Positions 1-64,000 of a stretch of 64,000 nt of DNA are shown here, piece after piece. Within the stretch, counting starts at the first letter, position 1; the number at the start of each line of letters is the position of its first letter. The translations under genes were made by a program, and so were the position numbers. Origin of the DNA: Flavobacteriales bacterium (lineage in GTDB: Bacteria; Bacteroidota; Bacteroidia; Flavobacteriales_F; PHOS-HE28). The stretch is taken from assembly GCA_016700415.1 (NCBI GenBank), contig CP065018.1, forward strand, positions 2,389,894-2,453,893. Reading direction: 5' to 3'. A model generated the notes under the pieces. The model had not been told where the DNA came from, did no database searches, and was given only the letters and a program-made list of their open reading frames with translations.

Positions 1-455
1 CCGTAAGGTCCAAGCGCGTACCCTCGGCTTCCGCCAAACGGTCATCCGGAACGATCCGCAAGGTTCCGATGGTGATGGAGTCCTGTGCCTTGGCCTGTTT
101 GCGTCGCACCAAGGCCCGGAGGCGCGCCACGAGTTCCGGTAAGTGAAAAGGCTTGGGCAAATAATCGTCCGCGCCGAGGTCGAGGCCGCTCACCTTATCG
201 TCCAACGAACCCTTGGCGGAGATGATGATGATGCCGCAGGCGTTGTCGGCCTTGCGCAATGCGCGCACGATGTCGAGCCCGTTCCCCTGGGGTAAAGTGA
301 TGTCCACCAGCACCGCGTCGTAGCTGTGCAATTGCGCCTTTTCCATGGCGGAAGGGAAGTCCGTGGCGGATTCCACCAAGTGGCCCTCGTCCTGCAAATA
401 CTGCCGGATCGTGCGGCGCAGTTCCGTTTCATCCTCGATGAGGAGCACCTTCATG
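1..455 (-). CDS. OmpR-family response regulator (partial; C-terminus runs off window start)
   Basis: Reverse-strand translation from ATG at 455..453 gives MKVLLIEDETELRRTIRQYLQDEGHLVESATDF...DAVLVDITLPQGNGLDIV...IISAKGSLDDKVSGLDLGADDYLPKPFHLPELVARLRALVRR, a classic receiver domain followed by the start of a winged-helix domain. It is absent from the ORF track because no stop lies within the window. Confidence 0.85.
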
Positions 456-918
456 CGTGCAAGCTATGGAGCGATCCCTGTCGGAAATTTGAAGAGAACC
501 CTAATTCCTGATGGCTGATCGCTAATTCCTGCCAGCGTACTTCGCGCCCTTCTTCGCTGTTTCTTAGGTAGCGCATGAAGTTCCCGATGTCCTTGCTTTC
601 ATTCTTGCACTTATAGAAAGCAGCATCGAACTCCTCTTGTGTGATGTGCCTGCTGTCCAATGCTCGGTAGGGCTGTGATCGGGTTTCTCCAATGGAGCCC
701 TTTGAAATGGAAAGGAACTGGCCAAACTCCCGGTTACCATCGCGTTCAAAGCCTTCGGCTATGTTATCCATGCAGGAGCCGGAAGACCGGTTGATCTGAT
801 CCTTCAATGCGAAATCCCTTGCGAATGAACCCTTCTGCGTTAACCCCCAGATCCCTTTGCAGAGCAAGCGCGCCTGTTGCCAAATACCGAGATCCTCGAA
901 AGTCGTGATGGTGGCCAT
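451..918 (-). CDS. four-helix-bundle protein (23S rRNA intervening-sequence protein family) with read-through C-terminal tail
   Basis: The 155-aa ORF has an N-terminal ~118 aa typical of this small paralogous family (MATITTFEDLGIWQQARLL...IAEGFER...SKGSIGETRS...). The last ~35 aa lie beyond the left inverted repeat and overlap the response-regulator start (ATGA-type overlap). Confidence 0.7.
   Translation of the reverse strand: MATITTFEDLGIWQQARLLCKGIWGLTQKGSFARDFALKDQINRSSGSCMDNIAEGFERDGNREFGQFLSISKGSIGETRSQPYRALDSRHITQEEFDAAFYKCKNESKDIGNFMRYLRNSEEGREVRWQELAISHQELGFSSNFRQGSLHSLHA
500..512. repeat. left arm of 13-bp inverted repeat flanking the four-helix-bundle cassette
   Basis: CCTAATTCCTGAT at 500..512 is the reverse complement of ATCAGGAATTAGG at 929..941. 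A second direct copy CTAATTCCTG lies at 522..531. Confidence 0.75.
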
Positions 919-928
919 GAAGTGCTGG

Positions 929-941
929 ATCAGGAATTAGG
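929..941. repeat. right arm of 13-bp inverted repeat flanking the four-helix-bundle cassette
   Basis: ATCAGGAATTAGG lies 11 nt upstream of the 4HB start codon. Confidence 0.75.
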
Positions 942-973
942 AATCAGCAAAATAGCCGATCAACAGGCGAAGC

Positions 974-2419
<1,446 letters not shown>

Positions 2420-2524
2420 GGGTTAAAAACTACCACGAAGACCGCTAAGGGGAGTGCCGATCTCCTTGCCTTTTACTTCCTTCGTGTCCTTCGCGTTCTT
2501 CGTTGTATAAATTCCTTGCGTGGT

Positions 2525-2851
2525 TCAAATCGAAAAACTCTCTCCGCAGCCACAGGTCCGGCTCGCGTTGGGGTTGACGAACTGGAAGCCTTTGCCGTTG
2601 AGCCCGCCGCTGAAATCGAGTGTGGTGCCGAGGAGATAGAGCAGGCTCTTTTTGTCCACCACCACTTTCACGCCGTTGTCCTCGAAGACCTTGTCTCCAT
2701 CCATCATCTTATCGTCGAAGACCAGGTCGTACGAAAGGCCGCTACAGCCGCCACCCTTCACACCGACGCGAACGAAGTGCTGCGGACCACGGCCTTCCGT
2801 GCCCAAAAGCTTGGTGAATTCCTGCTTAGCGTTGTCACTCACTTTGATCAT
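2525..2851 (-). CDS. sufA: iron-sulfur cluster insertion protein (HesB/IscA/SufA family)
   Basis: 108 aa ending in the conserved C-x-C-G-x-S-F motif (RTCGCGESFSI). It lies immediately upstream of sufB on the same strand. Confidence 0.9.
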   Translation of the reverse strand: MIKVSDNAKQEFTKLLGTEGRGPQHFVRVGVKGGGCSGLSYDLVFDDKMMDGDKVFEDNGVKVVVDKKSLLYLLGTTLDFSGGLNGKGFQFVNPNASRTCGCGESFSI

Positions 2852-2939
2852 GCCTGTATTCTATTTAGAATCCATCTAAATAAAGACGGTCACAAAGGTA
2901 CAAAGCAACGGGGGCGCAGCAAACGGTCCGGAAAGCCTG

Positions 2940-4061
2940 TCACTGATAGCCTTTTGCCTGGTCGCGCATCACCAGGGTCCAATCCATTTTCCCGTAGTTG
3001 GTGCCCAGCCGCACCATGACAAGTTCCCGCGCGGGATCAACGTAAATGAACTGCCCGAGGTAGCCCTTGGCCTCGAAATCACCCTCGGCCGATGGCAGCC
3101 ACCATTGGTACTGATAGAAGGGGGCGCTTCCGTTGGCGGTATCCAGGCGGGTGCTTTGCTCCACCCATTCCTTCGGTACCAGCTGCTTACCCCGCCAATT
3201 GCCCTTGTGCAGGTAGAGCGAACCGAGCATGGCGAAATCACGTGCAGGCGCATTGAGACAGCAGAAGGTCTTCTCGATACCGCCCTTCTTGCGGTCGATG
3301 CTCCAGGATGCGGGATGGACCATGCCCAAGGGTGCCCAGATCTTGTCGTTGGTATATGCGGTGATCGTACGCATGTCACCGCCCTTCCGCAAGGCGCGCT
3401 CCAGGATCCACCCGAGTAATTGACTGCTCCCGCTTTGGTACTCGAAATGCTCACCTGGCGGATGGCCTAGTTTCATCTTCGCCATGCCTCGGTACAGGCG
3501 CCTACCATAGTAGAACGTGGCGGCATCACCGAAAGGGCTCTTGTAGCTCTCGTTGAAATCGAGGCCACTGGTCATCTGCAGAAGGTTCTCCACGGTCACC
3601 TTGTCGAACCCGTTCTTCCGCAGCTCCGGGATGAAGTCGGTGACAGGTTGGTCGACTCCGGTGATGTAGCCGTCCGCGATGGCACAGCCGATCAACATGC
3701 TCAGCAAGGACTTGGCCATGGAGAACGACGCGTGCAGGTGGGCCTCATCGTAGCCCTTGTAGTAGCGCTCGTACACGATGGTGTCGCGCTGGATCACCAA
3801 GAAGGCCACCGTCTCACGCTCCTCAATGAATTCGTCGAACGTTTGATCTTTCCCCTCATAGGTTATGCCGTGCGGGAGCTTTTCCGTTTCCGCCACCGCA
3901 TACCGGTACGGCTCCGGTGAGGCTGGCAGCGGCCGGGACGGGAACTTGCGCCAGTCATTGGTGCCGGCGAAATTGTAGATGACGAAGCGGCCGACCGTAC
4001 AGCTACAAAGTAGAAGGCAGGCGAAAAGGAAAACAGTGACTTTCAGGGAACGGGCGTGCAT
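2940..4061 (-). CDS. serine hydrolase, beta-lactamase family (lipoprotein)
   Basis: 373 aa. A signal peptide plus lipobox (LLLCSC) is followed by the S-x-x-K active-site motif (FSMAKS) and a class-C beta-lactamase-like layout. Confidence 0.8.
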   Translation of the reverse strand: MHARSLKVTVFLFACLLLCSCTVGRFVIYNFAGTNDWRKFPSRPLPASPEPYRYAVAETEKLPHGITYEGKDQTFDEFIEERETVAFLVIQRDTIVYERYYKGYDEAHLHASFSMAKSLLSMLIGCAIADGYITGVDQPVTDFIPELRKNGFDKVTVENLLQMTSGLDFNESYKSPFGDAATFYYGRRLYRGMAKMKLGHPPGEHFEYQSGSSQLLGWILERALRKGGDMRTITAYTNDKIWAPLGMVHPASWSIDRKKGGIEKTFCCLNAPARDFAMLGSLYLHKGNWRGKQLVPKEWVEQSTRLDTANGSAPFYQYQWWLPSAEGDFEAKGYLGQFIYVDPARELVMVRLGTNYGKMDWTLVMRDQAKGYQ

Positions 4062-4248
4062 GGCGAAAAATAGCCATTGGGGTCCAAAGGGCGGATCCGT
4101 TCAGCGACGGATCGTTGGAAGGATGCAGCTTGATCGACTTACGGCATACCTGAGGGATCCACTTGATCAAGCCGTTACAGGCGGTACCTTCGCACACAGG
4201 AAGAACCTTCACCAAAAAAACCGGTGAAGAGCATTCCACCACGTTGCC

Positions 4249-5700
4249 ATGCTCAAGCAATACCTCTCCCAAAAGCTCCAACAGAAGCTCAGCCCGCAGC
4301 AGATCCAGCTGATGAAATTGCTCCAGGTGCCCACGCTGGAACTGGAGCAACGCATCAAGCAGGAGATGGAGGAGAATCCTGCTTTGGAGGAAGGCGAAGA
4401 CCACGACGAGGAGGAGGAGATGACCCACGAGGCCGCGGCGGAGAACGAGGAGACCACCGAATCCAGCAACGAAGAATTCGACCTGAGCGACTACTTCCAG
4501 GACGACGACACGCCGGACTATAAGCTGAGCGCGAAGAACCAAAGCGCGGACGACGAGGAGTACGAAACGCCGATCACCGGCGGCAGTACGTTCCAAGATG
4601 CCATGCGCACGCAGCTCTCCCTGCGCGATGTGGACGAGCGCACCGAGCAATTGGCCGAGCACATCATCGGCAACTTGGACGAGGACGGTTACCTCCGCCG
4701 CGGCCTGGACCAGATCGTGAACGACCTGGCCTTCACCGCCAATATCATGACGGACGAGACGGAACTCGGCAAGGTGCTTCAGGAGGTCCAGTCGCTTGAT
4801 CCGGTCGGCGTGGCCGCACGCGACCTGCGTGAATGCCTGCTGCTGCAATTGACGCGGATGCACAACGCGGTGGACGTGCTCACGGCGAAAGCCATCATTG
4901 ATAAGCAATTCGACGCGTTCACCAAGAAGCACTATGAGCGGATCATGGAGCGGTTGGAGATCGACGAGGATGCCTTGCGCGACGCCATTGAGGTGATCGT
5001 GCGCTTGAACCCGAAGCCCGGCAATACCGGCCGCGACACCACGAAGTCCGCGCAAGCCATCGTGCCCGACTTCGCAGTGAACGCGGTGGACGGACAGCTG
5101 GAGCTTTCACTGAACGGGCGCAATGCCCCGGAGCTGCGCGTGAGCCGCCAGTACCGCGACATGATCAAGGAATACCAGCGCAACAAGAAAGATCCCAAGG
5201 CCAAGGACGCGCTGGTCTTCATCAAGCAGAAGCTCGATTCCGCCAAGTGGTTCATCGATGCGATCAAGCAGCGCCAGAATACGCTGCTCATCACCATGGA
5301 GGCCATCATGGAGCATCAGCGCGACTTTTTCCTCACCGGCGACGAGACCAAGATGAAGCCCATGATCCTGAAGGACATCGCCGAGAAGGTGAGCATGGAC
5401 ATCAGCACCGTGAGCCGCGTGGCCAACAGCAAATACGTGCAGACCGACCACGGCACCTACCTGCTCAAGTTCTTCTTCAGCGAAAGCCTGATGACGGACA
5501 GTGGCGAAGAGGTGAGCACCCGCGAAGTGAAGAAGATCCTGGAGGAAGCGATCATTGCGGAGAACAAGCAGAACCCGCTGACGGACGACGAGCTGACAAA
5601 ACTGTTGCGCGGCAAGGGCTACAACATCGCCCGGCGCACTGTGGCAAAGTACCGGGAGCAATTGCACATGCCGGTGGCCCGCCTCCGGAAGGAGCTTTGA
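4249..5700 (+). CDS. rpoN: RNA polymerase sigma-54 factor
   Basis: 483 aa with an N-terminal Gln/Leu-rich activator-interaction region, an acidic linker and the C-terminal RpoN box (ARRTVAKYREQL). Confidence 0.95.
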   Translation: MLKQYLSQKLQQKLSPQQIQLMKLLQVPTLELEQRIKQEMEENPALEEGEDHDEEEEMTHEAAAENEETTESSNEEFDLSDYFQDDDTPDYKLSAKNQSADDEEYETPITGGSTFQDAMRTQLSLRDVDERTEQLAEHIIGNLDEDGYLRRGLDQIVNDLAFTANIMTDETELGKVLQEVQSLDPVGVAARDLRECLLLQLTRMHNAVDVLTAKAIIDKQFDAFTKKHYERIMERLEIDEDALRDAIEVIVRLNPKPGNTGRDTTKSAQAIVPDFAVNAVDGQLELSLNGRNAPELRVSRQYRDMIKEYQRNKKDPKAKDALVFIKQKLDSAKWFIDAIKQRQNTLLITMEAIMEHQRDFFLTGDETKMKPMILKDIAEKVSMDISTVSRVANSKYVQTDHGTYLLKFFFSESLMTDSGEEVSTREVKKILEEAIIAENKQNPLTDDELTKLLRGKGYNIARRTVAKYREQLHMPVARLRKEL

Positions 5701-6314
5701 TGCGCAAGGCGGCACACACGCTTTCCCTCCTGCTCCATCCGGTGTGGATGCCCACGTTCGCCGTGATCATCGCGTTCCATATCGACCCGCACCTCACCTT
5801 CGCGTTCACCCCGCAAGGCCAATGGGTGATCGTGGGCATGGTCTTCGTCATGTCCGCGCTCTTCCCTATCTCCAGCATGTTCATGCTCTGGCGCAGCGGG
5901 GCGGTTTCGAAACTGGCGATGCCCGACCGCAAGGAGCGCATCGTACCCTACTTGCTCACGCTGATCTATTTCTGCATGACGTACTACCTGCTGCGAAGAT
6001 CACCGAACCATCCCGCCACGCTGGCGCTGTTCTGCGGCATCATCATCGCCTTGGTCGTGGACCTGGTCATCACAATCCGGTGGAAGATCAGCCTTCACAT
6101 GACGGGGATCGGGGGCCTCATCGGCATGGTGCTGGGTTTGATGGTGCTGCACGGCACCCCGGTCGGCTTCGCCCCTATTTTGCTGGTGATGACCGGCGCG
6201 CTTGGCACGGCACGGCTACTGGTGACGGACCACTCTCCGGCACAGATCTACGCTGGTGCGCTGGTCGGTCTGGCCAGCACTTTTCTCTGCCTGCTGTTCG
6301 GGATCAACTACTGA
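5700..6314 (+). CDS. polytopic membrane protein, putative PAP2-like phosphatase
   Basis: In-frame ATG at 5700..5702 overlaps the rpoN stop (TGATG). The protein is ~204 aa with 5-6 hydrophobic helices and a weak PAP2-like C-terminal motif (R....TDH...Q...G). Confidence 0.5.
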   Translation: MRKAAHTLSLLLHPVWMPTFAVIIAFHIDPHLTFAFTPQGQWVIVGMVFVMSALFPISSMFMLWRSGAVSKLAMPDRKERIVPYLLTLIYFCMTYYLLRRSPNHPATLALFCGIIIALVVDLVITIRWKISLHMTGIGGLIGMVLGLMVLHGTPVGFAPILLVMTGALGTARLLVTDHSPAQIYAGALVGLASTFLCLLFGINY

Positions 6315-7333
6315 CCTGCCGTTTCTGCCAAGGTCTGCTGCCAGCGCCACGCATCACGCAAAGCATCCGCCAAGGTGAGTTCCGTTTGCCATCCGAGGAC
6401 CTTCCGGCTCTTGGTGGTGTCCGCGTACATGGCCACCACGTCGCCCGGCCTGCGGGGACCGATCACATAGGGAACCTTCACTCCGTTCTCCTGCTCGAAG
6501 GTGTTCACCGCTTCCAGCACGGTGTTGCCAGTGCCCGTTCCCAAGTTGAACACGTCGTAGACCGGTGCTTCCTGTTTCTCGATCCACCGCAAGGCCCGTA
6601 CATGCGCTTTGGCCAAGTCCACCACATGGATGTAGTCGCGGATGCAGGAGCCGTCCCGTGTGGGGTAATCGTCCCCGAACACCGTGAGCTTTTCGCGAAG
6701 GCCCGCAGCGGCCTGCGTGATGAAGGGGACGAGGTTGTTCGGCACGCCGATCGGCAGCTCCCCGATGATCCCGGACGGATGCGCCCCGATGGGATTGAAA
6801 TAACGCAACATCACCACGCGCAAGGCAGGGTCGGCGGCGGAAGCGTCCCGGAGCAATTGCTCGCAGACCACCTTGCTGTAGCCGTACGGTGATGCCGCCA
6901 CGCCCGTGCGGGAGGTCTCGGTCACCGGCAGTTGATCGGTGTCGCCATAAACTGTGCAAGAGGATGAGAAAACGATGTTCTTCACTTCGTGCTTCTCCAT
7001 CACCCGTAGTAGAGTGACCAGCGAACCGATGTTGTTCGCATAGTACTTCAACGGATCCCGCACGCTTTCGCCCACGGCCTTGTCCGCCGCGAAGTGGATC
7101 ACGCTTGCCGGCCGTTCCGCCGCGAACACTTTTTCCAGCGCCTCAGCGCCGGCACAATCAATGCGATGGATCCGCAAGGAGCGGCCCAAAATGGCTTCCA
7201 GGCCCCGCAGCACACGCTCGTCGCTGTTACGAAGATCATCGACAATGACGGGCTCGAAGCCGGCCTCCACCAGCTCCACGCACGTATGCGAACCGATGAA
7301 GCCCGCCCCCCCCGTAACGATCACCTTTTCCAT
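6308..7333 (-). CDS. galE: UDP-glucose 4-epimerase
   Basis: Starts at internal Met: MEKVIVTGGAGFIGSHTCVEL… (Rossmann GxxGxxG), with the YxxxK region downstream. The N-terminal 24 aa of the track ORF are treated as an extension. Confidence 0.9.
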   Translation of the reverse strand: MEKVIVTGGAGFIGSHTCVELVEAGFEPVIVDDLRNSDERVLRGLEAILGRSLRIHRIDCAGAEALEKVFAAERPASVIHFAADKAVGESVRDPLKYYANNIGSLVTLLRVMEKHEVKNIVFSSSCTVYGDTDQLPVTETSRTGVAASPYGYSKVVCEQLLRDASAADPALRVVMLRYFNPIGAHPSGIIGELPIGVPNNLVPFITQAAAGLREKLTVFGDDYPTRDGSCIRDYIHVVDLAKAHVRALRWIEKQEAPVYDVFNLGTGTGNTVLEAVNTFEQENGVKVPYVIGPRRPGDVVAMYADTTKSRKVLGWQTELTLADALRDAWRWQQTLAETAGQ

Positions 7334-7387
7334 GGGCCGCGAAAATAGGACAGTTGCCGGTCGCTCGGGACTTCGCACTTTAGCGCC

Positions 7388-9169
7388 ATGTCCGCAGGCC
7401 GTCATCGATCATCCTTGTTTGCCGTTCTGGCCGTGATGCTGCTGTTCACGTTCGTCTCCGTACGTTCTTCCAAGGAAAACGCGGGCGGGATCATTGTGAG
7501 CGACGTGCATGGCTACTACGGGTACTTGCACGCGGTGTTCATCACCCACGACCTCGGCCATGAGCGCGTACGGCATGAATATGTGAACGTGACACCGAAC
7601 GGCACGCTCAACAAGTATTTCGCCGGGGAAGCTTTGCTACTGACCCCGTTCTTCCTCAGCGCCCATGCTTACGTGAAGGCGACCGGCGGCGTGGCTGACG
7701 GATTCTCTCCGCCGTACGAACGTGCTATCGCCTTTGCCGCACTGATCTATGCCCTGCTCGGGTTGCTTGCGTTCCGGGCTTTGCTGCTGCACTTGGGCAT
7801 CAGCGACCGGACCGTGGCGACCGTGCTGTTGATGTTGGGCTTCGGCACACAGCTTCTCCAGTTCACTGCCGTGCAACCGGGCTGGTCACATGTGTACTCC
7901 TTTGCGCTGTTCGAGTTTTTCCTGCTGCTCACGCAGCGCATCGCCGTGGAGGCTTCCGTTGGACGGATCATCGCTTGGGGTGTTGTGCTTGGGATGATCG
8001 TGCTGGTGAGGCCGGTGAACGGGCTTGTTCTGCTTGCGGTCCCGGTCGTGCTGGGCAAAGCCACGCCGGATCTTCTGCGCAGCTTCCGCCAGAAACCCGT
8101 TGCCACCGCGCTGATGATGCTGGCCGGTGCGTCAATAGTTGCCATCCAGCCCATCCTCTGGCACGCCCAGGTGGGAAGCTTCGTGGCATACGGCTACAAA
8201 GGGGAAGGCTTTCAATGGGGCCGGCCCGCCATCCTTCAAGTGCTCATCGGCATCCGGCGCGGCTTGTTCATCTGGACGCCCGTATTGGTCCTTGCAGCAT
8301 TCAGCGTGCCGCTGCTGTGGAAGCATGATCGCTTTCGGGCCATCGGCGCGGCGCTGTACTGGCTGGTGATCACCTATGTCATCAGTAGCTGGTGGATCTG
8401 GTATTACGGTAGCGGCTTTGGCGCACGCGTGTATGTGGAGCATTACACCGTGTTCGCGCTTCCTCTGGCCTTCATGCTGGACCGTTGGCAAGGGTGGCGG
8501 AGGATGGCGGCCATCACCTTTCTGGTATTTGCTTCTGCGCTCCAGTTGGCGCAGTGCTACCAATACAACCACGGCTTCCTGGACCGTGAATGCATGGACC
8601 GGAAGAAGTACGCGTTCAGCTTCCTGCACTTTGACGCCGACCACCACGAACGCCTCGGCGGACGCTACATGATCGCACCCTACAACCCCAACGGTATGGA
8701 CACACTGGTGCATGTCCGCTGGGACGCCGAACGCTGGGTGCGCTACTGGCATGGCAAGCCGGTCCTCTTCGATCCCGCGCCCAGCCCATGGCATGTGGTG
8801 ACCTGCGACACCACCGACGAGTTCGGTCCCAGCTTCGAGATGCCCGCCAAAGACCTGCCGACAGGGCGCGCATTGTATTTCGCATTGGGCTTTGAACGCT
8901 ACGTGTTCCATGCCGACGACACCCGGGGCATAACGGTGGTGGCCAGCGCCGAGAACGCGAAAGGCGAGATCGTCCAGTACCAGTCCTTCGCCATGGAGCC
9001 GATGCCCCCGGCCGGTGACAGCCTCTGGGAGCATATTGAATACCGGGTGCCGCTGGAGCCTTTAAGGAAAGGCGAGCGCGTCAAATTCTACTTCTGGAAC
9101 CAGGACGGGAAAAGCCGCTTTCTGGTCGACGACCTGGACATGACCGTGACTGCCGTGCGCCCGTATTGA
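7388..9169 (+). CDS. large polytopic membrane protein, possible GT-C-type glycosyltransferase
   Basis: 593 aa with ~10 predicted transmembrane helices in the N-terminal ~400 aa and a soluble ~190-aa C-terminal domain. It is divergent from galE. No recognisable catalytic motif could be confirmed by eye. Confidence 0.55.
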   Translation: MSAGRHRSSLFAVLAVMLLFTFVSVRSSKENAGGIIVSDVHGYYGYLHAVFITHDLGHERVRHEYVNVTPNGTLNKYFAGEALLLTPFFLSAHAYVKATGGVADGFSPPYERAIAFAALIYALLGLLAFRALLLHLGISDRTVATVLLMLGFGTQLLQFTAVQPGWSHVYSFALFEFFLLLTQRIAVEASVGRIIAWGVVLGMIVLVRPVNGLVLLAVPVVLGKATPDLLRSFRQKPVATALMMLAGASIVAIQPILWHAQVGSFVAYGYKGEGFQWGRPAILQVLIGIRRGLFIWTPVLVLAAFSVPLLWKHDRFRAIGAALYWLVITYVISSWWIWYYGSGFGARVYVEHYTVFALPLAFMLDRWQGWRRMAAITFLVFASALQLAQCYQYNHGFLDRECMDRKKYAFSFLHFDADHHERLGGRYMIAPYNPNGMDTLVHVRWDAERWVRYWHGKPVLFDPAPSPWHVVTCDTTDEFGPSFEMPAKDLPTGRALYFALGFERYVFHADDTRGITVVASAENAKGEIVQYQSFAMEPMPPAGDSLWEHIEYRVPLEPLRKGERVKFYFWNQDGKSRFLVDDLDMTVTAVRPY

Positions 9170-9185
9170 CAGGCGTGGAATGAAA

Positions 9186-9261
9186 TGGTGGGCCCAGCAG
9201 GATTTGAACCTGCGACCAACGGATTATGAGTCCGCTGCTCTGACCGCTGAGCTATAGGCCC
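9186..9261 (-). tRNA. tRNA with CAU anticodon (Met, or Ile2 if lysidine-modified)
   Basis: Reverse complement: GGGCCTATAGCTCAGCGGTCAGAGCAGCGGACTCATAATCCGTTGGTCGCAGGTTCAAATCCTGCTGGGCCCACCA. It folds as a cloverleaf with encoded CCA and is highly similar to E. coli ileX-type tRNA. Confidence 0.85.
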
Positions 9262-9323
9262 GGTAACAGGCCGCGAAAGTAGCCGTTGATGCGGATCCCG
9301 TGCAGCGGATAGCTTCGCGCCCC

Positions 9324-9968
9324 ATGGAACGACCGTTGCCGTACGACACCATCCTGCTCGACCTGGGCGGTGTGCTCATCGATGTGGACTACCATGCCGC
9401 CGCCCTCGAGTTCGAGAAGCTGGGCTTCGCGGATTTCGACAGCCTCTACAGCAAGGCCAAACAGGACCACCTCTTCGACGGCTTCGAGACGGGCGCGCTT
9501 TCCCCGGCGCAGTTCCGTGATCGGATCCGGCAACTTCACGGCTCGCCGCTCACGGACGCACAGATCGACCACTGCTGGAACGCCATGATCGGCAGCATTC
9601 CGCCGGCACGCATTGATCTTGTAAAGCGACTGAAGGAACGGTACGAAGTGCTACTGCTCAGCAACACCAACGCCATCCATGTGCCGGCCTTCGAGGCCAT
9701 CGTGGCCAGGGAGAACGGGATAACCGATTTCAAGGGGCTCTTTGTCGGCGCCTACTACAGTTGCGAACTGGGTATGCGCAAGCCGGACGCGGAGATCTTC
9801 AAGTTCGTACTGGACCAGAACTATGCGGACCCGAAACACACCTTGTTCATCGACGACAGCATCCAGCACGTGGAAGGGGCGCGGAAGGCCGGGCTGCATG
9901 CCGAGCATTTGGACCTGGCCAAGGAGGACGTGATCCAGTTGGTGGAGCGGCTCGGGCTATTTCACTGA
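9324..9968 (+). CDS. HAD-family hydrolase
   Basis: Motif I is DLGGVLID (DxG). The downstream LLSNTN and the final DD motifs (FIDDSIQHVEGARKAG) follow. Start chosen at MERPLPYDTILLDLGGVL. Confidence 0.8.
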   Translation: MERPLPYDTILLDLGGVLIDVDYHAAALEFEKLGFADFDSLYSKAKQDHLFDGFETGALSPAQFRDRIRQLHGSPLTDAQIDHCWNAMIGSIPPARIDLVKRLKERYEVLLLSNTNAIHVPAFEAIVARENGITDFKGLFVGAYYSCELGMRKPDAEIFKFVLDQNYADPKHTLFIDDSIQHVEGARKAGLHAEHLDLAKEDVIQLVERLGLFH

Positions 9969-10301
9969 ACGCTTGCCACTGCCCTTCCTAGGCTTCGGCT
10001 CCGGAAGTGCTGCGGCCACGGCGATCAGGATCCTCGGCAGCTCACGAATGGACGACCATTGGTCCTCGTCCAGCGTATAGTGCGCCTTTGCCCCCGGATA
10101 AGGCGGGCCCTGTTCACAGATGGAACGCAGGTCCTCACTCGCCGGAACGATCTTCACGAAGAGGCGATCGTCGGCGACCAGCGCGACCGTCTTCCCGTCG
10201 GCATACAGGGCATATTCACCGAACATGCTCTTGGTCGCGAAGCGATCCGGCATGCCCAAGCATTCCAACAGGAACTCAACGGACTCTTTACGGGTGGCCA
10301 T
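9957..10301 (-). CDS. TfoX N-terminal domain protein
   Basis: 114 aa: MATRKESVEFLLECL…KSMFGEYALYADGKTVALVADDRLFVKI…. This matches the TfoX_N fold signature (R/KxMFGxYxLYxDGK). Confidence 0.7.
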   Translation of the reverse strand: MATRKESVEFLLECLGMPDRFATKSMFGEYALYADGKTVALVADDRLFVKIVPASEDLRSICEQGPPYPGAKAHYTLDEDQWSSIRELPRILIAVAAALPEPKPRKGSGKRSVK

Positions 10302-10308
10302 TCCTAGT

Positions 10309-10710
10309 TCACTTAACCTCCTGACAAAGCTCCACCAACACCCCGTTGGCGCTCTTCGGATGCACGAAGCACACCAACTTATTGTCCGCCCCGCGCTTGG
10401 GTTCGTCGTTAAGCAGAACGAACCCTTCAGCTTTCAGTCGCAGCATCTCGGCGCGGATATCGGCCACTTCGAAAGCGATATGGTGGATGCCTTCACCGCG
10501 CTTTTCAATGGCTTTGGCGATCGGGCCTTCCGCCCGGGTGCTTTCCAGCAACTCGATCTTGTTCGGCCCTACTTGGAAGAACGAGGTGATGACGCCTTCG
10601 CTGGCAACCTCCTCGCGTTTATAGCTGGGGCTTCCCAGCAAGGCGGCATAGATCTCCTCGGCCTTGGCCAGGTCTTTCACGGCGATACCGATGTGCTCAA
10701 TACGGATCAT
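10309..10710 (-). CDS. mce: methylmalonyl-CoA epimerase (glyoxalase/VOC family)
   Basis: 133 aa: MIRIEHIGIAVKDL…GEGIHHIAFEVADI…FVHPKSANGVLVEL, a typical MCE. Confidence 0.85.
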   Translation of the reverse strand: MIRIEHIGIAVKDLAKAEEIYAALLGSPSYKREEVASEGVITSFFQVGPNKIELLESTRAEGPIAKAIEKRGEGIHHIAFEVADIRAEMLRLKAEGFVLLNDEPKRGADNKLVCFVHPKSANGVLVELCQEVK

Positions 10711-10793
10711 GGTGGAAAGTTAGGCCGGACAGTTCTGCCGTTCAGCAAAAGACCCCGCCGAAGCGAGGTCCTGCATTCCGATCAAAGTCACCT

Positions 10794-11591
10794 TTATCGC
10801 TTGACGAAGGTGTCCCCCATCTTGTTGTCGTAGTTCAGGTAGTAGAGCCCGCGCTTCAGGTCGCTCACATCAACATCCGTGGAATAGCCGCGCTTCACGA
10901 TGTTGCCGAACTGGTCGTAGATCTCATAAAGGCTGCCCGCGCTGAGATGGATCTGCTCCGCCTTCTTGTCGTAGGCCCAGGTCACCACAGGAACCGAAGG
11001 GTCGGTGTAGGCCGCGTTCTCACTGAAGCGCGAACGCTTGGACATGTCGGTCTGCTTCACCCGGTAGATGTTCTCTCCGCTGTGGGGCACCACCTTGAAG
11101 GAATACGAATGTTCACCGGGGGTCCCGTTACCCATCACTTCCCCTACCCGGATCCACTTGTTCCAGCGCTTCTCTTGCACCACAAAGGGCAGCTCACCTG
11201 TCTCATTGGAGGTGGTCCACGAATAGGTGCCTTCCGTGGAAACACCCTGCTTCACGATATCAAAGGTGCTTTTCGGCTTGAGCACCTCCGGGTTCAACAC
11301 CTTGGGGGTGCAACCGTCCTTGTGCATGATCTTGATCATCACCTTGTCGCCCACCTTGAACCCGAAGTTGGCCAGATCGATCTCGAAAGCACTGGAATTG
11401 ATCTCATCGGTGGCCACCTTGTCGTTCACCGTCACCTGATAGACACAAAAGCCCACGCCAGCTTCGGAAAACGGATTTTGGACGAAGATGTTCTTGCCCT
11501 GGTAATTGCCGTCCAGCACGATGGTGCCTGCCTGCGCGAACAGACCGACGAGCAAGGCACCAAGGAGAAAGAGATGTCGAAGCTTCAGCAT
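10794..11591 (-). CDS. secreted hypothetical protein with T9SS type-A C-terminal sorting domain
   Basis: A signal peptide (MLKLRHLFLLGALLVGLFAQAG) is followed by a C-terminal ~80 aa with the Por-secretion tail pattern (…GLYYLNYDNKMGDTFVKR). Confidence 0.7.
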   Translation of the reverse strand: MLKLRHLFLLGALLVGLFAQAGTIVLDGNYQGKNIFVQNPFSEAGVGFCVYQVTVNDKVATDEINSSAFEIDLANFGFKVGDKVMIKIMHKDGCTPKVLNPEVLKPKSTFDIVKQGVSTEGTYSWTTSNETGELPFVVQEKRWNKWIRVGEVMGNGTPGEHSYSFKVVPHSGENIYRVKQTDMSKRSRFSENAAYTDPSVPVVTWAYDKKAEQIHLSAGSLYEIYDQFGNIVKRGYSTDVDVSDLKRGLYYLNYDNKMGDTFVKR

Positions 11592-11676
11592 TGCGGGTGG
11601 TGTATAGAAGGCCGAAATATACGGCAGATGTCGGGACTGCCCGCCAATTTCGGGCCATGCTATCAGCAGATAAGCG

Positions 11677-12204
11677 TCACGCTGGGGATTTTACATGCAC
11701 GGCCGTAGCCATCTTATTCACGTCTTCCAAGGTGAAAGGGGTGCCGTCATCCGCATCCTCAATGTGAAAAATGCGACCGTCCGCAGTGACCGATCGGTCG
11801 AAATGATAGAATACCAACGCGGTATCATCGGGAAATTCAGACCTGTAGATGATCAGTTCGGGCTTTTCTTCCACAATGGTGTTCTTTTTCAACAGATCGC
11901 GGTCCAGGTCGGCCTTCAAACGTTCCATGTCGGCGGGCGCTTCCGAGATCTCGATGGCAAAATGATCACCTGCCCGCACCGCCAGCTTACCGATCTCATC
12001 CTTCCAGACCAAGGTGGGCACCGGTGCCCCGGTCGGCATCTCCAGCACCAAGGGCATGTGATATTCGGCCAGGTCGACCGTAGCCGCCGCGCGGGCGCTG
12101 TCGGCCGCAGCGGCCATCTGCTTGGCGGCATCGGATTTACCGTCGCCGCAAGCGTTCATCAACAATGCCGTGCCAAGGACGGCGGAAGGGAAAAGTGCTT
12201 TCAT
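11677..12204 (-). CDS. hypothetical lipoprotein
   Basis: Internal start MKALFPSAVLGTALLMNACGDGK (lipobox). The upstream 38 codons of the track ORF are regarded as an extension. Confidence 0.5.
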   Translation of the reverse strand: MKALFPSAVLGTALLMNACGDGKSDAAKQMAAAADSARAAATVDLAEYHMPLVLEMPTGAPVPTLVWKDEIGKLAVRAGDHFAIEISEAPADMERLKADLDRDLLKKNTIVEEKPELIIYRSEFPDDTALVFYHFDRSVTADGRIFHIEDADDGTPFTLEDVNKMATAVHVKSPA

Positions 12205-12271
12205 GCGGCGAAGGTATACGCGGGTCCGGGCCTTCGAGTTCGCCCGGCCATCCGCCTTCGCTGGGCACCGG

Positions 12272-13252
12272 TCAATGCACCACCTCGAACCGCAATGGAG
12301 CCACCTCGGGGCGGTCAATTTGACGCAGGATATAGACTCCTGAATGCAAGCCGCTCACATCGATGCCGTGCCCATACTGCGATGCGGTCATTATGGACCG
12401 ACCATCAAGGCTGTGTACCATAAGCGTCCCCTTCGGAACGGGTCCATCAACATGAAGCCGGTCGCTCGCGGGATTGGGCCAGGCTTGCCATTGTACAGAC
12501 GGGATCTCATCCACGCCTAACCCTAAGAAAGGGGACATCCCATAGCTGCCAATGAACTCCACAGCACAGTCAGGCTGCACCGAGAATTTCCAATAATATC
12601 TCCCACCGCAACCAGCGGGGCAATCCCCCCAACCGTATCCGAAAGTGATCTCAATATGATCGGAATACACGGAGTCGGTGATCTGGTCTCCATCACCGGC
12701 GCTGCCACTCGCATTCGCAAAAGCCACGTCAGGCAACTGCCCGAACCGATCAGCCAAGGCAAGGGTATTGCAATTGGTACCGGTGCTGAAGGAGATCACC
12801 CTATTCGCACCTGGTGCCCAGGAGGAAAAATGGTATTCTACCACATCATACTGCTGCATAAGCCCGTTCAGAGCAGTGTTTCCAGTGGGGAGGTTGCCGG
12901 CTTCGAGCTGATGGACCCAGGCCAAGGTGGAATCCACTATAACGGATATTGTTCTCAGCGGTATGATCGGATAGATGTGCATATCCAATAGGTCCACCAC
13001 GGTATCGCGTTCCGGCGAAGTGGAGTTGTACACGGCGATCAAAGCGCCCAAGTTCGTTTGCGCCCATTCCGGGTTGATGTTCACCGAGTCCATCCATGTG
13101 CTACTGTACCGGAAGGTCTGGTCGATGGTCATACGGTCGGCATCGTCACGGTACCGCGCCAAGATCGAGTCGGGAGCTTCACAGAAATAGGGCTGGGCGA
13201 AGGAAGCCAAGTGAAGGCCGAGCAGTAGCAGGGTAATTGGAATGAGCTTCAT
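12272..13252 (-). CDS. secreted hypothetical protein with T9SS type-A C-terminal sorting domain
   Basis: A signal peptide (MKLIPITLLLLGLHLASFAQ) is followed by a C-terminal …WPNPASDRLHVDG…GLHSGVYILRQID… tail typical of T9SS CTDs. Confidence 0.7.
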   Translation of the reverse strand: MKLIPITLLLLGLHLASFAQPYFCEAPDSILARYRDDADRMTIDQTFRYSSTWMDSVNINPEWAQTNLGALIAVYNSTSPERDTVVDLLDMHIYPIIPLRTISVIVDSTLAWVHQLEAGNLPTGNTALNGLMQQYDVVEYHFSSWAPGANRVISFSTGTNCNTLALADRFGQLPDVAFANASGSAGDGDQITDSVYSDHIEITFGYGWGDCPAGCGGRYYWKFSVQPDCAVEFIGSYGMSPFLGLGVDEIPSVQWQAWPNPASDRLHVDGPVPKGTLMVHSLDGRSIMTASQYGHGIDVSGLHSGVYILRQIDRPEVAPLRFEVVH

Positions 13253-13329
13253 GGCCGTGGGTTTTGTATCCCGAAAGTAGTGGAAGCGCTTTCAGGAAAC
13301 CCTGCCGTTCCTCGTCCCGATCGTCTCGA

Positions 13330-16300
13330 TCACTTCCCCACTTCGATCCTCACCCCTTCGCTGTGCGAGGAAAACTCCGGCGCGTACATGCACATCGCCG
13401 TAGTGATGCCGTTGCTGAAGTCGCCCGCATGGGAGACGCGCAGGTCGTACTCGAAGACGTAGGTGCCGGGCCGGAGGTGGTCGAAGAAGAAGTCCGTGGC
13501 CGCATCGCGGGTGCTTTGGTAGTAGCCCAAGCCGCCTTGGTAGCGGTAGCCGCTGAGCGTTTCCGTGGGTTCCAGTCCGGCCGCGCGCAGGTCCTTCAAA
13601 TGCACGTAATCCATGGCGCGGTCGGTGCGCAGCTCGATGCGGACGGTAAGCTTATCACCGGGTTTCAGCGTACGGGCCTTGTCCAGTGCGATGAGCTTCG
13701 GACCCGCATCGGTCGGCTCGTTGAGCATCACCTGTTTCTTGACGCTGAACGGGCTTTCGGCGGAAGTGACCTTCTCCATCTGCTCGAAGTATTGCCAGTA
13801 GAGCGCTCCCCATGCGGCACGATCGGCGGTGGTGGTGATCGTCACATCGCCCATGTCGGGTTTGATGGCATCCGCGGCCCACATCTTCTGGAAGTAGCCT
13901 GTTCCGGCCTCCTGCTTTTCGGCAATGATCTTCTGCCCGCCCACGGTGATCACCGGGGCGTCCACAGGCTCCAGCCAGTTGTCTCCCGTGAGCAGCAGCG
14001 CATAGCAGGCTTCCGCCGTGGCCTTGGTGGTCTTCCAGTCGGTGGTCTGCTTCAGCTTCAGCAGGTATAGGCGCAGTTCGTTCACGCGGGCCTCGTCCTT
14101 GGCCACTTCGTGGAAAGCCTCGATCATCAGCGCGTGGGTCTCCGTGGGGAAATCCCACCAGTACCAGCCCGCGTTGAAGTTCTTCCAGTACATGCCCAAT
14201 TCCTCGCTGCGCGTGGCCCGTTCACCCAGCGACTTCATGATGAGCTGTGCCGTGGCATGATCGCCGAGGCGGTCCATGGCGAGCGCGATCATGGCCTGTT
14301 CCTGCAAGCCGAAGCTGAGCCAGGTCACGGCCAGTCGGCCCTTGTAGAACTCCACGGCTGTATTGGTGGTGCCGGTGATCGGCCAGCGTGAAAAAAAGCT
14401 GCGTGCATAGAGGTACTGCACCACGGAATGGTCGGGCGTGTACTCCATGCGCTCCGCCTTTGTGCTCCGCATTAACAACCGCTTGTAGTCAGAATCCACG
14501 TCTCTGTCCAGCCACTGTACCGCATTCTTCAACATCACCTGCGTCTGTCCGTCGGGACGGAGGTCCGCCGCGCCCAGCTTCTCCAAATGCCCGAAGCCCG
14601 ACACGATGCCCTGCGTTACCCAGCGCGACGGTTGCATGCCGGTGAACCACGGCCACGCTCCGTTGCTCAACTGTGCATCACGCAACTTTTTCAGGGCCAC
14701 GGCTTTCTCGTTGGCCATCCGCTGCATGTCGAAGAGCAAGGCGATGCGCTGCTTACTTTCCCTTTCACTACGGGCATTGAGCACCCACGGCGTTTCCGCC
14801 AGCACCACGTTCTTCAGTTCGCTGTTCTTCTCCAATTTGCTGAGGAATGCCTCCTCATTGCCTTCACCCTTCGCCGCCCATTGCACAAAGACCTGTTTGA
14901 TCGCCGGACGTTCGTCCACGATGTGCGATGCAAGGCTGTTGGCATAGAAGCGGCTGAAGACCTGCTCGCTGCATGCGTGCGGGTACTCCATCAGGTAGGG
15001 CAGCGCTTGCACGGCGTACCACGCGGGGTTGGGCGTGAACTCCAGTTTCAGGCTTTGGTTGCGCAGCGTGGAACTGGTGCTGTTCTTCAGCTTCTCCAGG
15101 GTGAAGGTCTTCGTGCCGGCCTTGCTGATCGGCAGCGGCAGGCTTTCGGTAACGAGCACGCGATCGGTGAGGATGGGCAGTGGTTTCTCCTCGCCATCGG
15201 TGAAGGAACCGGCCTTGGCACTGATCCGCACGCTGACCGCGCTCACGCCTTCCGGCACCTGGACATCCCACGCCACGGCAGCGCTCGCACCCGGTCCGGC
15301 GGTGAATGGAACGGTGTTGTTCTTCAGCCCGAAGCGATCGTTCAACGCCGCATTGGTGAAGGGGTCGAAGAGGTCCAGTGTGGCAATGCCGGTCACCGCC
15401 GCGCCTTCGATCACCGCCACTTTTGAGGTCAACGTGATCGCATCACCCTCGCGCAGGAAGCGCGGCAAATTCGGCGTCACCATCAAGGGCTTTTGCGTGA
15501 TCACTTCCTTGGTGAATTGCGCGGTCTTGAGGTCAGTGGTGTGGGTGAGCCCCATCAGCTTCCACCGGGTAAGCGCGTCCGGCATGGTGAATCGCAGGAT
15601 CACGCTGCCGTCCTTGTCGGTGAGCAGATCCGGCAGGAAGAAGGCTGTCTCGCGGAAATCCGTGCGGGTGGCGGGCGGTGGCGCATCCGCTACCGGTGGC
15701 GGCGGCGATGATGTCCCTTCATCCTTGGCGATGAGCGGCTCCTCAAGTTGTACCGTTTGGGCCTCTGTTGACTTGGCCATGGCACCTGTTACTGTCTCCT
15801 CGTTTTTGTCCATGAGCGAAATCACACCGGCGCTACGTGACGCGGTGCGATTCCTGTATCCGTAGCTCCCTTGCCATAGGTTGGCCCCGTACGTGTTCAA
15901 CTCCGGATAGATGTGGATCGTATCCGCAGGTAGTTGGAGGTTGCGCCACAGTTGGTCCCCGTTGCTCACGCCGAACGGCATGGGCTGCTCCCATCCCATG
16001 CGTGCGCTGTTCGTCGGCCATACGGACAGGTCCCATGCATGCGGAACGAAGTGGTCGAGCGAGGCATCGTACATGCCCGCGAGCAGTTGGGCGGCCACTT
16101 TCTCCCCTTTCGGGCCGGTGATCTTCAAGCGCCATTCCTCTTTCGCACCGGGCAGAAGCTTGTCGCGGAAGGTCATCCATTCCACATGCAGCTCCTTGTT
16201 GCTCCACGGCACGTTGATGTATACATCCTGGTTGTGCGAACGGCCGCGCTCCACGGAGATGAAGTGAACGGCGAAGCCGCCACGGTCCGCTTCCAGCACC

Positions 16301-19300
16301 GGTAGCTCCACGCGTTGTTGCCCGTCCTTTATCGTAAGCCAGCGCCGCACGGCGATCACGCCCTCGCGTTCCACCTCCATCAGGATGTGTGCTTCCGAAA
16401 GTGCAGAGCTCACCAACAGCACCGCCTTTTCGTCCGGCTCGGCTTTCGCTTTCACCGCTTCCACATGGAACGCTTCGTTGACAAAACCCGTGTGCTGCAC
16501 CGCCGGATCATAGACTGTCACTGCTTTCTGAACACGCACTGCATCGCCTTGAGCGTCCACGGCGCTCACTTCGATCAGGTAGCTGCCCACGTCCCAATCC
16601 GCAATTCCGGACAACACCATCGGTTTCCCATTGGCCAGCCATTCCTTCCGCTCCATCACCACGGCTTCCTTCGGCCAAGTGAGCGGATCGTTCTCATCGG
16701 CATGCTCGTCCTGCGGGAAGCGTTCCTTGAATTGTTCGGCGGTGAGCATGTGGCGGTCCGGCTGTTCCCACAACCGGTCGCGCAACGGCGTAAGCGGCGT
16801 CCGCAGCCGCGTGATGCGCACATCCATCGGCACGTCGAGCATGTTGCCGTTGAGGTCCTGCACGCTCACCACCAGGCTGTCCATGGTGGAACGGTCGAAA
16901 CCATCGCCGACGTTCAATGCGATGTCGATGCTGCGGTAGCCAACCGAAATGCTGGTACTGCTGCTTTGCGTTTCGCCGTTCACGTCGGTGATGTTGGCCT
17001 CCACGCTGAACGTGAACGTGGGATCGGCCTTGCGTGAAATGGCTGCATCGGCCTCGGCAAGAAAGCTGATGCTGAAGTTGCCGTTGGCGTCCGCTTCCGC
17101 CGTACCGCTGGCGATCTCCGTAGACCTTTCCCAGGGGATGAACGAGCGCCAATACCTGCCGCACCACCATGGCATGCGCGCTTCACGCCTTACCGTCCAA
17201 TGGACTTGCGCACCGTCCAGGGGTACGCCGGCGTAGCTCTTCGCAAGGCCATGCACGGTGGCGGTCCCGTTCAATTTCGCGACATTGACGGCCTTGGCGG
17301 TATCGCTCTTCGGAAAAAGCACCTCGAACATGGGGCGCTTGTACTCCTCCACTTGGATGTACCGGCTGCCGAACTCTTCTTGGATGCGCATGCTGCCGGT
17401 GAGCGTTCCCTGCGGCGCTGTGAACCGGCCATGGCATGCCCCGAACGCATCCGTGGTCACCGCTGCGGAATCGATCAACTGGCCGTTCACATCAAAGAAG
17501 CGGACCGTGGTCCTGTATCCTGGCTTCACCACGGTGGTCTTGCCCCGTTTCACGGAAACGATGCCCTTGAACATCACCGGTTGGCCGGGGCGATAGATGG
17601 CGCGGTCGGTGAAGAGGAAGGTGCGGAGCGTGTCGCGCACATTTCCTCTGTCGTAGTAACGGTAGTAGTAGCTGCCGGGGGTCGCAAGGCGATCTTTCCC
17701 TAAGGTGACCACCCAGCGCTGCTGTCCGGGCCGGTCATTCGGCGCGGCGACCTCGGCCATGCCTTCAGCACCCGTGATGGCTGAACCGATACTGATGTCA
17801 CGCAAGCCACCGTTCTGATAGAACTGTGAGAAGAGCTCCGCTTTGGCACCCTCCACGGGCGTACCGCTCTCGCGGTCCATCACCAGCACGGCTGGTTTGC
17901 CTTTTGCAGTGGAGCGCTGTGCCAGGGACAAGCGGGTCACCTGCACCTCTGTGATCACGATGATGCCGTTGTCATTCGGTAGTGACCTGTCCGAGGCGAT
18001 GATGCTGTAGCTGCCGATCGAGAGCGGCTCCACCGGGACATCCACTAGATGCCCATTGAGGTCACCGTCGTCCGGCAGCTCCATGTTCCATTCGCGCAGC
18101 ACGGGCAGTCCCAAGATCCGCTTCAGGTCTTCCTGGTCCCGGTATCCGCGTCGCTCATCCCGCTTTGCATCATCCTTCACGATGCGCAGCCACAGGTGTG
18201 AGGTGTTGGTGTAGCTGACGGAGACCCGGAATGGCATGTTCGGCGTTGCGGCCTCCTCCGCGTTCACCTGCAAGGATGGCTGCGTCCACTGGGCGATCAA
18301 GGCCTTGGCGCGTTTGGAGGCGAAAGGTTCCTGTTGGTGCGAGGCGATCTCGCGGCAGATGTCAACGGCGGTCTTCCTTTCCCACTTGAACGCGCTGTCC
18401 GGCGCGAGCCTTTGGTAGTTGGCGGTTTGGTCCGCATGCCATTGCGCAATGGCGAGCATCACCGCGCTTTTCTCCTCACCGGCCAAGAGCGTGGTGCTCT
18501 GTGCCTGCAGCGCCTTGAGGTAGAGGCTGTCCTTGTCCGGAAGCGTGCTGTTGGCGCGGGCGAAGGCGAGCCGGTCGAGGGTGACATCCGTGAGCGCGGC
18601 TTGGCGGCCGTCCTTGAGATGCAATGCGGTGAGCCGCTGGTAGAGCCGCAGCGCCTGCCATTCCCAAGCGGTGCTATCGCGGGTTGCGAAGCTCGCCGAG
18701 GCGAATTCGGGTGCTGATGCGAAGGCGTTCGGACCATCGAGCTTAAAGCGCCATGCCGGTTCCGCCAAGCGCGTTTCGCTGTTCTGGAAAACCTCCAGTG
18801 CCCGGCGGGCGAGCACATCAAAGAGCGTTGGCCGCAACGCGGTATCAGCATGGGCGGGCTCCAACAAGGCGCCCAATTCACCCACGGGGATCTTCGCCAA
18901 GTCTTCCGCCGGTTCCAACGATGCGATGTACTGGTCGATCACCTTTTGCATAAAGGCGACTTGGTCCCAGGTCTCCGGGTCGTCGGTGGCCTCATCCATG
19001 TTGGTGCGGTCGAGCACCTTCCAGCGGTTCTGCTGATAGTAGCCCCACCATTGATCGGCGGCCACGCTGAGCAACAGTTGCTTCAGGGGAGTTTCCGCGT
19101 TGTTCCTTGCGGAATCCAGCTTGGCGAGCACCTGCACGGCATCACCACCGGTAAAGCGCATGAACCTCGCGGAGTACATCCAGGCGCGGAACTCCGTGCG
19201 CCAGTCGTGTGCGGCGCGTGCTTCGGCCAAGATCACCTCCGTGGCTTTCAGGGCCGATGCGAACTGGCCGATATTGCTGAGCGAGTCCACGGCGGCCCAG

Positions 19301-19413
19301 CGCGGGTCGCTCTTCCCATGGGGCCTGTTGACCGCTTTCTGTGTGGAGGCGCAGCCCAGCATTACAACAAGCGCGGCGGCCGTGCCGAAAAGGATCTTGC
19401 GGGCGTGTCGCAT
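13330..19413 (-). CDS. alpha-2-macroglobulin family lipoprotein (bacterial A2M)
   Basis: ~2027 aa from internal ATG at 19413 (MRHARKILFGTAAALVVMLGCAS; lipobox). It has the MG-domain-rich architecture, a thioester-type motif (HACSEQ, CxEQ) and a C-terminal receptor-binding-like domain. Confidence 0.9.
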   Translation of the reverse strand: MRHARKILFGTAAALVVMLGCASTQKAVNRPHGKSDPRWAAVDSLSNIGQFASALKATEVILAEARAAHDWRTEFRAWMYSARFMRFTGGDAVQVLAKLDSARNNAETPLKQLLLSVAADQWWGYYQQNRWKVLDRTNMDEATDDPETWDQVAFMQKVIDQYIASLEPAEDLAKIPVGELGALLEPAHADTALRPTLFDVLARRALEVFQNSETRLAEPAWRFKLDGPNAFASAPEFASASFATRDSTAWEWQALRLYQRLTALHLKDGRQAALTDVTLDRLAFARANSTLPDKDSLYLKALQAQSTTLLAGEEKSAVMLAIAQWHADQTANYQRLAPDSAFKWERKTAVDICREIASHQQEPFASKRAKALIAQWTQPSLQVNAEEAATPNMPFRVSVSYTNTSHLWLRIVKDDAKRDERRGYRDQEDLKRILGLPVLREWNMELPDDGDLNGHLVDVPVEPLSIGSYSIIASDRSLPNDNGIIVITEVQVTRLSLAQRSTAKGKPAVLVMDRESGTPVEGAKAELFSQFYQNGGLRDISIGSAITGAEGMAEVAAPNDRPGQQRWVVTLGKDRLATPGSYYYRYYDRGNVRDTLRTFLFTDRAIYRPGQPVMFKGIVSVKRGKTTVVKPGYRTTVRFFDVNGQLIDSAAVTTDAFGACHGRFTAPQGTLTGSMRIQEEFGSRYIQVEEYKRPMFEVLFPKSDTAKAVNVAKLNGTATVHGLAKSYAGVPLDGAQVHWTVRREARMPWWCGRYWRSFIPWERSTEIASGTAEADANGNFSISFLAEADAAISRKADPTFTFSVEANITDVNGETQSSSTSISVGYRSIDIALNVGDGFDRSTMDSLVVSVQDLNGNMLDVPMDVRITRLRTPLTPLRDRLWEQPDRHMLTAEQFKERFPQDEHADENDPLTWPKEAVVMERKEWLANGKPMVLSGIADWDVGSYLIEVSAVDAQGDAVRVQKAVTVYDPAVQHTGFVNEAFHVEAVKAKAEPDEKAVLLVSSALSEAHILMEVEREGVIAVRRWLTIKDGQQRVELPVLEADRGGFAVHFISVERGRSHNQDVYINVPWSNKELHVEWMTFRDKLLPGAKEEWRLKITGPKGEKVAAQLLAGMYDASLDHFVPHAWDLSVWPTNSARMGWEQPMPFGVSNGDQLWRNLQLPADTIHIYPELNTYGANLWQGSYGYRNRTASRSAGVISLMDKNEETVTGAMAKSTEAQTVQLEEPLIAKDEGTSSPPPPVADAPPPATRTDFRETAFFLPDLLTDKDGSVILRFTMPDALTRWKLMGLTHTTDLKTAQFTKEVITQKPLMVTPNLPRFLREGDAITLTSKVAVIEGAAVTGIATLDLFDPFTNAALNDRFGLKNNTVPFTAGPGASAAVAWDVQVPEGVSAVSVRISAKAGSFTDGEEKPLPILTDRVLVTESLPLPISKAGTKTFTLEKLKNSTSSTLRNQSLKLEFTPNPAWYAVQALPYLMEYPHACSEQVFSRFYANSLASHIVDERPAIKQVFVQWAAKGEGNEEAFLSKLEKNSELKNVVLAETPWVLNARSERESKQRIALLFDMQRMANEKAVALKKLRDAQLSNGAWPWFTGMQPSRWVTQGIVSGFGHLEKLGAADLRPDGQTQVMLKNAVQWLDRDVDSDYKRLLMRSTKAERMEYTPDHSVVQYLYARSFFSRWPITGTTNTAVEFYKGRLAVTWLSFGLQEQAMIALAMDRLGDHATAQLIMKSLGERATRSEELGMYWKNFNAGWYWWDFPTETHALMIEAFHEVAKDEARVNELRLYLLKLKQTTDWKTTKATAEACYALLLTGDNWLEPVDAPVITVGGQKIIAEKQEAGTGYFQKMWAADAIKPDMGDVTITTTADRAAWGALYWQYFEQMEKVTSAESPFSVKKQVMLNEPTDAGPKLIALDKARTLKPGDKLTVRIELRTDRAMDYVHLKDLRAAGLEPTETLSGYRYQGGLGYYQSTRDAATDFFFDHLRPGTYVFEYDLRVSHAGDFSNGITTAMCMYAPEFSSHSEGVRIEVGK

Positions 19414-19613
19414 CAAGTACTGCCCCAACCGCTGGATCGGCCGGGCATCGGGCCAAAGTTCGCCATTCATGCCGGGCCGTACACCTTGAGGGGACATTGG
19501 TTCAATGTGCGTCTTTTCATTTCGGGCCGATCGGTCCGGGCAACTTGAAGCAACTTGTAGGCCGCGCAATAGGTCTTAGCTTGGGGGTCCGAAACCGAAG
19601 GTCCCCGATCACC

Positions 19614-22600
19614 GTGCGCCATCCGCTTTGCATAGCCTTCTGCCTGTTCGCCATTTCGCTGATGGCCACGCAGCCGCCTGCGGCACGGTTCACGCAGAAC
19701 AAGGGCCAATGGCCGGAACAGGTGGCCTATCGCACGTTGGTGCCGGGCGGGGCCTTGTTCGTGGAGCGGAACGCGCTCACCTATACGCTTCATTCCGGAG
19801 GCCCGATGGAGCACCATGGACATGAACATGACGGTCCGCCGGAGCCTGAGCATGCGCATGCCTTCCGCGTTTCCTTCGAAGGGACCTCGGAAGCGATCCC
19901 GTCAGGTGCTTCGGCGCAGGGCTTCTACGAGAACTTTTTCTTGGGAAACGATCCAGCGCATTGGGGCACCGGCTGCTCGGTCTATGGAGAAGTGAAGTTG
20001 AAGGAGTTGTATCCGGGCATCGACCTGCGGATGGACGGAAGCATGGGGCTGAAGTATGACTTCATCGTGGCGCCCGGAAGCGATCCGGTACAGGTGCGCT
20101 TGCGTTTCGACGGGCAGGACGGATTGTCCATAAAGGACGGGCGCTTGTTCGTGAAGACATCCGCAGGCACCGTGATCGAAGAGGCGCCCGTGGCTTACCA
20201 GGAAACAGCTTCGGGCCGAAAAGGCGTGCGCTGCTCCTACCGGCTGAACGGCTCCCACGTCACCTTCGACCTCCCGGACGGTTACGACATTCTACTTCCG
20301 TTGGTGATCGACCCAGTGCTGACCTTCGGCACATACAGCGGCAGCACAGCGAACAATTTCGGCTTCACCGCCACCTATGACGCTGGTGGTCACCTCTACG
20401 GCGGGGGTATCGTATTCAGCGCAGGTTACCCCACCACGGTGGGTGTACTGGACCCCAGCTTCAATGGAGGCACGATCGATATCGGGATCACCAAATTCTC
20501 CCCTGACGGTACCTCACAGATCTGGAGCACCTATATCGGGGGCAGCGGTAATGAGTGCCCGCACAGCTTAGTGGTGAACTCCAACAACGAGCTGTACATG
20601 ATGGGCAGCACCGGATCGGCGGATTTTCCCGCAACTGGCGGAGCCTATGACCAGACCTTCCATGGGGGGGACAACATCAGCGTCACGGCACCAACGTGGG
20701 TGGGCCAGTCCTTCGGCTATGGCTACGGACAAGCCGACGGCACGGACATCGTGCTGGCGCACTTCAGCGCGGACGCCACCTCCTTGACCGCATGCACCTA
20801 CGTGGGCGGAAGCAGCAACGACGGAGTGAACAACGTGCTCCCCTTGTCGCACAACTACGGGGACCATTTTCGCGGGGAAGTGGCCTTGGATGCCTCCGAG
20901 TGGCCCGTGGTGAGCACCTCCACCCAGAGCGCGGACATTCCCGTGAGCGCCAATGCGCCGCAGGCCGTCTTCGGCGGCGGCATCCAGGACGCCTACTTCT
21001 TCCGCATGGATCCCGCACTCACCACATTGCAGGCCACCTTCTACGGCGGTAGCGGCAACGACAGCGGCTATGGCGTGCAGTTCGATTCCAACGGCCAGGT
21101 CTTCACCACGGGCGGCACCACAAGCACCGACCTCACCATGCCCGGCACGCCCTTCCAGGCCACCAACAACGGGAGCGTAGACGGCTATGTGGCGCGTTGG
21201 AGCACCGACCTCGGCAACCTGCTTTCCGCATCCTTCCTCGGCACGTCCGCCTTTGACCAGACCTATTTCGTCCAGGTTGACAATTTCGACGACGTCTACG
21301 TAGTGGGGCAGACCCATGGCAGCTATCCCGTGTCGCCCGGCGTCTATGCCAACCCCGGCAGTTCGCAGTTCATCCAGAAATTGAGCAACGACCTCTCCAC
21401 TTCCATCTGGTCCACGGTGATCGGTTCCGGCGCGGGGAACGAGGACATCTCACCTACGGCCTTCTTGGTAAGCAACTGCGGTCAGATCTACTTCTGCGGT
21501 TGGGGTGGCACCGTGAACCATAACATGGCCGACGCCGGCGCCAGCACCACGGCGAACCTGCCGCTCACTGCGGACGCTTTCCAGACCACCACCGATGGCA
21601 GTGATTTCTACCTGATGCTGCTGGACCCCGATGCGGTCGCGTTGAACTACGCCACCTACTTCGGGGGCGGAACCAGCCCGGAACATGTGGACGGCGGAAC
21701 CTCGCGCTTTGACAAGGACGGAACGGTATATCAGGCCGTTTGTGCGGGTTGTCAAGGCAATGACGATTTCCCCACGACACCCGGAGCTTGGAGCAATACC
21801 AACAACTCTTTCTACTGCAACCTCGGCGTGTTCAAGTTCGAACTGGCCGTGGCGCACGTCACCATCGGCATCGACGGGCCCAACACCATCTGCATCCCCG
21901 GCAGCATCCAGTTCACCAACAGCAGCACCGGTGGGGACACCTATTTATGGGACTTCGGTGATGGCACCACCAGCACGGAACTCGCGCCGGCACATATCTA
22001 TACTACTGAAGGCACCTTCAACGTGAGCATGGTGTTGTCCGACAGCTATGGCTGCACGACTTCGGACTCCTCAGAGATCCAGGTCATCAGTATCGATCCC
22101 ACGGAGGCCGCGGTCGATCTCGTTCCGCCCATCTGTCCCGGTACAGGCATCCAATTGCAGGCTACCGGCGGCACCTCCTGGGCCTGGTCGCCTTCCACCG
22201 GGCTCAGCGCTGACAATATCGCGGACCCCGTGGCCACGCCAGCCAGCGACAGCACCTCCTATCAAGTGATCGCCAGCAGCGACTGCGGCATTGATACCGC
22301 CACGGTGCTCATCACCTGGCTGGACCCTGTCGGTTCCGCGGGCATGGACACGTCCGTATGCCTTGGTTCCGGCATTGCCTTGGATGCCAGCGGTGGCGGG
22401 TCCTATCTCTGGTCGCCCGCAGCGACCTTGTCCGATCCCGGCATCAGCAACCCTGTCGTTTCGCCCGTGACCGATACGCAATATGCGGTGGTCATCACCA
22501 CGCCGGAGGGATGCTCGGTGGAGGACAGTGTGCTGGTGACGGTCTTCACGGACCCGCCGCTGCCCGCATTGACGGACACGGTGATCTGTCCGGGCACATC

Positions 22601-23486
22601 GGTTCAATTGCATGCCGGCGATGCGGTTTGGTATGCTTGGCATGCAGCACCGGGCATCACCGACCTGACGATTCAAGATCCCGATGTTGCACCCTTGGCA
22701 TCTACGACCTACGTGGTTGCCATGACCAACGCCTGTGGAAGCCTTACGGATAGTGCGTTCGTCGGCATTGCCACCGTCGAGGCATTGGCTTGGCCGGACA
22801 CCCTTGTTTGCGCTGGCGCGCCTGTCACCTTGCATGCTTCCGGCGGAACGGTATACGCTTGGTCGCCCACCGGCGTGGATACCGACTCGCTCGTGCTCGA
22901 TCCCGCCGTGGCCGGTACCTATTCCGTGACGATCACCAATGCCTTGGGCTGCACGGCCAGCGCACAGGTCCAGGTGGGCCTGTACCCGGCAGCCACGGTC
23001 ACCGCAGGCTACGAGACCAGCGTCGACTTTGGGAACAGCACCGTGCTCCATGCATTCGGCATCGGCACCTTCCTCTGGTCCCCGGACTCATCGCTCAGTT
23101 GCGACACCTGCGCCTATCCCGTCGCTACGCCCCTTACCACCACCACCTATACCGTGGAGCTTACCGACATGAACGGCTGCAAGGCCACCGACCAAGTGAC
23201 GGTTTTCTTCCGGGGCACCCTGTTCGTTCCGAACACCTTCACGCCCAATGGGGACGGGGTGAACGATCAGTTCTATGCCTTGACGAGCGAAGTGTCCGAG
23301 CTACGCCTGTTGGTCTTCAACCGTTGGGGTGAACAGATCTTCAGCACGGACGAACTGGACGGTGCGTGGGACGGGACTTTCAACGGAAAGGGATCGCCGA
23401 TCGACACCTATGTGTGGCGCGTGGACTACACCGAAACGAACGGCAGCAGTCGCACGGTCTACGGGCACGTGAACCTGGTCAGGTGA
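19614..23486 (+). CDS. giant secreted adhesin-like protein with SBBP beta-propeller repeats, PKD domain and T9SS type-B (gliding-motility CHU_C) sorting domain
   Basis: In-frame GTG/ATG start precedes the signal peptide (RHPLCIAFCLFAISLMA). Repeated SBBP-like motifs (NNELYMMGSTGSADFP, DDVYVVGQT) and a PKD signature (WDFGDGTTS) are present. The C-terminal …TFTPNGDGVNDQF…FNRWGEQIF… matches the type-B sorting domain. The upstream ~90 codons of the track ORF overlap the A2M gene and are rejected. Confidence 0.8.
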   Translation: MRHPLCIAFCLFAISLMATQPPAARFTQNKGQWPEQVAYRTLVPGGALFVERNALTYTLHSGGPMEHHGHEHDGPPEPEHAHAFRVSFEGTSEAIPSGASAQGFYENFFLGNDPAHWGTGCSVYGEVKLKELYPGIDLRMDGSMGLKYDFIVAPGSDPVQVRLRFDGQDGLSIKDGRLFVKTSAGTVIEEAPVAYQETASGRKGVRCSYRLNGSHVTFDLPDGYDILLPLVIDPVLTFGTYSGSTANNFGFTATYDAGGHLYGGGIVFSAGYPTTVGVLDPSFNGGTIDIGITKFSPDGTSQIWSTYIGGSGNECPHSLVVNSNNELYMMGSTGSADFPATGGAYDQTFHGGDNISVTAPTWVGQSFGYGYGQADGTDIVLAHFSADATSLTACTYVGGSSNDGVNNVLPLSHNYGDHFRGEVALDASEWPVVSTSTQSADIPVSANAPQAVFGGGIQDAYFFRMDPALTTLQATFYGGSGNDSGYGVQFDSNGQVFTTGGTTSTDLTMPGTPFQATNNGSVDGYVARWSTDLGNLLSASFLGTSAFDQTYFVQVDNFDDVYVVGQTHGSYPVSPGVYANPGSSQFIQKLSNDLSTSIWSTVIGSGAGNEDISPTAFLVSNCGQIYFCGWGGTVNHNMADAGASTTANLPLTADAFQTTTDGSDFYLMLLDPDAVALNYATYFGGGTSPEHVDGGTSRFDKDGTVYQAVCAGCQGNDDFPTTPGAWSNTNNSFYCNLGVFKFELAVAHVTIGIDGPNTICIPGSIQFTNSSTGGDTYLWDFGDGTTSTELAPAHIYTTEGTFNVSMVLSDSYGCTTSDSSEIQVISIDPTEAAVDLVPPICPGTGIQLQATGGTSWAWSPSTGLSADNIADPVATPASDSTSYQVIASSDCGIDTATVLITWLDPVGSAGMDTSVCLGSGIALDASGGGSYLWSPAATLSDPGISNPVVSPVTDTQYAVVITTPEGCSVEDSVLVTVFTDPPLPALTDTVICPGTSVQLHAGDAVWYAWHAAPGITDLTIQDPDVAPLASTTYVVAMTNACGSLTDSAFVGIATVEALAWPDTLVCAGAPVTLHASGGTVYAWSPTGVDTDSLVLDPAVAGTYSVTITNALGCTASAQVQVGLYPAATVTAGYETSVDFGNSTVLHAFGIGTFLWSPDSSLSCDTCAYPVATPLTTTTYTVELTDMNGCKATDQVTVFFRGTLFVPNTFTPNGDGVNDQFYALTSEVSELRLLVFNRWGEQIFSTDELDGAWDGTFNGKGSPIDTYVWRVDYTETNGSSRTVYGHVNLVR

Positions 23487-24501
23487 ACGCACCGCGTTCC
23501 AAGCCCAGCCATTGCAGGGCCGCACCGCTGAGTACCAGTTCCTTCTGCTTATCGTCCCAAGGCATGGAGCGGACCAGCTGGCCCGGCTGTAGTTCGCCCA
23601 ACGGGAAGGGGTAGTCCGTGCCCAAGGCCACCTTGTCGGCGCCGCAGAGGTCCACGATGTGTTGCAGCAACGCGGGGTCATGCACCAATGAATCGAGCCA
23701 GAACTTGCCTATGTATTCGCGCGGCGGCACCGGATTGTCCACGGCGCAGAGGTCGGGCCTTACATCAAACCCGTGCTGAATGCGGGGGAAGGTACCGGGG
23801 AAGGAGCCGCCACCATGCGCGAAGGCCACACGCAACTTCGGCAGTTTTTCAAACAATCCGCTGAAGATCATGCTGGTGATCGCCAGTGTAGTCTCCATCG
23901 GCATGGCCACCAACCAAGGCATCCAATACTTGTCCGTACGCTCCTTGCCCAGCATGTCCCACGGATGCACGAACACCGCCATGCCCAATTCCTCGCAGGC
24001 TTGGAAAATGGGGAACAAACGTGGTTCGCCGAGGTTCACGTTCTCCACGTGCGTGCCGACCTGGATCCCTTTGAGGCCGATCGCCTTGCAGCGCTCCAGC
24101 TCCTTCACAGCAAGCTCGGGGTCCTGCATGGGCAAGGTGCCTAGGCCGATGAAACGCTTCGGATGCTTTTCCACGATACCCGCGATGTGGTCGTTGAGGA
24201 ACATGGCCAGGTTCAGCGTGTCCTTGGGCTTGGCCCAGTAACTGAACATCACCGGCACGGTGCTGAGCACTTGCACGTGCACCTGGTGCGTGTCGCATTC
24301 GCGCATGCGTACCTCCGGGTCCCACACGTTGGCCTCCACCTCCCGGAAGAACCGGTCGTCCTTCATCATCCGGGCGCAGCCGGGCCGGTGATGGTCCAAG
24401 TGGATGAAGCCGCCATAGCCGAAGCGACGGCCGAAGTCCGGGATGTCCTGCGGCAGGATGTGGGTGTGTATGTCAACGGACAGCAGCTCGGCCATCGGCA
24501 A
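23479..24501 (-). CDS. amidohydrolase-2 family decarboxylase, probable 2-amino-3-carboxymuconate-6-semialdehyde decarboxylase (ACMSD)
   Basis: 340 aa: MAELLSVDIHTHILPQD…HPWDMLG…FAHGGGSFP…ALGTDYPFPLGE. This is the metal-dependent ACMSD/amidohydrolase-2 signature, located 3 nt downstream of HAAO. Confidence 0.8.
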   Translation of the reverse strand: MPMAELLSVDIHTHILPQDIPDFGRRFGYGGFIHLDHHRPGCARMMKDDRFFREVEANVWDPEVRMRECDTHQVHVQVLSTVPVMFSYWAKPKDTLNLAMFLNDHIAGIVEKHPKRFIGLGTLPMQDPELAVKELERCKAIGLKGIQVGTHVENVNLGEPRLFPIFQACEELGMAVFVHPWDMLGKERTDKYWMPWLVAMPMETTLAITSMIFSGLFEKLPKLRVAFAHGGGSFPGTFPRIQHGFDVRPDLCAVDNPVPPREYIGKFWLDSLVHDPALLQHIVDLCGADKVALGTDYPFPLGELQPGQLVRSMPWDDKQKELVLSGAALQWLGLERGAFT

Positions 24502-24504
24502 CGA

Positions 24505-25035
24505 TCAAATGAAGCGTGGGTCGGCCTCCATCACGGTACCGCACTTCCCACAGGTCCGCAGCTTTTCATCCCCGTAGAACTTCCTGAAGCGCGGCAGGAA
24601 ATCCATTTCGATGTCGTTCAGCACGAAGAAATCCTCGTGGAGTTTGTGGTTGCACTTCTCACAGAACCAGAGCAGACCGTCCTTCATTTCGCGGTCGGCG
24701 CGTTTGGCCTCCACCACTAATCCCACGGTATTGGCCGGTCGGCTCGGCGAGTGCGGTGTGCGGGCGGGCAGCAGGAACATTTCACCCTCCCTGATGGGGA
24801 CCTTCACGGCCTTGCCATCTTCCTGGATACCCACTTCGATATCCCCTTCCAACTGCAGGAAAAGCTCCTCGGTCTCGTTCCAGTGGTAGTCCTTGCGTGC
24901 GTTCGGTCCGCCCACCACCATTACGATGAAGTCACCCGCATCAACGTAGAGGTTCTTGTTGCCCACGGGCGGTTTCAGCAGGTCCCGATTGTCGGAAACC
25001 CACTGTTTGAGATTGAAGGGACGGCGGATGGACAT
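24505..25035 (-). CDS. nbaC: 3-hydroxyanthranilate 3,4-dioxygenase
   Basis: Cupin-fold HAAO with a C-terminal rubredoxin-like Cys4 (CEKCNHKL…CGKCGTVM). Start taken at MSIRRPFNLKQWV. Confidence 0.9.
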   Translation of the reverse strand: MSIRRPFNLKQWVSDNRDLLKPPVGNKNLYVDAGDFIVMVVGGPNARKDYHWNETEELFLQLEGDIEVGIQEDGKAVKVPIREGEMFLLPARTPHSPSRPANTVGLVVEAKRADREMKDGLLWFCEKCNHKLHEDFFVLNDIEMDFLPRFRKFYGDEKLRTCGKCGTVMEADPRFI

Positions 25036-25165
25036 GGCAGTGGGATTGGATCCCCGAAAGTACGGCTTCCGATCAGGGGGCATTCACCGTACGGTGGATG
25101 ACCCCTGGGGGGATGACTTACGGAACAGGCGGAGGGCCATGGGACACGCCCTCTACCTTTGAGGC

Positions 25166-25954
25166 ATGAACATTCGACTGGACGGCTTACACGCCCTGAT
25201 AGGCGGCGGCACACAGGGCATCGGCAATGCCACGGCACAGGAAATGGCCCGCTTGGGCGCACACGTCACCCTGTTGGCGCGGGATGAAGTGAAGTTGAAG
25301 GAAGCCGTCGCCGCGCTGGACACTTCCACAAGTCAGCAGCATGGTTTCCTTGTTGCCGACATGGCGGACACCGATGCGCTGAAAGCCGCGATCACCGGGT
25401 ATGTGAAAGCCCACGGCCGGGTGGACATCCTGGTGAACAACACCGGAGGCCCGCCTCCGGGGCTGGCCCATGAGACAACGATCGAAGCGTATGAGCAGGC
25501 CTTCCGTCTGCACCTGCTGGCCTTCCAGACCTTAGTGCTGGCGGTCGTGCCGGGCATGAAGGAGCGCCGCGGTGGGCGCATCATCAATGTGATCAGCACC
25601 AGCGTGAAGGTCCCGTTGCCCAACCTCGGCGTCAGCAACACCGTGCGAGGTGCGGTGGCACAATGGTCCAAGACACTGGCCAACGAGCTGGGGCCGTTCA
25701 ACATCACCGTGAACAACGTGCTACCGGGTGCCACGGCAACGGGACGCTTGAAGGCGATCATCACCAACAAGAGCAAGAAATCCGGTAGCACGGAGGAAGA
25801 GGCTGCACAGGCGATGCTGGATGAGATCCCGTTGCGGCGCTTCGCGGAGCCGGAGGAGACCGCGAACGCCATCTGCTTTCTGGCGGGACCTTCAGGAGCG
25901 TACATCAACGGCGTGAACCTGCCTGTGGACGGCGGACGGACGGGTTGCTTGTGA
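25166..25954 (+). CDS. SDR-family oxidoreductase
   Basis: 262 aa with the GGGTQGIGNAT cofactor motif, NNTG and a YxxxK catalytic region. It resembles 3-oxoacyl-ACP reductase. Confidence 0.85.
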   Translation: MNIRLDGLHALIGGGTQGIGNATAQEMARLGAHVTLLARDEVKLKEAVAALDTSTSQQHGFLVADMADTDALKAAITGYVKAHGRVDILVNNTGGPPPGLAHETTIEAYEQAFRLHLLAFQTLVLAVVPGMKERRGGRIINVISTSVKVPLPNLGVSNTVRGAVAQWSKTLANELGPFNITVNNVLPGATATGRLKAIITNKSKKSGSTEEEAAQAMLDEIPLRRFAEPEETANAICFLAGPSGAYINGVNLPVDGGRTGCL

Positions 25955-26049
25955 GGAGGTGGCTACTATGGGTTTTCAGAAGCCCGTTATGATCGCCCCT
26001 TTTGCTCAATGCCTCCGCCTTGCGGCGGAAGACATTGAGTGAACGCAAC

Positions 26050-26080
26050 AAGGGGCGGCCGCAAAATGCGACCGCCCCTT
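26050..26080. terminator. bidirectional stem-loop terminator between convergent genes
   Basis: AAGGGGCGG…CCGCCCCTT is a 9-bp GC-rich stem with a 13-nt loop, lying between the SDR gene end (25954) and the T9SS cargo gene end (26104). Confidence 0.5.
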
Positions 26081-26103
26081 GGCGTTAGTGGTCGAGGTTC
26101 TCC

Positions 26104-27798
26104 TTACTTGATCATCACCGGACGGCTGCTGATGCCGTTGGCGGTGATCACGCGGAGCGAGTAGGTGCCTTGGGCCAGTTTGCCGTTCAATGGCAAGGTC
26201 ACAGGCTGGTTGGCGGTCATGGACTTCTGGTCCTTGTACACCACGCGGCCGGTCATGTCGGTGAGCTCAAAGTTCACCGTACCGCTCAGGTCGGCACCGC
26301 TGATGGTGATGTCGCCCTGGGTAGGGTTGGGGAACACGCTCACGTCCGTGCTGTTCAGCTCACGCACACCGGTAGCGAGGGTGATATCCACGTGATAGTC
26401 CTCGGTCTCACCATAGAAGTAATCGGTGCAAGCATCCATATCCACTGCGCCATAGACGCCCCGTACACGCAGGCGGGTAATACCCACGGGGGCGTCCACA
26501 GGCACGGTGAAGGGCAATGTGATCACCTCTTGGGGATTGGTCCCATCGAATTCGCCAAGCTTTTCGGTCGCCTGGAAGGTGGAATCGCCGTTGTAATCGA
26601 TCCACGCGGCATAGTAATCATCCCCGTAGTCACCGCTGGAGATCGACAGATTGTAGGAGGCACCCTGCTCCAACATCGTGCTTTGCGCGGTGTAGTCCTC
26701 ATAGGCATTGTCACCTCCGGTGGCATTGTTGATGGAACCCAGTGTAACATTGGAAATGAAATCACCGTCCGTTACGCCGTTGACCGGCTCTGGGATGCAG
26801 TAACCGTACACAACCGCGATCTGGCTCACGCACAAGGTGAACTCACCACCTACGCCATACTGCACGTTCGCATATACGCGGACGAGATAGTCCGTATTGG
26901 CTGTAACGCTCACTTCAACAGGAGCTGCAGGGTTGATCACGCAGGAGATCTCCGCGCCGAAATCGCAGGTGGCTTGCACCGTGAAGGCCCAGTCCGTTCC
27001 ACCGATGTTTGTAAGGTCTACCGACACCACGGTGTCACTGCCTGAATTGAAGCTGTACCAGACATCCTGATAACCATCCGTAGAGCTGTCACAAGAGGGG
27101 TCTCCCGTTGAGTTCACGGAAGAGGAGTTGTTCCCCGTCACCATGGAGGAGGCACAATCACCTGCAGCTGCCACGGTCAACGCCTCAGCGTCAATGCATT
27201 CATCATTGGCGGGAGGGGCGGCGCACGCCGAAGCGGATACCGTGATGGTGTATGGACCAACGGCATTGTTCGCCGAATCCAGCATCACTGCGTAATAGTA
27301 GATTCCAGCAGGAACCCCTGTGTAGAAGAGCGTAAAATTGCCATCTGTACAGGTGGTGTCATTAAAGCTGCCGGCGGCAATGTTTGAGGTGAATGGGCAA
27401 CCTTGGTAGATACTTACAAAGCCGTTCCCGAACGGCGGTGTTGTACCACAATAGGACAGCTCCAGATTGGCGCATTCAGTTGTTGTGAACATCTCCCAAA
27501 CCGCAGGCATGGTCAATCCTTCCCCATTGTCAGTGGCACCAGTATTATCTCCGGAGAAGGTCACGCTTGAGCCTACGGCCAGATCCTGATTCACTGCGCC
27601 TGTGCATTCGTCATTGGTAGGTGCTCCTCCACCACGCTGGGCGTTGGCGGATCCGTGATGAGGCAACGCGGCCACGTTCACCAAGTTAGTGGTCCGGACC
27701 GCGCTTCGGTTCTTCAACGTCAATCTGCTCTGTGCGCCCACGGTTCCACTGAAAAGCAGTGCCGTGGTGGTCAGAACAATACCGTAGATGTTCTTCAT
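26104..27798 (-). CDS. secreted protein with duplicated Cys-containing motif and T9SS type-A C-terminal sorting domain
   Basis: Start at MKNIYGIVLTTTALLFSGTVGAQ. Two copies of a PxNDEC(T/I)xA motif are present. The C-terminal …VSVFPNPTQGDITISGADLS…GTYSLRVITANG…IK is a T9SS CTD. Confidence 0.75.
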   Translation of the reverse strand: MKNIYGIVLTTTALLFSGTVGAQSRLTLKNRSAVRTTNLVNVAALPHHGSANAQRGGGAPTNDECTGAVNQDLAVGSSVTFSGDNTGATDNGEGLTMPAVWEMFTTTECANLELSYCGTTPPFGNGFVSIYQGCPFTSNIAAGSFNDTTCTDGNFTLFYTGVPAGIYYYAVMLDSANNAVGPYTITVSASACAAPPANDECIDAEALTVAAAGDCASSMVTGNNSSSVNSTGDPSCDSSTDGYQDVWYSFNSGSDTVVSVDLTNIGGTDWAFTVQATCDFGAEISCVINPAAPVEVSVTANTDYLVRVYANVQYGVGGEFTLCVSQIAVVYGYCIPEPVNGVTDGDFISNVTLGSINNATGGDNAYEDYTAQSTMLEQGASYNLSISSGDYGDDYYAAWIDYNGDSTFQATEKLGEFDGTNPQEVITLPFTVPVDAPVGITRLRVRGVYGAVDMDACTDYFYGETEDYHVDITLATGVRELNSTDVSVFPNPTQGDITISGADLSGTVNFELTDMTGRVVYKDQKSMTANQPVTLPLNGKLAQGTYSLRVITANGISSRPVMIK

Positions 27799-27891
27799 GT
27801 TGGGTGTTTTAGGTGAGTTGGGCCACAAAGATGCACGAAATGGGTTGCCGCTTGGCAAAAAAATACAGTAGCGCCAACAACCCCTGCCACT

Positions 27892-28593
27892 TCAACCGGC
27901 CGGCACCACCAGCCGGAACCCTTTCCCATGCACATTGGCGACCTCCACCTCGGGATCGTCCGCCACATACTTGCGCAATTTGGCGATGTACACGTCCATG
28001 CTCCTGCCGTTGAAGTAGTTATCGTCCCCCCACACGGTGCGCAACGCTGTGGACCGCTCCAGCACGGTGTTGGCGTTCTCGCAGAGCAGGCGCAATAGGT
28101 CGTTCTCCTTCGTGGTGAGCCTGCGCTCTCCTTCCGGGCCCGTGAGCAGTTGCTTGCGCGCATCGAACGTGTATCGCCCCAGATTGAAGGTGGTATTGCG
28201 TTCGGGCAGCGGTTCCACGCCACGCGCCCGGCGGAGCACCGCCGCGATGCGCAACAACAGCTCCTCCATGCTGAAAGGCTTGGTGAGGTAGTCGTCCGCC
28301 CCGGACTCGAACCCGGTGATGGTATCCTTCCGCATGTTCTTGGCGGTGAGGAAAATGATGGGGGTTTCCGTATCGTTCTTCCGGATCTCCCGCGCCAAGG
28401 TGAACCCGTCCTTCAGGGGCATCATCACGTCCAGCAGCAACAGGTCGAACTTGGACTTCTTGTAAGCCGCCAGTCCTTGGTCGCCGTCCACGCAGAGCTC
28501 CACCTCGTAGTCCTTTGCCTTCAGGTATTGGGCGAGCAAGGTGCCCAAGTTGGGGTCATCCTCGCACAGCAGCAGTCTCGTGTTGTTCTCCAT
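27892..28593 (-). CDS. OmpR-family response regulator transcription factor
   Basis: Start MENNTRLLLCEDDPNLGTLL… (receiver; phospho-acceptor Asp in DLLLLDVMMP), followed by a winged-helix trans_reg_C domain (…SMDVYIAKLRKYV…). Confidence 0.9.
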   Translation of the reverse strand: MENNTRLLLCEDDPNLGTLLAQYLKAKDYEVELCVDGDQGLAAYKKSKFDLLLLDVMMPLKDGFTLAREIRKNDTETPIIFLTAKNMRKDTITGFESGADDYLTKPFSMEELLLRIAAVLRRARGVEPLPERNTTFNLGRYTFDARKQLLTGPEGERRLTTKENDLLRLLCENANTVLERSTALRTVWGDDNYFNGRSMDVYIAKLRKYVADDPEVEVANVHGKGFRLVVPAG

Positions 28594-30004
28594 GTTCAAA
28601 AGGTATGGTGATGATGAACCGGCTTCCGGTCCCTTGGTCATTGCCTTCGGGTCCGCTCTCCACGCGGATGGTGCCGCCATGTCTTTCCACTACGGACTTC
28701 ACATAGCTGAGGCCCAACCCGAAGCCCTTCACATTATGCACGTTGCCGGTGGGCACGCGGTAAAGACGATCGAAGACCTTGCGTTGTTCGCTGCGCGGGA
28801 TGCCGATACCATTATCGCGGACCTCGACGGTGAGGGCCTGGGCGTCGCTGCGGGTGGTGATGTGGATGATGGGCGAAACGATGCAGTATTTCACCGCGTT
28901 GTCGATGAGGTTGTAGAAGATGCTTGTGAGGTGGGTGCGGTCGCCCCGCACATGCGCCAGTTCGGCGGTGCGCGCAAAGTTGATGCGCCCACCGCGTTTC
29001 TCCGCCTGCAGCGAGCTGTTGCGCACCACCTCGGCCAGCAGGGCGTGCATGTCCACGTCGGTGATGCGCAGCCGCATGCCGCCCTGGTCGGTCACCGCGC
29101 TCTGCAGCACGCTTTCCACCAGCATGCCCAAGCGCTTGTTCTCGTCCCGGATCATGTTCGTGAACAAGCGCACCTGCGCGGGGTCCTTGGGGATCCCGGG
29201 GTCGTTCAGTGCCTCACAGGCCAAGGATATGGTGCTGATGGGCGTCTTCAGCTCGTGGGTCAGGTTGTTCACCAAGTCGTTCTTGATGTCGCCCAAGCGC
29301 TTCTGCCGAAGCATGGCGCGCACCGTGAACCCGAAAATGGCGGCCACCATGAGCAGAAAAATGGTGGAAGTCACCAGCATGGGCCACAAGCTGCGCAAAA
29401 GCATGGAGGGGCGGGACGGGACGCTCACGTGCAACCACCAGCCGTTCCCCGCGGACCGCTCCTGCGGCCAATCGTTCCGGAAAAGCTGGGTACGGTGGGG
29501 GCTGCTGCGCACCAAATTGCTGTCCGCCGCGTCGTTCAAGCTGAGGAGCACGGCACTTCCCCCTTCCTCGAACACGCCGTATTCGTAGGTGCAATGTATA
29601 TGGCGCAACCGCAGCTCCTCGGTGATCAGCGAATCCAGCAGCCGCGGATCGATGCGCTCGTGGATATCCCGGAACATGCCCGCACTAAGGATCCCCCGGA
29701 GCAATTCGTTCAAGGTGTCCTTGTTCAAGAGGCCCGGCCCCGCCGAACTGTCACGGTCGGCAAGACCTTGGTCGATGTGCAGGTCCCCTCCTTTGACGTC
29801 CGCAGGCAGGGTGCGCAAATTCTGGCGTGCCTCGGCCCGTTCCACACGGTCGCTCACGGCCACCAAGGCATTGTCGATACCTTCATTGAACTGCGCATCC
29901 TTCAAGGCCAGGGTGTCGCTCACCCATTTGGCCTGGATCAGGACCAGCCCGAGCAAGGCCACGCTGATGGCCACGATCAAGGCAGTGATCGTCCGTTTTT
30001 CCAT
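28556..30004 (-). CDS. sensor histidine kinase
   Basis: 482 aa with an N-terminal transmembrane helix, an extracytoplasmic region and a second transmembrane segment. The HisKA H-box (LTHELKTPISTI) and HATPase_c N/G boxes (DNAVKY; GFGLGLSYV) follow. It overlaps the response-regulator start by ~38 nt. Confidence 0.9.
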   Translation of the reverse strand: MEKRTITALIVAISVALLGLVLIQAKWVSDTLALKDAQFNEGIDNALVAVSDRVERAEARQNLRTLPADVKGGDLHIDQGLADRDSSAGPGLLNKDTLNELLRGILSAGMFRDIHERIDPRLLDSLITEELRLRHIHCTYEYGVFEEGGSAVLLSLNDAADSNLVRSSPHRTQLFRNDWPQERSAGNGWWLHVSVPSRPSMLLRSLWPMLVTSTIFLLMVAAIFGFTVRAMLRQKRLGDIKNDLVNNLTHELKTPISTISLACEALNDPGIPKDPAQVRLFTNMIRDENKRLGMLVESVLQSAVTDQGGMRLRITDVDMHALLAEVVRNSSLQAEKRGGRINFARTAELAHVRGDRTHLTSIFYNLIDNAVKYCIVSPIIHITTRSDAQALTVEVRDNGIGIPRSEQRKVFDRLYRVPTGNVHNVKGFGLGLSYVKSVVERHGGTIRVESGPEGNDQGTGSRFIITIPFEHGEQHETAAVRG

Positions 30005-30145
30005 GGAAGGTTGAAAGCTACCCGATGCGCGCGCTACGGCGATGACCGGTTAACGATGTTTAACCGGATATGTGCACGGGCAAAGGAAATGAGGATGGAG
30101 CCCGGTCGGCACGCGCTGTGTGCGACCAGCTACTTTTGCACCATC

Positions 30146-31588
30146 ATGGAGCAGGTCCTCAACTACATCAACGGCGAATTGCGACAGGCATTAGGTGGCG
30201 GGTGGTTGGAGGGCCATGCCCCGGCGGAAGGCAAGGTATATGCACAGATCGCGGACAGCGACGCGAAGGACGTGGACCTCGCCGTGGAAGCCGCCGAAAT
30301 TGCAATGCCCGCATGGACGGCGCTGGGCAGGCAAGGGCGCCACGATGCGATCATGCGCGTGGCCGATCTCGTAGAGCGCGACTTGGAGCTCTTCGCCCGG
30401 GCCGAAAGCCGGGACAATGGCAAGCCCGTCAGCTTGGCCCGTACGGTCGACATTCCGCGCGCTATCGCCAACCTCCGCTTTTTCGCCACGGCCATCCTGC
30501 ACTGGGGCAGCGAGGCGCACATTACCGATGATGTGGCGGTGAACTATACGGACCGGCAGCCTACCGGTGTTGCGGGATGCATCAGTCCATGGAACCTGCC
30601 CTTGTACCTGTTCACCTGGAAGATCGCTCCTGCATTGGCGGCAGGTTGCACGGTGGTGGCGAAACCATCGGAGATCACGCCGTACACCACTTGGATGTTG
30701 GCCGAGCGCTGCATCGAGGCCGGTTTTCCCCCGGGGGTGCTCAACATCGTTCAGGGCACCGGCCCCAAGGTCGGCGCTGCCATCACGGCACATCCGGGCA
30801 TCCCGGCGATATCCTTTACCGGTGGCACCGCGACCGGCGCCCGCATCGCTTCCGTCGCCGCACCGATGTTCAAGAAGTTGAGCTTGGAGCTGGGCGGAAA
30901 GAACGCAGTGCTGGTCTTCGCGGACTGTGACTTCGAACGGATGCTCTCCGAGACCGTGCGATCCTCATTCAGCAACCAGGGCCAGATCTGCCTGTGCGGT
31001 TCGCGGATCTTGGTGGAACGCTCCATCTATGAGCGTTTTCGGGAAGCTTTCGTCCAACGGGTGAAAGCGCTTCGCGTAGGCGACCCCTCTCAAAAGAACA
31101 CGGATATCGGAGCCGTGGTGAGCGGGCCGCACCTGCAAAAAGTGCTTGGCCATATCGCCCTGGCCAAAGAGGAAGGAGGGCACATCCTGTGCGGCGGTGA
31201 GCAGGTGGTGCTTGAAGCCCCGTTGGCGGAAGGCTGGTACTTGGCGCCCACGGTGATCGAGGGCTTGGGCCCGCAATGCCGCACCAATCAGGAGGAGATC
31301 TTTGGACCGGTGGTCACCATCCAACCCTTTGACACGGAAGAGGAGGCCTTGGACATGGCCAATGGCACACCTTACGGCCTGGCCAGCACGCTGTGGACCT
31401 CGGACGGCACCCGCATGCACCGCATGGCGCGCCTGTTGAAAAGCGGGATCGTATGGGTGAACTGCTGGATGCTCCGGGACTTGCGCACGCCCTTTGGCGG
31501 GATGAAGCAAAGCGGCGTGGGCCGTGAAGGCGGCGTAGAGGCGCTGCGGTTCTTTACCGAAGCGAAGAACGTGTGCATCAAGTTATAG
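30146..31588 (+). CDS. NAD-dependent aldehyde dehydrogenase (2-hydroxy/2-aminomuconate-semialdehyde dehydrogenase-like)
   Basis: Start MEQVLNYINGEL… (alternative ATG at 30089). It carries the ALDH catalytic ELGGKN and QGQICLCGSR (Cys) motifs. The 5' 1.6 kb of the track ORF 28541..31588 is an antisense shadow of the HK gene. Confidence 0.88.
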   Translation: MEQVLNYINGELRQALGGGWLEGHAPAEGKVYAQIADSDAKDVDLAVEAAEIAMPAWTALGRQGRHDAIMRVADLVERDLELFARAESRDNGKPVSLARTVDIPRAIANLRFFATAILHWGSEAHITDDVAVNYTDRQPTGVAGCISPWNLPLYLFTWKIAPALAAGCTVVAKPSEITPYTTWMLAERCIEAGFPPGVLNIVQGTGPKVGAAITAHPGIPAISFTGGTATGARIASVAAPMFKKLSLELGGKNAVLVFADCDFERMLSETVRSSFSNQGQICLCGSRILVERSIYERFREAFVQRVKALRVGDPSQKNTDIGAVVSGPHLQKVLGHIALAKEEGGHILCGGEQVVLEAPLAEGWYLAPTVIEGLGPQCRTNQEEIFGPVVTIQPFDTEEEALDMANGTPYGLASTLWTSDGTRMHRMARLLKSGIVWVNCWMLRDLRTPFGGMKQSGVGREGGVEALRFFTEAKNVCIKL

Positions 31589-31828
31589 GGGCCGTAGGTC
31601 CGCGGAAGGCTCCTCCGGAAGGGACCTCTCCGGCGATCGGTGCTTCATGCCATTGGTGAAGAACCAGCCAAAGCGCAGGTCGAACCATTCCTCGAACTCG
31701 ATGAGGCTACGGCGAAGGATATGGAGCATTTCACGCATCTGGAAGGTGGTACGAAGCCAACGCGGGAAGGGTTCCAAATAGTGTACCGGCCTGTGGTGGG
31801 CTAATGCACGGGCAGGGAAGCTCACCAA
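31583..31828 (-). CDS. small hypothetical protein (possible operon partner of GHKL ATPase gene)
   Basis: 81-aa ORF whose start overlaps the stop of the upstream GHKL gene by 7 nt. Its segment …REMLHILRRSLIEFEEWFDLRFGWFFTNG looks non-repetitive, but coding status is unverified. Confidence 0.3.
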   Translation of the reverse strand: MVSFPARALAHHRPVHYLEPFPRWLRTTFQMREMLHILRRSLIEFEEWFDLRFGWFFTNGMKHRSPERSLPEEPSADLRPL

Positions 31829-32772
31829 GGAACGTCCACAGTGGCGAGCACCTTTTCGCCCTTTGGCCGGTCCTCCACGCGAAGTGTGCCCTCTACATCG
31901 GAGAGCCGGGCCAGCAACTTCCCCACCGCTCTCCGGTCGATCATCCCGCCCATGGAAAAAATTGTGCGGTCCCCGCCATGGAGCACGAACAACACAGGGG
32001 CTGCCAGATCTAAGGTGGACCGGACCACCTCAACTGTCCGCTTCAACCTATCACTTCGCTTGAGGAGGTCTTCTCCCCCTTCGGCAGGTCTTTCGTTCAG
32101 GGCCAGCCCCATGAGAACATGTTCAATTTCCGTGGTCCAGATTCCTACGTGAAAGAGAAGGACCCGGTGTTCCAGCACCAGCCGATGCAACGGACCATCC
32201 AGTTGCAATGCGTCCGCACCGTCGGTGGCCCCCACATCCAAGGAAATGGCGAACAGGTCATGCCCGTCCTCGATGGGGTTGAACGTCCACGACGCCCCAC
32301 CTCCCGTGCGCCGCACCATTTCGATCAGTCCCAGGCCTGCACCCCTTGTTCCGGGCTTGCTCGTCCGCTGGATCCCTTCCAAATACAGTTCCTTCAATTC
32401 CGTATTGTCCCGGCCTTGAAGGTCGGCGAGGTCCTTATCCAGCTTCAGCGCTTGGGAGCGGGTGACCAAGTTGCAGGCAAAGACCTGTTGCCCGGTGGCA
32501 TGACAACGCAAGAGGAACATGCTTTGACCTTCGCCCCGATCGGGCATGGACAGCGGCCGAGCGCGATGACGCACGATGTTCTGGTAGGCCTCCACCATCA
32601 CATACCCCAAGCGGCCCTTGACCGGCACGGTCCCCTCCCATCCGTTGAGCACAGCCTCGCCTAGCTCGATCAGGCGGGGAGAATGCTCGTCCGGAAAAAA
32701 GCCGCTGTATCCAAAAATGCAGCGATCCTCGCGCAATGCTTCGATAAGAGAATGGGCAAACTGGATGTCCAT
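31822..32772 (-). CDS. GHKL-type ATPase domain protein (anti-sigma/SiaB-like kinase fold) with unknown C-terminal domain
   Basis: Start MDIQFAHSLIEAL…. An N-box-like EAYQNIVRH and a G-box-like GAGLGLIEMV are present, followed by ~150 aa with no recognisable motif. It is divergent from ppk1 with a 61-nt shared upstream region. Confidence 0.5.
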   Translation of the reverse strand: MDIQFAHSLIEALREDRCIFGYSGFFPDEHSPRLIELGEAVLNGWEGTVPVKGRLGYVMVEAYQNIVRHRARPLSMPDRGEGQSMFLLRCHATGQQVFACNLVTRSQALKLDKDLADLQGRDNTELKELYLEGIQRTSKPGTRGAGLGLIEMVRRTGGGASWTFNPIEDGHDLFAISLDVGATDGADALQLDGPLHRLVLEHRVLLFHVGIWTTEIEHVLMGLALNERPAEGGEDLLKRSDRLKRTVEVVRSTLDLAAPVLFVLHGGDRTIFSMGGMIDRRAVGKLLARLSDVEGTLRVEDRPKGEKVLATVDVPW

Positions 32773-32833
32773 GCGCGATAAGCCCGGAATAAAGCGAAGG
32801 TAACGGGGAAAGCCGGGACTATTTTCGGCACCG

Positions 32834-35500
32834 ATGATCACACAGAGCCTGATCGAGAAAGCACGGCTGCACATCCGCCGTTTCTTCTCGAAGCACATGC
32901 CGGGGCAAATGCAGTTCCACGACCTGGAGCACACCCTTACCGTGGCACGCAGTGCGAAGGAGATCGGACGTGCGTCCGGAATGGGTGGGCAGGAGCTCAT
33001 GCTGGTGGAGCTTGCCGCCCTGTTCCATGATACGGGCTATGCCGCGGCCTATGCCGGACATGAGGAGGAAAGTGCCAAACTGGCCACGACGTGGATGCTC
33101 TCCCACGATGTGGACCTTCGCGATGTAAAAGCGGTCTCCTCTCTCATCCTGGCCACACGGGTCGATCATGTGGCCCGCGGTCTGCCTCAGCGCGTGCTGC
33201 GCGATGCCGACTCCGCAAAGGCCGGACAGGCTGATTTTTTGGAAAAGGGCGAACGCCTGCGGGCTGAACTGACGGCCTGTTCAGGAAAAAAGGTTTCCGG
33301 TACCGCTTGGACCCAAGAGAACTTGGCATACTTGGAAAAACACCGGTTCGCCACCCCGTATGCACGACAGCGGTTCGGGAAACAGAAGGAGATCAACCTT
33401 GCCCTACTTCGCCGCGCCGTTGCGAAAAGATCCGGGCAAAGGGCGATCTCGCCCACGCTTCCCGAGCCGTTCATGGACCGCGATCTGAGCTGGCTCGCCT
33501 TTAACGCGCGGGTACTTCAGGAAGCACAGGACCCCGGCGTGCCCTTGCTGGAACGGTTGAAATTCGTGGCGATCCACAGCAGCAACCTCGATGAGTTCTA
33601 CCGTGTGCGTGTGGCCCAGCTCAGCGGCCTGCGGAAATTGGGCAAGTGGAACCGCTCGGCCCTGGGTGTTCCGCCGGGGAAGCATATCGAGCTGATCAAT
33701 CAGGTCGCCTTGAAGCAACAGGCCGCTCTGGGGACAGTCTACCGGGGCGTCCTCATTCCCGAGCTCCGGGCCCATGGTATCCGTTTTCGGAACGAGGGTC
33801 AGCTGTCCATTGTTCAGCGCCAGTTCGTACTGGACCACTTCAAGAAGCATGTGACCCCGTTGCTTCGGGCGGTCACCATGCGGGAGACCAAGCCACCGTT
33901 CATCGAGGACCGGCGGCTCTATCTCGTGCTTTCCCTCTCCAAAAAAGACCGGATCAAAAAGCGCCTGGTGTTGGTGAACGTGCCATCGGCCGATCTGGGG
34001 CGTTTCATCACGCTGCCTTCGCGCGCGGGAAGCACGGACCTGCTGTACTTGGATGATGCGATCCGCTTGGGCGCGCCGGCCCATTTCAAGGGATGGACAG
34101 TGAAGGCTTGCCATGCGATCAAGCTATCACGTGACGCGGAACTTTACTTGGATGAGGAGTTCACCGAGGACGTCGTGGACAAGGTGCGCCGCAGCCTGCG
34201 GAAGCGCAGCACGGGCGTACCTGCCCGTTTTCTCTATGACCGGGCCATGCCCAAGGCCCTGCTGGAACAGGTGCGCCGTCTGCTGGAGGTGAAGAAGAGC
34301 GACATGCTCGAGGGCGGACGCTACCACAACCTCAGCGACCTGATGCAGCTGCCCGTCATCGGGCATCCGGAGCTGCGGGAAAAGCCGCTGTTACCCATCG
34401 CTCATCCGGCGATCACAGGCACGGACGGTTTTCGGGCCATGCGTTCCGGGGACATCCTGCTGCACTTCCCCTACCATTCGTTCAAGCCGGTGATAAGCCT
34501 GCTTGCCCACGCGGCAAGAGACCCCAAGGTGGATCGCATCGCGATCACGTTGTACCGTGTTGCATCCAAGTCGCTCGTCTGTGAAGCGTTGGCTGAGGCC
34601 GCCCGCAATGGAAAACAAGTGGACGTGATCATAGAGGTACAAGCGCGGTTCGATGAGGGCAACAACCTGTTCTGGGCCTCGGTGCTCAACGATGCCGGTG
34701 CCCGGGTCAGCTACGGCCTGCCCGGGCTTAAGGTGCATTGCAAACTGTTGCTCATTGAACGAAGGGAGGCGAAAGGCCCGAAGCACTATGCCTACTTGGG
34801 CACAGGCAATTTCAATGAGCAGACCGCACGGATCTATTCCGACATGGCCTTGTTGACGACGCGCAAAACGATCACCGACGATGTGCGGGAGGTGTTCAGC
34901 AAGTTGTTGGCCGGTGAAGCTCCCGGACCGACGAAGATCATTTCCACTTCTCCGGACCACCTGCGCGGTTTTCTGGAGCGCGCCATCGACCGGGAGATCG
35001 AGCAGGCATTTCTTGGAAAACCCGCGTCGATCCTGCTGAAATTGAACAGCTTGGAGGACAAGCCCTTGATCCGTAAGCTCTACGATGCCGACAGGGCAGG
35101 CGTGCAGGTGCGCCTGATCGTGCGCGGCATCTGCTGCTTAGTTCCGGGCGTTCCGCAACACAGCGGGACCATTGAGGCGATCAGTATCGTGGACCGCTTC
35201 CTCGAGCACGCACGGGCTTATGTGTTCCACAACCTCGGCCGGCCCACGGTACACCTGGCCTCGGCCGATTGGATGGAACGGAACATGGACCGCCGGGTAG
35301 AGGCCGCATTCCCGGTCGTGGACGAAAAGCTGAAAGCCGAGGTCATCCAATTCCTGGAACTGGAGTGGAAGGACAATGTGAAGGCGAGGATCATCGACAA
35401 GGCACAGACCAACCCGTACCGGCCTGGCAAGAAGGGCGCACGGAAAGTGCGGTCGCAGGCGGCTTGGTATGAGCGCTTGAAAGCCGCGGCAAAGCAATGA
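32834..35500 (+). CDS. ppk1: polyphosphate kinase 1 fused to an N-terminal HD-domain phosphohydrolase module
   Basis: 888 aa. Residues ~1-213 carry an HD motif set (FHDLEH…LFHDTGY…H…D). From M214 (MDRDLSWLAFNARVLQEAQD…) the sequence is colinear with full-length PPK1 (~675 aa), including the conserved His-containing and PLD-like C-terminal regions. There is no stop between the modules. Confidence 0.9.
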   Translation: MITQSLIEKARLHIRRFFSKHMPGQMQFHDLEHTLTVARSAKEIGRASGMGGQELMLVELAALFHDTGYAAAYAGHEEESAKLATTWMLSHDVDLRDVKAVSSLILATRVDHVARGLPQRVLRDADSAKAGQADFLEKGERLRAELTACSGKKVSGTAWTQENLAYLEKHRFATPYARQRFGKQKEINLALLRRAVAKRSGQRAISPTLPEPFMDRDLSWLAFNARVLQEAQDPGVPLLERLKFVAIHSSNLDEFYRVRVAQLSGLRKLGKWNRSALGVPPGKHIELINQVALKQQAALGTVYRGVLIPELRAHGIRFRNEGQLSIVQRQFVLDHFKKHVTPLLRAVTMRETKPPFIEDRRLYLVLSLSKKDRIKKRLVLVNVPSADLGRFITLPSRAGSTDLLYLDDAIRLGAPAHFKGWTVKACHAIKLSRDAELYLDEEFTEDVVDKVRRSLRKRSTGVPARFLYDRAMPKALLEQVRRLLEVKKSDMLEGGRYHNLSDLMQLPVIGHPELREKPLLPIAHPAITGTDGFRAMRSGDILLHFPYHSFKPVISLLAHAARDPKVDRIAITLYRVASKSLVCEALAEAARNGKQVDVIIEVQARFDEGNNLFWASVLNDAGARVSYGLPGLKVHCKLLLIERREAKGPKHYAYLGTGNFNEQTARIYSDMALLTTRKTITDDVREVFSKLLAGEAPGPTKIISTSPDHLRGFLERAIDREIEQAFLGKPASILLKLNSLEDKPLIRKLYDADRAGVQVRLIVRGICCLVPGVPQHSGTIEAISIVDRFLEHARAYVFHNLGRPTVHLASADWMERNMDRRVEAAFPVVDEKLKAEVIQFLELEWKDNVKARIIDKAQTNPYRPGKKGARKVRSQAAWYERLKAAAKQ

Positions 35501-35589
35501 CCCGTCAGACCGCAGGGTCCTCTTCGAGTGATCTTGCTGAAGCGTTAAGTATCGTGCCTCAGGGTCCCGAAGCGGAGACCGCTTAGCGA

Positions 35590-35626
35590 ACAAAAAAGAA
35601 AGGCGATCCCGTGGGACCGCCTTTCC
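35590..35626 (-). terminator. rho-independent terminator of tRNA-Ala
   Basis: On the minus strand, immediately 3' of the tRNA, lies a near-perfect 12-bp stem (AAAGGCGGTCCC / GGGATCGCCTTT) followed by TTTCTTTTTTGTT. Confidence 0.7.
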
Positions 35627-35627
35627 G

Positions 35628-35701
<74 letters not shown>

Positions 35702-35807
35702 ATACCGATTTCAAATATACATCCGAAATCGAGGCGGCAAATGTAGGTAAAACACCCATTCCTTAAACCATGTCAGTAGGAGCTGGTGGTCCACAGCCAT
35801 TCCTTCG

Positions 35808-36719
35808 TTGCAAGTACGGATGTTTCCTTTGTCCATGCCTTTGCCCGAATCCCTCGGCCTGCATCTCGAAACCTTGCTCACAGATCGGCAAGGGCACCCG
35901 GTAACTATCCGGGCGGCGCACCCCGTGCATGGAGGCAGTGTGAACGATGCCTTCCGCTTGGATACGGACCTCGGCCCGCTCTTCCTGAAGACCAACTCTG
36001 CCGATCAGTTCCCCAGCCTTTTCAACAGCGAGGCGCATGGCCTGCACCTCCTCCGGCAGGCTGGTGATCTGCGCGTTCCTGCGTTCATCGCCCAGGGTGA
36101 ATGTGATGACACGACTTTCCTGCTGCTGGAATACGTTCCCCCGGCAGAAGAGGATGCCGGTTTCCAGACCCGCTTCGGGAGGAAGCTGGCCCGGCTGCAT
36201 CGCCATACGCAGGCCACCTTCGGGCTGGACCGGGACAATCATGTCGGTCTGTTACCGCAAGTGAACACGCCGAACCTCGATTGGGCCGAATTCCTGGTCC
36301 ATTGCCGCTTCATGCCCTTGGTAAAAATGGCCCGTGACAACAAACGCATCCACACCGGGGATGTGCTCCGCTTTGAGCGGCTTTATGGCCAGTTGCCGTC
36401 CTTGTTCCCCTCCGAGCTCCCCGCGCTGCTGCACGGCGACCTGTGGAAGAACAACTACCTCGCTGCTGCGGACGGTGAAGCGGTGCTGATCGACCCGGCA
36501 GTGTATTACGGCCACCGCGAAATGGACATCGCCATGACCCGGCTTTTTGGGGGCTTTGACCGGTTTTTTTATGCAGCCTACCAAGAGGAGGAACCCTTGG
36601 CGCCGGGTTGGGAGGATCGCATGGACCTCTGCAACCTGTATCCGCTGCTCGTACACCTCAACCTGTTCGGCGGCAGCTATGCGGAGCGGTTGGGGTCGGT
36701 GCTCCGGAAATACGTGTGA
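35808..36719 (+). CDS. fructosamine kinase family protein
   Basis: 303 aa: …HGGSVNDAFRL…LLHGDLWKNNYL…DPAVYYGHREMDIAMT…, the FN3K/aminoglycoside-phosphotransferase-like signature. Confidence 0.85.
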   Translation: MQVRMFPLSMPLPESLGLHLETLLTDRQGHPVTIRAAHPVHGGSVNDAFRLDTDLGPLFLKTNSADQFPSLFNSEAHGLHLLRQAGDLRVPAFIAQGECDDTTFLLLEYVPPAEEDAGFQTRFGRKLARLHRHTQATFGLDRDNHVGLLPQVNTPNLDWAEFLVHCRFMPLVKMARDNKRIHTGDVLRFERLYGQLPSLFPSELPALLHGDLWKNNYLAAADGEAVLIDPAVYYGHREMDIAMTRLFGGFDRFFYAAYQEEEPLAPGWEDRMDLCNLYPLLVHLNLFGGSYAERLGSVLRKYV

Positions 36720-36722
36720 ACG

Positions 36723-39176
36723 CTACTCCCAGTTCGGTGCCTCGTGCCGCTCCTCGTAGATGTTGGTGTGGGAGCCCTTCTTCCCGAAGCAGTCCAGGTC
36801 CAGATCGCCGATGCCGTCCGGCTTCGCGAAATCCCCTTTGCTGATGGTGATCGTGCTGTCGGCGTAGACTTTGTTCATGTAGTAGCCGTAGATCGGCAGG
36901 GCCATGTTGGCCCCTTGGCCTTTGTCGGTCCTGCTGAAACGCACGCTGCGGTCCGCGGCGCCGGTCCACACGCCGGTCACCAGGTCCGGGGTGATGCCGA
37001 TGAACCAGCCGTCGCTGTTGTTCTGGGTGGTACCCGTCTTGCCTGCGGTGGGATACTTGATGTTGGCATATTTCGCCCTGTTGCCCCAGCCCATGCGCAG
37101 CCTCATGCCGGTACCCACGGTCTTTCCCGTGCTGGGGTTGTAGGCACCGTCCACTACTCCCTTGAGCATTTCCAGCATGATATAGGAGGTCCGTGGATCA
37201 AGCGCCTCCTCAGTCTTCGGGGTCATGTCGAAGATGGTGTTCCCGCTCTTGTCCTCGATGCGCGTGAAGACCACCGGCCTGATATACACGCCGTCGTTGG
37301 CGAAGGTGGAGAACGCGCCGACCATCTCCTCCAGCGTGAGGTCCGCCACGCCCAAGCATAACGATGGCACGGGATCCATCGGGCTCTTCACGCCCATGTG
37401 GCGTGCCAGTGTGATCACCGATTGCGGACCGTATTGCTTCATCAGCCAGGCCGTGATGGTGTTCATGGAATTGGCCAAGGCATACTTGATGGTGACCATG
37501 CCACCGTATTCATTATCGCTGTTCTGCGGGCACCAGTCCGGCTGCCCTGCGGGCATGTCGAAGCAGGTCTTTTGGTTCGGCAATTCCAGGCAGGGTTTCA
37601 ACCCGTCCCGGATGGCAGTGGCATAGACGAAGGGCTTGAAGGTGGAACCCACCTGCCGTCGCGCTTGTGCCACATGGTCGAACTGGAAGTGCTTGTAGTC
37701 GATGCCGCCCACCCAGGCCTTCACGAAGCCGGTGTGCGGGTCCATGCTCAGCAAGCCGCTCTGGAGGAAGCTTTTGTAGTATCGGATGCTGTCGTTCGGG
37801 GACATGACCGTGTCCACTTCGCCGTGCCAGCTGAACACGGTCATGTGCGTGGGGGTCTCGAATTGCTTCTCGATGGCCTTTTCATCCAGCACCGGCCACC
37901 AGGTGTCGCACCCGCCCTTGTCCGGGTCGCAATGGAACATGGACTTCCCGTCATGCACCCGCTTCACGATGTAAGCTGCGGGCCGCTGGCAGTTGGGGCA
38001 TTGTTTCCCAACATCGGTGCGGTACCTGTCACTGCGTTTGCGGGCGGTGTTCATGATGCCCTCCACTTCCTCTTTGCTCACCCGGAAGTCGAAGGGATTG
38101 TTCTTCTTTTTAGCGAGGTCCTTGAAGAACTGCTCCTGCAATTCTGTGGAGAGGTGCTCCCGCAAGCCCCACTCGGCATAGCTCTGCATCCGGCGGTCAA
38201 TGGTGGTGTAGATCTTAAGGCCGTCGGTATAGATGTCATACGCGGAACCGTCCGGCTTGGCCAGTCGGAGCTTCCCGGTCTCCGGGTCCTTCTCGCTGAA
38301 CATTTTCTGAAGTTCGCCGCGTAAGGTTTCCCTCAGGTACGGCGCGGGGCCTTCGGTATGGTCGATCCGCTGGAAGTCAAGCCCGAGCGGCAGCACTTTC
38401 AACGAGTCGTATTGCTGCTTGTTCAGGGATCCGTTTTTCACCATTTGCGCCAGCACCACCATGCGGCGGGTGATGGTGGTGTCGGGCCGGCGGAGCGGGT
38501 TGAAGAGCGCCGGGTTCTTGCACATGCCGACCAGCATGGCGGCCTGTTCGATGCGCAGGGAATCCGGCGTGGTGTTGAAATAGACACGGGCCGCGGAATT
38601 GATGCCCACCGCCTGATTGATCCAATCGAAACGATTGAGGTACATGGCGATGATCTCGTCCTTGGTGTACTCGCGCTCGAGCCGTGCCGAGATGATCCAC
38701 TCCTGGAATTTTTGGAAGATGCGGCCCACGATGTCCCGCCGGACATCGTGGAAGAGCATCTTGGCCAACTGCTGGGTGATGGTGCTGGCCCCGCCGCGTT
38801 TGCCGAGGAAGATCGCCGCGCGTGCCGTTCCGCGCACATCGATGCCGCTGTGGTCCCGGAAACGTTCATCCTCGGTGGCCAACAAGGCCTGCACCACGTA
38901 TGGGTTGATGTGCGCATAGTCCACCGGGATGCGGTTCTCCCTGTAGTACTGCCCCATGATGGAGCCATCGCTGAAGAGCACCGCCGTGGCCAGGTCGCTC
39001 CGGGGATTTTGTAGTTCCGTGGTACTGGGCAGGCCCTTACTTCCCGACGCGACCAACAGTATCACGAGCAGACCAAGCACGGGCCCGAGCACCACCGTCC
39101 ACCACAAGGCATACCATCGCCCACCGGTCTTAGCTTGCTTCTTTCCCTTGGTAGCCATGGTCCTTTTTCCGTTCAA
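36723..39176 (-). CDS. mrcA: penicillin-binding protein 1A (bifunctional transglycosylase/transpeptidase)
   Basis: 817 aa with an N-terminal membrane anchor, GT51 motifs (…ATEDERFRDHSGID…) and transpeptidase SxxK (STFKPF), SxN and KTG(T) (KTGTT) motifs. It shares a 4-nt overlap with gldH. Confidence 0.9.
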   Translation of the reverse strand: MNGKRTMATKGKKQAKTGGRWYALWWTVVLGPVLGLLVILLVASGSKGLPSTTELQNPRSDLATAVLFSDGSIMGQYYRENRIPVDYAHINPYVVQALLATEDERFRDHSGIDVRGTARAAIFLGKRGGASTITQQLAKMLFHDVRRDIVGRIFQKFQEWIISARLEREYTKDEIIAMYLNRFDWINQAVGINSAARVYFNTTPDSLRIEQAAMLVGMCKNPALFNPLRRPDTTITRRMVVLAQMVKNGSLNKQQYDSLKVLPLGLDFQRIDHTEGPAPYLRETLRGELQKMFSEKDPETGKLRLAKPDGSAYDIYTDGLKIYTTIDRRMQSYAEWGLREHLSTELQEQFFKDLAKKKNNPFDFRVSKEEVEGIMNTARKRSDRYRTDVGKQCPNCQRPAAYIVKRVHDGKSMFHCDPDKGGCDTWWPVLDEKAIEKQFETPTHMTVFSWHGEVDTVMSPNDSIRYYKSFLQSGLLSMDPHTGFVKAWVGGIDYKHFQFDHVAQARRQVGSTFKPFVYATAIRDGLKPCLELPNQKTCFDMPAGQPDWCPQNSDNEYGGMVTIKYALANSMNTITAWLMKQYGPQSVITLARHMGVKSPMDPVPSLCLGVADLTLEEMVGAFSTFANDGVYIRPVVFTRIEDKSGNTIFDMTPKTEEALDPRTSYIMLEMLKGVVDGAYNPSTGKTVGTGMRLRMGWGNRAKYANIKYPTAGKTGTTQNNSDGWFIGITPDLVTGVWTGAADRSVRFSRTDKGQGANMALPIYGYYMNKVYADSTITISKGDFAKPDGIGDLDLDCFGKKGSHTNIYEERHEAPNWE

Positions 39177-39658
39177 CGGCGCTTCCGGGCTTCCTCCACG
39201 CTCACGCCCACGTCGATCACCCCTTGCAGGTCATCGGTACGCATGGCCTGTTCCAGCGTGAACACATAACGGCCGGAGCGGGGAAATCTGTTGTTCATCC
39301 GGTAGAGGATGTGCGCTTGGAAGCGGTCGCTGAAGATGAAGCCGGTGCCTTTCCCGTACCAACGGCCCGTGGGATCGGCGAGCGTGCATTCCACGGTGTC
39401 CGTGAAGGAATGACCTCCGGGGCCTTGCAGCGTAGTGAAGATGTAGATGTTGCTGAACCGGTAATCACCGGTATGGCGGATATCCAGATAAATGTCGCGT
39501 TGCGCAAGGGTGTCGGTGATGTCGAAAGCGAACTGTGGTTTCCAAGACCGCGACCAGGAGCCTCCCGGCACCTCGGCGACCTCCTGGAACACCACATGCT
39601 CAGTGCAGCCGACCATTAACAGGCCGACCATAAGGGTGGTCAGTGCAATGGGCTTCAC
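39173..39658 (-). CDS. gldH: gliding motility lipoprotein GldH
   Basis: 161-aa lipoprotein (LMVGCTEH). Its size, sequence character and position in the conserved holB–PSP1–gldH–ponA arrangement of Bacteroidota support the call. Confidence 0.7.
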   Translation of the reverse strand: MKPIALTTLMVGLLMVGCTEHVVFQEVAEVPGGSWSRSWKPQFAFDITDTLAQRDIYLDIRHTGDYRFSNIYIFTTLQGPGGHSFTDTVECTLADPTGRWYGKGTGFIFSDRFQAHILYRMNNRFPRSGRYVFTLEQAMRTDDLQGVIDVGVSVEEARKRR

Positions 39659-41079
39659 GTGTTGTTGGGCTTGGGGCCTCCACCGCCTTGCGGCGGTCCG
39701 TTGGGCCGGGGACCTTTCCTTCTACGCCCCCGGGCATCGCGGCTCCGGCGTTCACCGGCGGGACGCTCACCACCTGATGCGGATTTTGCGCCTTCAGGGC
39801 GTGGTGCTTGTTTGGCGGACCGTTCACCGGCTGGGCCGCCCTCGCGCTTCCGGCCATCCCGGCGGGGCTGTTGGCCTTGACCGCCTTCCCCGGGACCCCG
39901 GTTTCCGGACGCCTTCCGCTTCTTGCCGTCGCGGCCACGGTTCCGACCACCGGTCTTGATCTTCTTGTCGAAGCGGGAAAGATCCTCCGCACCGTCGATC
40001 ACATTCTCATAGTCCGTGCTCTTGTCCTCCACCTTTGCTTTAGGGCGCTCCTCGGCCATGTGCAGGTCCACCTCGGGCTCGATGCCTTCCTTGTTCTGCG
40101 CCAGGATCTCCCGCACGGTCTCCACCGGGAATCCCGCCATCGCCGTCGGCTCCCCGGGTTTCTTGAAGATGTACCACATCTGTTCCCCGAAGATGTCCGT
40201 TTTGATGTGCATGCCCGTGCCATGCTTGGTCTTCAGCTTGGCATTGGCCGAGGGATAGCTCTTGATGGCCTCGATGTACATGTCCAGCTCGTAGTTCAAG
40301 CAGCACTTCAGCTTGCCGCATTGGCCCGCGAGCTTCTGGGGATTGAGCGCCAGTTGCTGGTAACGCGCGGCGCTGGTGGTAACGCTGCGTAGATCGGTAA
40401 GCCAGGTGCTGCAGCACAGTTCGCGGCCGCAACTTCCGATGCCGCCTACGCGCCCGGCCTCCTGACGGGCGCCGATCTGCTTCATGTCCACGCGCACGTG
40501 GAACTGGTCCGCCAGCTTCCTCAGCAGGTCTCTGAAATCAATACGCTGTTCGGAGGTGTAGAAGAAGGTGGCGCGGGTGCCGTCGCCTTGGTATTCCACG
40601 TCGCTCACCTTCATGTCGAGGCGGGCGTCCTTGCAGATCCGGCGGGCCTCCACCAGTGTTTCGTCCTCGCGCTTGCGTGCAGCGTGCCAAGTGTCGATAT
40701 CGTCCTGTGAACTCTTGCGGACCACTTTGCGGAGCTCGTAGGTGTCGGTGCTGCCGCCTTTGCGTTGCATCTGTGCGCGGACCAGTTCACCGGCAAGGCT
40801 CACCATGCCCACGTCATGCCCGGAACTGGCCTCCACGGTCACTAGATCGCCCGGCATCAATGAAAGTCCGCCGGATGACGGATTCCGGTAGAAGGATTTC
40901 CGTGTGCTCTTGAAGCGCACCTCCACCGCGTCGAACGGCGTTTGACCGCCAGGCAGGGGCACGCCCGCGAGCCAATCGAAGACATCGAGCTTATTGCAGC
41001 CGCTGCTACTGCAAAAGCCATTGCTCTTGCATCCGGCGGGCTTGCCGTCGGCACCATTTGCGCAACTTGTACAGGACAT
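39655..41079 (-). CDS. PSP1 domain protein with long Arg/Gly-rich basic C-terminal tail
   Basis: Start MSCTSCANGADGK…. The PSP1 C-terminal-domain core (…VRFKSTRKSFYRNPSS…CGRELCCSTWLTD…GKLKCCLNYE…) is followed by a ~110-aa low-complexity RG/KR-rich tail. Confidence 0.8.
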   Translation of the reverse strand: MSCTSCANGADGKPAGCKSNGFCSSSGCNKLDVFDWLAGVPLPGGQTPFDAVEVRFKSTRKSFYRNPSSGGLSLMPGDLVTVEASSGHDVGMVSLAGELVRAQMQRKGGSTDTYELRKVVRKSSQDDIDTWHAARKREDETLVEARRICKDARLDMKVSDVEYQGDGTRATFFYTSEQRIDFRDLLRKLADQFHVRVDMKQIGARQEAGRVGGIGSCGRELCCSTWLTDLRSVTTSAARYQQLALNPQKLAGQCGKLKCCLNYELDMYIEAIKSYPSANAKLKTKHGTGMHIKTDIFGEQMWYIFKKPGEPTAMAGFPVETVREILAQNKEGIEPEVDLHMAEERPKAKVEDKSTDYENVIDGAEDLSRFDKKIKTGGRNRGRDGKKRKASGNRGPGEGGQGQQPRRDGRKREGGPAGERSAKQAPRPEGAKSASGGERPAGERRSRDARGRRRKGPRPNGPPQGGGGPKPNNT

Positions 41080-41318
41080 AAGGCGCGAAGATAACTGGAG
41101 CGGGGTCAGTGTGCAGCGGGCAGTTGGCAGATGCCGTCGGCAGCAGCAGTCGCCAGTGGCAGCGCTGATCAGCAGTAACCTTTCACCGATCACCCAACAG
41201 CATTCTCTGCGCCCTCGCCTGGGCGAAGCCGCTGCCTACTTCGCCGAAGTGGCTACGAAGGCCGAGTCGGCGGAGCACGGTCCGCGCCTCTGCGACCCAT
41301 CACCGATCACTTTGTGCC

Positions 41319-42449
41319 TCACGCCACCGGCTCCTTCTGCCGCAGCAGGGTGCCCAAACTGTAGCTCAGGTCCAGGAAAAGCACTTTGGGGTTGGCGTTC
41401 CGCTCCAAGTGGCCATGGGCTGTTTCCAGTTCGCGGCGGATGCCGTCGGCATTGTGGACGTTAAGCAAGGCACTGAATTTCTTCACGAACTCCATCTCCT
41501 GCCCGAAGGCGGCGATCAGCTGCGGCACATCCTGCCATTGCAGCATGCACTGGCGGATCAGATAGAGCGCGTAGGTCATGAAGCCCTTTTGCTTTTCCCG
41601 GCCCATCTTGGCGAAGTAGTCGGCGTAATAGACGTTCTCGGCCATGTTGTTGGAATAACAAGCGCGGAGCCAATCGCGGAAGACAACGAAGATCTCCTCC
41701 TCCTCTCCTTCGGCCATGGCAAAGGCCTCCAACAGGTCGCCCTCGCTGCGCGCCGCAATACCGCGTGCATCCGCCGGGGTGATCTCCGGATAGCGTTCCA
41801 GGATCGCTGCGACCACCTCACCGGGGTCCGGCGCCGCCACTTTCACCAGTTGCGTGCGGCTGAGGATGGTGGGCAGGATCCGGTCGTTGGCATGGCCGGC
41901 CAGCAGGAAGACCGTCTTCGGCTCCGGCTCCTCCAGCACTTTCAAGATCTTGTTCGCCATCGGGGCGTCCATCATCTCCGAAAGCCAGATCAGCATCACT
42001 TTCCATCCACCCATATAGGACTTCAGGCTGAGCTTCCGCACCACCTCCGCTGCGATGTCCACCCCCATCCGGAGCTGCTTGTTCTCCCCCTTCAGCACTT
42101 CGCGCCACACATCGGCATCGAGGTAGGGGTCTTTCAAGACCGCATCGCGCCATTCACCCGCGAAGGGTTCGCAGGTCTTTCCCTTGTCCGACAGGAAGAT
42201 CGGGAACACCAGGTTGAGGTCCGGGTGCGCGACCTTCTCCATCATCTTGCAGGAGTTGCATTGACCGCAACTGTCACCCGCGCCGGGGTCTTCGCAGAAG
42301 AGATAGGTGGCATAGGCCAGCACCAAGGGAAGCACCCCACTGCCGCGCGGACCAAGGTAGAACTGCGCATGCGCCACACGGCCCTCGCGGATGTTGCCAA
42401 TGAGCCTCGCCTTCAGCTCGGCATGCCCGATGATCTTGTTGAACTGCAC
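41319..42449 (-). CDS. holB: DNA polymerase III subunit delta'
   Basis: 376 aa with an AAA+ clamp-loader fold (…HAQFYLGPRGSG… Walker A-like; Zn-module CGQCNSC). Confidence 0.85.
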   Translation of the reverse strand: MQFNKIIGHAELKARLIGNIREGRVAHAQFYLGPRGSGVLPLVLAYATYLFCEDPGAGDSCGQCNSCKMMEKVAHPDLNLVFPIFLSDKGKTCEPFAGEWRDAVLKDPYLDADVWREVLKGENKQLRMGVDIAAEVVRKLSLKSYMGGWKVMLIWLSEMMDAPMANKILKVLEEPEPKTVFLLAGHANDRILPTILSRTQLVKVAAPDPGEVVAAILERYPEITPADARGIAARSEGDLLEAFAMAEGEEEEIFVVFRDWLRACYSNNMAENVYYADYFAKMGREKQKGFMTYALYLIRQCMLQWQDVPQLIAAFGQEMEFVKKFSALLNVHNADGIRRELETAHGHLERNANPKVLFLDLSYSLGTLLRQKEPVA

Positions 42450-42605
42450 GATGCAAATTTACGCCGGGATGGAAAGAAGAGCACCGCAGGTATCGTTGGA
42501 AGGGATCCGCAGTGAACGCAGATAGACGCAGATAAATACAGGATCCACTTCTGTGCCCGATAGGCGTAAATGCTCGCTTCAAAGCCCCGGCAAAAGGCAT
42601 TTCTC

Positions 42606-42642
42606 TTCGTTGCGCTCGTTGCGCTCGTTGCGTCCGTTGCGG
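42606..42642. repeat. tandem 9-bp repeat array (NNCGTTGCG ×4)
   Basis: ctCGTTGCGctCGTTGCGctCGTTGCGtcCGTTGCG lies in the pgk upstream intergenic region. The same heptamer family occurs around the GxxExxY gene (57148..57173 inverted; 57640..57810). Confidence 0.8.
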
Positions 42643-42728
42643 TTGATCCCGTTTCGGCGGTTAGCATTCATCCTGCTTCGTGTCCTTCGCGTCCTTTGTG
42701 GTAGGGATCTTCCCGGTAATTTCGCGGC

Positions 42729-43919
42729 ATGCAAACCATGGACAGCTTCGATTTCAAAGGCCGCAAGGCTCTCGTTCGCGTGGACCTGAACGTGCCACTG
42801 GACGCGCAGTTCAATGTGACCGACGACAACCGCACCAAGGCCATCGTCCCCACGGTGAAGAAGGTCCTGAAGGAAGGCGGGAGCGTGATATTGATGAGCC
42901 ATCTCGGTCGCCCCAAGGGAAAGGTGATCCCCGACTTGAGCCTGAGGCCCGTGGCCAAGCACCTCGAAGGTCTGCTCGGCGTGCCCGTGCAATTTGCCAC
43001 GGATTGCATTGGTGAGGACGCACAGGCCAAGGCCACTGTGCTGAAGCCCGGCGAAGTGCTCCTGCTGGAAAACCTCCGCTTCCATCCCGAGGAGGAGAAG
43101 GGCGATGAGGCCTTCAGCAAGGCGCTCTCCACGCTCGGCGACGTCTATGTGAACGACGCGTTCGGCACGGCGCACCGCGCACATGCCAGCACCACCATGG
43201 TCGCGAAGTACTTCCCGGACGCCAAGCTCTTCGGCTACCTGATCGCCGGTGAACTCCATAGTCTCGGCCAAGTGCTCAATCAGCCGAAGAAGCCGCTCTG
43301 CGCCATCGTGGGCGGCGCCAAGGTGAGCAGCAAGATCGAGGTGCTACAGAACTTGTTGGACAAGTGCGACGAGGTGATCATCGGCGGTGGCATGGCCTTC
43401 ACCTTCATCAAGGCGCAGGGCGGAAAGGTGGGCGCCTCGCTCGTGGAGGACGACCATGTCGAGACTGCCAAAGCCATTCTCGCGGCCGCGCAGGACAAGG
43501 GAGTCATGATACACCTGCCTACCGATGCTGTCGTGGCGGACGCTTTCGCGGATACGGCCAACACGGACATCTGCCCCGCCAACGCGATCCCGGACGGATG
43601 GATGGGTCTGGACATCGGGCCGGAGTCGATCAAGGTATTCAGTGCCGCAGTGAAGCGCGCCAAGACCATCCTTTGGAACGGACCGATGGGCGTGTTCGAG
43701 ATGCCGAGCTTCCAGAAGGGCACCCGCGCCATCGCGGAGGCCGTGGCCGATGCCACCGCATACGGAGCCTACTCCTTGGTGGGCGGCGGAGACAGTGTGG
43801 CAGCAGTGAACCAGTTCGGCCTCGCCGATAGGATCAGCTACGTGAGCACCGGCGGCGGCGCCATGCTGGAATACCTCGAAGGCAAGGTGCTGCCGGGGAT
43901 CGCGGCGGTGGAGGAGTGA
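42729..43919 (+). CDS. pgk: phosphoglycerate kinase
   Basis: 396 aa of full-length PGK (…RVDLNVPLD…MSHLGRPKG…GGGMAFTF…). Confidence 0.95.
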   Translation: MQTMDSFDFKGRKALVRVDLNVPLDAQFNVTDDNRTKAIVPTVKKVLKEGGSVILMSHLGRPKGKVIPDLSLRPVAKHLEGLLGVPVQFATDCIGEDAQAKATVLKPGEVLLLENLRFHPEEEKGDEAFSKALSTLGDVYVNDAFGTAHRAHASTTMVAKYFPDAKLFGYLIAGELHSLGQVLNQPKKPLCAIVGGAKVSSKIEVLQNLLDKCDEVIIGGGMAFTFIKAQGGKVGASLVEDDHVETAKAILAAAQDKGVMIHLPTDAVVADAFADTANTDICPANAIPDGWMGLDIGPESIKVFSAAVKRAKTILWNGPMGVFEMPSFQKGTRAIAEAVADATAYGAYSLVGGGDSVAAVNQFGLADRISYVSTGGGAMLEYLEGKVLPGIAAVEE

Positions 43920-44112
43920 GGGAAGTGATTCTTTTCACTCCGGTCATTGTTCCAGTTTTCCAATGCTTTGTGTCGCGGTTCCGGGTGGCAGTTTGAAGAC
44001 TGGCGAATTCTGGGGGGCCTACTGACATGCGGCTGCGTAGGGAGTGGGTTCAGCGCTTATTCGTGAAGTCTTCGGACTTCACCTGATGCGGACCGGATAC
44101 ACTGGTCCACGC

Positions 44113-45357
44113 TCACACCGCCTCCAACGCCTGCCCGAGGTCCCAGATCAGATCTTCCGGATGTTCCACGCCCACGCTGAGGCGCACCAGTCCGCCGGTG
44201 ATGCCGAGCTTTTCGCGTTCCACCGGGTCCACGCCCACGTGGGTCATGGTGGCGGGGTGCTCGGCTAAGGATTCCGTGCTGCCTAAGCTCACGGCGAGCT
44301 TCACCAGCTTCAGCGCGTTGAGGAAGCGGAAGGCCTCGGGCTCGCCGCCTTGTACATCGAACGAGAGCATGGCGCCGGCGCTGAAGCACTGGGCATCGTA
44401 GATCGCCTGTTGTTCCGGGCTGTCCAGAAAGCCGAGGTAATGGACTTTTTTCACCTTGGGATGGGCCTTCAGAAAGGCGGCCACCTGCGCGGCGTTGCGG
44501 GCCTGCGTTTCCATGCGCGGTTTCAGTGTCTCCAAACTCCGCAACAGTAGCCAACCTGTCCATGGGCCGGCCATGCAACCTAGGAAGCTCCGCAGGCCTT
44601 TCACGCGGGCGATCAGTTCGTTGCTGCCTAAGCAAGCCCCGGCGATCACGTCGCTATGGCCGCCGATGTACTTGGTGGCCGAGTAGAGCACCAGGTCCGC
44701 GCCCTGCTTCATGGGGTGCTGCCATAGCGGCCCCATGTAAGTGTTGTCCACTGCCAGCAACACCTGCTTTTCAGCGGTGCTGAAGGTCTTCGCCACGCGA
44801 CTGCATGCCGTGATGTCGATCTGGATATTGGTGGGATTGGCGGGGGTTTCCACGTACACCATCTTCAGGCGGTCACCCTTGCCGCTCTTGCGCATGATCT
44901 CCTCCAAGCGGTCCTGCTCCCACGGGTAGAAACCGATCACCTCGATGCCGAAACGGGTGAGGGTCTGCTTGATGAAGTGGTCCGTTCCACCGTAGATCGG
45001 GTTGCTGTACAGGAGCACATCGCCGGGCGAGAGGAACTCCAGTAACATGGTGGTGATGGCGCTCATGCCGCTCTCGAACACCGCGCAGTCCTCGGCGCTT
45101 TCCCACAGGGAGAGCCGGTCCTCCAAGATCTCCAGGTCGGGATTGTTCAGCCGGCTGTAGATCAGCCCCAGTTCTTCCTTCTCGCCTTGTTCGCGCAGCC
45201 CGTAGGCCACCTCGAAAAAGGCCTTTCCATCCTCGGCCTTTTGAAAGACGAAAGTGCTGGTCTGGAAGATGGGGCATTTGATGGCGCCTTGTGAGAGCTC
45301 GGGCTTGTAGCCATAGCTCATCATCAGGCTCTCGGGGCGGAGTTTGCGTTCGGACAT
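44113..45357 (-). CDS. Cys/Met-metabolism PLP-dependent enzyme (trans-sulfuration family: cystathionine gamma-synthase/lyase-like)
   Basis: 414 aa with the PLP-lysine region YSATKYIGGHSDVIAG. It matches the cystathionine gamma-synthase / methionine gamma-lyase fold family. Confidence 0.85.
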   Translation of the reverse strand: MSERKLRPESLMMSYGYKPELSQGAIKCPIFQTSTFVFQKAEDGKAFFEVAYGLREQGEKEELGLIYSRLNNPDLEILEDRLSLWESAEDCAVFESGMSAITTMLLEFLSPGDVLLYSNPIYGGTDHFIKQTLTRFGIEVIGFYPWEQDRLEEIMRKSGKGDRLKMVYVETPANPTNIQIDITACSRVAKTFSTAEKQVLLAVDNTYMGPLWQHPMKQGADLVLYSATKYIGGHSDVIAGACLGSNELIARVKGLRSFLGCMAGPWTGWLLLRSLETLKPRMETQARNAAQVAAFLKAHPKVKKVHYLGFLDSPEQQAIYDAQCFSAGAMLSFDVQGGEPEAFRFLNALKLVKLAVSLGSTESLAEHPATMTHVGVDPVEREKLGITGGLVRLSVGVEHPEDLIWDLGQALEAV

Positions 45358-45401
45358 GATGCGAAGCTACCGTTTCACCCCGGCAGTTGCGGTGACTAAG
45401 A

Positions 45402-45935
45402 TCACTCCTCGGCAGCCTCTTCCTCCCCGGTCCTTTCCTTCAGCGCCTCGATCGCATCCTGCACCCAACGGGTATCCCCCAAAGCGGGGACGATGAATGG
45501 CGCGAAAGCGCGCAGCGGACGGTAGAGCGCGGAACCCTCAAGCGCGTGCTGTGGCACGATGCCGGAAACCTCCGCCCGCGCCATCAGGATGTTCAGCACC
45601 ACGCTGAGCACGAAGGCCGCCCGCAACGCGCCGAAGAACGTACCCGCCACCTTGTTCGGCAAGCCCAGCATGGCCAGATCCATCGCCTTGGTGAGAACCT
45701 TGGCCAGGAGATGTACCAAGATCAATACGCCGATGAAGGTGACGATGAAGGAGATCACCTCGTGCTGCGCGTCCATGCCCACCCAAGATGCCACATGGGC
45801 GTTGTAGCGGGAAGCCACCCAGATGCCCAGGACCACCGCGACCAGCGAGGCGATCTCCACAATGAAACCCCGGAAGAAACCACGGATCGCGGCAGCAGCC
45901 AGCAGTGCGAGCAAGGTCCAATCCAACCAGTTCAT
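45402..45935 (-). CDS. CvpA-family membrane protein
   Basis: Start MNWLDWTLLALLAAAAIRGFFRGF… with four hydrophobic helices, the typical CvpA pattern. Confidence 0.75.
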   Translation of the reverse strand: MNWLDWTLLALLAAAAIRGFFRGFIVEIASLVAVVLGIWVASRYNAHVASWVGMDAQHEVISFIVTFIGVLILVHLLAKVLTKAMDLAMLGLPNKVAGTFFGALRAAFVLSVVLNILMARAEVSGIVPQHALEGSALYRPLRAFAPFIVPALGDTRWVQDAIEALKERTGEEEAAEE

Positions 45936-46023
45936 GGCAACAAGTGTAACACGCATCGCTGCTCTTGTACCAAGGCTACCTTCGCGGCCCTTCCACGGCG
46001 CTTATCGCAGGGAGCGATATCCT

Positions 46024-46359
46024 ATGTTCGATCTGGCTTTTGACAAGCGTTGGCGCGACCTCCTGAAGAACATGGAGAAGCGTTTCGGCATGCCCGTGGA
46101 CCTCAACGGAGTGCTCTTCCTCATCGGTGTGCAGGAGCTCGGCCAGCATGCGCGAGTGTTCAAGAAGGATGAAAAGGTGAACCTGATGCACATCGCCATC
46201 TCGGTGCTGCTCACGCCCTACGGCTACTACAAGGAGCTTGGCCGCGACGCCGATGGCTGGCCGCATTTCGAGCGCGTGAAGGACCTTCCGGCGCTGGATG
46301 CGAAAGAGCAGGAACGCCTGATGAAGGAGGCGGTCCTCTCCTACTTCGAGGAACACTGA
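46024..46359 (+). CDS. hypothetical protein
   Basis: Internal start MFDLAFDKRWRDLLKNMEKRF… (111 aa). The upstream part of the track ORF overlaps cvpA antisense. Confidence 0.5.
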   Translation: MFDLAFDKRWRDLLKNMEKRFGMPVDLNGVLFLIGVQELGQHARVFKKDEKVNLMHIAISVLLTPYGYYKELGRDADGWPHFERVKDLPALDAKEQERLMKEAVLSYFEEH

Positions 46360-46380
46360 ACGTAAGGGAAGGCGATCGGC

Positions 46381-46764
46381 CTAGTTGCCGCCGGAGATGA
46401 CCACCGTCTCTTCGTTGGTCTGCTCCTCTTCGATGCGGATGATGCCCTCACCGGACATCGAATCCTTCTGCGCCAGGATGTCCAGCACCGCGAATCCGGC
46501 CTGACCACGCTTGTAGAACTCACTATAGTCGAAGGTGACCTTGCCGTCGGAGCTGGTGTTGCCCTCCATGGTGAGACGGGAGAAATCGGCCTGAAGCGGG
46601 TTGGTGGGGTTGGCGTAAAGCTTCACGTAGGCACCGGCAACGGCCGAGCCCGCAGTATCCAGCACGGTGATCGTCGCCTTGGTGTCCTTCTCCTTGTTGC
46701 AAGCGCCAAGGCCGGAACCCAGGATGAGCAAGAGGACGGGAACGATGATGGCCTTACGGAACAT
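46381..46764 (-). CDS. hypothetical lipoprotein
   Basis: 127 aa with a signal peptide and lipobox (LGSGLGACNKEK). Confidence 0.55.
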   Translation of the reverse strand: MFRKAIIVPVLLLILGSGLGACNKEKDTKATITVLDTAGSAVAGAYVKLYANPTNPLQADFSRLTMEGNTSSDGKVTFDYSEFYKRGQAGFAVLDILAQKDSMSGEGIIRIEEEQTNEETVVISGGN

Positions 46765-46841
46765 GGGAGGGCGTGTTGGTTACTTTTGGCCGCCTTGTTG
46801 CAGCCTTCGCACCGCGAATGAAGCCAAAAATAAGGTTCTTA

Positions 46842-47552
46842 GCGATGCCAGCGCAATTATCTCCCCGGAATCTGTTTCTCGCCACAGCGCTCCTGGCCGT
46901 GGCGAACGTCGCTTCGGCGCAGCAGAAGCCCGTGGAAAAACGGCACCTTGTGGAGATCAAGACCACAGCGGGGCGCATGGTGGTGGAGCTGTACAACGAG
47001 ACACCGGTCCATCGCGACAACTTCCTGAAGCTGGTCCGCGAGCACTATTACGACAGCACGTTGTTCCACCGGGTGATCCCGGATTTCATGATCCAGGGCG
47101 GCGACCCGGACAGCCGCAAAGCCGAAGACCATGCTGTGGCGTTGGGGCAAGGTGGTCCCGGATATACGCTCCCTGCTGAGATCGACACCTCGTTCATCCA
47201 CCGCAAGGGCGCGCTGGCAGCCGCGCGCGGCGATGACGTCGATCCGGAAAAACGCAGCAGCGGCAGCCAGTTCTATATCGTGGAAGGCCGCAAATGGCCC
47301 ACGGCCGATCTGAAAAAGCTCATGGCCCGGATCAACAGTGATCGTCCGGACAGTCTCGCGGTCCATTACACCCCCGACCAAATGGAGACCTACAAGACGT
47401 TGGGCGGCGCTCCACACTTGGATGGTGGCTATACCGTGTTCGGCCAGGTAGTGGCCGGCATGGACGTCCTGGATCTTATCGCGAACCAACCCTGTGACGG
47501 AATGGACCGTCCGCTTGCAGATATCCGCGTTTGGATGCGCGAACTCCAATGA
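46842..47552 (+). CDS. peptidylprolyl isomerase (cyclophilin type), secreted
   Basis: A signal peptide (…LLAVANVASAQQ) is followed by the cyclophilin core (…FHRVIPDFMIQGGDP…). Confidence 0.9.
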   Translation, partial: AMPAQLSPRNLFLATALLAVANVASAQQKPVEKRHLVEIKTTAGRMVVELYNETPVHRDNFLKLVREHYYDSTLFHRVIPDFMIQGGDPDSRKAEDHAVALGQGGPGYTLPAEIDTSFIHRKGALAAARGDDVDPEKRSSGSQFYIVEGRKWPTADLKKLMARINSDRPDSLAVHYTPDQMETYKTLGGAPHLDGGYTVFGQVVAGMDVLDLIANQPCDGMDRPLADIRVWMRELQ

Positions 47553-48649
47553 ACCTGAAAGAACGGATCGAAGCCGTGGAGGCTGAATTGACCGCGGCTG
47601 TCGCGGCATCCGCTGAGGCCGTTGAGGCTTTCCGTGTGGAAATGCTCGGCCGCAACGGAAAAGTGACCGCCCTGCTGGACGCCTTCAAGGAGGTGCCCGC
47701 AGAGGAAAAGCGCCTTTGGGGCCAACGGCTGAACCAGCTGAAAAGCGCCGCCCGAACGCGCTGGGAGGAGCTGAAGGCCGCCGCAGAGGCCACCCCCACC
47801 AAGGCAGCAGGACCCGTGGGCGACCTCACGCGGCCCGCTCTCACCGAGGCCACAGGAAGCCTGCATCCCATCAGCATCATCCGCCAGCGCATAGTGGACG
47901 TGTTCGCGCGGATCGGCTACACCGTGAGCCAAGGTCCCGAGGTGGAGGACGACCACCACAACTTCGGTGCGCTCAACTTCCCTCCGGACCATCCGGCGCG
48001 GGACATGCAGGACACGTTCTTCGTTGAGGACCTTGATCACACTGCGAGGGAGAGGGGTGAGGCCCTCACCCCCGACCCCTCTCCCGGGGAGAGGGGAAGT
48101 CTGGCGCTACGCACACATACCAGCAGCGTGCAAGTACGCGTGATGGAGAGCGGTGCTCCTCCGATCCGCACCATTTCCCCGGGCCGTGTCTATCGCAACG
48201 AGGCCATCAGCGCACGGGCGCATTGCATGTTCCACCAGGTGGAAGGCTTGTACGTGGACAAGGGCGTGAGCTTCGCGGAGCTGAAGGGCACGCTGGACCA
48301 TTTCGCCAAGAGCATGTTCGGGCCGGAGGTGAAGATCCGCTTACGTCCGAGCTACTTCCCGTTCACGGAGCCGAGCGCCGAGGTGGACATGAGCTGCACC
48401 ATCTGTGGCGGCAGCGGCTGCGCCGTGTGCAAGCACAGCGGATGGGTGGAGATCATGGGTTGCGGCATGGTGGACCCTGCCGTGCTGTCCAATTGCAACA
48501 TCGACCCGGAGGTGTATAGCGGCTTCGCTTTCGGCATGGGCGTGGAGCGCATCGCACAGCTGATCTATCGCGTGCCGGACCTGCGGCTGTATTGGGAGAA
48601 CGACGTGCGCTTCCTGGAACAGTTCACCGACGGCGCCTTCCGTGGCTGA
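47549..48649 (+). CDS. pheS: phenylalanine--tRNA ligase alpha subunit
   Basis: ATGA overlap with the upstream PPIase stop. Class II aaRS motifs are present (…GRVYRNE… FHQVEGL… RPSYFPFTEPSAEVD…). It carries an in-frame palindromic insertion and a Cys4 insert (CTICGGSGCAVC). Confidence 0.95.
   Translation: MNLKERIEAVEAELTAAVAASAEAVEAFRVEMLGRNGKVTALLDAFKEVPAEEKRLWGQRLNQLKSAARTRWEELKAAAEATPTKAAGPVGDLTRPALTEATGSLHPISIIRQRIVDVFARIGYTVSQGPEVEDDHHNFGALNFPPDHPARDMQDTFFVEDLDHTARERGEALTPDPSPGERGSLALRTHTSSVQVRVMESGAPPIRTISPGRVYRNEAISARAHCMFHQVEGLYVDKGVSFAELKGTLDHFAKSMFGPEVKIRLRPSYFPFTEPSAEVDMSCTICGGSGCAVCKHSGWVEIMGCGMVDPAVLSNCNIDPEVYSGFAFGMGVERIAQLIYRVPDLRLYWENDVRFLEQFTDGAFRG
48046..48097. repeat. nested palindromic element inserted in-frame in pheS
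   Basis: GAGGGAGAGGGG-TGAGG|CCCTCACCCC-CGA-CCCCTCTCCC-G-GGGAGAGGGG. Two adjacent perfect hairpins of 9- and 10-bp stems are present, and the first GGGAGAGGGG is a direct repeat of the last. It encodes ~RERGEALTPDPSPGERGS, which is absent at this position in the E. coli PheS sequence as recalled. Confidence 0.75.
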
Positions 48650-48656
48650 ACCCGCC

Positions 48657-49916
48657 ATGGCTGAAGCGTTGAAGGCGGACGTCTGCATCCTCGGTGCAGG
48701 CCCCGGCGGATGTGCCACGGCCTTGCAGTTGGCCAAGCACGGAGTGGATACGCTCCTCTTGGACAGGGCCATCTTCCCCCGGGACAAAGTGTGCGGAGAT
48801 GCGCTCAGCGGCAAGGTGATGCGTTCACTCGAACGGCTTGATCCCGCGCTGGCCGTGGAGCTTCGGAAACATGCGGCGTTGGAGCCGAGCTGGGGTGTCA
48901 CCTTCGTGGCCCCCAGTGGCAAGGCATTGCGTGTTCCGTTCAGCCGGGAGACGGGCATCGGTGAGGCACCGGGCGCGATCCTTCCCCGGATGGATTTCGA
49001 TCATTTCATGTTGGAGGCGGTGAAGCGCGATGGCCATGCCCGGATCCTTGAAGGCACACAAGCGAAGGCCTTCGAGCGGACCGCGAACGGCTGGTCGATC
49101 TCCGTGGTCGGAGCGGACAAGACGGAGCGTGCCGTGAGTTGCCGCCTGTTGATCGATGCTTCCGGCGCCAATTCAATTTTCTCCAAGCAGATCGCCGGTT
49201 TGCCGATGGAACCGCGGCACCACTGCGCTGGTGTGCGGGCCTACTACAGGGGTGTCACCGGCTTGGACCCCCAAGGCTTTATCGAGCTGATCTTCCTGAA
49301 GGACCTGCTGCCCGGCTACCTGTGGATCTTCCCGCTGCCGGACGGCCGCGCCAACGTGGGCCTGGGCCTGCGCACCGACATGGTGAAGAAGCGACGAGTG
49401 GACCTGAAAAAGCTGCTGAACGAGCTGATCACCGAGCACCCGCAACTGCGCGAACGTTTCGCGAACGCCAAGGCGGAAGGCCCGGTCCAAGGCATGGGCC
49501 TGCCGCTGGCCAGCAAGCGCTGGCCCATCAGTGGTGATGGATTCATGCTGATCGGCGACGCGGCGCATTTGATCGACCCCTTCACCGGCGAGGGCATCAG
49601 CCATGCCATGATCAGCGGGGTGCATGCGGCCAATGTCGCTGCGGAGGCGCTACAGGCCATTCGGGAGGAGCAAGCGGTCCCACAAGCCGCGCTGAAGGAC
49701 TACGATGCCCATGTATGGAAGCGTTTGGGCAAGGAGCTCGGCATCAGCACCCGCCTGCAGCAGCTCGCGGACCGGCCATGGTTGTTCAACCTCGTGGTGA
49801 ACAAGGCGGCCAGCAATCCGGTGCTCGCGGATACCATCAGCTGCATGTTCAACGATCTGGACATGCGCGAGCGGCTGAAGAAGCCCGGTTTCTATTTGAA
49901 GCTGCTCTTCGGATAG
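48657..49916 (+). CDS. FAD-dependent oxidoreductase, geranylgeranyl reductase family
   Basis: Start MAEALKADVCILGAGPGGCATA (FAD GxGxxG). The protein is ~420 aa of GG-reductase-like sequence. Confidence 0.85.
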   Translation: MAEALKADVCILGAGPGGCATALQLAKHGVDTLLLDRAIFPRDKVCGDALSGKVMRSLERLDPALAVELRKHAALEPSWGVTFVAPSGKALRVPFSRETGIGEAPGAILPRMDFDHFMLEAVKRDGHARILEGTQAKAFERTANGWSISVVGADKTERAVSCRLLIDASGANSIFSKQIAGLPMEPRHHCAGVRAYYRGVTGLDPQGFIELIFLKDLLPGYLWIFPLPDGRANVGLGLRTDMVKKRRVDLKKLLNELITEHPQLRERFANAKAEGPVQGMGLPLASKRWPISGDGFMLIGDAAHLIDPFTGEGISHAMISGVHAANVAAEALQAIREEQAVPQAALKDYDAHVWKRLGKELGISTRLQQLADRPWLFNLVVNKAASNPVLADTISCMFNDLDMRERLKKPGFYLKLLFG

Positions 49917-49997
49917 GAATAGGCCGCTGAGACGCGAGGGCGCGGAGAAGAGGTTCACACGGACTCAGCCTCAGGGGCCAGATACTTTGATCGACGG

Positions 49998-50741
49998 CTA
50001 CGCGACCCGCTCCGCCACCGCCATCCAGTTCCATGGCATGGGCGCGGGCATGTCCGCAGGTGCATCCTCCAGCACGTATGCCCATGGATATTCGATCTTC
50101 TGCAACTCCAATACCTTCATGCCGTGCTGTGTCAGCAGGTCAGCCAGTTCTTCCTTGAGGTGATGCTTTGTGGGCGCACCGTTCACCACAACGATGCCCA
50201 TGTCCAGCTTGGTGGTGTCCCGTGCGGCCTTGCGTTGGGCCACGGCAGGCTTCATGCCTTTCAGCTCGTTCAATTGCACCAAGCGGTGCGAGGCGTAGAG
50301 CGCGGATTCCAGCGAAGGTGTCACCAGCAGCAAGTGGCCACCGGGCTTTACCACGGCGCATATATTGTCCATCATTGCTTGGCGTTTGGCCCGTGAGGCG
50401 ATCAACAGCACGTTGATGCACAGCGCAAAGTCCACGGGCGGGAAGGGCAGCGGCTTGGCCAGGTCGGCGTGGAGGTATTCCACATTGTGGTAGCGGGCGT
50501 TCTTATTTTCAGCAACCGTCAAGCATTCGCTGGAGAGGTCCGTGGCGAATACGCTCGCGAAGTGCTCCGCCAGCATGGGCACCGTACGGCCTATGCCGCA
50601 ACCGATGTCGGCCGCAGTGCGCTTCTTTCCGGCATGTCGCTGCACACGCTGCAGGATCTTCTGCTTCCGGTCATGCTTCGGCACGCTGAAGATGTCCTCC
50701 TCGAAAGTGGCCGCCACATCATCCCAAGCCTGCTCGTCCAT
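49998..50741 (-). CDS. class I SAM-dependent methyltransferase
   Basis: Start MDEQAWDDVAATFEE…. SAM motif I (DIGCGIGR) and motif II/III spacing are present. Confidence 0.75.
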   Translation of the reverse strand: MDEQAWDDVAATFEEDIFSVPKHDRKQKILQRVQRHAGKKRTAADIGCGIGRTVPMLAEHFASVFATDLSSECLTVAENKNARYHNVEYLHADLAKPLPFPPVDFALCINVLLIASRAKRQAMMDNICAVVKPGGHLLLVTPSLESALYASHRLVQLNELKGMKPAVAQRKAARDTTKLDMGIVVVNGAPTKHHLKEELADLLTQHGMKVLELQKIEYPWAYVLEDAPADMPAPMPWNWMAVAERVA

Positions 50742-50819
50742 CGGTGGCCAAGGTCGGGGTTCTTTTCCTGAATGGAAGATAGTGATCAGTGCCCCGACAG
50801 GCATCGGGGCACTGATCAC

Positions 50820-52250
50820 CTACACAGCGCTCAACCGGATCATGTTCGCCATGCCTTGTTCTGCGATGGGCATGCTGGCGATGTTCACCACGAGGTCGCC
50901 TTTTTGCACGAGGGCCTTGCGGCGCAGGATGTGCTTGATGTCGGCGATGGTGTGGTCGGTGCTCACGGTCTTGTCGTAGTACTCGGCACGCACGCCCCAC
51001 ACGAGATTGAGCATGTTGAGGATGCGCTTGTTGCTGGTGAAGGCGAAGATGTGCGCTTTGGGGCGCATGCTGCTGATCTTGAAAGCCGTGTAGCCGCTGT
51101 GGGTCATGGTCACGATGGCCTTGATGTCGATGGCGGCGGCCATGCGCACGCTGGCGGTACAGATGGTGTCGGTCACCATCCGCTCGTGGTCGATCAGGTC
51201 GGGCTCCGCCACGTTGTACATGATCTCGCTCTTTTCCATTTCGAGCAGGATCTTGTTCATGGCCTTCACCACTTCCACGGGGTATTTGCCTACGCTGGTC
51301 TCCGCGCTGAGCATCACCGCGTCGGCATGGTCCAGCACGGCGTTGGCCACATCGTTCACTTCAGCGCGGGTGGGGGTGCTGCTGGTGATCATGCTCTCCA
51401 TCATCTGCGTGGCCACGATCACCGGGCGGTGCTGTAGCAGGCAGCGGCGTATGATGTCCTTTTGCAGCAGCGGCACCTGTTCCATTGGCACCTCCACGCC
51501 GAGGTCGCCGCGGGCCACCATCAGCGCGTCCGACTCGCGGATGATATCGTCGATCTCCAGCATCGCCTCCGGCTTCTCGATCTTGGCGATCACGCGCGCC
51601 GTGCTGCCTTCTGCGTGTATCTGGTGCTTCAGCTCGATGATATCCCGTGCACTTCGCACGAAGCTGAGCCCTATCCAATCCACGCCCTGTGAGAGTGCGA
51701 AAGTGAGGTCCTCCCGGTCTTTTTCCGTGAGGCAGGGGAGGCTCACTTTCGTATTGGGCAGGTTGATCCCTTTGTTACTGCTGAGCATCCCGCCGTAGAT
51801 CACCGTGGTGATCACCTTCTTCTTGCCGTCGGTGTGCTTGACCTGTAGGCGCAATTTGCCGTCGTCCAGCAGCACCATTTCGCCCACCTTGATGTCCTGC
51901 GGGAACTGCGCGTAGCTGGTGCTGACCAGGCCGGGTACGCCTTTCACAGGCTCAGTGGTGATCACCAGCTCCTCGCCTTCCTTTAGTTCGATGGGGCCGT
52001 CCGCCATCTCGCCCACGCGCAACTTGGGTCCCTGTAGGTCCGCAAGGATCGCTGTCGTAAGCCCCAGCTCCTCATTCAGCGAGCGGATGGTGGCGATCAC
52101 CTCCTCGTAGAATTCATAGCTGCCATGGCTGAAGTTCAGCCGGCAGACATCCAGGCCGTTGATCAACATTTCCCGGAGCACTTCACGATTCGAGCTGGCA
52201 GGGCCGAGAGTGGCCACGATCTTGGTCTTTGGATCCGGTGCAGAGGTCAT
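50820..52250 (-). CDS. pyk: pyruvate kinase
   Basis: 476 aa of full-length PK (…KIVATLGPAS…MVARGDLGVE…). Confidence 0.95.
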   Translation of the reverse strand: MTSAPDPKTKIVATLGPASSNREVLREMLINGLDVCRLNFSHGSYEFYEEVIATIRSLNEELGLTTAILADLQGPKLRVGEMADGPIELKEGEELVITTEPVKGVPGLVSTSYAQFPQDIKVGEMVLLDDGKLRLQVKHTDGKKKVITTVIYGGMLSSNKGINLPNTKVSLPCLTEKDREDLTFALSQGVDWIGLSFVRSARDIIELKHQIHAEGSTARVIAKIEKPEAMLEIDDIIRESDALMVARGDLGVEVPMEQVPLLQKDIIRRCLLQHRPVIVATQMMESMITSSTPTRAEVNDVANAVLDHADAVMLSAETSVGKYPVEVVKAMNKILLEMEKSEIMYNVAEPDLIDHERMVTDTICTASVRMAAAIDIKAIVTMTHSGYTAFKISSMRPKAHIFAFTSNKRILNMLNLVWGVRAEYYDKTVSTDHTIADIKHILRRKALVQKGDLVVNIASMPIAEQGMANMIRLSAV

Positions 52251-52660
52251 TGCAAGAGCTTATAGGCGCCTTTGAGGCTTTTGATATCCAAGTGGAACGC
52301 CGTGAGCACGAATTCCGCTTGCCTCACGCGCTCAAGTGCTTGAGCGGGCGAGAGCGTGCTTTCCCCGTCCACCACGAGGAAAAAGTCGGCTTGTCGTTGT
52401 TCATGCACCAGAACACCCTCGGGGGCATGGTTGCTGATCAGCGTGATGTTGGCCTGGGTGGCCTCCTCGGTATGGTCGAAGGCAGAAAAGTAGGCGGGAT
52501 GTTCCGGCCCTTCTTCCTCGATGTCCTTCTTCCGCCGGCCTAGATCGATGCCAAGGCTGTTGTTCAACGACCAACAGAGCCTGTAGTCGTTCACATGGCT
52601 GCTGATCGCGATGAGGAAGACATCGGGGTCCGGGTCGCTATCGAGCTTCAATTTGGCCAT
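52247..52660 (-). CDS. small hypothetical protein (IPExxxVDY-like family candidate)
   Basis: Start MAKLKLDSDPDPDVFLIAISSHVNDYRLCW…. It has a 4-nt overlap with pyk upstream. This small conserved Bacteroidota family has unknown function. Confidence 0.5.
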   Translation of the reverse strand: MAKLKLDSDPDPDVFLIAISSHVNDYRLCWSLNNSLGIDLGRRKKDIEEEGPEHPAYFSAFDHTEEATQANITLISNHAPEGVLVHEQRQADFFLVVDGESTLSPAQALERVRQAEFVLTAFHLDIKSLKGAYKLLQ

Positions 52661-52756
52661 GTCATGGGAAGAACACGCAAAGGTAGAGCGGTGTGAGGCC
52701 CCTTCCACATCATCGCCTGAGAGGATGGCGGAGGCTGACAGCTTCCGGGCAATATC

Positions 52757-53626
52757 CTATTCGTGCCCGCTTTCACTGCTCTGTTCTGGCGTTCGCCCGT
52801 TACGGCCACCACCGCCTCTCCGGCCTCCCCTTCTTTCCCCGGAAAATTTGCGGGAGGTCCGCCGGGTGGTGCGGGCATCCCGTTCTTCATCATCGCCGCC
52901 GCTCCCCGTGGGGCGCAGCCTCAATTTCCGTGATGCGTCCCGAGCGGCCTCCTGCTCAGCTTTCTTCTTACTGTGCCCCTTTCCGGAGCCACAAGCCTTG
53001 CCATCCACATGCACCTCCGCAGTGAACTGCTTGCCTCTGCCGCCCCGTTCATGCTCCTCCGTGAGGACGAATTCCACCTTCTTGCGCTTCTTCTGGCCCC
53101 ATTCCAGCAAGCGGCTCTTGCTATCACGATCCTCTAACTCCACCGTCTTCAGGTCGAAATGGGCGGTGATCAAATTGATCACCGTGGTTTTCGTGCGCTC
53201 AAAGCCCTTGTCCAAGTATAGCGCACCGATCAAGGCCTCCATGGCGTTGCCCGGCACGGAGGTGTCCCTGCCGCTGCCGATCTTCACCTCCATCACCCGT
53301 TCGATCTCCACCTTTTTGGCAAGGATGCTGAGCTGATGCCGGCTCACCAGCTTGCTGCGCATGCGGGTAAGGAACCCTTCGCCCTTATCGGGATATGAGC
53401 GAAAAAGGTACTGCCCTACGATGGTGTCTAAAACAGTATCGCCGAGGAATTCCAAGCGCTCGTTGTCCGGCACGTCGGGCCGGTCCTCGGGCACGGCGCT
53501 GCGATGGCGTAGGGCCTGCCGGTAGAGGGGCAGGTTCTTTGGCGTAACGCCCAATGTCTTTCGGCACCAGGCGCGGATACGGCGCTCCTCGGGGGAGGCG
53601 GCTCGGCTGAAGAGTGCGGCGAACAA
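52757..53626 (-). CDS. rnc: ribonuclease III with Arg/Gly-rich C-terminal extension
   Basis: The RNase III signature (ERLEFLGDTVLD) and a dsRBD (…GSGKGHSKKKAEQEAAR…) are followed by a ~55-aa RG-rich tail (…GERRGGRRGGGGRNGR…). Confidence 0.9.
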   Translation of the reverse strand: MFAALFSRAASPEERRIRAWCRKTLGVTPKNLPLYRQALRHRSAVPEDRPDVPDNERLEFLGDTVLDTIVGQYLFRSYPDKGEGFLTRMRSKLVSRHQLSILAKKVEIERVMEVKIGSGRDTSVPGNAMEALIGALYLDKGFERTKTTVINLITAHFDLKTVELEDRDSKSRLLEWGQKKRKKVEFVLTEEHERGGRGKQFTAEVHVDGKACGSGKGHSKKKAEQEAARDASRKLRLRPTGSGGDDEERDARTTRRTSRKFSGERRGGRRGGGGRNGRTPEQSSESGHE

Positions 53627-53631
53627 AAGCG

Positions 53632-54885
53632 TTAGCTGTACTTGCGGAAGATCACCGAAGTGTTGTGCCCGCCAAACCCGAAGGTGTTGCTCATGGCGGC
53701 GTTGACCGTGCGCTTCTGCGCCTTATTGAACGTGAAGTTCAACTTGGGGTCGATCTCGGGGTCGTCCGTGAAATGATTGATCGTGGGCGGCACCAGGTCC
53801 GTATGCACCGCCATAATGCTCGCGATGGCCTCCACTGCCCCGGCAGCGCCGAGCAGGTGGCCGGTCATGCTCTTGGTGGCGCTGATGTTGAGGCGGTAGG
53901 CGTCCTCGCCAAAAAGGCGCTGGATAGCCTTCACCTCCTGCGGGTCGCCGATCGGCGTGCTGGTGCCGTGGGTATTGATGTGATCGATCTCTCCCGGCTT
54001 CATACCGGCGTCCTGCAATGCGTGCTTCATGCAGAGGTAAGCGCCAAGGCCCTCCGGGTGGGGTGCGGTGATGTGGTAGGCATCGCTGCTCATGCCGCCG
54101 CCCATCACTTCGCAGTAGATCTTTGCGCCGCGCGCCTTGGCGTGCTCCAGCTCTTCGAGGATGAGAATGCCGCTTCCCTCGCCCAGCACGAAGCCGTCGC
54201 GGTCCTTATCGTAGGGCCGGCTGGCGGTGGCGGGGTCGTCGTTGCGGGTGCTCATGGCGTGCATGGCGTTGAAGCCGCCCACCCCCGCCTCGTGGATCGA
54301 AGCCTCACTACCTCCGGTGACCATGGCGTCCACGGTGCCTAGGCGGATGTAGTTGAAGGAGTCGATCAGGGCGTTGTTGGCGCTGGCGCAGGCGCTCACC
54401 GTCACATAGCTCGGGCCGCACAACCTATGGCGTATGCTGATGAGGCCCGAGGAGCCGTCGGCGATCATTTTCGGGATGAAGAACGGGTTGAAACGCGGGG
54501 TGCCGTCGCCGCGACCGAAGTTGATGCACTCCTCCTGGAAGGTGAGCAGACCACCGATGCCGGAGCCGAGGATCACGCCCATGCGCTCCCGCTCCTGATC
54601 GGTCCCCAGCACCAGCCCGCTGTCCTTCATGGCCTCGTCGCTGGCGGCCACGGCGAACTGGGAGAAGGGGTCCATCTTACGGGCCTCCTTCCGGTCCATG
54701 AACTCCGTGGGGTCAAAGCCTTTGACCTCGCAGGCGAACTGCGTCTTGAACTTGGACGCATCGAAATTCGTGATGGGCGCAGCTCCGCTCGTGCCCTTCA
54801 CCAGCGCGTCCCAATACGCCTGGAGCGTATTTCCGAGCGGGGTGAGGGCGCCCAGACCGGTGACAACCACTCGTCTGAGCTGCAT
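53632..54885 (-). CDS. fabF: beta-ketoacyl-ACP synthase II
   Basis: 417 aa with the KAS catalytic Cys region (…SACASANNAL…) and His/His motifs. Confidence 0.95.
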   Translation of the reverse strand: MQLRRVVVTGLGALTPLGNTLQAYWDALVKGTSGAAPITNFDASKFKTQFACEVKGFDPTEFMDRKEARKMDPFSQFAVAASDEAMKDSGLVLGTDQERERMGVILGSGIGGLLTFQEECINFGRGDGTPRFNPFFIPKMIADGSSGLISIRHRLCGPSYVTVSACASANNALIDSFNYIRLGTVDAMVTGGSEASIHEAGVGGFNAMHAMSTRNDDPATASRPYDKDRDGFVLGEGSGILILEELEHAKARGAKIYCEVMGGGMSSDAYHITAPHPEGLGAYLCMKHALQDAGMKPGEIDHINTHGTSTPIGDPQEVKAIQRLFGEDAYRLNISATKSMTGHLLGAAGAVEAIASIMAVHTDLVPPTINHFTDDPEIDPKLNFTFNKAQKRTVNAAMSNTFGFGGHNTSVIFRKYS

Positions 54886-54894
54886 CCGTCAAGG

Positions 54895-55131
54895 TTACTT
54901 CGCGTTCTTCTCCACGTAGTCCACAGCTTGGCCTACGGTTTGGATCTTCTCGGCCTGATCGTCAGGGATGGCGATGTTGAATTCCTTCTCGAACTCCATG
55001 ATGAGCTCGACAGTATCCAAGCTGTCGGCGCCAAGGTCGTTGGTGAAGCTCGCCTCGGGTGTGACCTCGCCCTGGTCTACCCCGAGCTTATCCACGATGA
55101 TGGCGATGACCCTTGACTTGATATCGGACAT
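54895..55131 (-). CDS. acpP: acyl carrier protein
   Basis: Start [12 protein letters not shown]… with the phosphopantetheine attachment site DLGADSLD (78 aa). Confidence 0.95.
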
Positions 55132-55196
55132 ATCCGTTTGTTGTTGGTTGAACAGGGTGCAAAGGAAAGATATTTTCGACACCTGCGACGAAACGG

Positions 55197-55868
55197 CTAT
55201 TTGAATGGCACCAGGACCTCATTCAAAGGCTTGCGGGAAAGGGCGGGTACCCGGCACCCCTCGGCCGGAAATCCCATGGGGATCAAGAGGAAAGGTCGTT
55301 CGTTGGCCGGGCGGCCCAAGAGTGTCGATAAAAAATTCATGGGGCTGGGGGTATGGGTGAGCGTGGCCAGGCCGGCGTGGTGCGCGGCGGCCAGCAGCAG
55401 GCCCGTGGCGATGCCCACGCTCTCGCTCACGTAGTAATTGGGGTGTTTATGGCCACCCTCCTCCACCTCGAAGACGCGCTTGAAGACCACAACCAACCAA
55501 GGCGCCGTCTCCAAAAACGGCTTCTTCCAGTCGGTACCGAACACGGCCAGGTCGCGGAGCCATTCCTCGCTCATGCGCCCGTCATAATTGATGCGCTCTT
55601 CCTCTTCCGCGGCCTCGCGGATCTGCTTCTTTTTTCCGGGATCGCCCACCACACAGAAGGTCCACGGTTGCTTGTGCGCGCCGCTGGGTGCCGAACTGGC
55701 GGCGCGGACCACCTCCTCCAACACCGCATAAGGCACAGGGTCCGGGCTGAATTGGCGCACGGTGCGCCGTCGGTCCATTTCGGCATGGAAGGCCTTGGCG
55801 CGCAACAGCATTTCGCCGACATCACGTCGTTTGAATTCTAAAGGGATCTGATCAATATTGTTCTTCAT
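55197..55868 (-). CDS. nitroreductase family protein
   Basis: Start [12 protein letters not shown]… (…[13 protein letters not shown]…), the nitroreductase fold signature. Confidence 0.8.
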
Positions 55869-55897
55869 CTTGAAGCCGAAGGTCGCAACTTCGCGCC

Positions 55898-56482
55898 ATG
55901 GTACGCATCGCCATCCTCGCATCCGGTTCCGGAACCAACGCGCAACAGCTGATGGGGCACTTCCAAGGCCACGCAACTGCGGAAGTGGTCTTGATCTGTA
56001 GTGACAAGCCCCGTGCGGGCGTGGCGCAGCGCGCTTGGGACATGGGCGTGCCGTGTTACCTCTTTAACGGCGCGGCTTTGAAGGACGGCACGTTGCTGCA
56101 CGAACTGGAAGCCTATCGCATCGACCTGGTCGTACTGGCCGGTTTTATGCGCTTGATCCCGGTCGAAATGGTCCTCGCCTTCCCGGACCGGATCACCAAC
56201 ATCCATCCCGCGTTGCTTCCGAAGTACGGCGGCAAGGGCATGTTCGGAGAGCATGTCCATAAGGCCGTGCTGGCCGCCGGAGAGAAAGAGAGCGGCATCA
56301 CCATCCACTTGGTGAATGAAAGGTACGATGAGGGCCAAGTGCTCTTTCAAGCTGCCTGTCCGGTGCTTCCAGAAGATGATGCTGATGCACTTGCCGCACG
56401 GATCCATGCTATGGAACATGCGCATTATCCTGCGGTGGTGGAGGGTATTGTGAACAGCATCCGCGACAAGACGGTGGAATAA
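55898..56482 (+). CDS. purN: phosphoribosylglycinamide formyltransferase
   Basis: 194 aa: MVRIAILASGSGTNAQQL…NIHPALLPKYGG…, the PurN signature. Confidence 0.9.
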   Translation: MVRIAILASGSGTNAQQLMGHFQGHATAEVVLICSDKPRAGVAQRAWDMGVPCYLFNGAALKDGTLLHELEAYRIDLVVLAGFMRLIPVEMVLAFPDRITNIHPALLPKYGGKGMFGEHVHKAVLAAGEKESGITIHLVNERYDEGQVLFQAACPVLPEDDADALAARIHAMEHAHYPAVVEGIVNSIRDKTVE

Positions 56483-56533
56483 TTCCAAGGACTTGTGGGT
56501 CTGCATCCAGACCTTCCCCCCGAACTTCGCCCC

Positions 56534-64000: not shown

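Follow-up and report, generated by a model that had tools for sequence, protein, structure and literature searches.

A four-helix-bundle (4HB) gene that follows sufB in the 64,000-nucleotide stretch of Flavobacteriales DNA analysed here (the window) lies between two opposed, eroded arrays of heptamer repeats, and on balance, with confidence only somewhat above even, we read gene and arrays together as an intervening sequence (IVS)-type cassette whose ORF occupies the loop of a repeat-built hairpin. The cassette would be co-transcribed with its host operon, and the arrays would pair in the transcript in any of several registers, looping out the ORF; the predicted stem is 13 bp (perfect) or 18 bp (imperfect) in the window and 20-60 bp in relatives. 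By analogy with the IVSs of 23S rRNA such a stem would be a substrate of RNase III, and cleavage would separate the cassette RNA from the host messages, while at the DNA level the arrays would slip and serve as rearrangement breakpoints.

Heptamer arrays around the 4HB gene

The product of the 4HB ORF passes the family cut-offs of both PF05635 (residues 8-110, 94.6 bits, cut-off 33.8) and TIGR02436 (residues 12-118, 87.3 bits, cut-off 24), and its TGA (453..451) overlaps the ATG of the downstream response-regulator gene (454..452) in an ATGA overlap. By direct reading and repeat finding we located a 13-bp arm, CCTAATTCCTGAT, at 500-512 and its exact reverse complement at 929-941, the two arms lying on opposite sides of the ORF and 416 nt apart. 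The sequence CTAATTCCTG is repeated at 522-531, 21 nt (3 x 7) from its first copy, and an alternative register pairs 514-531 with 931-948 over 18 nt at 89% complementarity. The inverted repeat, the 10-mer copy, the read-through ORF and its overlap with the response-regulator ATG, all reported in the initial annotation of this DNA, are present as described.

Table 1 Coordinates of the 4HB locus and of the second cassette in the window
Feature	Position	Strand	Description
Response-regulator (receiver) gene, OmpR-type	2..454	minus	Downstream neighbour of the 4HB gene; N-terminal 151 aa, leaves the window
4HB ORF	451..918 (918..451)	minus	155 aa, PF05635 / TIGR02436
Downstream (3′) heptamer array	501..535	minus	Gene sense GAATTAG-CGATCAG-CCATCAG-GAATTAG; plus-strand units CTAATTC 501-507, CTGATGG 508-514, CTGATCG 515-521, CTAATTC 522-528, CTGCCAG 529-535
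Ancestral stop TAG	522..524	minus	+1 frame, within the inner copy of repeat unit GAATTAG
Frameshift site	552..553	minus	2-nt deletion or 1-nt insertion, by comparison with relatives
sufB-4HB spacer	919..973	minus	55 nt; array, and motif GGCTTCGCC directly after the sufB stop
Upstream (5′) heptamer array	927..948	minus	Gene sense CTGATTC-CTAATTC-CTGATCC; plus-strand units GGATCAG 927-933, GAATTAG 934-940, GAATCAG 941-947
sufB	974..2419	minus	Upstream host gene, same strand as 4HB; NF008773, 903 bits
Second cassette	57147..57817	plus	Same layout, other cargo; between marC-like and rnhA genes
Cargo ORF of second cassette	57196-57612	plus	GxxExxY / PDDEXK_3, PD-(D/E)XK protein

The left arm and the 10-mer copy both fall within the 3′ array, and the right arm, whose end is 10 nt from the ATG, within the 5′ array, which stops 8-10 nt before the ATG at 918. 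The inverted repeat is the worn remnant of these two opposed heptamer arrays, and neither a chance match nor a terminal repeat of the transposon type. Three units remain upstream and four to five downstream; the 3′ array is longer in relatives, with about nine recognisable units in both L012 and L002, those of L002 being more degenerate. The motif GGCTTCGCC also follows the stop of another upstream gene in L012 and L212, and therefore the spacer travels with the cassette.

Within the 64 kb the 13-mer was found only at its two sites, the GAATYAG unit at one locus only, and no other copy of the 4HB gene was detected. Perfect inverted repeats of at least 13 bp within 50-600 bp occur at two loci in the window against 0.8 expected from shuffles, and on window statistics by itself the 13-bp repeat is only weakly significant; its reality therefore rests on the comparative data. 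Such weak statistics favour a quite improbable account in which the arrays are independent simple-sequence tracts (STRR-like local stabilisers, terminators or contingency tracts) and their complementarity is a by-product of one genome-specific unit occurring in both orientations, or is chance in the window. Two features of the window speak against this account. Each flank of the gene carries arms in one orientation only, and therefore a local hairpin is impossible, and a scan of positions 300-1200 found no intrinsic-terminator-like site. The same scan returned no sigma-70 promoter, although it does not cover the promoters of Bacteroidota, and Rfam searches of positions 1-3000 at permissive E-values gave two chance-level matches only and no rRNA.

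A terminal stem is present in both MFE and centroid folds of the window cassette and of the L012 cassette. The L012 fold has z = -3.57, whereas the whole-cassette fold of the window, with its short stem, does not exceed shuffles in stability (z = -0.57). In the MFE folds of 81 cassettes the 5′ and 3′ flanks share a median of 31 pairs, compared with 9 for controls. The control value counts as a caution here, since MFE structures tend to pair the two ends of whatever RNA is folded.

An apparent recent frameshift in a long-standing resident

Residues about 1-121 of the 4HB ORF correspond to the conserved protein, and the last 34-35 or so codons are out-of-frame read-through. Alignment at 552/553 gives GAA--GAAGGG in the window, GAAAAGAAGGG in L012 and GAAATGAAGGG in L002, and GAAGAAGG of the window is also found in an independent contig (L001). 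The +1 frame keeps the family C-terminus KKGAKYAGRN and then reaches the ancestral TAG, 9 nt before the arm at 500-512. With the frame restored the protein is 132 aa long and ends in NSEKKGAKYAGRN, as in orthologues P0002, P0004 and P0010. Orthologues measure 129-137 aa, and the window ORF, at 155 aa and lacking the conserved C-terminus, exceeds the usual length of about 120-135 aa. The approximately 35 extra codons exist because the frameshift skips this stop, the normal one of the family, which is provided by a repeat unit. The apparent frameshift is recent, and the ORF then runs through the array into the start codon of the regulator. The read-through tail, previously attributed to insertion of a cassette, thus comes from the indel at 552/553. 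The repeats do bracket a coding unit, as had been proposed, but this is the ancestral 132-aa ORF rather than the family core of about 115 aa; the ancestral stop precedes the arm at 500-512, a point that the initial annotation had proposed to check, and lies inside the inner repeat copy.

Adjacency of sufB and the 4HB gene was observed in L001, L002, L004-L011, L013-L016, L213, L214-L216 and many more distant Bacteroidota, and adjacency of the 4HB and response-regulator genes also in L012, L212 and L213, the regulator being followed by a histidine kinase in L012 and L212. The full sufB-4HB-response-regulator arrangement recurs in L213, and mis-assembly joining two paralogous cassettes was rejected because L213 is an independent assembly, from a related organism. 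A chimeric gene, with a switch-point between sequence resembling L012 and sequence resembling L002, was likewise rejected, identity being even along the gene. By gene order, the cassette has long resided downstream of sufB and is no recent insertion; in the window, as in L213, the response-regulator gene has taken the place of the remaining suf genes. The initial annotation had envisaged an insertion between sufB and the regulator, and named a repeat confined to this locus together with synteny of the 4HB gene in relatives as what would speak against it. Of the two, we find the synteny, but not the confinement of the repeat as a class.

The window holds one more cassette of this layout, with a different cargo, which also lends weight to the idea of a module. 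This second cassette is flanked by three copies of CGCAACGNN (57147-57173) and about 12 reverse-complement units (57653-57817), its arms being 89% complementary over 27 nt and able to pair in several registers, and a GxxExxY gene with inverted arrays is present in L209 as well.

That one architecture carries both a 4HB protein and an unrelated PD-(D/E)XK nuclease-fold protein would also be expected if the arms served, as DNA, as the terminal inverted repeats of a mobile cassette inserted into operon spacers, non-autonomous and either MITE-like or mobilised in trans by a recombinase or nuclease. This was the original interpretation, and we consider it unlikely. Occupancy of the suf spacers is indeed patchy between genera: the sufB-sufC spacer holds no cassette in L045 and L085, where it spans 80-100 bp, measures about 450 bp and holds a 4HB gene at many other loci, and cassettes are found in the sufA-sufB and sufC-sufD spacers too. 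Flavobacterium zhoui (L084) has two of them, in the order sufB-4HB-sufC-4HB-sufD. Versions without an ORF exist (L014, L100 and L110 have such array hairpins), and homology to relatives stops near the outer ends of the arrays, at about 500 in the window compared with L002 and about 950-972 compared with L012. Against mobility of this kind, no common direct repeat that would represent a target-site duplication was found outside 500 and 948, the repeat has no other copy in 64 kb, and in place of a conserved recognition sequence the arms consist of tandem arrays whose copy number varies and whose unit is particular to each locus. Co-orientation with the host and the strand polarity of the arms, both described below, would not be expected of a DNA transposon. 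Between close relatives a change of flanking genes is limited to one side at a time, a pattern that suits rearrangement at the edges of the cassette better than a cassette that hops, and the relatives compared yielded no filled/empty pair at high identity.

Flanks of 4HB genes across Bacteroidota

The comparative set comprised 81 4HB loci from Bacteroidota, in which the 100 nt upstream and 140 nt downstream were scored for ungapped complementarity and compared with displaced, shuffled and mismatched-locus controls. The median score was 12, against 7 in all three controls; 72% of loci exceeded the 95th percentile of displaced controls and 48% that of mismatched loci. Inverted matches scored higher than direct ones (medians 12 and 8), and the same complementarity was seen within the orthologous sufB-linked set, although an inverted match within the examined flanks was unclear in about a quarter of loci. 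These scores replaced RNAduplex energies, which over long flanks gave no separation (matched median -39.8, displaced -36.8 kcal/mol). Tandem arrays of period 6-9 nt were 13-fold enriched beside 4HB genes (66 in 28 kb, against 0.062 per 350 nt elsewhere), using TRF score thresholds of 30-44, a score of 24 being too permissive, and 77% of these adjacent arrays have a period of 7. The proposal that 4HB genes form inverted-repeat-bounded modules in intergenic spacers therefore holds for most of the 81 loci, and as a class the repeat is not confined to the window, because each relative carries its own version of it.

The repeat unit is locus-specific, and both arms of one locus change together, staying complementary. 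On a small scale this covariation is seen between L012, which has CTAATTC upstream and mostly GAATTAG downstream, and L002, which has CTGATTC and mostly GAATCAG. The variable position of the unit differs even between orthologues of 85-90% identity, and units are wholly different between loci whose proteins are 55-65% identical. Concerted evolution of the arrays at the DNA level could mimic such covariation. The cassettes sit in operon spacers in sense orientation (sufA/B/C/D, cysD/N), 57 of 65 4HB genes being co-oriented with both neighbours, and in 45 loci, against 8, it is the upstream arm that is T-rich.

Divergence of units between similar proteins, with the arms of each locus staying complementary, argues against the arrays being binding sites for an oligomeric protein, whether the pentameric Avd-like 4HB protein itself or a host factor. 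On that account, which we regard as very improbable, autoregulation or RNA/DNA packaging of the cassette, and not base pairing, would lie behind the inverted layout. Relatives of the 4HB family (bAvd) bind nucleic acids, PF22296 also matched two neighbours, and the regular 7-nt periodicity would suit a ring-shaped multimer. Xcc0516 is cited as a pentamer of four-helix bundles (PMC4990558). Similar arrays, however, flank an unrelated protein and also occur far from any 4HB gene.

Arrays away from 4HB genes bear equally on the view that they are independent tracts. One unit is present at many spacers within a contig in L055, L100 and L136, arrays are often solitary, as between nuoA and nuoB in L121, and local hairpins are found in L004 and L084. 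Both unit orientations occur upstream of the ATG in L013-L016 and L084, and therefore local hairpins compete there with the long-range stem. Arrays of (GAATYAG)n are common without a 4HB gene, only two to three of 84 array clusters in metagenome contigs adjoining one, and the prediction of 4HB genes from (GAATYAG)3 arrays was rejected on this count; this makes the arrays a broader feature whose link to 4HB genes may be indirect. Independent tracts would not, however, be expected to show the 13-fold enrichment at 4HB flanks or the non-random orientation seen both in the excess of inverted over direct matches and in the placement of the T-rich arm.

Relation to known elements and wider meaning

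The nearest known counterparts are the 23S IVSs of Leptospira, Coxiella burnetii, Xanthomonas and Brucella, which carry ORFs of the S23p / 23S_rRNA_IVP type (PMC4990558). The Coxiella IVS carries its S23p ORF inside a 28-bp terminal stem, with tandem heptamers (GACAGAT) upstream of the ATG whose number varies between strains, and RNase III cuts the stem at the first repeat (PMC4990558). The window cassette resembles 23S IVSs in encoding a PF05635 protein, in its size of about 430-480 nt and in the enclosure of the ORF by terminal inverted repeats able to form a stem (13 bp perfect, or 18 bp at 89%). As in 23S IVSs, 4HB cassettes have tandem heptamers of variable number just upstream of the ATG, as in the Coxiella type, are co-oriented with a host transcript in which they would be embedded, and exist in ORF-less versions. 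They differ in their host, which is helix 25 or 45 of 23S rRNA for the IVSs and a protein-coding operon for the window cassette, whose flanks are sufB and the response-regulator gene and no 23S or 16S rRNA helix. The stem is also shorter (13-18 bp against 28 bp) and the repeat units differ. Excision by RNase III has been demonstrated for 23S IVSs, and for 4HB cassettes, that of the window included, we infer it by analogy.

Comparable heptamers in cyanobacteria, the short tandemly repeated repetitive (STRR) sequences, were reportedly described by Mazel et al. in 1990. Their 7-bp hairpins between operon genes have been proposed to stabilise transcripts or couple translation (PMC2670836). STRRs share with the arrays the 7-bp tandem unit, the intergenic position in operons (e.g. 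hupS-hupL), and the ability to form hairpins from opposed arrays; STRRs also use a lineage-specific unit at many loci, as is seen for the arrays of L055, L100 and L136. They belong to another phylum, however, and in the papers found their hairpins are described without a loop ORF, whereas the loop in the window is a 400-nt gene. The bAvd proteins of diversity-generating retroelements share a fold family (TIGR02436) with the window 4HB protein, which differs in its Fe-S assembly operon context, and no reverse transcriptase, template repeat or variable-repeat target was found beside it in the first 4 kb of the window. MITEs and integron cassettes are likewise small units with inverted repeats, lying between genes and holding a single promoterless ORF or none, but the window arms are tandem-repeat arrays with neither a target-site duplication nor a conserved terminal sequence, the 3′ side of the ORF has no attC-type compact site, and the first 4 kb contain no integrase or cassette array. 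In the literature searched, 4HB genes flanked by repeats are not described outside rRNA.

The proteins of 23S rRNA IVSs have gone unexplained since the early 1990s, and the family to which they belong is very large and mostly found outside rRNA genes, for reasons that, to our knowledge, nobody has explained. Taken alone, the window is a modest finding, an old and slightly damaged cassette. We tentatively raise the possibility, itself rather doubtful, that an extensive and so far overlooked class of "messenger-RNA intervening sequences" exists in Bacteroidota and apparently other phyla, excised by RNase III and equivalent in kind to the ORF-bearing 23S IVSs. Such elements may consist of small ORFs (4HB/Avd-like or GxxExxY PD-(D/E)XK) held in hairpins of genome-specific tandem heptamers or nonamers within the spacers of essential operons; on the same reading the arrays may double as hot spots at which operons are broken, as for suf in the source genome, and the cargo proteins might have a part in the spread or maintenance of the cassettes. 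If the non-rRNA copies share the IVS architecture, the IVS would be a single instance of a broader type of cassette carried within host transcripts, and the work on RNase III excision in rRNA would offer a model open to direct testing on hundreds of thousands of genes. The odd N- or C-terminal extensions of 4HB proteins, rich in ISNQ- and QELA-type peptides, would then be explained as translated arrays; the contig breaks that occur beside 4HB genes would be accounted for too, and the break-up of conserved operons such as suf would acquire a mechanism.

Opposed heptamer arrays around the 4HB gene

The gene for the four-helix-bundle (4HB) protein of the 23S rRNA intervening-sequence (IVS) family ends with a TGA (453..451) overlapping the ATG of a response-regulator gene. 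This overlap, a 13-bp inverted repeat enclosing the gene and a further copy of a 10-mer had been described in the initial annotation, and all of them read in the sequence as claimed. The inverted repeat is a pair of opposed arrays, tandem 7-nt units on one side of the gene and their reverse complements on the other. The two direct copies of the 10-mer are spaced 21 nt (3 x 7) apart, and owing to the 7-nt periodicity of the arrays the arms pair in two registers, the alternative found by the repeat finder joining 514-531 with 931-948 (18 nt, 89%). Within the 64-kb window the 13-mer does not occur beyond its two arms and there is no second 4HB paralogue. Perfect inverted repeats of at least 13 bp within 600 bp were found at 2 loci versus 0.8 expected from shuffles, and judged within the window alone the case against chance is weak. 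The sole other such repeat, at 4430-4707, is the GC-rich 14-bp AGGCCGCGGCGGAG.

Features of the two repeat-flanked cassettes in the window
Feature	Position	Strand	Remarks
sufB	2419..974	minus	then 55-nt spacer
4HB ORF, 155 aa	918..451	minus	PF05635 residues 8-110, TIGR02436 residues 12-118
OmpR-type response-regulator gene	ATG 454..452	minus	downstream of 4HB ORF
Left arm CCTAATTCCTGAT	500-512		exact complement at 929-941
Second copy of CTAATTCCTG	522-531		
Right-side (upstream) array	927-947		GGATCAG-GAATTAG-GAATCAG, written on + strand
Left-side (downstream) array	501-528		CTAATTC-CTGATGG-CTGATCG-CTAATTC, written on + strand
Second cassette	57147-57817	+	GxxExxY ORF with inverted arrays
GxxExxY / PDDEXK_3 ORF, 138 aa	57196-57612	+	TIGR04256, E = 7e-36

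The arrays are fuller in close relatives than in the window. In locus L012 the ATG is preceded by ...CTGATTCCTAATTCCTAATTC and 9 nt, and about nine recognisable GAATTAG/GAATCAG-type units follow the stop; L002 carries CTGATTCCTTATTCCTGATTCCTGA upstream and GAATCAG-type units downstream, and L004 has units in both orientations on the downstream side. The dominant unit variant shifts jointly on both sides, TAATTC/GAATTA in L012 and TGATTC/GAATCA in L002.

Repeat-flanked cassettes across the 4HB family and beyond

We compared 80 loci encoding relatives of 50-90% identity, one genome per species and nearly all from Bacteroidota. On reading their flanks, the same design was found almost everywhere with a unit that differs by lineage, for example (GTTTCAG)n ahead of the ATG and (CTGAAAC)n past the stop, or the upstream/downstream pairs CGGGTTG/CAACCCG and GTTTAAA/TTTAAAC. 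Complementarity, scored as the best ungapped match between 100 nt upstream and 140 nt after the core, had a median of 12 at the real flanks and of 7 in each control (displaced windows of the same loci, shuffles, and upstream flanks matched with another locus's downstream flank), with 72% of 81 loci above the 95th percentile of the displaced controls; the orthologous sufB-linked subset likewise exceeded its controls. Arrays of period 6-9 nt detected by TRF were 13-fold commoner beside the 4HB gene than across the remainder of the loci, and of those adjacent to it 77% had period 7. In MFE folds of 81 cassettes a median of 31 bp joined the 5′ and 3′ flanks, versus 9 in same-length controls, and the terminal stem is present in both MFE and centroid structures of the window and L012; whole-cassette folding energy in the window is unremarkable (z = -0.57). 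The upstream arm is T-rich in 45 loci and A-rich in 8, the 4HB gene shares its orientation with the genes on either side in 57 of 65 cases, and the arrays usually occupy the whole spacer from upstream stop codon to downstream start codon. This anatomy and its conservation are shown here, and on the evidence of these comparisons inverted-array flanking is a property of the 4HB gene family.

Many of the 80 loci lie in the suf operon, in varying spacers (sufA-4HB-sufB, sufB-4HB-sufC, sufC-4HB-sufD), and Flavobacterium zhoui has two such cassettes; in other genera the sufB-sufC spacer is empty (80-100 nt) or holds an unrelated small gene. A further cassette lies between cysD and cysN, published data for F. 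columnare give the order guanylate kinase-4HB-nadD, and cas operons with 4HB genes inside have been reported (PMC3936711).

Running TRF over the whole window located a second cassette, in which marC-like and rnhA genes border the GxxExxY ORF on either side, all on the + strand. Three copies of CGCAACGNN precede this ORF and about 12 reverse-complement 9-mer units follow it, forming arms of 27 nt that are 89% complementary in several registers. Inverted arrays likewise accompany a GxxExxY homologue on L209, an unrelated metagenome contig, and the architecture is thus tied to no single cargo or unit. Arrays also occur without genes. A metagenome-contig scan for (GAATYAG)3 yielded at least 120 stretches, and the 80 analysed held 84 array clusters, only 2-3 of which adjoin a 4HB gene. 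Lone arrays occur within operons, as in the nuoA-nuoB spacer of L121, and opposed short-unit arrays form ORF-less hairpins in L014 (1298-1425, in the sufA-sufB spacer), L100 (8660-8800) and L110 (6390-6465). The hairpins could be empty cassettes, the gene-bearing form being best seen as an ORF in the loop of an opposed-array hairpin. An intergenic region of the window (42516-42696) carries ACGCAGATA x2, TCGTTGCGC x4 and CTTCGCGTC x2 with no obvious ORF between the arrays, the TCGTTGCGC arrays sharing a core with those at 57.7 kb. In L055, CTGAAAC(T) arrays occupy nearly all spacers of a 6-kb locus, and at 2130-2610 CTGAAAC units alternate with a conserved hairpin, cctcacctccgctaaagctacggtgagc, together making up a composite tandem repeat about 60 bp long.

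History of the sufB locus and the 4HB reading frame

The initial annotation read the locus as a small cassette insertion into the sufB/response-regulator spacer. However, sufB-4HB adjacency is widely shared, being found in a near-identical contig (L001), in L002/L003, L004-L011, L013-L016, L213 and L214-L216 and extending to distant Cytophagales, Flavobacteriales and Bacteroidales, so that the 4HB gene is no newcomer. The ancestral order was evidently sufB-4HB-sufC-sufD-sufS-sufE, as in L214. In the window (1-4061) a beta-lactamase-family gene, sufA (2851..2525), sufB, 4HB and the response regulator follow one another; the suf operon is truncated, with no sufC, sufD or sufS anywhere in the 64 kb. 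The downstream neighbour varies within the clade, being a response regulator in the window and L213, DUF1508 in L002 and yoeB/yefM in L004, while L012 and L212 have a TonB-dependent-receptor-like gene upstream in place of sufB and keep the 4HB-response regulator-histidine kinase order. The sufB-4HB-regulator junction is genuine, since L213, an independent assembly, has the same order with an intact 134-aa 4HB gene. Homology with L002 stops at window position 500, where the downstream array has its outer end, and homology with L012 and L212 begins between 950 and 972, at the start of the sufB-4HB spacer. Flanks therefore change among relatives one side at a time and at cassette edges, a pattern better explained by rearrangement at the arrays than by the cassette having transposed.

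The extra codons of the window ORF, previously taken as an insertion product, instead reflect a frameshift at 552/553 that bypasses the stop at 524..522. Orthologues are 129-137 aa long and end in RYLRNSEKKGxKYAGRN. The window is 2 nt shorter between 553 and 552, where L012 has GAAAAGAAGGG and L002 GAAATGAAGGG; in the +1 frame KKGAKYAGRN is intact and followed by TAG (524..522), and restoring the frame yields a 132-aa protein. The stop codon lies within the repeat unit, as TAG/GAATTAG (window, L012), TAA/GAATTAA (L002) or TAA/GAATAAG (L213), so that after the frameshift the ribosome would translate the array as well and terminate only at the next stop, by coincidence one overlapping the regulator ATG. 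Perfect preservation of the out-of-frame peptide implies either a very recent change or a consensus error, and the presence of GAAGAAGG also in L001 favours a real mutation. Over 760 nt L001 and the window share 99.7% identity, and L001 diverges totally in its last 32 nt (760-792), just past the frameshift site (window 547 and beyond), giving a different 133-aa C-terminus, EEGQARRCRYML before the stop; either the strains vary here or the contig end is a low-coverage artefact.

Translated-array tails or heads (ISNQ..., QQSGISN...) are present in further database proteins, among them P0005, P0007, P0024 and P0033. P0024 (L214 455-1063) is a second mis-framed 4HB ORF, of 202 aa, that begins in the upstream array (MISDCRLLI...ISNQPISNC), has an internal frameshift and runs into sufC, which suggests that extensions derived from arrays recur as an annotation artefact in the family.

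Possible RNA-level role of the arrays

The closest characterised object to the window cassette is the ORF-bearing 23S rRNA IVS. That of Coxiella is 428 nt long, with an S23p ORF inside a 28-bp terminal stem and two or three strain-variable tandem GACAGAT heptamers before the ATG, and is excised by RNase III, which cuts at the first repeat (PMC4990558). The window cassette encodes the same protein family, matches it in size, and likewise has an enclosing stem, heptamers and a sense orientation relative to its host transcript, but its host is an mRNA operon and its stem is short. Most likely the array arms would pair in RNA, looping out the cassette, and the paired arms would offer a site for RNase III. 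Arms that match although the unit is specific to each locus, pairing in several registers, and strand polarity with co-orientation to host genes argue for this RNA-level reading over arms acting as a DNA terminal repeat or arrays acting as a protein-binding site. Both are live alternatives, sustained by arrays occurring without genes, which match the picture of cyanobacterial STRR heptamers (PMC2670836) in their lone and ORF-less hairpin forms, and by competing local hairpins in some loci. In L084 (F. zhoui; 2915-3000 and 4180-4265) and upstream in L013-L016, both array orientations precede the ATG and a third array lies past the stop, which would permit formation of a local hairpin or of the long-range stem but not both.

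The full-text literature, as far as its partial coverage extends, gave no account of repeat-flanked cassettes outside rRNA that carry a 4HB or GxxExxY gene, and prior knowledge is possible. Taken locally the finding in this window is modest; its generalisation is worth pursuing.

Follow-up and report, generated by a model that had tools for sequence, protein, structure and literature searches.

Two proteobacterial types make up the published picture of bacterial alpha-2-macroglobulins (A2Ms), one with a thioester and a PBP1c partner and the other with no thioester and a mag operon, and this picture underlies the idea of a coupled module that traps the protease and repairs the wall. Type I proteins (ECAM/YfhM of E. 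coli and Sa-A2M of Salmonella) are encoded in an operon with pbpC, the gene for PBP1c (PMC5764988, PMC3735191), and are presumed to act as periplasmic protease traps (PMC5764988). Type II proteins (P. aeruginosa MagD and E. coli YfaS) belong to the magABCDEF operon; MagD carries neither the CXEQ motif nor a lipobox (PMC3735191, PMC5764988) and its stability depends on the accessory protein MagB (PMC5764988). Our literature searches retrieved no relevant work on A2Ms of the Bacteroidota or on A2Ms linked to T9SS.

A thioester-motif A2M lipoprotein and its family

Judged from its sequence, the gene at 13330..19413 (minus strand) of the window, the whole 64,000-nucleotide stretch of Flavobacteriales DNA that we analyzed, encodes a genuine thioester-motif A2M lipoprotein of the alpha-macroglobulin/thioester-containing protein (TEP) superfamily. 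The open reading frame spans 13330..19569 on this strand and its ATG at 19413 yields a protein of 2027 aa with a lipobox N-terminus (MRHARKILFGTAAALVVMLGC). This start is backed by the alignment of 22 orthologues, in which C21 is nearly invariant; the NCBI version of the protein starts at 19470 and has 2046 aa. The product is 100% identical to P0001, annotated as 'alpha-2-macroglobulin family protein [Flavobacteriales bacterium]'. A lipoprotein signal peptide could be read at 19351..19413, with the lipobox MRHARKILFGTAAALVVMLG directly preceding the lipidated Cys. The initial annotation had called a giant A2M lipoprotein with a lipobox and the motif HACSEQ and had proposed domain annotation as a check, which bore out the call. 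Pfam models recovered an MG2 domain (residues 598-678, 17380..17622; PF01835, 5.2e1 bits, E 9e-14), an A2M domain (residues 1256-1333, 15415..15648; PF00207, E 9e-17) and a C-terminal bMG10 domain (residues 1889-2013, 13375..13749; PF17973, E 6e-33), in addition to a weak match to bMG6. In phmmer searches against the PDB, the CSEQ motif (C1481, E1483 and Q1484; 14962..14973), part of YPHACSEQ at residues 1476-1484, aligned exactly with CGEQ, the thioester motif of the mosquito protein TEP1. All 22 orthologues have its C, E and Q, and of 85 full-length relatives 84 retain the C.EQ pattern. No Pfam TED model matched the protein, even at E 5, but the motif and its alignment with TEP1 suggest a thioester domain; the region following CSEQ is conserved among orthologues. 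The lowest conservation in the orthologue alignment (18-23% column identity and 30-48% gaps) falls in a bait-like, hypervariable and indel-rich stretch at residues 1172-1245 (15679..15900), just before RTDFRETAFF, which is the position expected for a bait region (before MG7).

Residues 22-480 (17974..19350) form a family-specific N-terminal domain of ~460 aa with no sequence match in Pfam, NCBIfam or the PDB and only weak TPR hints. The domain is always N-terminal in proteins of ~2000 aa and is matched by 2329 cluster representatives (clusters at 50% identity). The family is centered on the Bacteroidota and neighboring phyla, with additional members in metagenome-assembled genomes (MAGs) labelled Spirochaetota, Cloacimonadota and Calditrichia. 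It is thus a large, uncharacterized and Bacteroidota-centered family, and it matches neither published type of bacterial A2M. The protein shares with type I A2Ms the lipoprotein signal, CXEQ motif, bait-like stretch, MG domains and bMG10, but is ~400 aa longer and carries the family-specific N-terminal domain. ECAM is remote from the family profile (E 5e-4 over ~200 residues of the MG domains), no NCBIfam model matched the protein and phmmer retrieved no bacterial A2M structure from the PDB. Resemblance to the type II system is limited to the presence of accessory envelope proteins and the lack of a PBP. Unlike MagD, the protein has both CSEQ and a lipobox, and the locus lacks the six-gene mag/yfa operon. 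Nearby genes encode a CTD protein, the small lipoprotein with its PsbP fold, a protein of beta-sandwich domains and a glyoxalase; none belongs to a Mag-type accessory family, and the neighbors without Pfam families have no recognizable Mag accessory domains. Among eukaryotic TEPs (a group that includes TEP1, A2ML1, CD109 and C3/C5) were the best direct PDB matches, with TEP1 aligning across the MG7-thioester region and A2ML1 and CD109 over MG2 (E 6e-11 for the family profile against MG2 of A2ML1). Unlike these, the bacterial protein is a lipoprotein, ends in bMG10, has an additional N-terminal domain and lacks a receptor-binding context.

Surface lipoproteins of the Bacteroidota carry an acidic lipoprotein export signal (LES) just after Cys+1, such as C-X-K-(D/E)2, SDDDD or SDDFE (PMC5080379), a rule established in Capnocytophaga, Bacteroides and Flavobacterium, whereas the host of this A2M belongs to another lineage. 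The residues following the lipidated Cys of the A2M (ASTQKAVN) contain no such acidic signal, and those of its lipidated orthologues are all basic or polar, none with an acidic LES. Many other family members have plain signal peptides, and leaders of the signal peptidase I type occur among relatives from the Flavobacteriaceae and Bacteroidales. At its C-terminus the A2M has bMG10 rather than a T9SS CTD. Because the A2M lacks both an export signal and a CTD and many of its relatives have ordinary signal peptides, the trapping of proteases at the outer surface suggested in the initial annotation is unsupported.

Peptidoglycan synthase and T9SS genes around A2M

The A2M had been described as lacking a PbpC partner, and we searched for an adjoining pbpC that would contradict this description. 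None was present in the window flanks of the locus (10 kb on one side and 44 kb on the other). The sole class A PBP in the window (36723..39176, minus strand; Transgly and Transpeptidase domains, no BiPBP_C) lies 17 kb from A2M and belongs to the PBP1A family, scoring 468 bits with TIGR02074 PBP_1a versus 254 bits with PBP_1c (cut-off, 494). We considered and rejected it as a displaced PbpC, because it is a PBP1A within a conserved gldH-PSP1-holB-pgk block, which is also present with its PBP in relative L004. The absence of pbpC is not peculiar to this locus, as had been implied, but the norm for the family: tblastn searches with a GT51/PBP query found no glycosyltransferase-51 gene within 10 kb in any of the A2M loci of the 80 species in our genome scan (L009-L088). 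Among close relatives, which we fetched separately, only L004 and L005 have a PBP1A (housekeeping), ~6 kb upstream of A2M. In the loci examined, the family shows no genetic linkage to a peptidoglycan synthase, which distinguishes it from type I A2Ms and their operon partner.

Immediately downstream of A2M is a 326-aa candidate T9SS type-A cargo protein (12272..13252, minus strand), with a signal peptide read from the sequence (MKLIPITLLLLGLHLASFAQ) and a TIGR04183 match of 25.2 bits (cut-off, 23); its Pfam Por_Secre_tail score of 25.6 bits is just below the cut-off of 27. The N-terminal part of the protein had no match in Pfam, NCBIfam or the PDB. We found a single orthologue (L011, 53%) and a CTD remnant in L003. 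In relatives, the slot is occupied by a toxin-antitoxin pair (L003), a reprolysin with a MAM domain and the metalloprotease motif HEMGH (L007), P-domain proteins (L012, L016 and L037), Hcp (L015) or other small CTD proteins (L025 and L044), and is empty in L004, L006, L008 and L009. We rejected the possibility that the slot proteins are a single protease family: the metalloprotease motif is present in L007 only, and the others have just a C-terminal region in common with the L007 protein. The slot between A2M and the small lipoprotein gene is variable, and the 326-aa gene that fills it here is lineage-specific. On the other side of A2M, we confirmed the divergent T9SS type-B adhesin (19614..23486, plus strand; 1290 aa), which carries DUF7948, PKD and CHU_C/TIGR04131 domains (TIGR04131, 56 bits with a cut-off of 35; CHU_C, E 6e-16). 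However, it adjoins A2M in the window's own genome only (L001 and L002), and relatives have Glu_synthase or YecM genes upstream of A2M in its place.

In the initial annotation, the A2M, T9SS cargo and adhesin genes had been read as one module of the cell surface or secretome, which may serve to trap proteases at the outer surface. The shared strand, short spacers, lack of internal terminators and a hairpin located only after the 265-aa gene (see below) would fit such a module, as would the recurrence of T9SS-CTD proteins near A2Ms, be it in the same slot (L025 and L044) or upstream (a 2725-aa CHU_C protein in L032). Against it, neither the 326-aa gene nor the adhesin is conserved, the slot in relatives holds genes as unrelated as a toxin-antitoxin pair and Hcp, and the A2M itself has neither LES nor CTD. 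T9SS cargo genes are also very numerous in such genomes (at least five proteins in the window have a CTD-type match), so T9SS neighbors are expected by chance. Furthermore, the family extends to the MAGs labelled Spirochaetota, Cloacimonadota and Calditrichia. We consider this module very unlikely, and the secretome cluster does not hold as a functional context, given its lineage-specific members and the varying contents of the slot.

T9SS cargo proteins cross the periplasm on their export route. A periplasmic A2M could guard mainly against the cell's own secreted proteases in transit to T9SS rather than against foreign ones. The reprolysin metalloprotease (HEMGH) encoded directly after A2M in relatives is consistent with such self-protection, as is a T9SS C10 cysteine protease encoded elsewhere in the window (60337..62988). 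But a protease adjoins A2M in one sub-lineage only and the slot proteins of L012, L016 and L037 have no recognizable protease domain, making self-protection as the main role improbable.

The small lipoprotein and the downstream genes

The genes that follow A2M on the minus strand are separated by short spacers (77, 67 and 85 nt after the A2M, 326-aa and 175-aa genes, respectively). They had been described as encoding two proteins with type-A CTDs and a small lipoprotein. The order, strand, spacers and the CTD of the 326-aa protein stand, but the CTD of the 265-aa secreted protein (10794..11591, minus strand) is sub-threshold by sequence, its Por_Secre_tail scores (21.3 and 15.9 bits) falling under both the TIGR04183 and Pfam cut-offs. 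What speaks for a type-A CTD is chiefly the fold model, which predicts three beta-sandwich domains, the last one CTD-like. The 265-aa protein is highly conserved in the clade but only within a syntenic block, and is best described as a conserved neighbor whose tie to A2M is unproven. A terminator-like hairpin (GGACCUCGC-UUCG-GCGGGGUC followed by UUUUG; 10747..10771, minus strand) lies 3' of the 265-aa gene and folded directly with an energy of -18.6 kcal/mol (z -4.1, with 0 of 200 shuffles as good). Folding of the three internal spacers revealed no terminator-like structure (z -0.2 to -1.5). A generic terminator scan, which returned 7 sites versus 8.5 expected, missed the hairpin. Promoter searches returned one sigma-70 site versus 2.7 expected, the Bacteroidota promoter type being different, and no exact TAnnTTTG match in the intergenic spacers. 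Because the internal spacers lack terminators and a strong hairpin with a U-tract follows the 265-aa gene, the four genes at 10794..19413 could form a single transcript. The same-strand string is real but does not end at 10794: glyoxalase (10309..10710, minus strand) and TfoX_N (9957..10301, minus strand) genes continue it.

The third gene of the string encodes a lipoprotein of 175 aa (11677..12204, minus strand; N-terminus MKALFPSAVLGTALLMNAC) and takes the place that the PBP1c partner has in type I loci. It has no sequence match in Pfam, NCBIfam or the PDB, yet was confidently modelled with the PsbP/Mog1/DcrB-like fold that is common to periplasmic lipoproteins and immunity proteins. The likeness to DcrB, TplEi/Tli4 and LpqN is in fold only (8-14% identity), so their functions are not transferable to it. 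As in the A2M, the LES is absent, the sequence from the Cys (C-GDGKSD) lacking the acidic pair. The initial annotation had treated this protein as incidental. Comparison of the cluster architecture in relatives, which left the 326-aa gene and the adhesin without conservation and the 265-aa gene within a syntenic block, singled out the small lipoprotein as the member conserved with A2M, and in two separate A2M clades. Its family is the most widespread A2M neighbor, invariably downstream and on the same strand. It is present in all 18 loci of the query A2M clade, and a homologue with 39% identity lies +14 to +72 nt from the A2M stop in a distant second clade (L019, L020, L024, L032 and L048) of a family whose neighbor-joining tree is crude.

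These patterns also bear on the possibility that the A2M works alone and that none of the downstream genes, the lipoprotein included, is functionally tied to it, their order being simply inherited in the Flavobacteriales. The close clade keeps DAO, YecM and RseP upstream and glyoxalase, TfoX, HAD and rpoN downstream, and the gap between A2M and the lipoprotein gene admits insertions. These reach 4.3 kb in the query clade, and those in L034, L036 and L047 measure 5-6 kb. Much of the lipoprotein linkage falls within this wider syntenic block (DAO, YecM, glyoxalase, HAD and rpoN) and inheritance rather than function could, therefore, explain part of it. Linkage was detected in 29 of 88 loci and most members from Bacteroidales and Flavobacteriaceae are without the lipoprotein; hence, the A2M family overall does not need it. 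However, inherited order does not readily accommodate the constant strand and side of this most widespread neighbor, nor its proximity to A2M in the distant clade, where the close-clade synteny is otherwise gone apart from the 265-aa, glyoxalase and HAD genes retained in L032. We regard inherited gene order as an unlikely explanation for the whole pattern, although less so than the surface module or self-protection.

A probable periplasmic protease trap and its implications

The reading that we favor, and think probable, is that of a periplasm-facing thioester protease trap with a small-lipoprotein partner, the T9SS genes being unrelated. The lipid-anchored A2M would face the periplasm, where an entering protease would cut its bait stretch (~residues 1172-1245). 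The cut would change the shape of the A2M and allow the Cys1481-Gln1484 thioester to bind the protease covalently. In the source lineage and in related Flavobacteriales, the PsbP/DcrB-fold lipoprotein may be the functional partner of A2M, docking, stabilizing or regulating it at the membrane; we infer this role by analogy with the accessory proteins of MagD and, more specifically, with the stabilization of MagD by MagB. The 326-aa T9SS gene would be a later insertion in the slot between the two lipoprotein genes and the type-B adhesin an unrelated neighbor. Thioester formation, protease trapping, the interaction of the A2M with the lipoprotein and co-transcription are predictions of this model. 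More tentatively, and with less confidence than in the trap itself, the family could represent a third, undescribed bacterial A2M system that combines a thioester and a unique ~460-aa N-terminal domain, is independent of PBP1c and Mag and, in some Flavobacteriales, operates as a two-lipoprotein complex whose PsbP/DcrB-fold partner controls anchoring or activation.

The T9SS genes around A2M should not be taken as a functional cluster. The family comprises thousands of clusters that keep the thioester motif and show no pbpC link in the loci examined; thus, the coupling of A2M to PBP1c is not general. Its uncharacterized N-terminal domain and small lipoprotein partner offer new experimental handles.

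The A2M gene and its neighbours

The A2M open reading frame spans 13330..19569 on the minus strand, with an ATG at 19413 that encodes a protein of 2027 aa. Translation from this start gives the N-terminus MRHARKILFGTAAALVVMLGC, a lipoprotein signal, and places CSEQ at residues 1481-1484, while Pfam identified the MG2 (residues 598-678), A2M (1256-1333) and bMG10 (1889-2013) domains. The sole direct PDB sequence match was mosquito TEP1, whose thioester CGEQ aligns exactly with CSEQ, and C1481, E1483 and Q1484 are invariant in 22 orthologues. These analyses confirmed the coordinates, lipobox and CxEQ thioester-like motif of the initial annotation and, judged by its sequence, the gene encodes a genuine A2M with a thioester motif. 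Its product is 100% identical to an “alpha-2-macroglobulin family protein” deposited for an uncultured Flavobacteriales MAG. Conservation is lowest and indels most frequent in residues 1172-1245, directly preceding the conserved RTDFRETAFF. Bait regions in the superfamily occupy the equivalent position.

Downstream on the same strand are genes for a 326-aa protein (12272..13252, 77-nt spacer after A2M), a 175-aa lipoprotein (11677..12204, 67-nt spacer) and a 265-aa protein (10794..11591, 85-nt spacer). The string and its 67-85-nt spacers were described correctly, as was the divergent T9SS type-B protein (19614..23486; 1290 aa, DUF7948/PKD/CHU_C). Of the two products assigned type-A sorting domains, the 326-aa protein exceeded the NCBIfam cut-off (25.2 bits against 23), and the 265-aa protein scored below both the NCBIfam (15.9 bits, cut-off 23) and Pfam (21.3 versus 27) thresholds. 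The string also extends further, into glyoxalase and TfoX_N genes on that strand. None of the three internal spacers folds better than shuffled sequence (z -0.9, -0.2 and -1.5) or contains a hairpin with a U-tract after it; 3' of the 265-aa gene lies a GC-rich hairpin of 9 bp with UUUUG after it (-18.6 kcal/mol, z -4.1). This arrangement makes a four-gene transcript from A2M through the 265-aa gene possible.

Conservation of gene order

We read neighbourhoods gene by gene in orthologues at 73, 66, 57, 55 and 52% identity and searched all 88 A2M loci (L001-L088) by tblastn and jackhmmer and by neighbour clustering. The type-B adhesin adjoins A2M only in the window's own genome, the upstream genes of relatives being Glu_synthase or YecM. 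The 326-aa gene has one orthologue in the 88 loci (L011, 53%); L003 retains just the last 58 residues of the protein, beside an inserted ParE-type toxin-antitoxin pair. The 265-aa protein is confined to the query clade and L032, alongside glyoxalase and HAD genes, which makes it part of a general syntenic block; it was not found in at least 5.9 kb downstream of A2M in L019, L020, L024 and L048. Just beyond the HAD gene, 7388..9169 (+) encodes a ~590-aa multi-pass membrane protein of no Pfam family that is conserved in the block (~600-aa homologues in L001, L007 and L008).

The stretch separating A2M from the small lipoprotein gene (12205..13329) is a hot spot for insertions. In the window it carries the gene for the 326-aa CTD protein. 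No gene lies there in L004, L006, L008 and L009, and its equivalents elsewhere hold the toxin-antitoxin pair in L003, a 1351-aa reprolysin/MAM protein in L007, ~1100-aa P-domain proteins in L012, L016 and L037, Hcp plus a 703-aa protein in L015, and other small CTD proteins in L025 and L044. Four large proteins in this slot (L007:16264-20319, L012:16240-19665, L016:16240-19650 and L037:9437-12574) share a ~245-aa C-terminal region that closes with a repeated G..NDRDPIL..IGG..PT motif and EQ[LI]P; this region is not among the recognised T9SS CTDs, and could be a further kind of sorting module or one that binds calcium. With a genome-specific adhesin, a 326-aa gene with one orthologue and a variable slot, the proposed secretome context was not upheld: the T9SS “string” around A2M is no functional cluster.

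In L032, L020 and L048, which belong to a second A2M clade with a linked lipoprotein, A2M is immediately preceded by a giant same-strand gene, encoding a 2725-aa Ig_7/PKD/CHU_C type-B protein in L032 (1733-9910, +) and 2200-2470 aa in the other two. It echoes the divergent type-B protein of the window, perhaps by chance, such genes being common. In the 66% relative (L004:7068-9822), ~1.7 kb separates A2M from pgk and the holB-PSP1-gldH-PBP1A block, which begins at ~36.7 kb in the window (19614..42700 compared); an insertion or rearrangement of ~23 kb has therefore taken place in the window. This stretch includes the adhesin, 3-HAO/amidohydrolase genes, a two-component system, an aldehyde dehydrogenase and a polyphosphate kinase. 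The aldehyde dehydrogenase domain is confined to residues 559-1011 of a 1015-aa ORF (28541..31588, +), whose N-terminal 550 aa had no Pfam match at E<=0.001 and could be an over-extension in GC-rich DNA or an unannotated domain. Polyphosphate kinase 1 (32834..35500, +; predicted 888 aa) carries all four PPK domains and appears to be fused to an N-terminal HD domain (residues 31-127).

Cellular location

In Bacteroidota, lipoproteins exposed at the surface have an acidic export signal right after the lipidated Cys: C-X-K-(D/E)2, SDDDD or SDDFE (PMC5080379). The A2M has no such signal (C-ASTQKAVN; lipidated orthologues are basic or polar there), its C-terminus is bMG10 with no CTD by Pfam, and the small lipoprotein lacks an acidic pair after its Cys (C-GDGKSD). 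Members in Flavobacteriaceae and Bacteroidales have ordinary cleavable signal peptides. Together, these features point to a periplasmic A2M rather than one trapping proteases at the outer surface, as had been suggested. The window also encodes a T9SS-exported C10 (streptopain-like) cysteine peptidase (60337..62988, -) with an Inhibitor_I69 (Spi) propeptide and a strong Por_Secre_tail, a candidate endogenous protease crossing the periplasm where A2M would sit.

Family and putative lipoprotein partner

The A2M locus lies well inside the window, with both flanks visible. The sole class A PBP (36723..39176; Transgly and Transpeptidase, no BiPBP_C) is 17 kb away in the gldH-PSP1-holB-pgk block, conserved in one relative (L004), and scores as PBP1A (468 bits) rather than PBP_1c (254 bits, cut-off 494), in agreement with the reported lack of a PbpC partner. 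That absence is not peculiar to the locus, as tblastn with a GT51/PBP query found none within 10 kb of A2M in the 80 scanned loci; among separately fetched close relatives, L004 and L005 alone have a housekeeping PBP1A, ~6 kb upstream. Judged by those loci, the lack of an adjacent PbpC is a property of a very large A2M family. A pattern scan with one genome per species confirmed at least 596 relatives, the best 80 of which were analysed. These span nearly all 2027 residues; their sources are several Bacteroidota orders and MAGs labelled Cloacimonadota, Calditrichia, Ignavibacteria, Spirochaetota and Chitinispirillaceae, although binning errors may explain some labels (one reads Synechococcus). 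Of 85 full-length relatives, 84 have C.EQ at the equivalent position. A domain at residues 22-480 matched 2329 cluster representatives (50% identity clusters) and is N-terminal in the best 150 of these matches, in proteins mostly of ~2000 aa; Pfam and PDB sequence searches gave no match to it. Against E. coli ECAM, the family profile reached E 5e-4 at best, with ~200 residues aligned. Type I bacterial A2Ms carry CXEQ and are co-expressed with PBP1c, whereas type II lack CXEQ and are located in the six-gene mag operon (PMC5764988; PMC3735191). The family shares the predicted chemistry of type I but not its PBP1c context, and differs from type II in having CXEQ and in lying outside a mag-operon context. 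It fits neither published type, and its N-terminal domain is unannotated.

No other neighbour family is shared as widely across the 88 loci as the small lipoprotein, which is encoded downstream of A2M and on its strand every time. It is present in all 18 non-redundant query-clade loci and, in a second, distant A2M clade (39% identity; L019, L020, L024, L032 and L048), begins 14-72 nt past the A2M stop; in L034, L036 and L047 it is 5-6 kb from A2M. This lipoprotein, with a predicted PsbP/DcrB fold, is the conserved downstream partner of A2M in two clades. Two points are of some interest: an A2M family outside both published types, with its unannotated N-terminal domain, and its conserved downstream lipoprotein partner.

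Follow-up and report, generated by a model that had tools for sequence, protein, structure and literature searches.

A polyphosphate kinase 1 with an N-terminal HD-domain module conserved in a clade of uncultured Flavobacteriales

Introduction

Polyphosphate kinase 1 (PPK1) is the main bacterial polyphosphate (polyP) synthase and a target in drug development and biotechnology, though its control is still poorly understood. Phosphorus removal in activated sludge is driven by polyP cycling. In the long RelA/SpoT homologues (RSH), an N-terminal HD hydrolase is followed by the synthetase, and the HD domain of these enzymes has been noted (PMC8177086). HD proteins of known activity include the (d)NTP pyrophosphohydrolases YpgQ and YedJ and a plant cGMP phosphodiesterase, AtCN-PDE1 (PMC8177086, PMC6692503). 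The characterised YpgQ-type proteins are homodimers, and the catalytic efficiency of YpgQ is low, so that its true substrate is uncertain (PMC8177086). A conserved Arg ahead of the first metal-binding His has been called pivotal in HD phosphatases (PMC8177086).

Here, we describe a locus in which an HD module and PPK1 are encoded by one gene (HD-PPK1). This is a real, conserved and apparently undescribed PPK1 variant; a full-text literature search, with most subscription journals outside its scope, returned nothing relevant on HD and PPK1 fusions or architectures or on DUF5706. The features of the locus are given below by their positions in the window, which is the whole stretch of 64,000 nucleotides that was analysed.

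31825..32772, minus strand: gene for a SiaB-family protein kinase (DUF6272) of 316 aa with an uncharacterised C-terminal half, assigned from Pfam, NCBIfam and PDB profile matches
32773..32833, no strand: divergent intergenic region of 61 bp between the HD-PPK1 and kinase genes, defined by their coordinates
32834..35500, plus strand: HD-PPK1 fusion gene, a single ORF with a Pfam and NCBIfam domain set and an identical protein in many independent assemblies
32834..33418, plus strand: HD module (aa 1–195), all-helical, with the metal/catalytic motif H29-x3-H33, H65-D66, H76-E77, T108, D124-x-D126, E145, H170
33419..33469, plus strand: inter-domain linker (aa 196–212) of low identity, low pLDDT and near-fixed spacing
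33470..35497, plus strand: complete PPK1 (N, head, C1 and C2 domains), from TIGR03705 (705 bits) and the 1XDO alignment

An in-frame fusion of HD and PPK1

The ORF starts with ATG and comprises 888 codons plus the stop, with no internal stop codon. Of 80 genomes representing species of uncultured Flavobacteriales, 78 have the HD and PPK1 parts in one stop-to-stop ORF. The 120 relatives listed (90%-identity clusters, 55–100% identical) are 871–922 aa in length, apart from one of 1273 aa, and all could hold the HD module. An HD match is on record for 119 of them and the exception, P0056, has the HD motifs in the alignment. The fusion is therefore confirmed as genuine, in frame and kept across the clade, and the original prediction of an 888 aa protein that departs from the textbook PPK1 was borne out. 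The architecture is lineage-specific.

The chance that an error in sequencing or assembly joined a separate HD gene to ppk1, or that PPK1 is translated separately from M214, is negligible. In the assembly collection, 107 indexed blocks contain the identical 888-aa protein, which was found on 23 contigs examined (ENA, JGI and three NCBI MAGs), in independent assemblies of both short-read and long-read types. Because the protein recurs in this way, a frameshift or missed stop in the window, for which a check had been proposed, is excluded. In one of the 80 genomes (L029), the two halves are in different frames, as an artefact would have it, but the break comes from one additional G in the linker, and no ATG precedes the PPK1 N domain in the downstream frame. 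The canonical PPK1 start coincides exactly with M214, and the earlier proposal that the canonical N-terminus begins at about this residue was borne out (the E. coli alignment runs from aa 215). Separate production of PPK1 from M214 is not supported, as just 14 of 43 orthologues have Met at this position and 21 have Phe, and in 25 of the 43 the whole stretch of aa 186–235 lacks Met.

Identity in the linker was 18–20% across the clade, against 56–64% in the flanking domains, and its pLDDT fell below 50 at aa 200–207. The spacing from L192 to R216 was 23 ± 1 residues in 36 of 43 orthologues. Judged from these alignments, HD and PPK1 are joined by a linker that varies in sequence and is nearly fixed in length.

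The PPK1 part

All four PPK1 domains were detected by Pfam far above their gathering scores (PP_kinase_N, aa 213–318; PP_kinase, aa 328–506; PP_kinase_C_1, aa 533–692; PP_kinase_C, aa 705–875), and the NCBIfam model for polyphosphate kinase 1, TIGR03705, matched aa 213–880 with 705.4 bits (cut-off 465.85). Like the PPK1 of E. coli (1XDO/1XDP) and Porphyromonas gingivalis (2O8R), HD-PPK1 has the four domains, within aa 213–888, and its alignment with the E. coli enzyme is end to end; residues 8–682 of E. coli PPK1 (1XDO) align with aa 215–884 (E 3e-152). The solved PPK1 chains are 683–705 aa long, whereas HD-PPK1 has an N-terminal extension of about 212 aa that carries the HD module.

The phospho-histidine and the second active-site His of the E. 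coli enzyme are both retained. H635 corresponds to the autophosphorylated H435, with GLKVHCK aligned to GLKIHAK, and H792 to H592, with FLEHAR aligned to YLEHDR. Both were invariant in 43 orthologues; in PDB entry 9uri, a Q occupies the position of H635. The equivalent of E. coli H454 is Tyr in HD-PPK1 and Leu in the P. gingivalis enzyme (2O8R). Identity across the clade was 62–64% and dN/dS was 0.105. From its domains and residues, the C-terminal part of 675 residues is a complete PPK1 that should make polyP from ATP in the usual way.

The HD module

The HD motif set that had been predicted in the N-terminal part is present (H29-D30-x2-H33, H65-D66 and D124-x-D126), and Pfam HD (PF01966) matched aa 31–127 (33.8 bits, gathering cut-off 22, E 4.4e-8). 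The metal motif (H29/H33, H65-D66, D124) was invariant in 43 orthologues. The full set of residues invariant in the fused clade (H29, H33, H65, D66, G68, H76, E77, T108, D124, D126, E145, W159, H170, T174 and N188) was also 80–100% kept in 129 paralogues that are free-standing or fused to PycTM. With 56–58% identity across the clade and a dN/dS of 0.15–0.22, the module is under purifying selection. An AF2 model of the module, used for its fold class, had a pLDDT of 92.5 and showed the all-alpha HD fold, and the full-length HD-PPK1 model had a pTM of 0.88, which together with the near-fixed length of the linker points to a defined geometry.

R15 and R16 are conserved in 91% and 95% of the fused clade, respectively, and R15 in only 18% of paralogues. 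In a profile alignment, R15 is paired with an Arg of YpgQ, though the match to this protein (5dqv) is weak (E 0.019). Met or Leu occupies the position three residues ahead of H29. Better profile matches were to uncharacterised relatives, namely 3b57 (6e-9), 2pq7 (1e-7) and 3dto (2e-6). The YpgQ/YedJ-type proteins (5DQV, 3GW7 and the structural-genomics relatives 2PQ7, 3B57, 3DTO and 2PJQ) are only 14–25% identical to the module and are free-standing, whereas the module is fused to PPK1. It also has additional invariant residues (H76-E77, T108, E145, W159, H170, T174 and N188), which define a separate family.

Identity to the catalytic domains of class I phosphodiesterases (PDE2, 4, 5, 7, 8, 9 and RhoPDE) was about 11–16%, and the module is roughly 60% of their size. 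PDEase_I (PF00233) gave no Pfam match to the window's HD module at E <= 1, and two paralogues matched it at chance level only (E 0.04–0.06). The resemblance to these enzymes is at the level of the fold only. The module is a self-contained metallo-phosphohydrolase domain of putative activity, with a fold like that of YpgQ/YedJ and the class I phosphodiesterases. The likeness to YfbR-type 5′-nucleotidases that had been proposed found no profile or fold support: no YfbR-type Pfam family matched down to E = 1, and no YfbR chain was among the PDB sequence matches or the best 50–60 fold matches.

The same HD family includes the HD-PycTM (formerly DUF5706) proteins and free-standing HD proteins of about 200 aa from Bacteroidota and others, which are 26–37% identical over the whole module and share its invariant residues. 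They differ in being either fused to a PycTM/2TM membrane effector domain or without a partner, and they lack the fused-clade residues R15, R16, R39, E59, K129, Q132, R180 and Q184. The PycTM/2TM partners are nucleotide-activated effector domains, and one paralogue is fused to a class III nucleotide cyclase. The neighbourhoods of five free-standing or PycTM-fused paralogues (P0013, P0017, P0024, P0014 and P0020) contained no ppk, no ppx and no recurring partner, which indicates that the HD family is not, in general, a polyP family.

The neighbouring SiaB-family kinase

The product of the gene upstream of HD-PPK1 matched Pfam DUF6272 (79.9 bits), NCBIfam NF038262 over aa 9–178 (87.5 bits, cut-off 85) and, in a profile search, PDB 6kko (E 9e-16). 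It scored 37.6 against 225 for the SiaB equivalog model NF038264, and its C-terminal half had no Pfam or PDB sequence match. A SiaB-family kinase gene lies upstream on the opposite strand, and is thus divergent, in 77 of 80 loci, and distant homologues likewise adjoin HD-PPK1. In the 77 genomes, the start codons of the two genes are separated by 49–395 bp, with a median of 76 bp. No sigma-70-type promoter match was found in the 61 bp region of the window. This kinase is a likely co-regulated partner of HD-PPK1.

The two-component system encoded upstream was considered as PhoBR, which would have provided a link to phosphate sensing, and rejected; its regulator is RprY-like (339.9 bits) and scored 174.6 for PhoB against a cut-off of 270. 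No other polyP genes were found among ten large ORFs of the window that are outside the locus. These encode housekeeping or secreted proteins (SufB/D, RpoN, alpha-2-macroglobulin, T9SS cargo, pyruvate kinase, FabF and others).

Discussion

Taken as a whole, the locus is probably best explained by a single polypeptide with two catalytic units, which is the orthologous PPK1 of this clade of uncultured Flavobacteriales. We infer that the HD module is catalytically active, since it retains the invariant metal and catalytic residues of its family and purifying selection acts on it. More tentatively, its likeliest reaction, though at less than even odds, would be the hydrolysis of a phosphoanhydride or phosphodiester of the nucleotide type, close to the PPK1 N domain that binds nucleotides. 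Candidate reactions are the conversion of NTP or NDP to NMP, or the hydrolysis of a cyclic or signalling nucleotide, and either would couple polyP synthesis to a nucleotide signal or to the nucleotide pool nearby. The nucleotide theme is suggested by the activities of YpgQ, YedJ and AtCN-PDE1, by the effector and cyclase fusions of the paralogues and by the alignment of R15 with the Arg of YpgQ. The coupled nucleotide and polyP turnover by a putative HD hydrolase that was originally suggested is plausible.

Several points count against a nucleotide substrate. The similarity to YpgQ, the sole biochemically characterised bacterial relative, is weak in sequence (E 0.019), and the low efficiency of that enzyme leaves its own true substrate uncertain. 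A pyrophosphohydrolase that destroys ATP beside a kinase that consumes it is not obviously useful. The link to cyclic nucleotides comes from the partner domains of paralogues that are only about 30–37% identical, and the five paralogue neighbourhoods give no tie to ppk or ppx.

It is unlikely that the HD module instead acts on polyP, as a polyphosphatase or by processing polyP ends, which would make HD-PPK1 a bifunctional polyP synthase/hydrolase like Rel/SpoT that might replace or supplement PPX. The order of the domains is that of the long RSH enzymes, in which a single chain carries an N-terminal HD hydrolase and then a synthase whose product is rich in phosphoanhydrides. Basic residues of the fused clade (R15, R16, R39, K129, which is His in most paralogues, and R180) could bind a polyanion, and two free-standing paralogues scored 25.1 and 26.9 bits for Pfam Ppx-GppA_III (cut-off 27.3). 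However, domain III is not the catalytic domain of PPX, and the HD module of the window had no Ppx-GppA_III match at E <= 1. The fold matches to PPX ranked below those to YpgQ and the phosphodiesterases and spanned only about 130 residues. To our knowledge, no HD-domain enzyme hydrolyses inorganic polyP.

A role in regulation or assembly is rather improbable; here the HD module would gate PPK1 as a sensor of nucleotides or second messengers or as a dimerisation unit, perhaps controlled by the SiaB-family kinase, and any hydrolysis of its own would be incidental. Degenerate sensor HD domains usually lose metal ligands or catalytic residues, whereas all putative metal ligands and catalytic residues are invariant in the 43 orthologues and dN/dS is low across the whole module. 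Consistent with such a role are the N-terminal placement, which is typical of sensor domains, the conserved length of the linker and the kinase gene adjacent in 77 of 80 genomes. In the paralogues, the HD domain sits where a ligand sensor would, ahead of the PycTM/2TM effectors, and the characterised YpgQ-type HD proteins are homodimeric (PMC8177086).

A more speculative reading, to which we give little credence, treats HD-PPK1 as a self-contained polyP synthase-hydrolase switch. The HD module would act on polyP or on its nucleotide-linked end, degrading, de-capping or trimming the polymer, and the SiaB-family kinase would switch the enzyme between its two opposing functions, through phosphorylation or partner switching, allowing polyP to be cycled independently of PPX.

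Hydrolysis of (p)ppGpp or another alarmone, linking the stringent response to polyP synthesis, is very unlikely. HD enzymes that act on (p)ppGpp are known (SpoT, Mesh1 and small alarmone hydrolases) and in E. coli (p)ppGpp has an established connection to polyP, but fold matches to such enzymes ranked well below those to YpgQ and the phosphodiesterases, and no RelA/SpoT-type HD_4 was among the Pfam matches of the module down to E = 1.

Throughout this clade of uncultured Flavobacteriales, of which many genomes come from wastewater (activated) sludge, the standard PPK1 has been replaced by a form that bears an intact HD module. If the activity of this module is unrelated to PPK1, HD-PPK1 would be only a lineage-specific domain fusion, silently labelled 'polyphosphate kinase 1' by the databases. 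If the switch reading were true, it would represent a new PPX-independent form of polyP cycling in an activated-sludge clade. If the module acts on the nucleotides of PPK1, on a signalling nucleotide or on polyP, the enzyme would contain a built-in device for control or turnover, and this would be the first physiological context for a large uncharacterised HD family.

Domain content of the fused protein

HD-PPK1 is one polypeptide containing a complete PPK1, catalytic histidines included. The HD and PP_kinase domains lie in one ORF with an ATG start and zero internal stops, the HD domain scoring over its gathering cut-off in Pfam. The features are given below, with mean identities from A1, an alignment of 43 orthologues.

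32834..35500, + strand: HD-PPK1 ORF, 888 codons
aa 1-195: HD module, mean identity 56-58%
aa 31-127: HD domain (Pfam, 33.8 bits against a gathering cut-off of 22, E 4.4e-8)
aa 196-212: inter-domain linker, mean identity 18-20%
aa 213-888: PPK1 part, mean identity 62-64%
aa 213-318: PP_kinase_N (Pfam)
aa 328-506: PP_kinase (Pfam)
aa 533-692: PP_kinase_C_1 (Pfam)
aa 705-875: PP_kinase_C (Pfam)

The NCBIfam PPK1 equivalog TIGR03705 scored 705 bits (cut-off 466), spanning aa 213-880. Reading of the ORF and the Pfam and NCBIfam results agreed with the original prediction on the ORF coordinates and length, on the HD motifs as described and on where the canonical PPK1 N-terminus falls.

The PPK1 half aligned to residues 8-682 of E. 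coli PPK1 (E 3e-152). The phospho-histidine is kept as H635 in 'GLKVH', opposite 'GLKIH' in E. coli, and the deposited mutant 9uri has Q at the position aligned with H635. H792, which corresponds to E. coli H592, is also kept, and both histidines are invariant throughout the clade in A1. The counterpart of E. coli PPK1 H454, reportedly found to be essential in older mutagenesis work, is Y654 (34793..34795). This position is Tyr in the clade and Leu in the P. gingivalis PPK (2o8r), so an H454-type residue is not required in every PPK1.

The spacing from L192 to R216 was 23 +/- 1 residues in 36 of the 43 proteins, and the linker is free in sequence but constrained in length. An AlphaFold2 model of the full-length protein (pLDDT 88.8, pTM 0.88) had low-confidence stretches only at aa 200-207 in the linker and in a loop at aa 436-444. 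As this pTM is high for an 888-residue chain, the model suggests that the HD module is positioned with some confidence relative to PPK1. Both parts are under purifying selection: against the two closest species, Nei-Gojobori dN/dS was 0.225 and 0.154 in the HD module, compared with 0.105 in the PPK1 part.

Distribution of the fusion

In the public assembly collection, 107 blocks index an 888-aa protein identical to this one, and it was read on 23 contigs that included MEGAHIT and SPAdes assemblies (ENA), one JGI metagenome and three MAGs from NCBI. With the full-length protein as query, at least 120 clusters were found at the 90% identity level, 55-100% identical across 97-100% of the query. 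The 120 listed were 871-922 aa long, save one of 1273 aa, and where the source gives a label it is 'polyphosphate kinase 1 [Flavobacteriales bacterium]'. Pfam hits to both HD and PPK1 were present in 119 of them; the other, P0056, has no recorded HD hit, yet the HD motifs are visible in the alignment.

An HD-module alignment run against one genome per GTDB species found 204 relatives, and every one of the best 80 was from an uncultured Flavobacteriales or Bacteroidota MAG. The HD module and PPK1 were within one stop-to-stop ORF in 78 of these 80 loci. One exception, L086, was truncated by the contig end. In locus L029 (MAG MFD04651.bin.2.152, 6569..6582), an additional G within the linker ('ctggtcGgatgag') puts the halves in different frames, and no ATG was found between it and the PPK1 N domain; the break is more likely to be an indel error than a natural split. 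An assembly or sequencing artefact, such as a missed stop or frameshift, is effectively refuted as the source of the fusion by the 23 contigs and the 78 intact loci.

Position 214, at which an ordinary PPK1 would begin, is Met in only 14 of the 43 orthologues and Phe in 21. Because Met214 is not conserved and 25 of the 43 have no Met at all in aa 186-235, the alignment indicates that the PPK1 of the fused clade is produced as a fused protein.

Gene neighbourhood

The divergent kinase gene beside HD-PPK1 is conserved. The features around the fusion gene are as follows.

27895..31585: RprY-like regulator, histidine kinase and aldehyde dehydrogenase
31825..32772, - strand: SiaB-family kinase gene, 316 aa, directly upstream of HD-PPK1
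35597..35626, - strand: terminator-like hairpin between the ppk stop and tRNA-Ala
35627..35700, - strand: tRNA-Ala (GGC), about 130 bp past the ppk stop

In the 316-aa protein, the first 180 residues form a SiaB-family protein kinase (Pfam DUF6272, 79.9 bits; NCBIfam NF038262, 87.5 bits, cut-off 85; PDB 6kko, profile E 9e-16), and the C-terminal half had no match in Pfam or PDB sequences. A SiaB-family gene was beside HD-PPK1 in 77 of the 80 species loci, divergent every time, with a median of 76 bp between start codons. In two of the three loci lacking it, the contig extended for under 800 bp upstream. The observation of this pairing covers loci L007-L086 and L094-L097. The named ones among 193 detectable homologues were all from Flavobacteriales MAGs, and two distant homologues that were looked up (38-40% identical) were again head to head with HD-PPK1. 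The homologues appear to be restricted to the fused clade, and the protein is possibly a dedicated regulator of HD-PPK1.

Further upstream, the aldehyde dehydrogenase was syntenic in 74 of the 80 loci and the RprY-like regulator and its histidine kinase in 57 and 60, respectively. The regulator falls just under the RprY equivalog cut-off, and NCBIfam scoring led us to reject PhoB. Downstream, a fructosamine-kinase-family gene was shared by just 36 of the 80 loci. Ten other large ORFs in the window encode unrelated housekeeping or secreted proteins.

Long ORFs exceed the real genes in this G+C-rich DNA. A 1015-aa ORF (28541..31588, + strand) encloses the 497-aa aldehyde dehydrogenase, and a 392-aa ORF (31822..33000, - strand) shares 167 nt with the start of ppk, the gene calls setting its start at 32772. 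Comparison of 35500..35836 with 10667..11003 of L001, an otherwise matching ENA contig, revealed a 1-nt indel somewhere between ppk and the next gene, which ends at 36719 where the offset would predict 36720.

Class and relatives of the HD module

The best profile matches of the HD module to PDB sequences were Lin1889 (3b57, E 6e-9), 2pq7 (1e-7) and BH2835 (3dto, 2e-6), with weaker matches to YqeK (2o08, 5e-3) and YpgQ (5dqv, 0.019). With an HD-only AF2 model (pLDDT 92.5), the top Foldseek matches in the PDB were 2pq7, 3b57, YpgQ, 2pjq, 3dto and 2qgs. The resemblance to YfbR-type nucleotidases originally suggested was rejected, as no such profile was among the Pfam matches down to E = 1 and no such chain among the PDB-sequence matches or the top 50-60 Foldseek matches. 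YpgQ and YedJ act on (d)NTPs as Mn-dependent pyrophosphohydrolases, with low catalytic efficiency, and AtCN-PDE1, a plant member of their clade, is a cGMP phosphodiesterase (PMC8177086, PMC6692503). The nearest characterised relatives thus do not settle the substrate.

An exhaustive phmmer search with aa 1-213 against 1.84 billion representatives gave 3005 hits. Of the best 150, a single 50%-level representative was a full-length HD-PPK1 (P0155, 896 aa) and a few were HD-PPK1 fragments such as P0154 (HD plus PP_kinase_N); about 80 were free-standing proteins of 185-240 aa and about 49 were proteins of 340-480 aa. PycTM (PF18967) followed the HD module in all six of the last group that were scanned, and three of three HD-PycTM proteins matched the Pycsar PycTM and CBASS 2TM effector models in PADLOC. 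In one case, P0219, a class III nucleotide cyclase domain follows. These fusions were examined among P0014, P0156, P0158, P0162-P0164, P0203 and P0219; the module is very often joined to a PycTM/2TM membrane effector domain. This large family seems to be without a name or a characterised member, and its nearest members lacking PPK1 are about 37% identical. The gene neighbourhoods of five paralogues had neither a recurrent partner nor any polyP gene.

Fifteen residues (H29, H33, H65, D66, G68, H76, E77, T108, D124, D126, E145, W159, H170, T174 and N188) are 80-100% conserved in 129 paralogues. As all are invariant in the fused clade, the fused module evidently retains the complete catalytic signature of the family. 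The module falls in the YpgQ/PDE-like class, and its signature is intact and under selection. R15, R16, R39, E59, K129 (His in most paralogues), Q132, D134, R180 and Q184 are invariant or nearly so in the fused clade only, and could reflect a changed specificity, a polyanion-binding surface or contact with PPK1.

Possible roles of the fusion

We infer an active metallo-hydrolase in the HD module, tentatively with nucleotide-type phosphoanhydrides or phosphodiesters as its likeliest substrates. The N domain of E. coli PPK1 contributes to nucleotide binding, and an HD module tethered beside this domain may influence the reversible PPK1 reaction by removing or converting a nucleotide that either drives or inhibits it. 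Alternatively, it may degrade a signalling nucleotide that controls PPK1.

A hydrolase directed at polyP is an unlikely but credible alternative, and under this reading HD-PPK1 would resemble the Rel/SpoT synthase-hydrolases. A chiefly regulatory or assembly role is more doubtful, and an alarmone hydrolase is improbable.

Both halves of HD-PPK1 belong to known superfamilies, and sequence databases hold hundreds of copies labelled plainly 'polyphosphate kinase 1'. Literature searched in full text, a scope outside which most subscription journals fall, contained no description of the fusion, and nothing on the HD-PycTM family under DUF5706. Record titles indicate that many clade members come from activated sludge. 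HD-PPK1, apparently undescribed, takes the place of canonical PPK1 throughout the clade as an HD-tagged form of the enzyme, with a possibly dedicated kinase gene beside it. Its two activities may be functionally coupled, and the architecture itself is solid and open to direct testing.

What the first reader, a model, noticed from the sequence alone, without database searches (positions are those of the whole stretch)
48040..48105. Palindromic mini-element inserted in-frame inside the essential pheS gene
A ~50-bp sequence (48046..48097) consists of two back-to-back perfect hairpins (GGGGTGAGG/CCTCACCCC and CCCCTCTCCC/GGGAGAGGGG) bounded by a direct repeat of GGGAGAGGGG. It sits inside the pheS ORF without breaking the frame. 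It adds ~18-22 residues (…RERGEALTPDPSPGERGS…) between the conserved DTF and LRTHTS segments, where E. coli PheS has only ~7 residues. This is the hallmark of an in-frame palindromic-element insertion, the Rickettsia palindromic element (RPE)-like phenomenon, which is not commonly described for Bacteroidota.
Basis: partly seen in the sequence, partly recalled or inferred. Interest (0 to 1): 0.62.

Follow-up and report, generated by a model that had tools for sequence, protein, structure and literature searches.

The report
BoxC/triplex-motif repeat in-frame in pheS
A roughly 50-base GC-rich palindrome inside the essential pheS gene is a copy of a known pan-bacterial repeat (BoxC / PIT / "triplex motif") translated as a harmless extra protein loop, and following it up suggests this 30-year-old orphan repeat often sits in frame in genes and often brackets a small nuclease gene (DUF559).

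Summary
Window 48048-48096 holds GGGAGAGGGG three times and two perfect hairpins, in frame in pheS (47549-48649).

It is a lineage-specific insert. The MQDTFF-ALRTHTS turn is 7-8 aa in most Flavobacteriales relatives and 2-3 aa in solved PheS structures, but 28 aa here.

The element is not new. It is one complete unit (48064-48096) plus an inverted partial unit (48048-62) of the BoxC/PIT/TM G/C-rich "intrastrand triplex motif" repeat (Holder 2015).
- Its exact 20-mer occurs in at least 120 stretches from about 13 phyla and in 99 viral stretches.
- It occurs only once in this 64-kb window.

What looks new:
- TM units lie in frame inside real genes in many phyla, although they were reported as always intergenic in E. 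coli.
- This PheS turn carries TM units in at least 7 scattered lineages.
- TM units bracket DUF559 nuclease genes. This held for 6 of 6 TM-blind loci and for E. coli ycjD.

The insert evolves without protein-level constraint. The best reading is a selfish or neutral passenger in a tolerant loop. The mobilisation mechanism is unproven, and a DUF559 cassette is only a lead.

The parts
47549..48649 (+). pheS coding sequence (phenylalanine-tRNA ligase alpha subunit). The mechanical ORF starts at TTG 47531. The ATG at 47549 gives the 366-aa product that matches database PheS.
   Evidence: ORF. (99% identity to a Flavobacteriales MAG PheS of 366 aa, with PF01409 and PF02912). (matches solved PheS structures at E=4e-102).
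48026..48106 (+). Hypervariable turn of PheS between the invariant MQDTFF(V) and (A)LRTHTS segments. Here it reads EDLDHTARERGEALTPDPSPGERGSLA.
   Evidence: the turn is 7-8 aa in most relatives and 12-47 aa in scattered lineages; it has no counterpart in 4P71 or 3PCO; 8 of the 19 aa differences from a 95%-identical orthologue fall here, and the nucleotide differences are spread 4/4/4 over codon positions.
48064..48096 (+). Complete TM (BoxC/PIT) unit, C-rich strand on the coding strand. Block 1 is CCTCACCCC (48064-72). Block 2 is CCCCTCTCC (48076-84). Block 3 is GGAGAGGGG (48088-96). Block 3 is the reverse complement of block 2, and block 1 is the mirror image of block 2 with one T>A change. 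It is translated as LTPDPSPGERG.
   Evidence: architecture. (the only hit of a general three-block detector in 64 kb). (the exact 20-mer 48065-84 is found in at least 120 genome stretches). (aligns to E. coli TMECO no. 20).
48048..48062 (-). Partial, inverted TM unit. GGGAGAGGGGTGAGG is the reverse complement of CCTCACCCCTCTCCC. It is joined to the full unit through GGGGTGAGG-C-CCTCACCCC. This is the 'palindromic/tandem inverted' configuration known for BoxC/TM in E. coli.
   Evidence: (tandem inverted TM pairs described in PMC4666352). (this half is already decayed in the 95%-identical orthologue L002).
48051..48083 (+). The 33-nt (11-codon) block that is absent from the nearest PheS genes lacking the element. 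The placement depends on the alignment and is approximate. The G/A-rich sequence on both sides is homologous to the relatives' loop (...GAAG / TCGAGAAGGGGCAAG...).
   Evidence: MAFFT alignment of the window and L002 against L125, L126, L128 and L127.

Best explanation
**What it is.** The segment is a passenger copy of the pan-bacterial G/C-rich BoxC / PIT / 'triplex motif' (TM) repeat. It consists of one full unit plus an inverted partial unit, copied into the DNA that encodes a short surface turn of PheS.

**Why it persists (shown).**
- The turn tolerates almost any sequence.
- A TM unit is free of stop codons in 5 of 6 frames.
- The net gain is a multiple of three: +33 nt relative to the nearest relatives and +60 nt relative to the base state.
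- It is translated into a Pro/Gly/Ser/Glu/Arg-rich peptide that is under no detectable protein-level selection.
- On this evidence it does nothing for PheRS. It is selfish or neutral DNA, and its presence goes with the local indel instability that has been reported for TM loci.

**How TM units get copied (inferred, roughly 0.3-0.4).** The route is not established. My favoured route is that TM units are the terminal inverted repeats, and the solo or paired MITE-like derivatives, of a 0.5-0.6-kb cassette of the form TM> - DUF559 (Vsr-like PD-(D/E)XK nuclease) - <TM. On this view they are mobilised or copied in trans. Integration into pheS may have been helped by microhomology between the TM arm (GAGAGGGG) and the G/A-rich sequence already in the loop (GAGAAGGGG).
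For: **Identity as a TM unit.**
- It has the three-block architecture with mirror symmetry.
- It aligns closely with E. coli TMECO no. 20, CCCTCTCCCTGTGGGAGAGGGTCGGGGTGAGGGC.
- The exact 20-mer occurs in at least 120 genome stretches from about 13 phyla. The flanks are unrelated and the hairpin loops vary. Only about 1 match is expected by chance for a uniform 20-mer in 596 Gb (my arithmetic).

**It is an insertion.**
- The base-state turn is 7-8 aa in relatives and 2-3 aa in solved structures.
- A 33-nt block is absent from the nearest relatives.

**It is a neutral passenger.**
- Compared with a 91%-identical gene, the insert has 12 differences in 75 nt, spread 4/4/4 over codon positions. The rest of the gene has 88 in 1026 nt, of which 71 are at third positions. 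Eight of the 19 amino-acid changes lie in the insert, and the partial unit has decayed.
- Five of six frames are open.

**The same thing happens elsewhere.** TM units sit in frame inside Tex, NRPS, alpha-2-macroglobulin, CobB/Q, GltB, DnaE, MutL, GlnE, a histidine kinase, MFS, DAO, LeuRS and HsdM. One hsdM gene carries 5-6 units that its 60%-identical homologue lacks.

**The pheS turn is recurrently hit.** TM peptides or DNA are found in at least 7 scattered PheS lineages, each with TM-less sister lineages. One has two tandem units.

**Link to DUF559.**
- Inverted TM units bracket DUF559 ORFs in L070, L055, L106 and L043.
- All 6 DUF559 proteins chosen without regard to TM have a TM unit within 94 nt of an ORF end, and 4 of the 6 have one on both sides. 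The background rate is about 8 hits per 658 kb.
- E. coli ycjD ends inside a degenerate TM unit and is followed by TMECO no. 9.
- Three of 80 viral DUF559 loci are bracketed by TM pairs.
- The cassettes sit in unrelated contexts: between the POR alpha and beta genes, between trpB and trpA, next to dnaG, and inside hsdM and leuS.
Against: - No second TM copy and no DUF559 gene is present in the 64-kb window or in about 0.65 Mb of related Flavobacteriales loci. A local source or enzyme is therefore not shown.
- No PheS carrying a DUF559 domain was found.
- None of 99 TM-bearing viral stretches has a DUF559 gene, and only 5 of 120 TM-selected genome loci do.
- Most of the more distant viral DUF559 genes have no TM unit.
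- No target-site duplication was seen.
- A roughly 100-aa nuclease is not by itself a transposase. TM units could equally be the preferred landing site of a DUF559 gene rather than its ends.
- The 21-nt hairpin is unchanged between the two 91%-identical genes (0 differences in 21 nt, about 3% probability at the insert's own rate). This could mean DNA- or RNA-level constraint rather than pure neutrality.
- Recurrence at one turn in several lineages is hard to explain by tolerance alone.
Confidence: 0.62

Rival explanations
1. Enzyme-free templated insertion. The TM sequence was copied into the loop by replication template switching or ectopic gene conversion from another TM copy. The process would be triggered by hairpin or triplex (non-B) DNA and seeded by microhomology. 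The association with DUF559 would be incidental, or would reflect DUF559 genes landing in TM pairs.
For: - The nearest relatives lacking the element already carry GAGAAGGGG and GAAG where the TM arms now sit.
- In other lineages the TM unit replaces part of the old loop rather than simply adding to it. L001 gains a net 21 nt for a 34-nt unit.
- Other PheS turns contain unrelated small inverted duplications, typical of template-switch products. L206 has GGCCATG...CATGGCC, which reuses the native 3' flank. L207 has GCGAAGC-GGT-GCTTCGC.
- TM loci are reported to be unstable, with slippage and stalling proposed as the cause (PMC4666352).
- No DUF559 gene is found near pheS or in viral TM loci.
Against: - It needs a donor TM copy, and none is seen within 64 kb.
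- It does not explain why an exact 20-mer, including the unpaired third block, is conserved across about 13 phyla and in phages.
- It does not explain the regular TM>-DUF559-<TM bracket found in unrelated contexts.
Confidence: 0.25
2. Selected function. The hairpin or triplex in pheS DNA or mRNA, or the extra peptide, is maintained because it does something. Possibilities include a translational pause, mRNA stabilisation, or an adaptive variable surface on PheRS.
For: - TM units recur at the same turn in at least 7 PheS lineages.
- The 21-nt hairpin shows 0 differences between genes that are 9% diverged, while the rest of the insert has 12 differences in 54 nt.
- Some phage genomes carry more than 20 co-oriented TM units and tandem arrays in intergenic DNA, which hints at a strand-specific role there.
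Against: - Sister lineages lack the element, carry unrelated inserts, or keep the 7-8-aa base state.
- Decayed copies exist (L146, P0072, and the left half of L002).
- Differences within the insert are not biased by codon position.
- PIT/TM elements showed no promoter or terminator activity and no in vivo triplex in E. coli (PMC4666352).
- There is no Rfam match.
Confidence: 0.08
3. Not an element at all. It would be an ancestral or compositionally driven G/C-rich loop that looks palindromic by chance, or an assembly artefact.
For: The genome is 60% G+C, and the fold energy is unremarkable against shuffles.
Against: - There is an exact 20-nt identity with sequences in at least 120 genome stretches and 99 viral stretches.
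- There are 3 copies of the 10-mer against 0.2 expected.
- The same insert is present in independent assemblies: P0001 from an NCBI MAG and L002 from a Logan assembly.
- The relatives' base state is 7-8 aa.
Confidence: 0.02

Closest known systems
BoxC / PIT (potential intrastrand triplex) / TM(ECO) G/C-rich triplex-motif repeats (Bergler 1992 and Bachellier 1990s, from memory; Hoyne et al. 2000 and 2002; Holder et al. 2015, PMC4666352)
   Same: - It has the same three-block design: a C-block, the complementary G-block, and a mirror G-block with T opposite A.
- The sequence is near-identical (E. coli no. 20 is CCCTCTCCC-TGT-GGGAGAGGG-TCG-GGGTGAGGG; here the minus strand reads CCCCTCTCC-CCG-GGAGAGGGG-TCG-GGGGTGAGG).
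- It occurs as single units and as closely spaced inverted pairs.
- It is spread across many bacterial phyla.
- It is associated with local indel variability.
   Different: - It uses a 4-G rather than a 3-G register, so the published E. coli regular expression does not match.
- It lies inside a coding sequence and is translated, whereas the 23 E. coli copies are 'always located intergenically'.
- It also occurs in phage contigs, whereas the 2015 study found no association with phages or plasmids.
- Its link to DUF559 genes is, as far as the searchable literature shows, not described.
Rickettsia palindromic elements (RPE; Ogata et al. 2000, as summarised in PMC10969869)
   Same: It is a palindromic repeat inserted in frame in unrelated, often essential, genes. 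It adds a peptide segment that is compatible with protein function. It is interpreted as selfish DNA.
   Different: - RPEs are about 150 bp, fall into ten Rickettsia-specific families, and encode a conserved peptide. The TM unit is 33-36 nt, G/C-rich and pan-bacterial, and is used in five different frames.
- No sequence relationship was tested or is expected.
REP / BIME / REPIN elements mobilised by RAYT (TnpA_REP) transposases
   Same: They are short (20-40 nt) palindromes, often in inverted pairs, present in many copies, and proposed to be mobilised in trans by a single-copy gene that they flank.
   Different: - No GTAG-type 5' tetranucleotide is present.
- TM has an extra unpaired mirror block.
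- The flanked gene here is a DUF559 PD-(D/E)XK-type nuclease, not an IS200/IS605-like tyrosine (HUH) transposase.
- REPs are by definition extragenic.
Bacterial MITEs that create in-frame fusions (ERIC, Correia, Nezha, QMITE; review PMC10969869)
   Same: They have terminal inverted repeats around a short or deleted core. They are non-autonomous. They are occasionally intragenic and ORF-compatible.
   Different: The TM unit is much shorter. No target-site duplication was seen. No transposase-encoding parent IS is known. The candidate parent encodes only a small nuclease.

Membership tests
BoxC / PIT / TM G/C-rich intrastrand triplex motif | Three consecutive blocks: a pyrimidine block, its reverse-complement purine block (forming a hairpin), and a third block that is the mirror image of one arm. 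| tested here: met
   block 3 (GGAGAGGGG) is the reverse complement of block 2 (CCCCTCTCC). Block 1 (CCTCACCCC) is the mirror image of block 2 with one T>A change; it is the only hit of a general three-block detector in the 64-kb window.
BoxC / PIT / TM G/C-rich intrastrand triplex motif | Matches the published E. coli consensus CCCTCNCCC N3-6 GGGNGAGGG N3 GGGNGAGGG. | tested here: not met
   there is no strict match on either strand, because of the 4-G register and a nominal first loop of 1-3 nt. A relaxed pattern matches, and the local alignment to TMECO no. 20 is near-identical with two 1-nt gaps. That consensus was defined for E. coli only.
BoxC / PIT / TM G/C-rich intrastrand triplex motif | Highly conserved sequence recurring in many unrelated bacterial genomes with unrelated flanks. 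| tested here: met
it occurs in 99 viral stretches.
BoxC / PIT / TM G/C-rich intrastrand triplex motif | Multiple dispersed copies within the same genome. | tested here: inconclusive
   There is one copy in the 64-kb window and none in the flanks of related pheS loci.
BoxC / PIT / TM G/C-rich intrastrand triplex motif | Intergenic location (reported for all 23 E. coli K-12 copies). | tested here: not met
   it lies inside the pheS ORF. Searches show many other in-frame copies, so this looks like an E. coli observation rather than a property of the family.
BoxC / PIT / TM G/C-rich intrastrand triplex motif | The isolated strand folds into a stable intramolecular triplex in vitro. | not testable with these tools
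   This needs CD or NMR on oligonucleotides, as in PMC4666352. ViennaRNA models only hairpins.
Rickettsia palindromic elements (RPE) | In-frame insertion of a palindromic repeat into protein-coding genes. | tested here: met
Rickettsia palindromic elements (RPE) | Units of about 100-150 bp belonging to the RPE sequence families of Rickettsia. | tested here: not met
   The unit is 33 nt (49 nt with the partial inverted unit) and the organism is a Flavobacteriales MAG. RPE size is taken from PMC10969869. Sequence similarity to RPE consensus sequences was not computed.
REP / REPIN (RAYT-associated) | Conserved 5' GTAG-like tetranucleotide next to the palindrome, and an associated RAYT gene. | tested here: not met
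   No GTAG-type head is present at either end of the 131 aligned copies. The gene found bracketed by the units is DUF559, not a RAYT. A systematic RAYT search was not done.
MITE (miniature inverted-repeat transposable element) | Terminal inverted repeats plus a target-site duplication, with a parent element encoding the enzyme. | tested here: inconclusive
   Inverted TM pairs around short cores exist (L061, the L209 second pair, L006). A candidate parent cassette TM>-DUF559-<TM also exists. However, no target-site duplication was evident at any junction that was inspected.

The most novel reading that the evidence does not exclude
BoxC/PIT/TM units are the terminal inverted repeats, and the solo or paired MITE-like remnants, of a pan-bacterial and phage-borne mobile cassette. 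Its only gene is a DUF559 (Vsr-like) nuclease. This system inserts in frame into conserved, often essential genes (PheS, LeuRS, DnaE, MutL, GltB, Tex, HsdM and others) across more than 10 phyla. That would be an RPE-like 'selfish DNA in coding genes' phenomenon on a bacterial-domain scale, with the PheS MQDTFF/ALRTHTS turn as a recurrent target.
Probability: 0.3. Interest if true: 0.85.

Novelty: new variant of a known kind. Interest (0 to 1): 0.6.

Why it matters
BoxC/PIT/TM repeats have been known since the early 1990s. They form very stable triplexes in vitro, are among the most conserved short repeats across bacteria, and mark unstable loci. No function, origin or means of spread has been found for them.

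This locus shows three things.
- They are not restricted to intergenic DNA. They are written into proteins, including the catalytic subunit of an essential aminoacyl-tRNA synthetase, and can hit the same turn repeatedly.
- They provide a general, cheap source of loop insertions in conserved proteins. This matters for annotation, because 'LTPDPSP.ERG', 'PLP.GEGSGVR' and 'GRGVGGE' peptides are repeat-derived, and for interpreting indels in phylogenetic marker genes.
- The regular TM>-DUF559-<TM bracket gives a concrete, testable candidate for the machinery behind the repeat, and a first functional hypothesis for a very large domain of unknown function.

Tried and rejected
- **Second copy in the window or near related pheS genes.** None was found with the 10-mer, with a fuzzy 20-mer, or with a general three-block detector.
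- **Rfam.** Only chance-level miRNA or snoRNA hits, E >= 1.
- **Structure prediction of this PheS from 35 close homologues.** Mean pLDDT was 50 and the catalytic domain was below 50, so the model is unusable for mapping the loop. I rely on the sequence alignment to solved PheS structures instead.
- **Chimeric query (PheS flanks plus DUF559) to look for a PheS still carrying the nuclease cassette.** All top 120 hits are ordinary PheS proteins of at most 384 aa, so this was negative.
- **DUF559 next to viral TM copies.** None in 99 stretches.
- **PheS among the other TM-bearing loci.** None.
- **Strict E. coli TMECO regular expression.** No match.
- **Protein-level screen of 120 DUF559 proteins for TM-encoded tails.** My patterns flagged only 3, and a handful more are visible by eye. 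Most ORFs stop before the repeat, so DNA flanks had to be fetched.
- **Target-site duplications at TM or cassette junctions.** None was recognised.
- **Ideas considered and dropped.** These were intein or homing-endonuclease insertion in pheS (no splicing or nuclease domain is present), a CRISPR-like array, a transcription terminator inside the gene (no T-run), and a de novo low-complexity loop (excluded by the exact 20-mer identity).
- **Literature search for DUF559, ycjD, BoxC or triplex links.** Nothing beyond PMC4666352.
Full report
**1. The observation**

The ORF 47531..48649 (+) encodes PheS. From the ATG at 47549 it gives 366 aa. That product is 99% identical to a PheS from a 'Flavobacteriales bacterium' MAG and carries PF01409 and PF02912.

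Inside it, the 10-mer GGGAGAGGGG occurs at 48048-57 (+), 48076-85 (-) and 48087-96 (+).
- This is 3 matches against 0.20 expected, and no shuffle reached 3.
- There is no other copy in the 64 kb.

Two perfect hairpins are confirmed: GGGGTGAGG/CCTCACCCC and CCCCTCTCCC/GGGAGAGGGG. They are two of only six perfect hairpins with stem >=9 in the window.

The frame is unbroken, and the peptide is ...MQDTFFVEDLDHTARERGEALTPDPSPGERGSLALRTHTS.... The predicted fold energy is not unusual for such G/C-rich sequence (z = -1.34). The evidence is the repeat architecture, not the thermodynamics.

**2. It is a lineage-specific insertion in a hypervariable turn**

Among the 120 closest PheS proteins (72-99% identity, all Flavobacteriales MAGs and metagenomes), the segment between MQDTFF and LRTHTS is usually 7-8 aa, for example VDGPGELA or VDLGSDMA. 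It ranges up to 47 aa in scattered lineages. More distant Bacteroidota have the same short state, VEKNPDMI.

In solved P. aeruginosa and E. coli PheS, 2-3 residues stand where this protein has residues 160-183.

A DNA alignment shows two steps:
- an older expansion to 17 aa (VQELVTSSEVEKGQELA-type), shared with the nearest relatives;
- then a further 33-nt block present only in the window and its 95-99% identical relatives.

My AlphaFold attempt was too poor to map the turn in three dimensions (pLDDT 50). From established knowledge of PheRS, the RTHTS strand contributes active-site residues, and the turn before it is a beta-hairpin tip. Surface exposure is therefore inferred, not shown.

**3. 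What the element is**

Relatives carry the core CCTCACCCCCGACCCCTCTCC-N3-4-GGAGAGGGGAG directly after the FFV codon (L001, L003, L208).

The hits come from Planctomycetota, Chloroflexota, Bacteroidota, Cyanobacteriota, Pseudomonadota, Acidobacteriota, Armatimonadota, Verrucomicrobiota, Patescibacteria, Thermotogota, Actinomycetota, Thermodesulfobacteriota and Latescibacterota.

When aligned, all 131 copies share (C)CTCACCCCCGACCCCTCTCC, then a variable loop, then GGAGAGGGGAG, with unrelated flanks.

A full-text search for the arms led to Holder et al. 2015 (PMC4666352). That paper establishes the following:
- This is the G/C-rich 'triplex motif' (TM), earlier called BoxC and PIT.
- The E. coli consensus is CCCTCNCCC-N3-6-GGGNGAGGG-N3-GGGNGAGGG.
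- E. coli K-12 has 23 copies, 'always located intergenically', five times as tandem inverted pairs.
- The motif is present in more than 260 genomes.
- It has no promoter or terminator activity.
- TM loci are hotspots of small indels.

The window's minus strand reads CCCCTCTCC-CCG-GGAGAGGGG-TCG-GGGGTGAGG, followed by G-CCTCACCCCTCTCCC. That is one complete unit (48064-48096) plus an inverted partial unit (48048-62), the 'palindromic' configuration.
- Block 3 is the reverse complement of block 2.
- Block 1 is the mirror image of block 2 with a single T>A change.
- The strict E. coli pattern fails because this variant uses G4/C4 runs. A relaxed pattern and a direct alignment to TMECO no. 20 match.

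I therefore file it as a TM-family unit of a 4-G register variant. Rfam has nothing for it.

**4. How it behaves in pheS**

The window and L002 pheS genes are 91% identical at the DNA level.

| Region | Differences | Codon positions 1/2/3 |
|---|---|---|
| Outside the insert | 88 of 1026 nt | 15/2/71 |
| Inside the insert | 12 of 75 nt | 4/4/4 |

- Outside the insert, 71 of the 88 differences are at third codon positions.
- Eight of the 19 amino-acid changes in the whole protein fall in the insert.
- The partial inverted unit is already degraded in L002 (GGGGAGAAGGTCGAGG).
- The insert peptide is therefore unconstrained.
- The 21-nt hairpin itself has no change. At the insert's own rate this has a probability of about 0.03 (my arithmetic). 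That is a weak hint of DNA-level maintenance or homogenisation.
- A TM unit is open in five of six frames: LTPDPSPGERG, SPPTPLPGRGE, PHPRPLSRGEG, SPLPGRGVGGE and PLSPGEGSGVR. Only one frame has a TGA.

**5. The PheS turn is recurrently hit**

TM-encoded peptides or DNA occur in:
- the window/P0001/P0002 clade;
- P0046, P0054, P0055, P0076, P0080 and P0115;
- P0259, which has two tandem units, and P0266;
- sequence-variant TM units (CCCCATCCC-GG-CCTTCCCC-GGT-GGGGAAGG) in P0026, P0035, P0241 and L178, and another variant in L206;
- decayed copies in L146 and P0072.

On a neighbour-joining tree built from the protein with the turn masked, these lineages are scattered, and each has sister lineages without TM. 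The point of entry also varies: after V, VG, IA, VS or VDLGT.

Of the three detector hits in 0.63 Mb of pheS-centred loci fetched without regard to TM, one lies in the pheS turn.

So there were either many independent gains or spread of TM-bearing alleles by recombination. I could not distinguish these.

The turn also holds unrelated small hairpin inserts in L206 and L207. This fits a generally indel-prone, tolerant site.

**6. In-frame TM units are common elsewhere**

Of the 130 exact-20-mer copies in loci L005-L124, 49 lie in stop-free stretches with at least 60 codons on both sides.

Pfam scans confirmed real genes, with domains on both sides of the unit or around it, for at least 15 of them:
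- Tex
- an NRPS (two inverted units in the PCP-R linker)
- alpha-2-macroglobulin
- CobB/CobQ
- GltB (inside GATase_2)
- DnaE (in the PHP domain)
- MutL (in the linker)
- GlnE
- a histidine kinase (inside HATPase_c)
- a TIR-TPR protein
- an MFS transporter
- a DAO oxidoreductase (from a Flavobacteriales MAG)
- LeuRS
- two HsdM proteins

An Akkermansiaceae hsdM carries 5-6 in-frame TM units at three sites where its 60%-identical Thermodesulfobacteriota homologue has none.

The statement 'always intergenic' therefore holds for E. coli, not for the family. A 2024 MITE review describes RPEs and only speculates that similar in-frame insertion happens in other prokaryotes. It does not mention BoxC or triplex motifs.

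**7. A lead on mobility: DUF559**

Two of the in-frame cases, LeuRS (L106) and HsdM (L043), contain a whole DUF559 (PF04480, Vsr-like nuclease) domain whose C-terminus abuts the TM unit.

Mapping TM units showed DUF559 ORFs bracketed by inverted units, with the C-rich strand upstream and the inverted unit downstream. This holds in L070, L055, L106 and L043.

I then took DUF559 proteins chosen without reference to TM (profile search) and fetched their DNA.
- All six proteins examined (P0184, P0222, P0166, P0203, P0141, P0138) have a TM or TM-variant unit within 4-94 nt of an ORF end.
- Four of the six have one on both sides.
- The detector's background rate is about 8 hits per 658 kb.
- The cassettes sit in unrelated places: between the POR alpha and beta genes, between trpB and trpA, and beside dnaG.

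In E. coli K-12 the DUF559 gene ycjD ends (...RRSPSP*) inside a degenerate TM hairpin. It is followed by a duplicated 3' gene fragment and then TMECO no. 9. From memory, this fabI-ycjD spacer is where BoxC was first noticed.

The link has limits:
- Only 5 of 120 TM-selected genome loci have a DUF559 gene.
- None of 99 TM-bearing viral stretches has one.
- Only 3 of 80 more distant viral DUF559 genes are bracketed.
- No PheS carrying DUF559 was found.
- There is no DUF559 gene in this window.
- No target-site duplications were seen.

The association is clearly non-random for one DUF559 clade. The data cannot say whether TM units are the ends of a DUF559 cassette or its preferred landing pad. 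I found no paper that links the two.

**8. Phages**

The 20-mer occurs in 99 viral stretches. Some phage contigs carry more than 20 co-oriented copies and 72-nt tandem arrays in intergenic DNA. Phages are thus plausible vehicles for the cross-phylum spread, contrary to the 2015 impression.

**9. Verdict**

It is an in-frame, lineage-specific insertion of a palindromic repeat, an RPE-like phenomenon.

The element itself is a known pan-bacterial repeat, not a new Bacteroidota element, and its dispersal within this genome is untested.

The most likely account is a selfish or neutral TM passenger in a tolerant, indel-prone turn of PheS (about 0.6). An enzyme-free template-switch origin is the main rival for the copying step (about 0.25), and a selected function is unlikely (about 0.1).

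The parts worth following up are the breadth of in-frame TM insertion in conserved genes, the recurrent hits in this PheS turn, and the TM>-DUF559-<TM module.

Noticed in passing
L070:1626-2142; L055:2819-3262; L209:1442-1952; L405:754-1302; L399:693-1234; L402:527-1277; L222:815-1473; L235:821-1467; L237:796-1421: Modules of about 0.5-0.65 kb in which a DUF559 (PF04480) nuclease ORF is bracketed by inverted TM/BoxC units. They are inserted in unrelated contexts: between the POR alpha and beta genes, between trpB and trpA, next to dnaG, and in viral contigs. L237 has the opposite bracket orientation.
   Followed up: partly
L106:2-2983 (-) and L043:2630-4675 (+), L055:2319-4616 (-): Whole DUF559 nuclease domains, with TM units at their edges, lie in frame inside a leucyl-tRNA synthetase (994-aa ORF) and inside two HsdM methyltransferases from different phyla. 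In both HsdM proteins the insertion is at the same N6_Mtase profile position (235 of 311). Whether these host proteins are functional is unknown.
   Followed up: partly
L205:1230-2040 (E. coli K-12, NC_000913.3 1351029-1351839): ycjD (DUF559) ends inside a degenerate TM hairpin. Downstream there is a roughly 50-nt duplicate of the ycjD 3' end, followed by TMECO no. 9. This looks like a remnant of a second cassette end.
   Followed up: partly
L055:2319-4616 (-) compared with L043: One Akkermansiaceae hsdM gene carries 5-6 in-frame TM units at three extra sites that are absent from its 60%-identical homologue. A single gene can therefore accumulate many units.
   Followed up: yes
L310:1700-2900 and other pieces of IMGVR_UViG_3300020057_000061 (L301, L317, L324, L331, L342, L350, L355); also L329/L325, L369/L345, L339, L336, L320: Some phage contigs carry 5 to more than 20 exact copies of the TM 20-mer, all on one strand. 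These include intergenic tandem arrays with a 72-nt period (agaagcctcaccgacgacgagcaaagacg + TM). The strand bias suggests a role tied to transcription or replication direction.
   Followed up: no
L207:196-1326 and L206:4001-5089 (PheS turn): Other PheS lineages carry unrelated small perfect hairpins in the same turn (GCGAAGC-GGT-GCTTCGC, GCACGC-ATG-GCGTGC). One inverted duplication reuses the native 3' flank (GGCCATG...CATGGCC). These look like template-switch products.
   Followed up: partly
P0259 (PheS, 326 aa, partial) and P0266: P0259 has two tandem TM-encoded peptides in the turn (LTPGPSPVERGEG twice). In P0266 the TM unit sits after VDLGT, a different entry point from most of the others. 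The DNA was not fetched.
   Followed up: no
PheS turn in P0044, P0047, P0057, P0058, P0060, P0071, P0108, P0112, P0115, P0266, P0270, P0282, P0284: A second recurring peptide, (V/R)SPS(G/A)AE(G/D), encoded by ...GTCAGCCCGAGCGGAGCCGAGGGC..., appears in scattered lineages and often just downstream of a TM unit. It is not resolved whether this is an older shared loop state or another repeat.
   Followed up: no
window:59746-59785: A perfect 40-nt palindrome, AAATCCCCCTTCCCGACCACGTGGTCGGGAAGGGGGATTT, lies between convergent ORFs 58870-59724 (+) and 59798-60340 (-). It looks like a bidirectional terminator and is not a TM unit.
   Followed up: partly
window:50782-50819 and 38726-38751: Two further strong hairpins. 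One has a 16-bp stem (GTGATCAGTGCCCCGA...TCGGGGCACTGATCAC) at the junction of two minus-strand ORFs. The other has an 11-bp stem (CCACGATGTCC...GGACATCGTGG). Neither was examined further.
   Followed up: no
one search hit list (P0121-P0240): Most close DUF559 homologues come from contigs of only 0.5-3 kb. This is expected if the TM-bracketed cassette is a multi-copy repeat that breaks metagenome assemblies.
   Followed up: no
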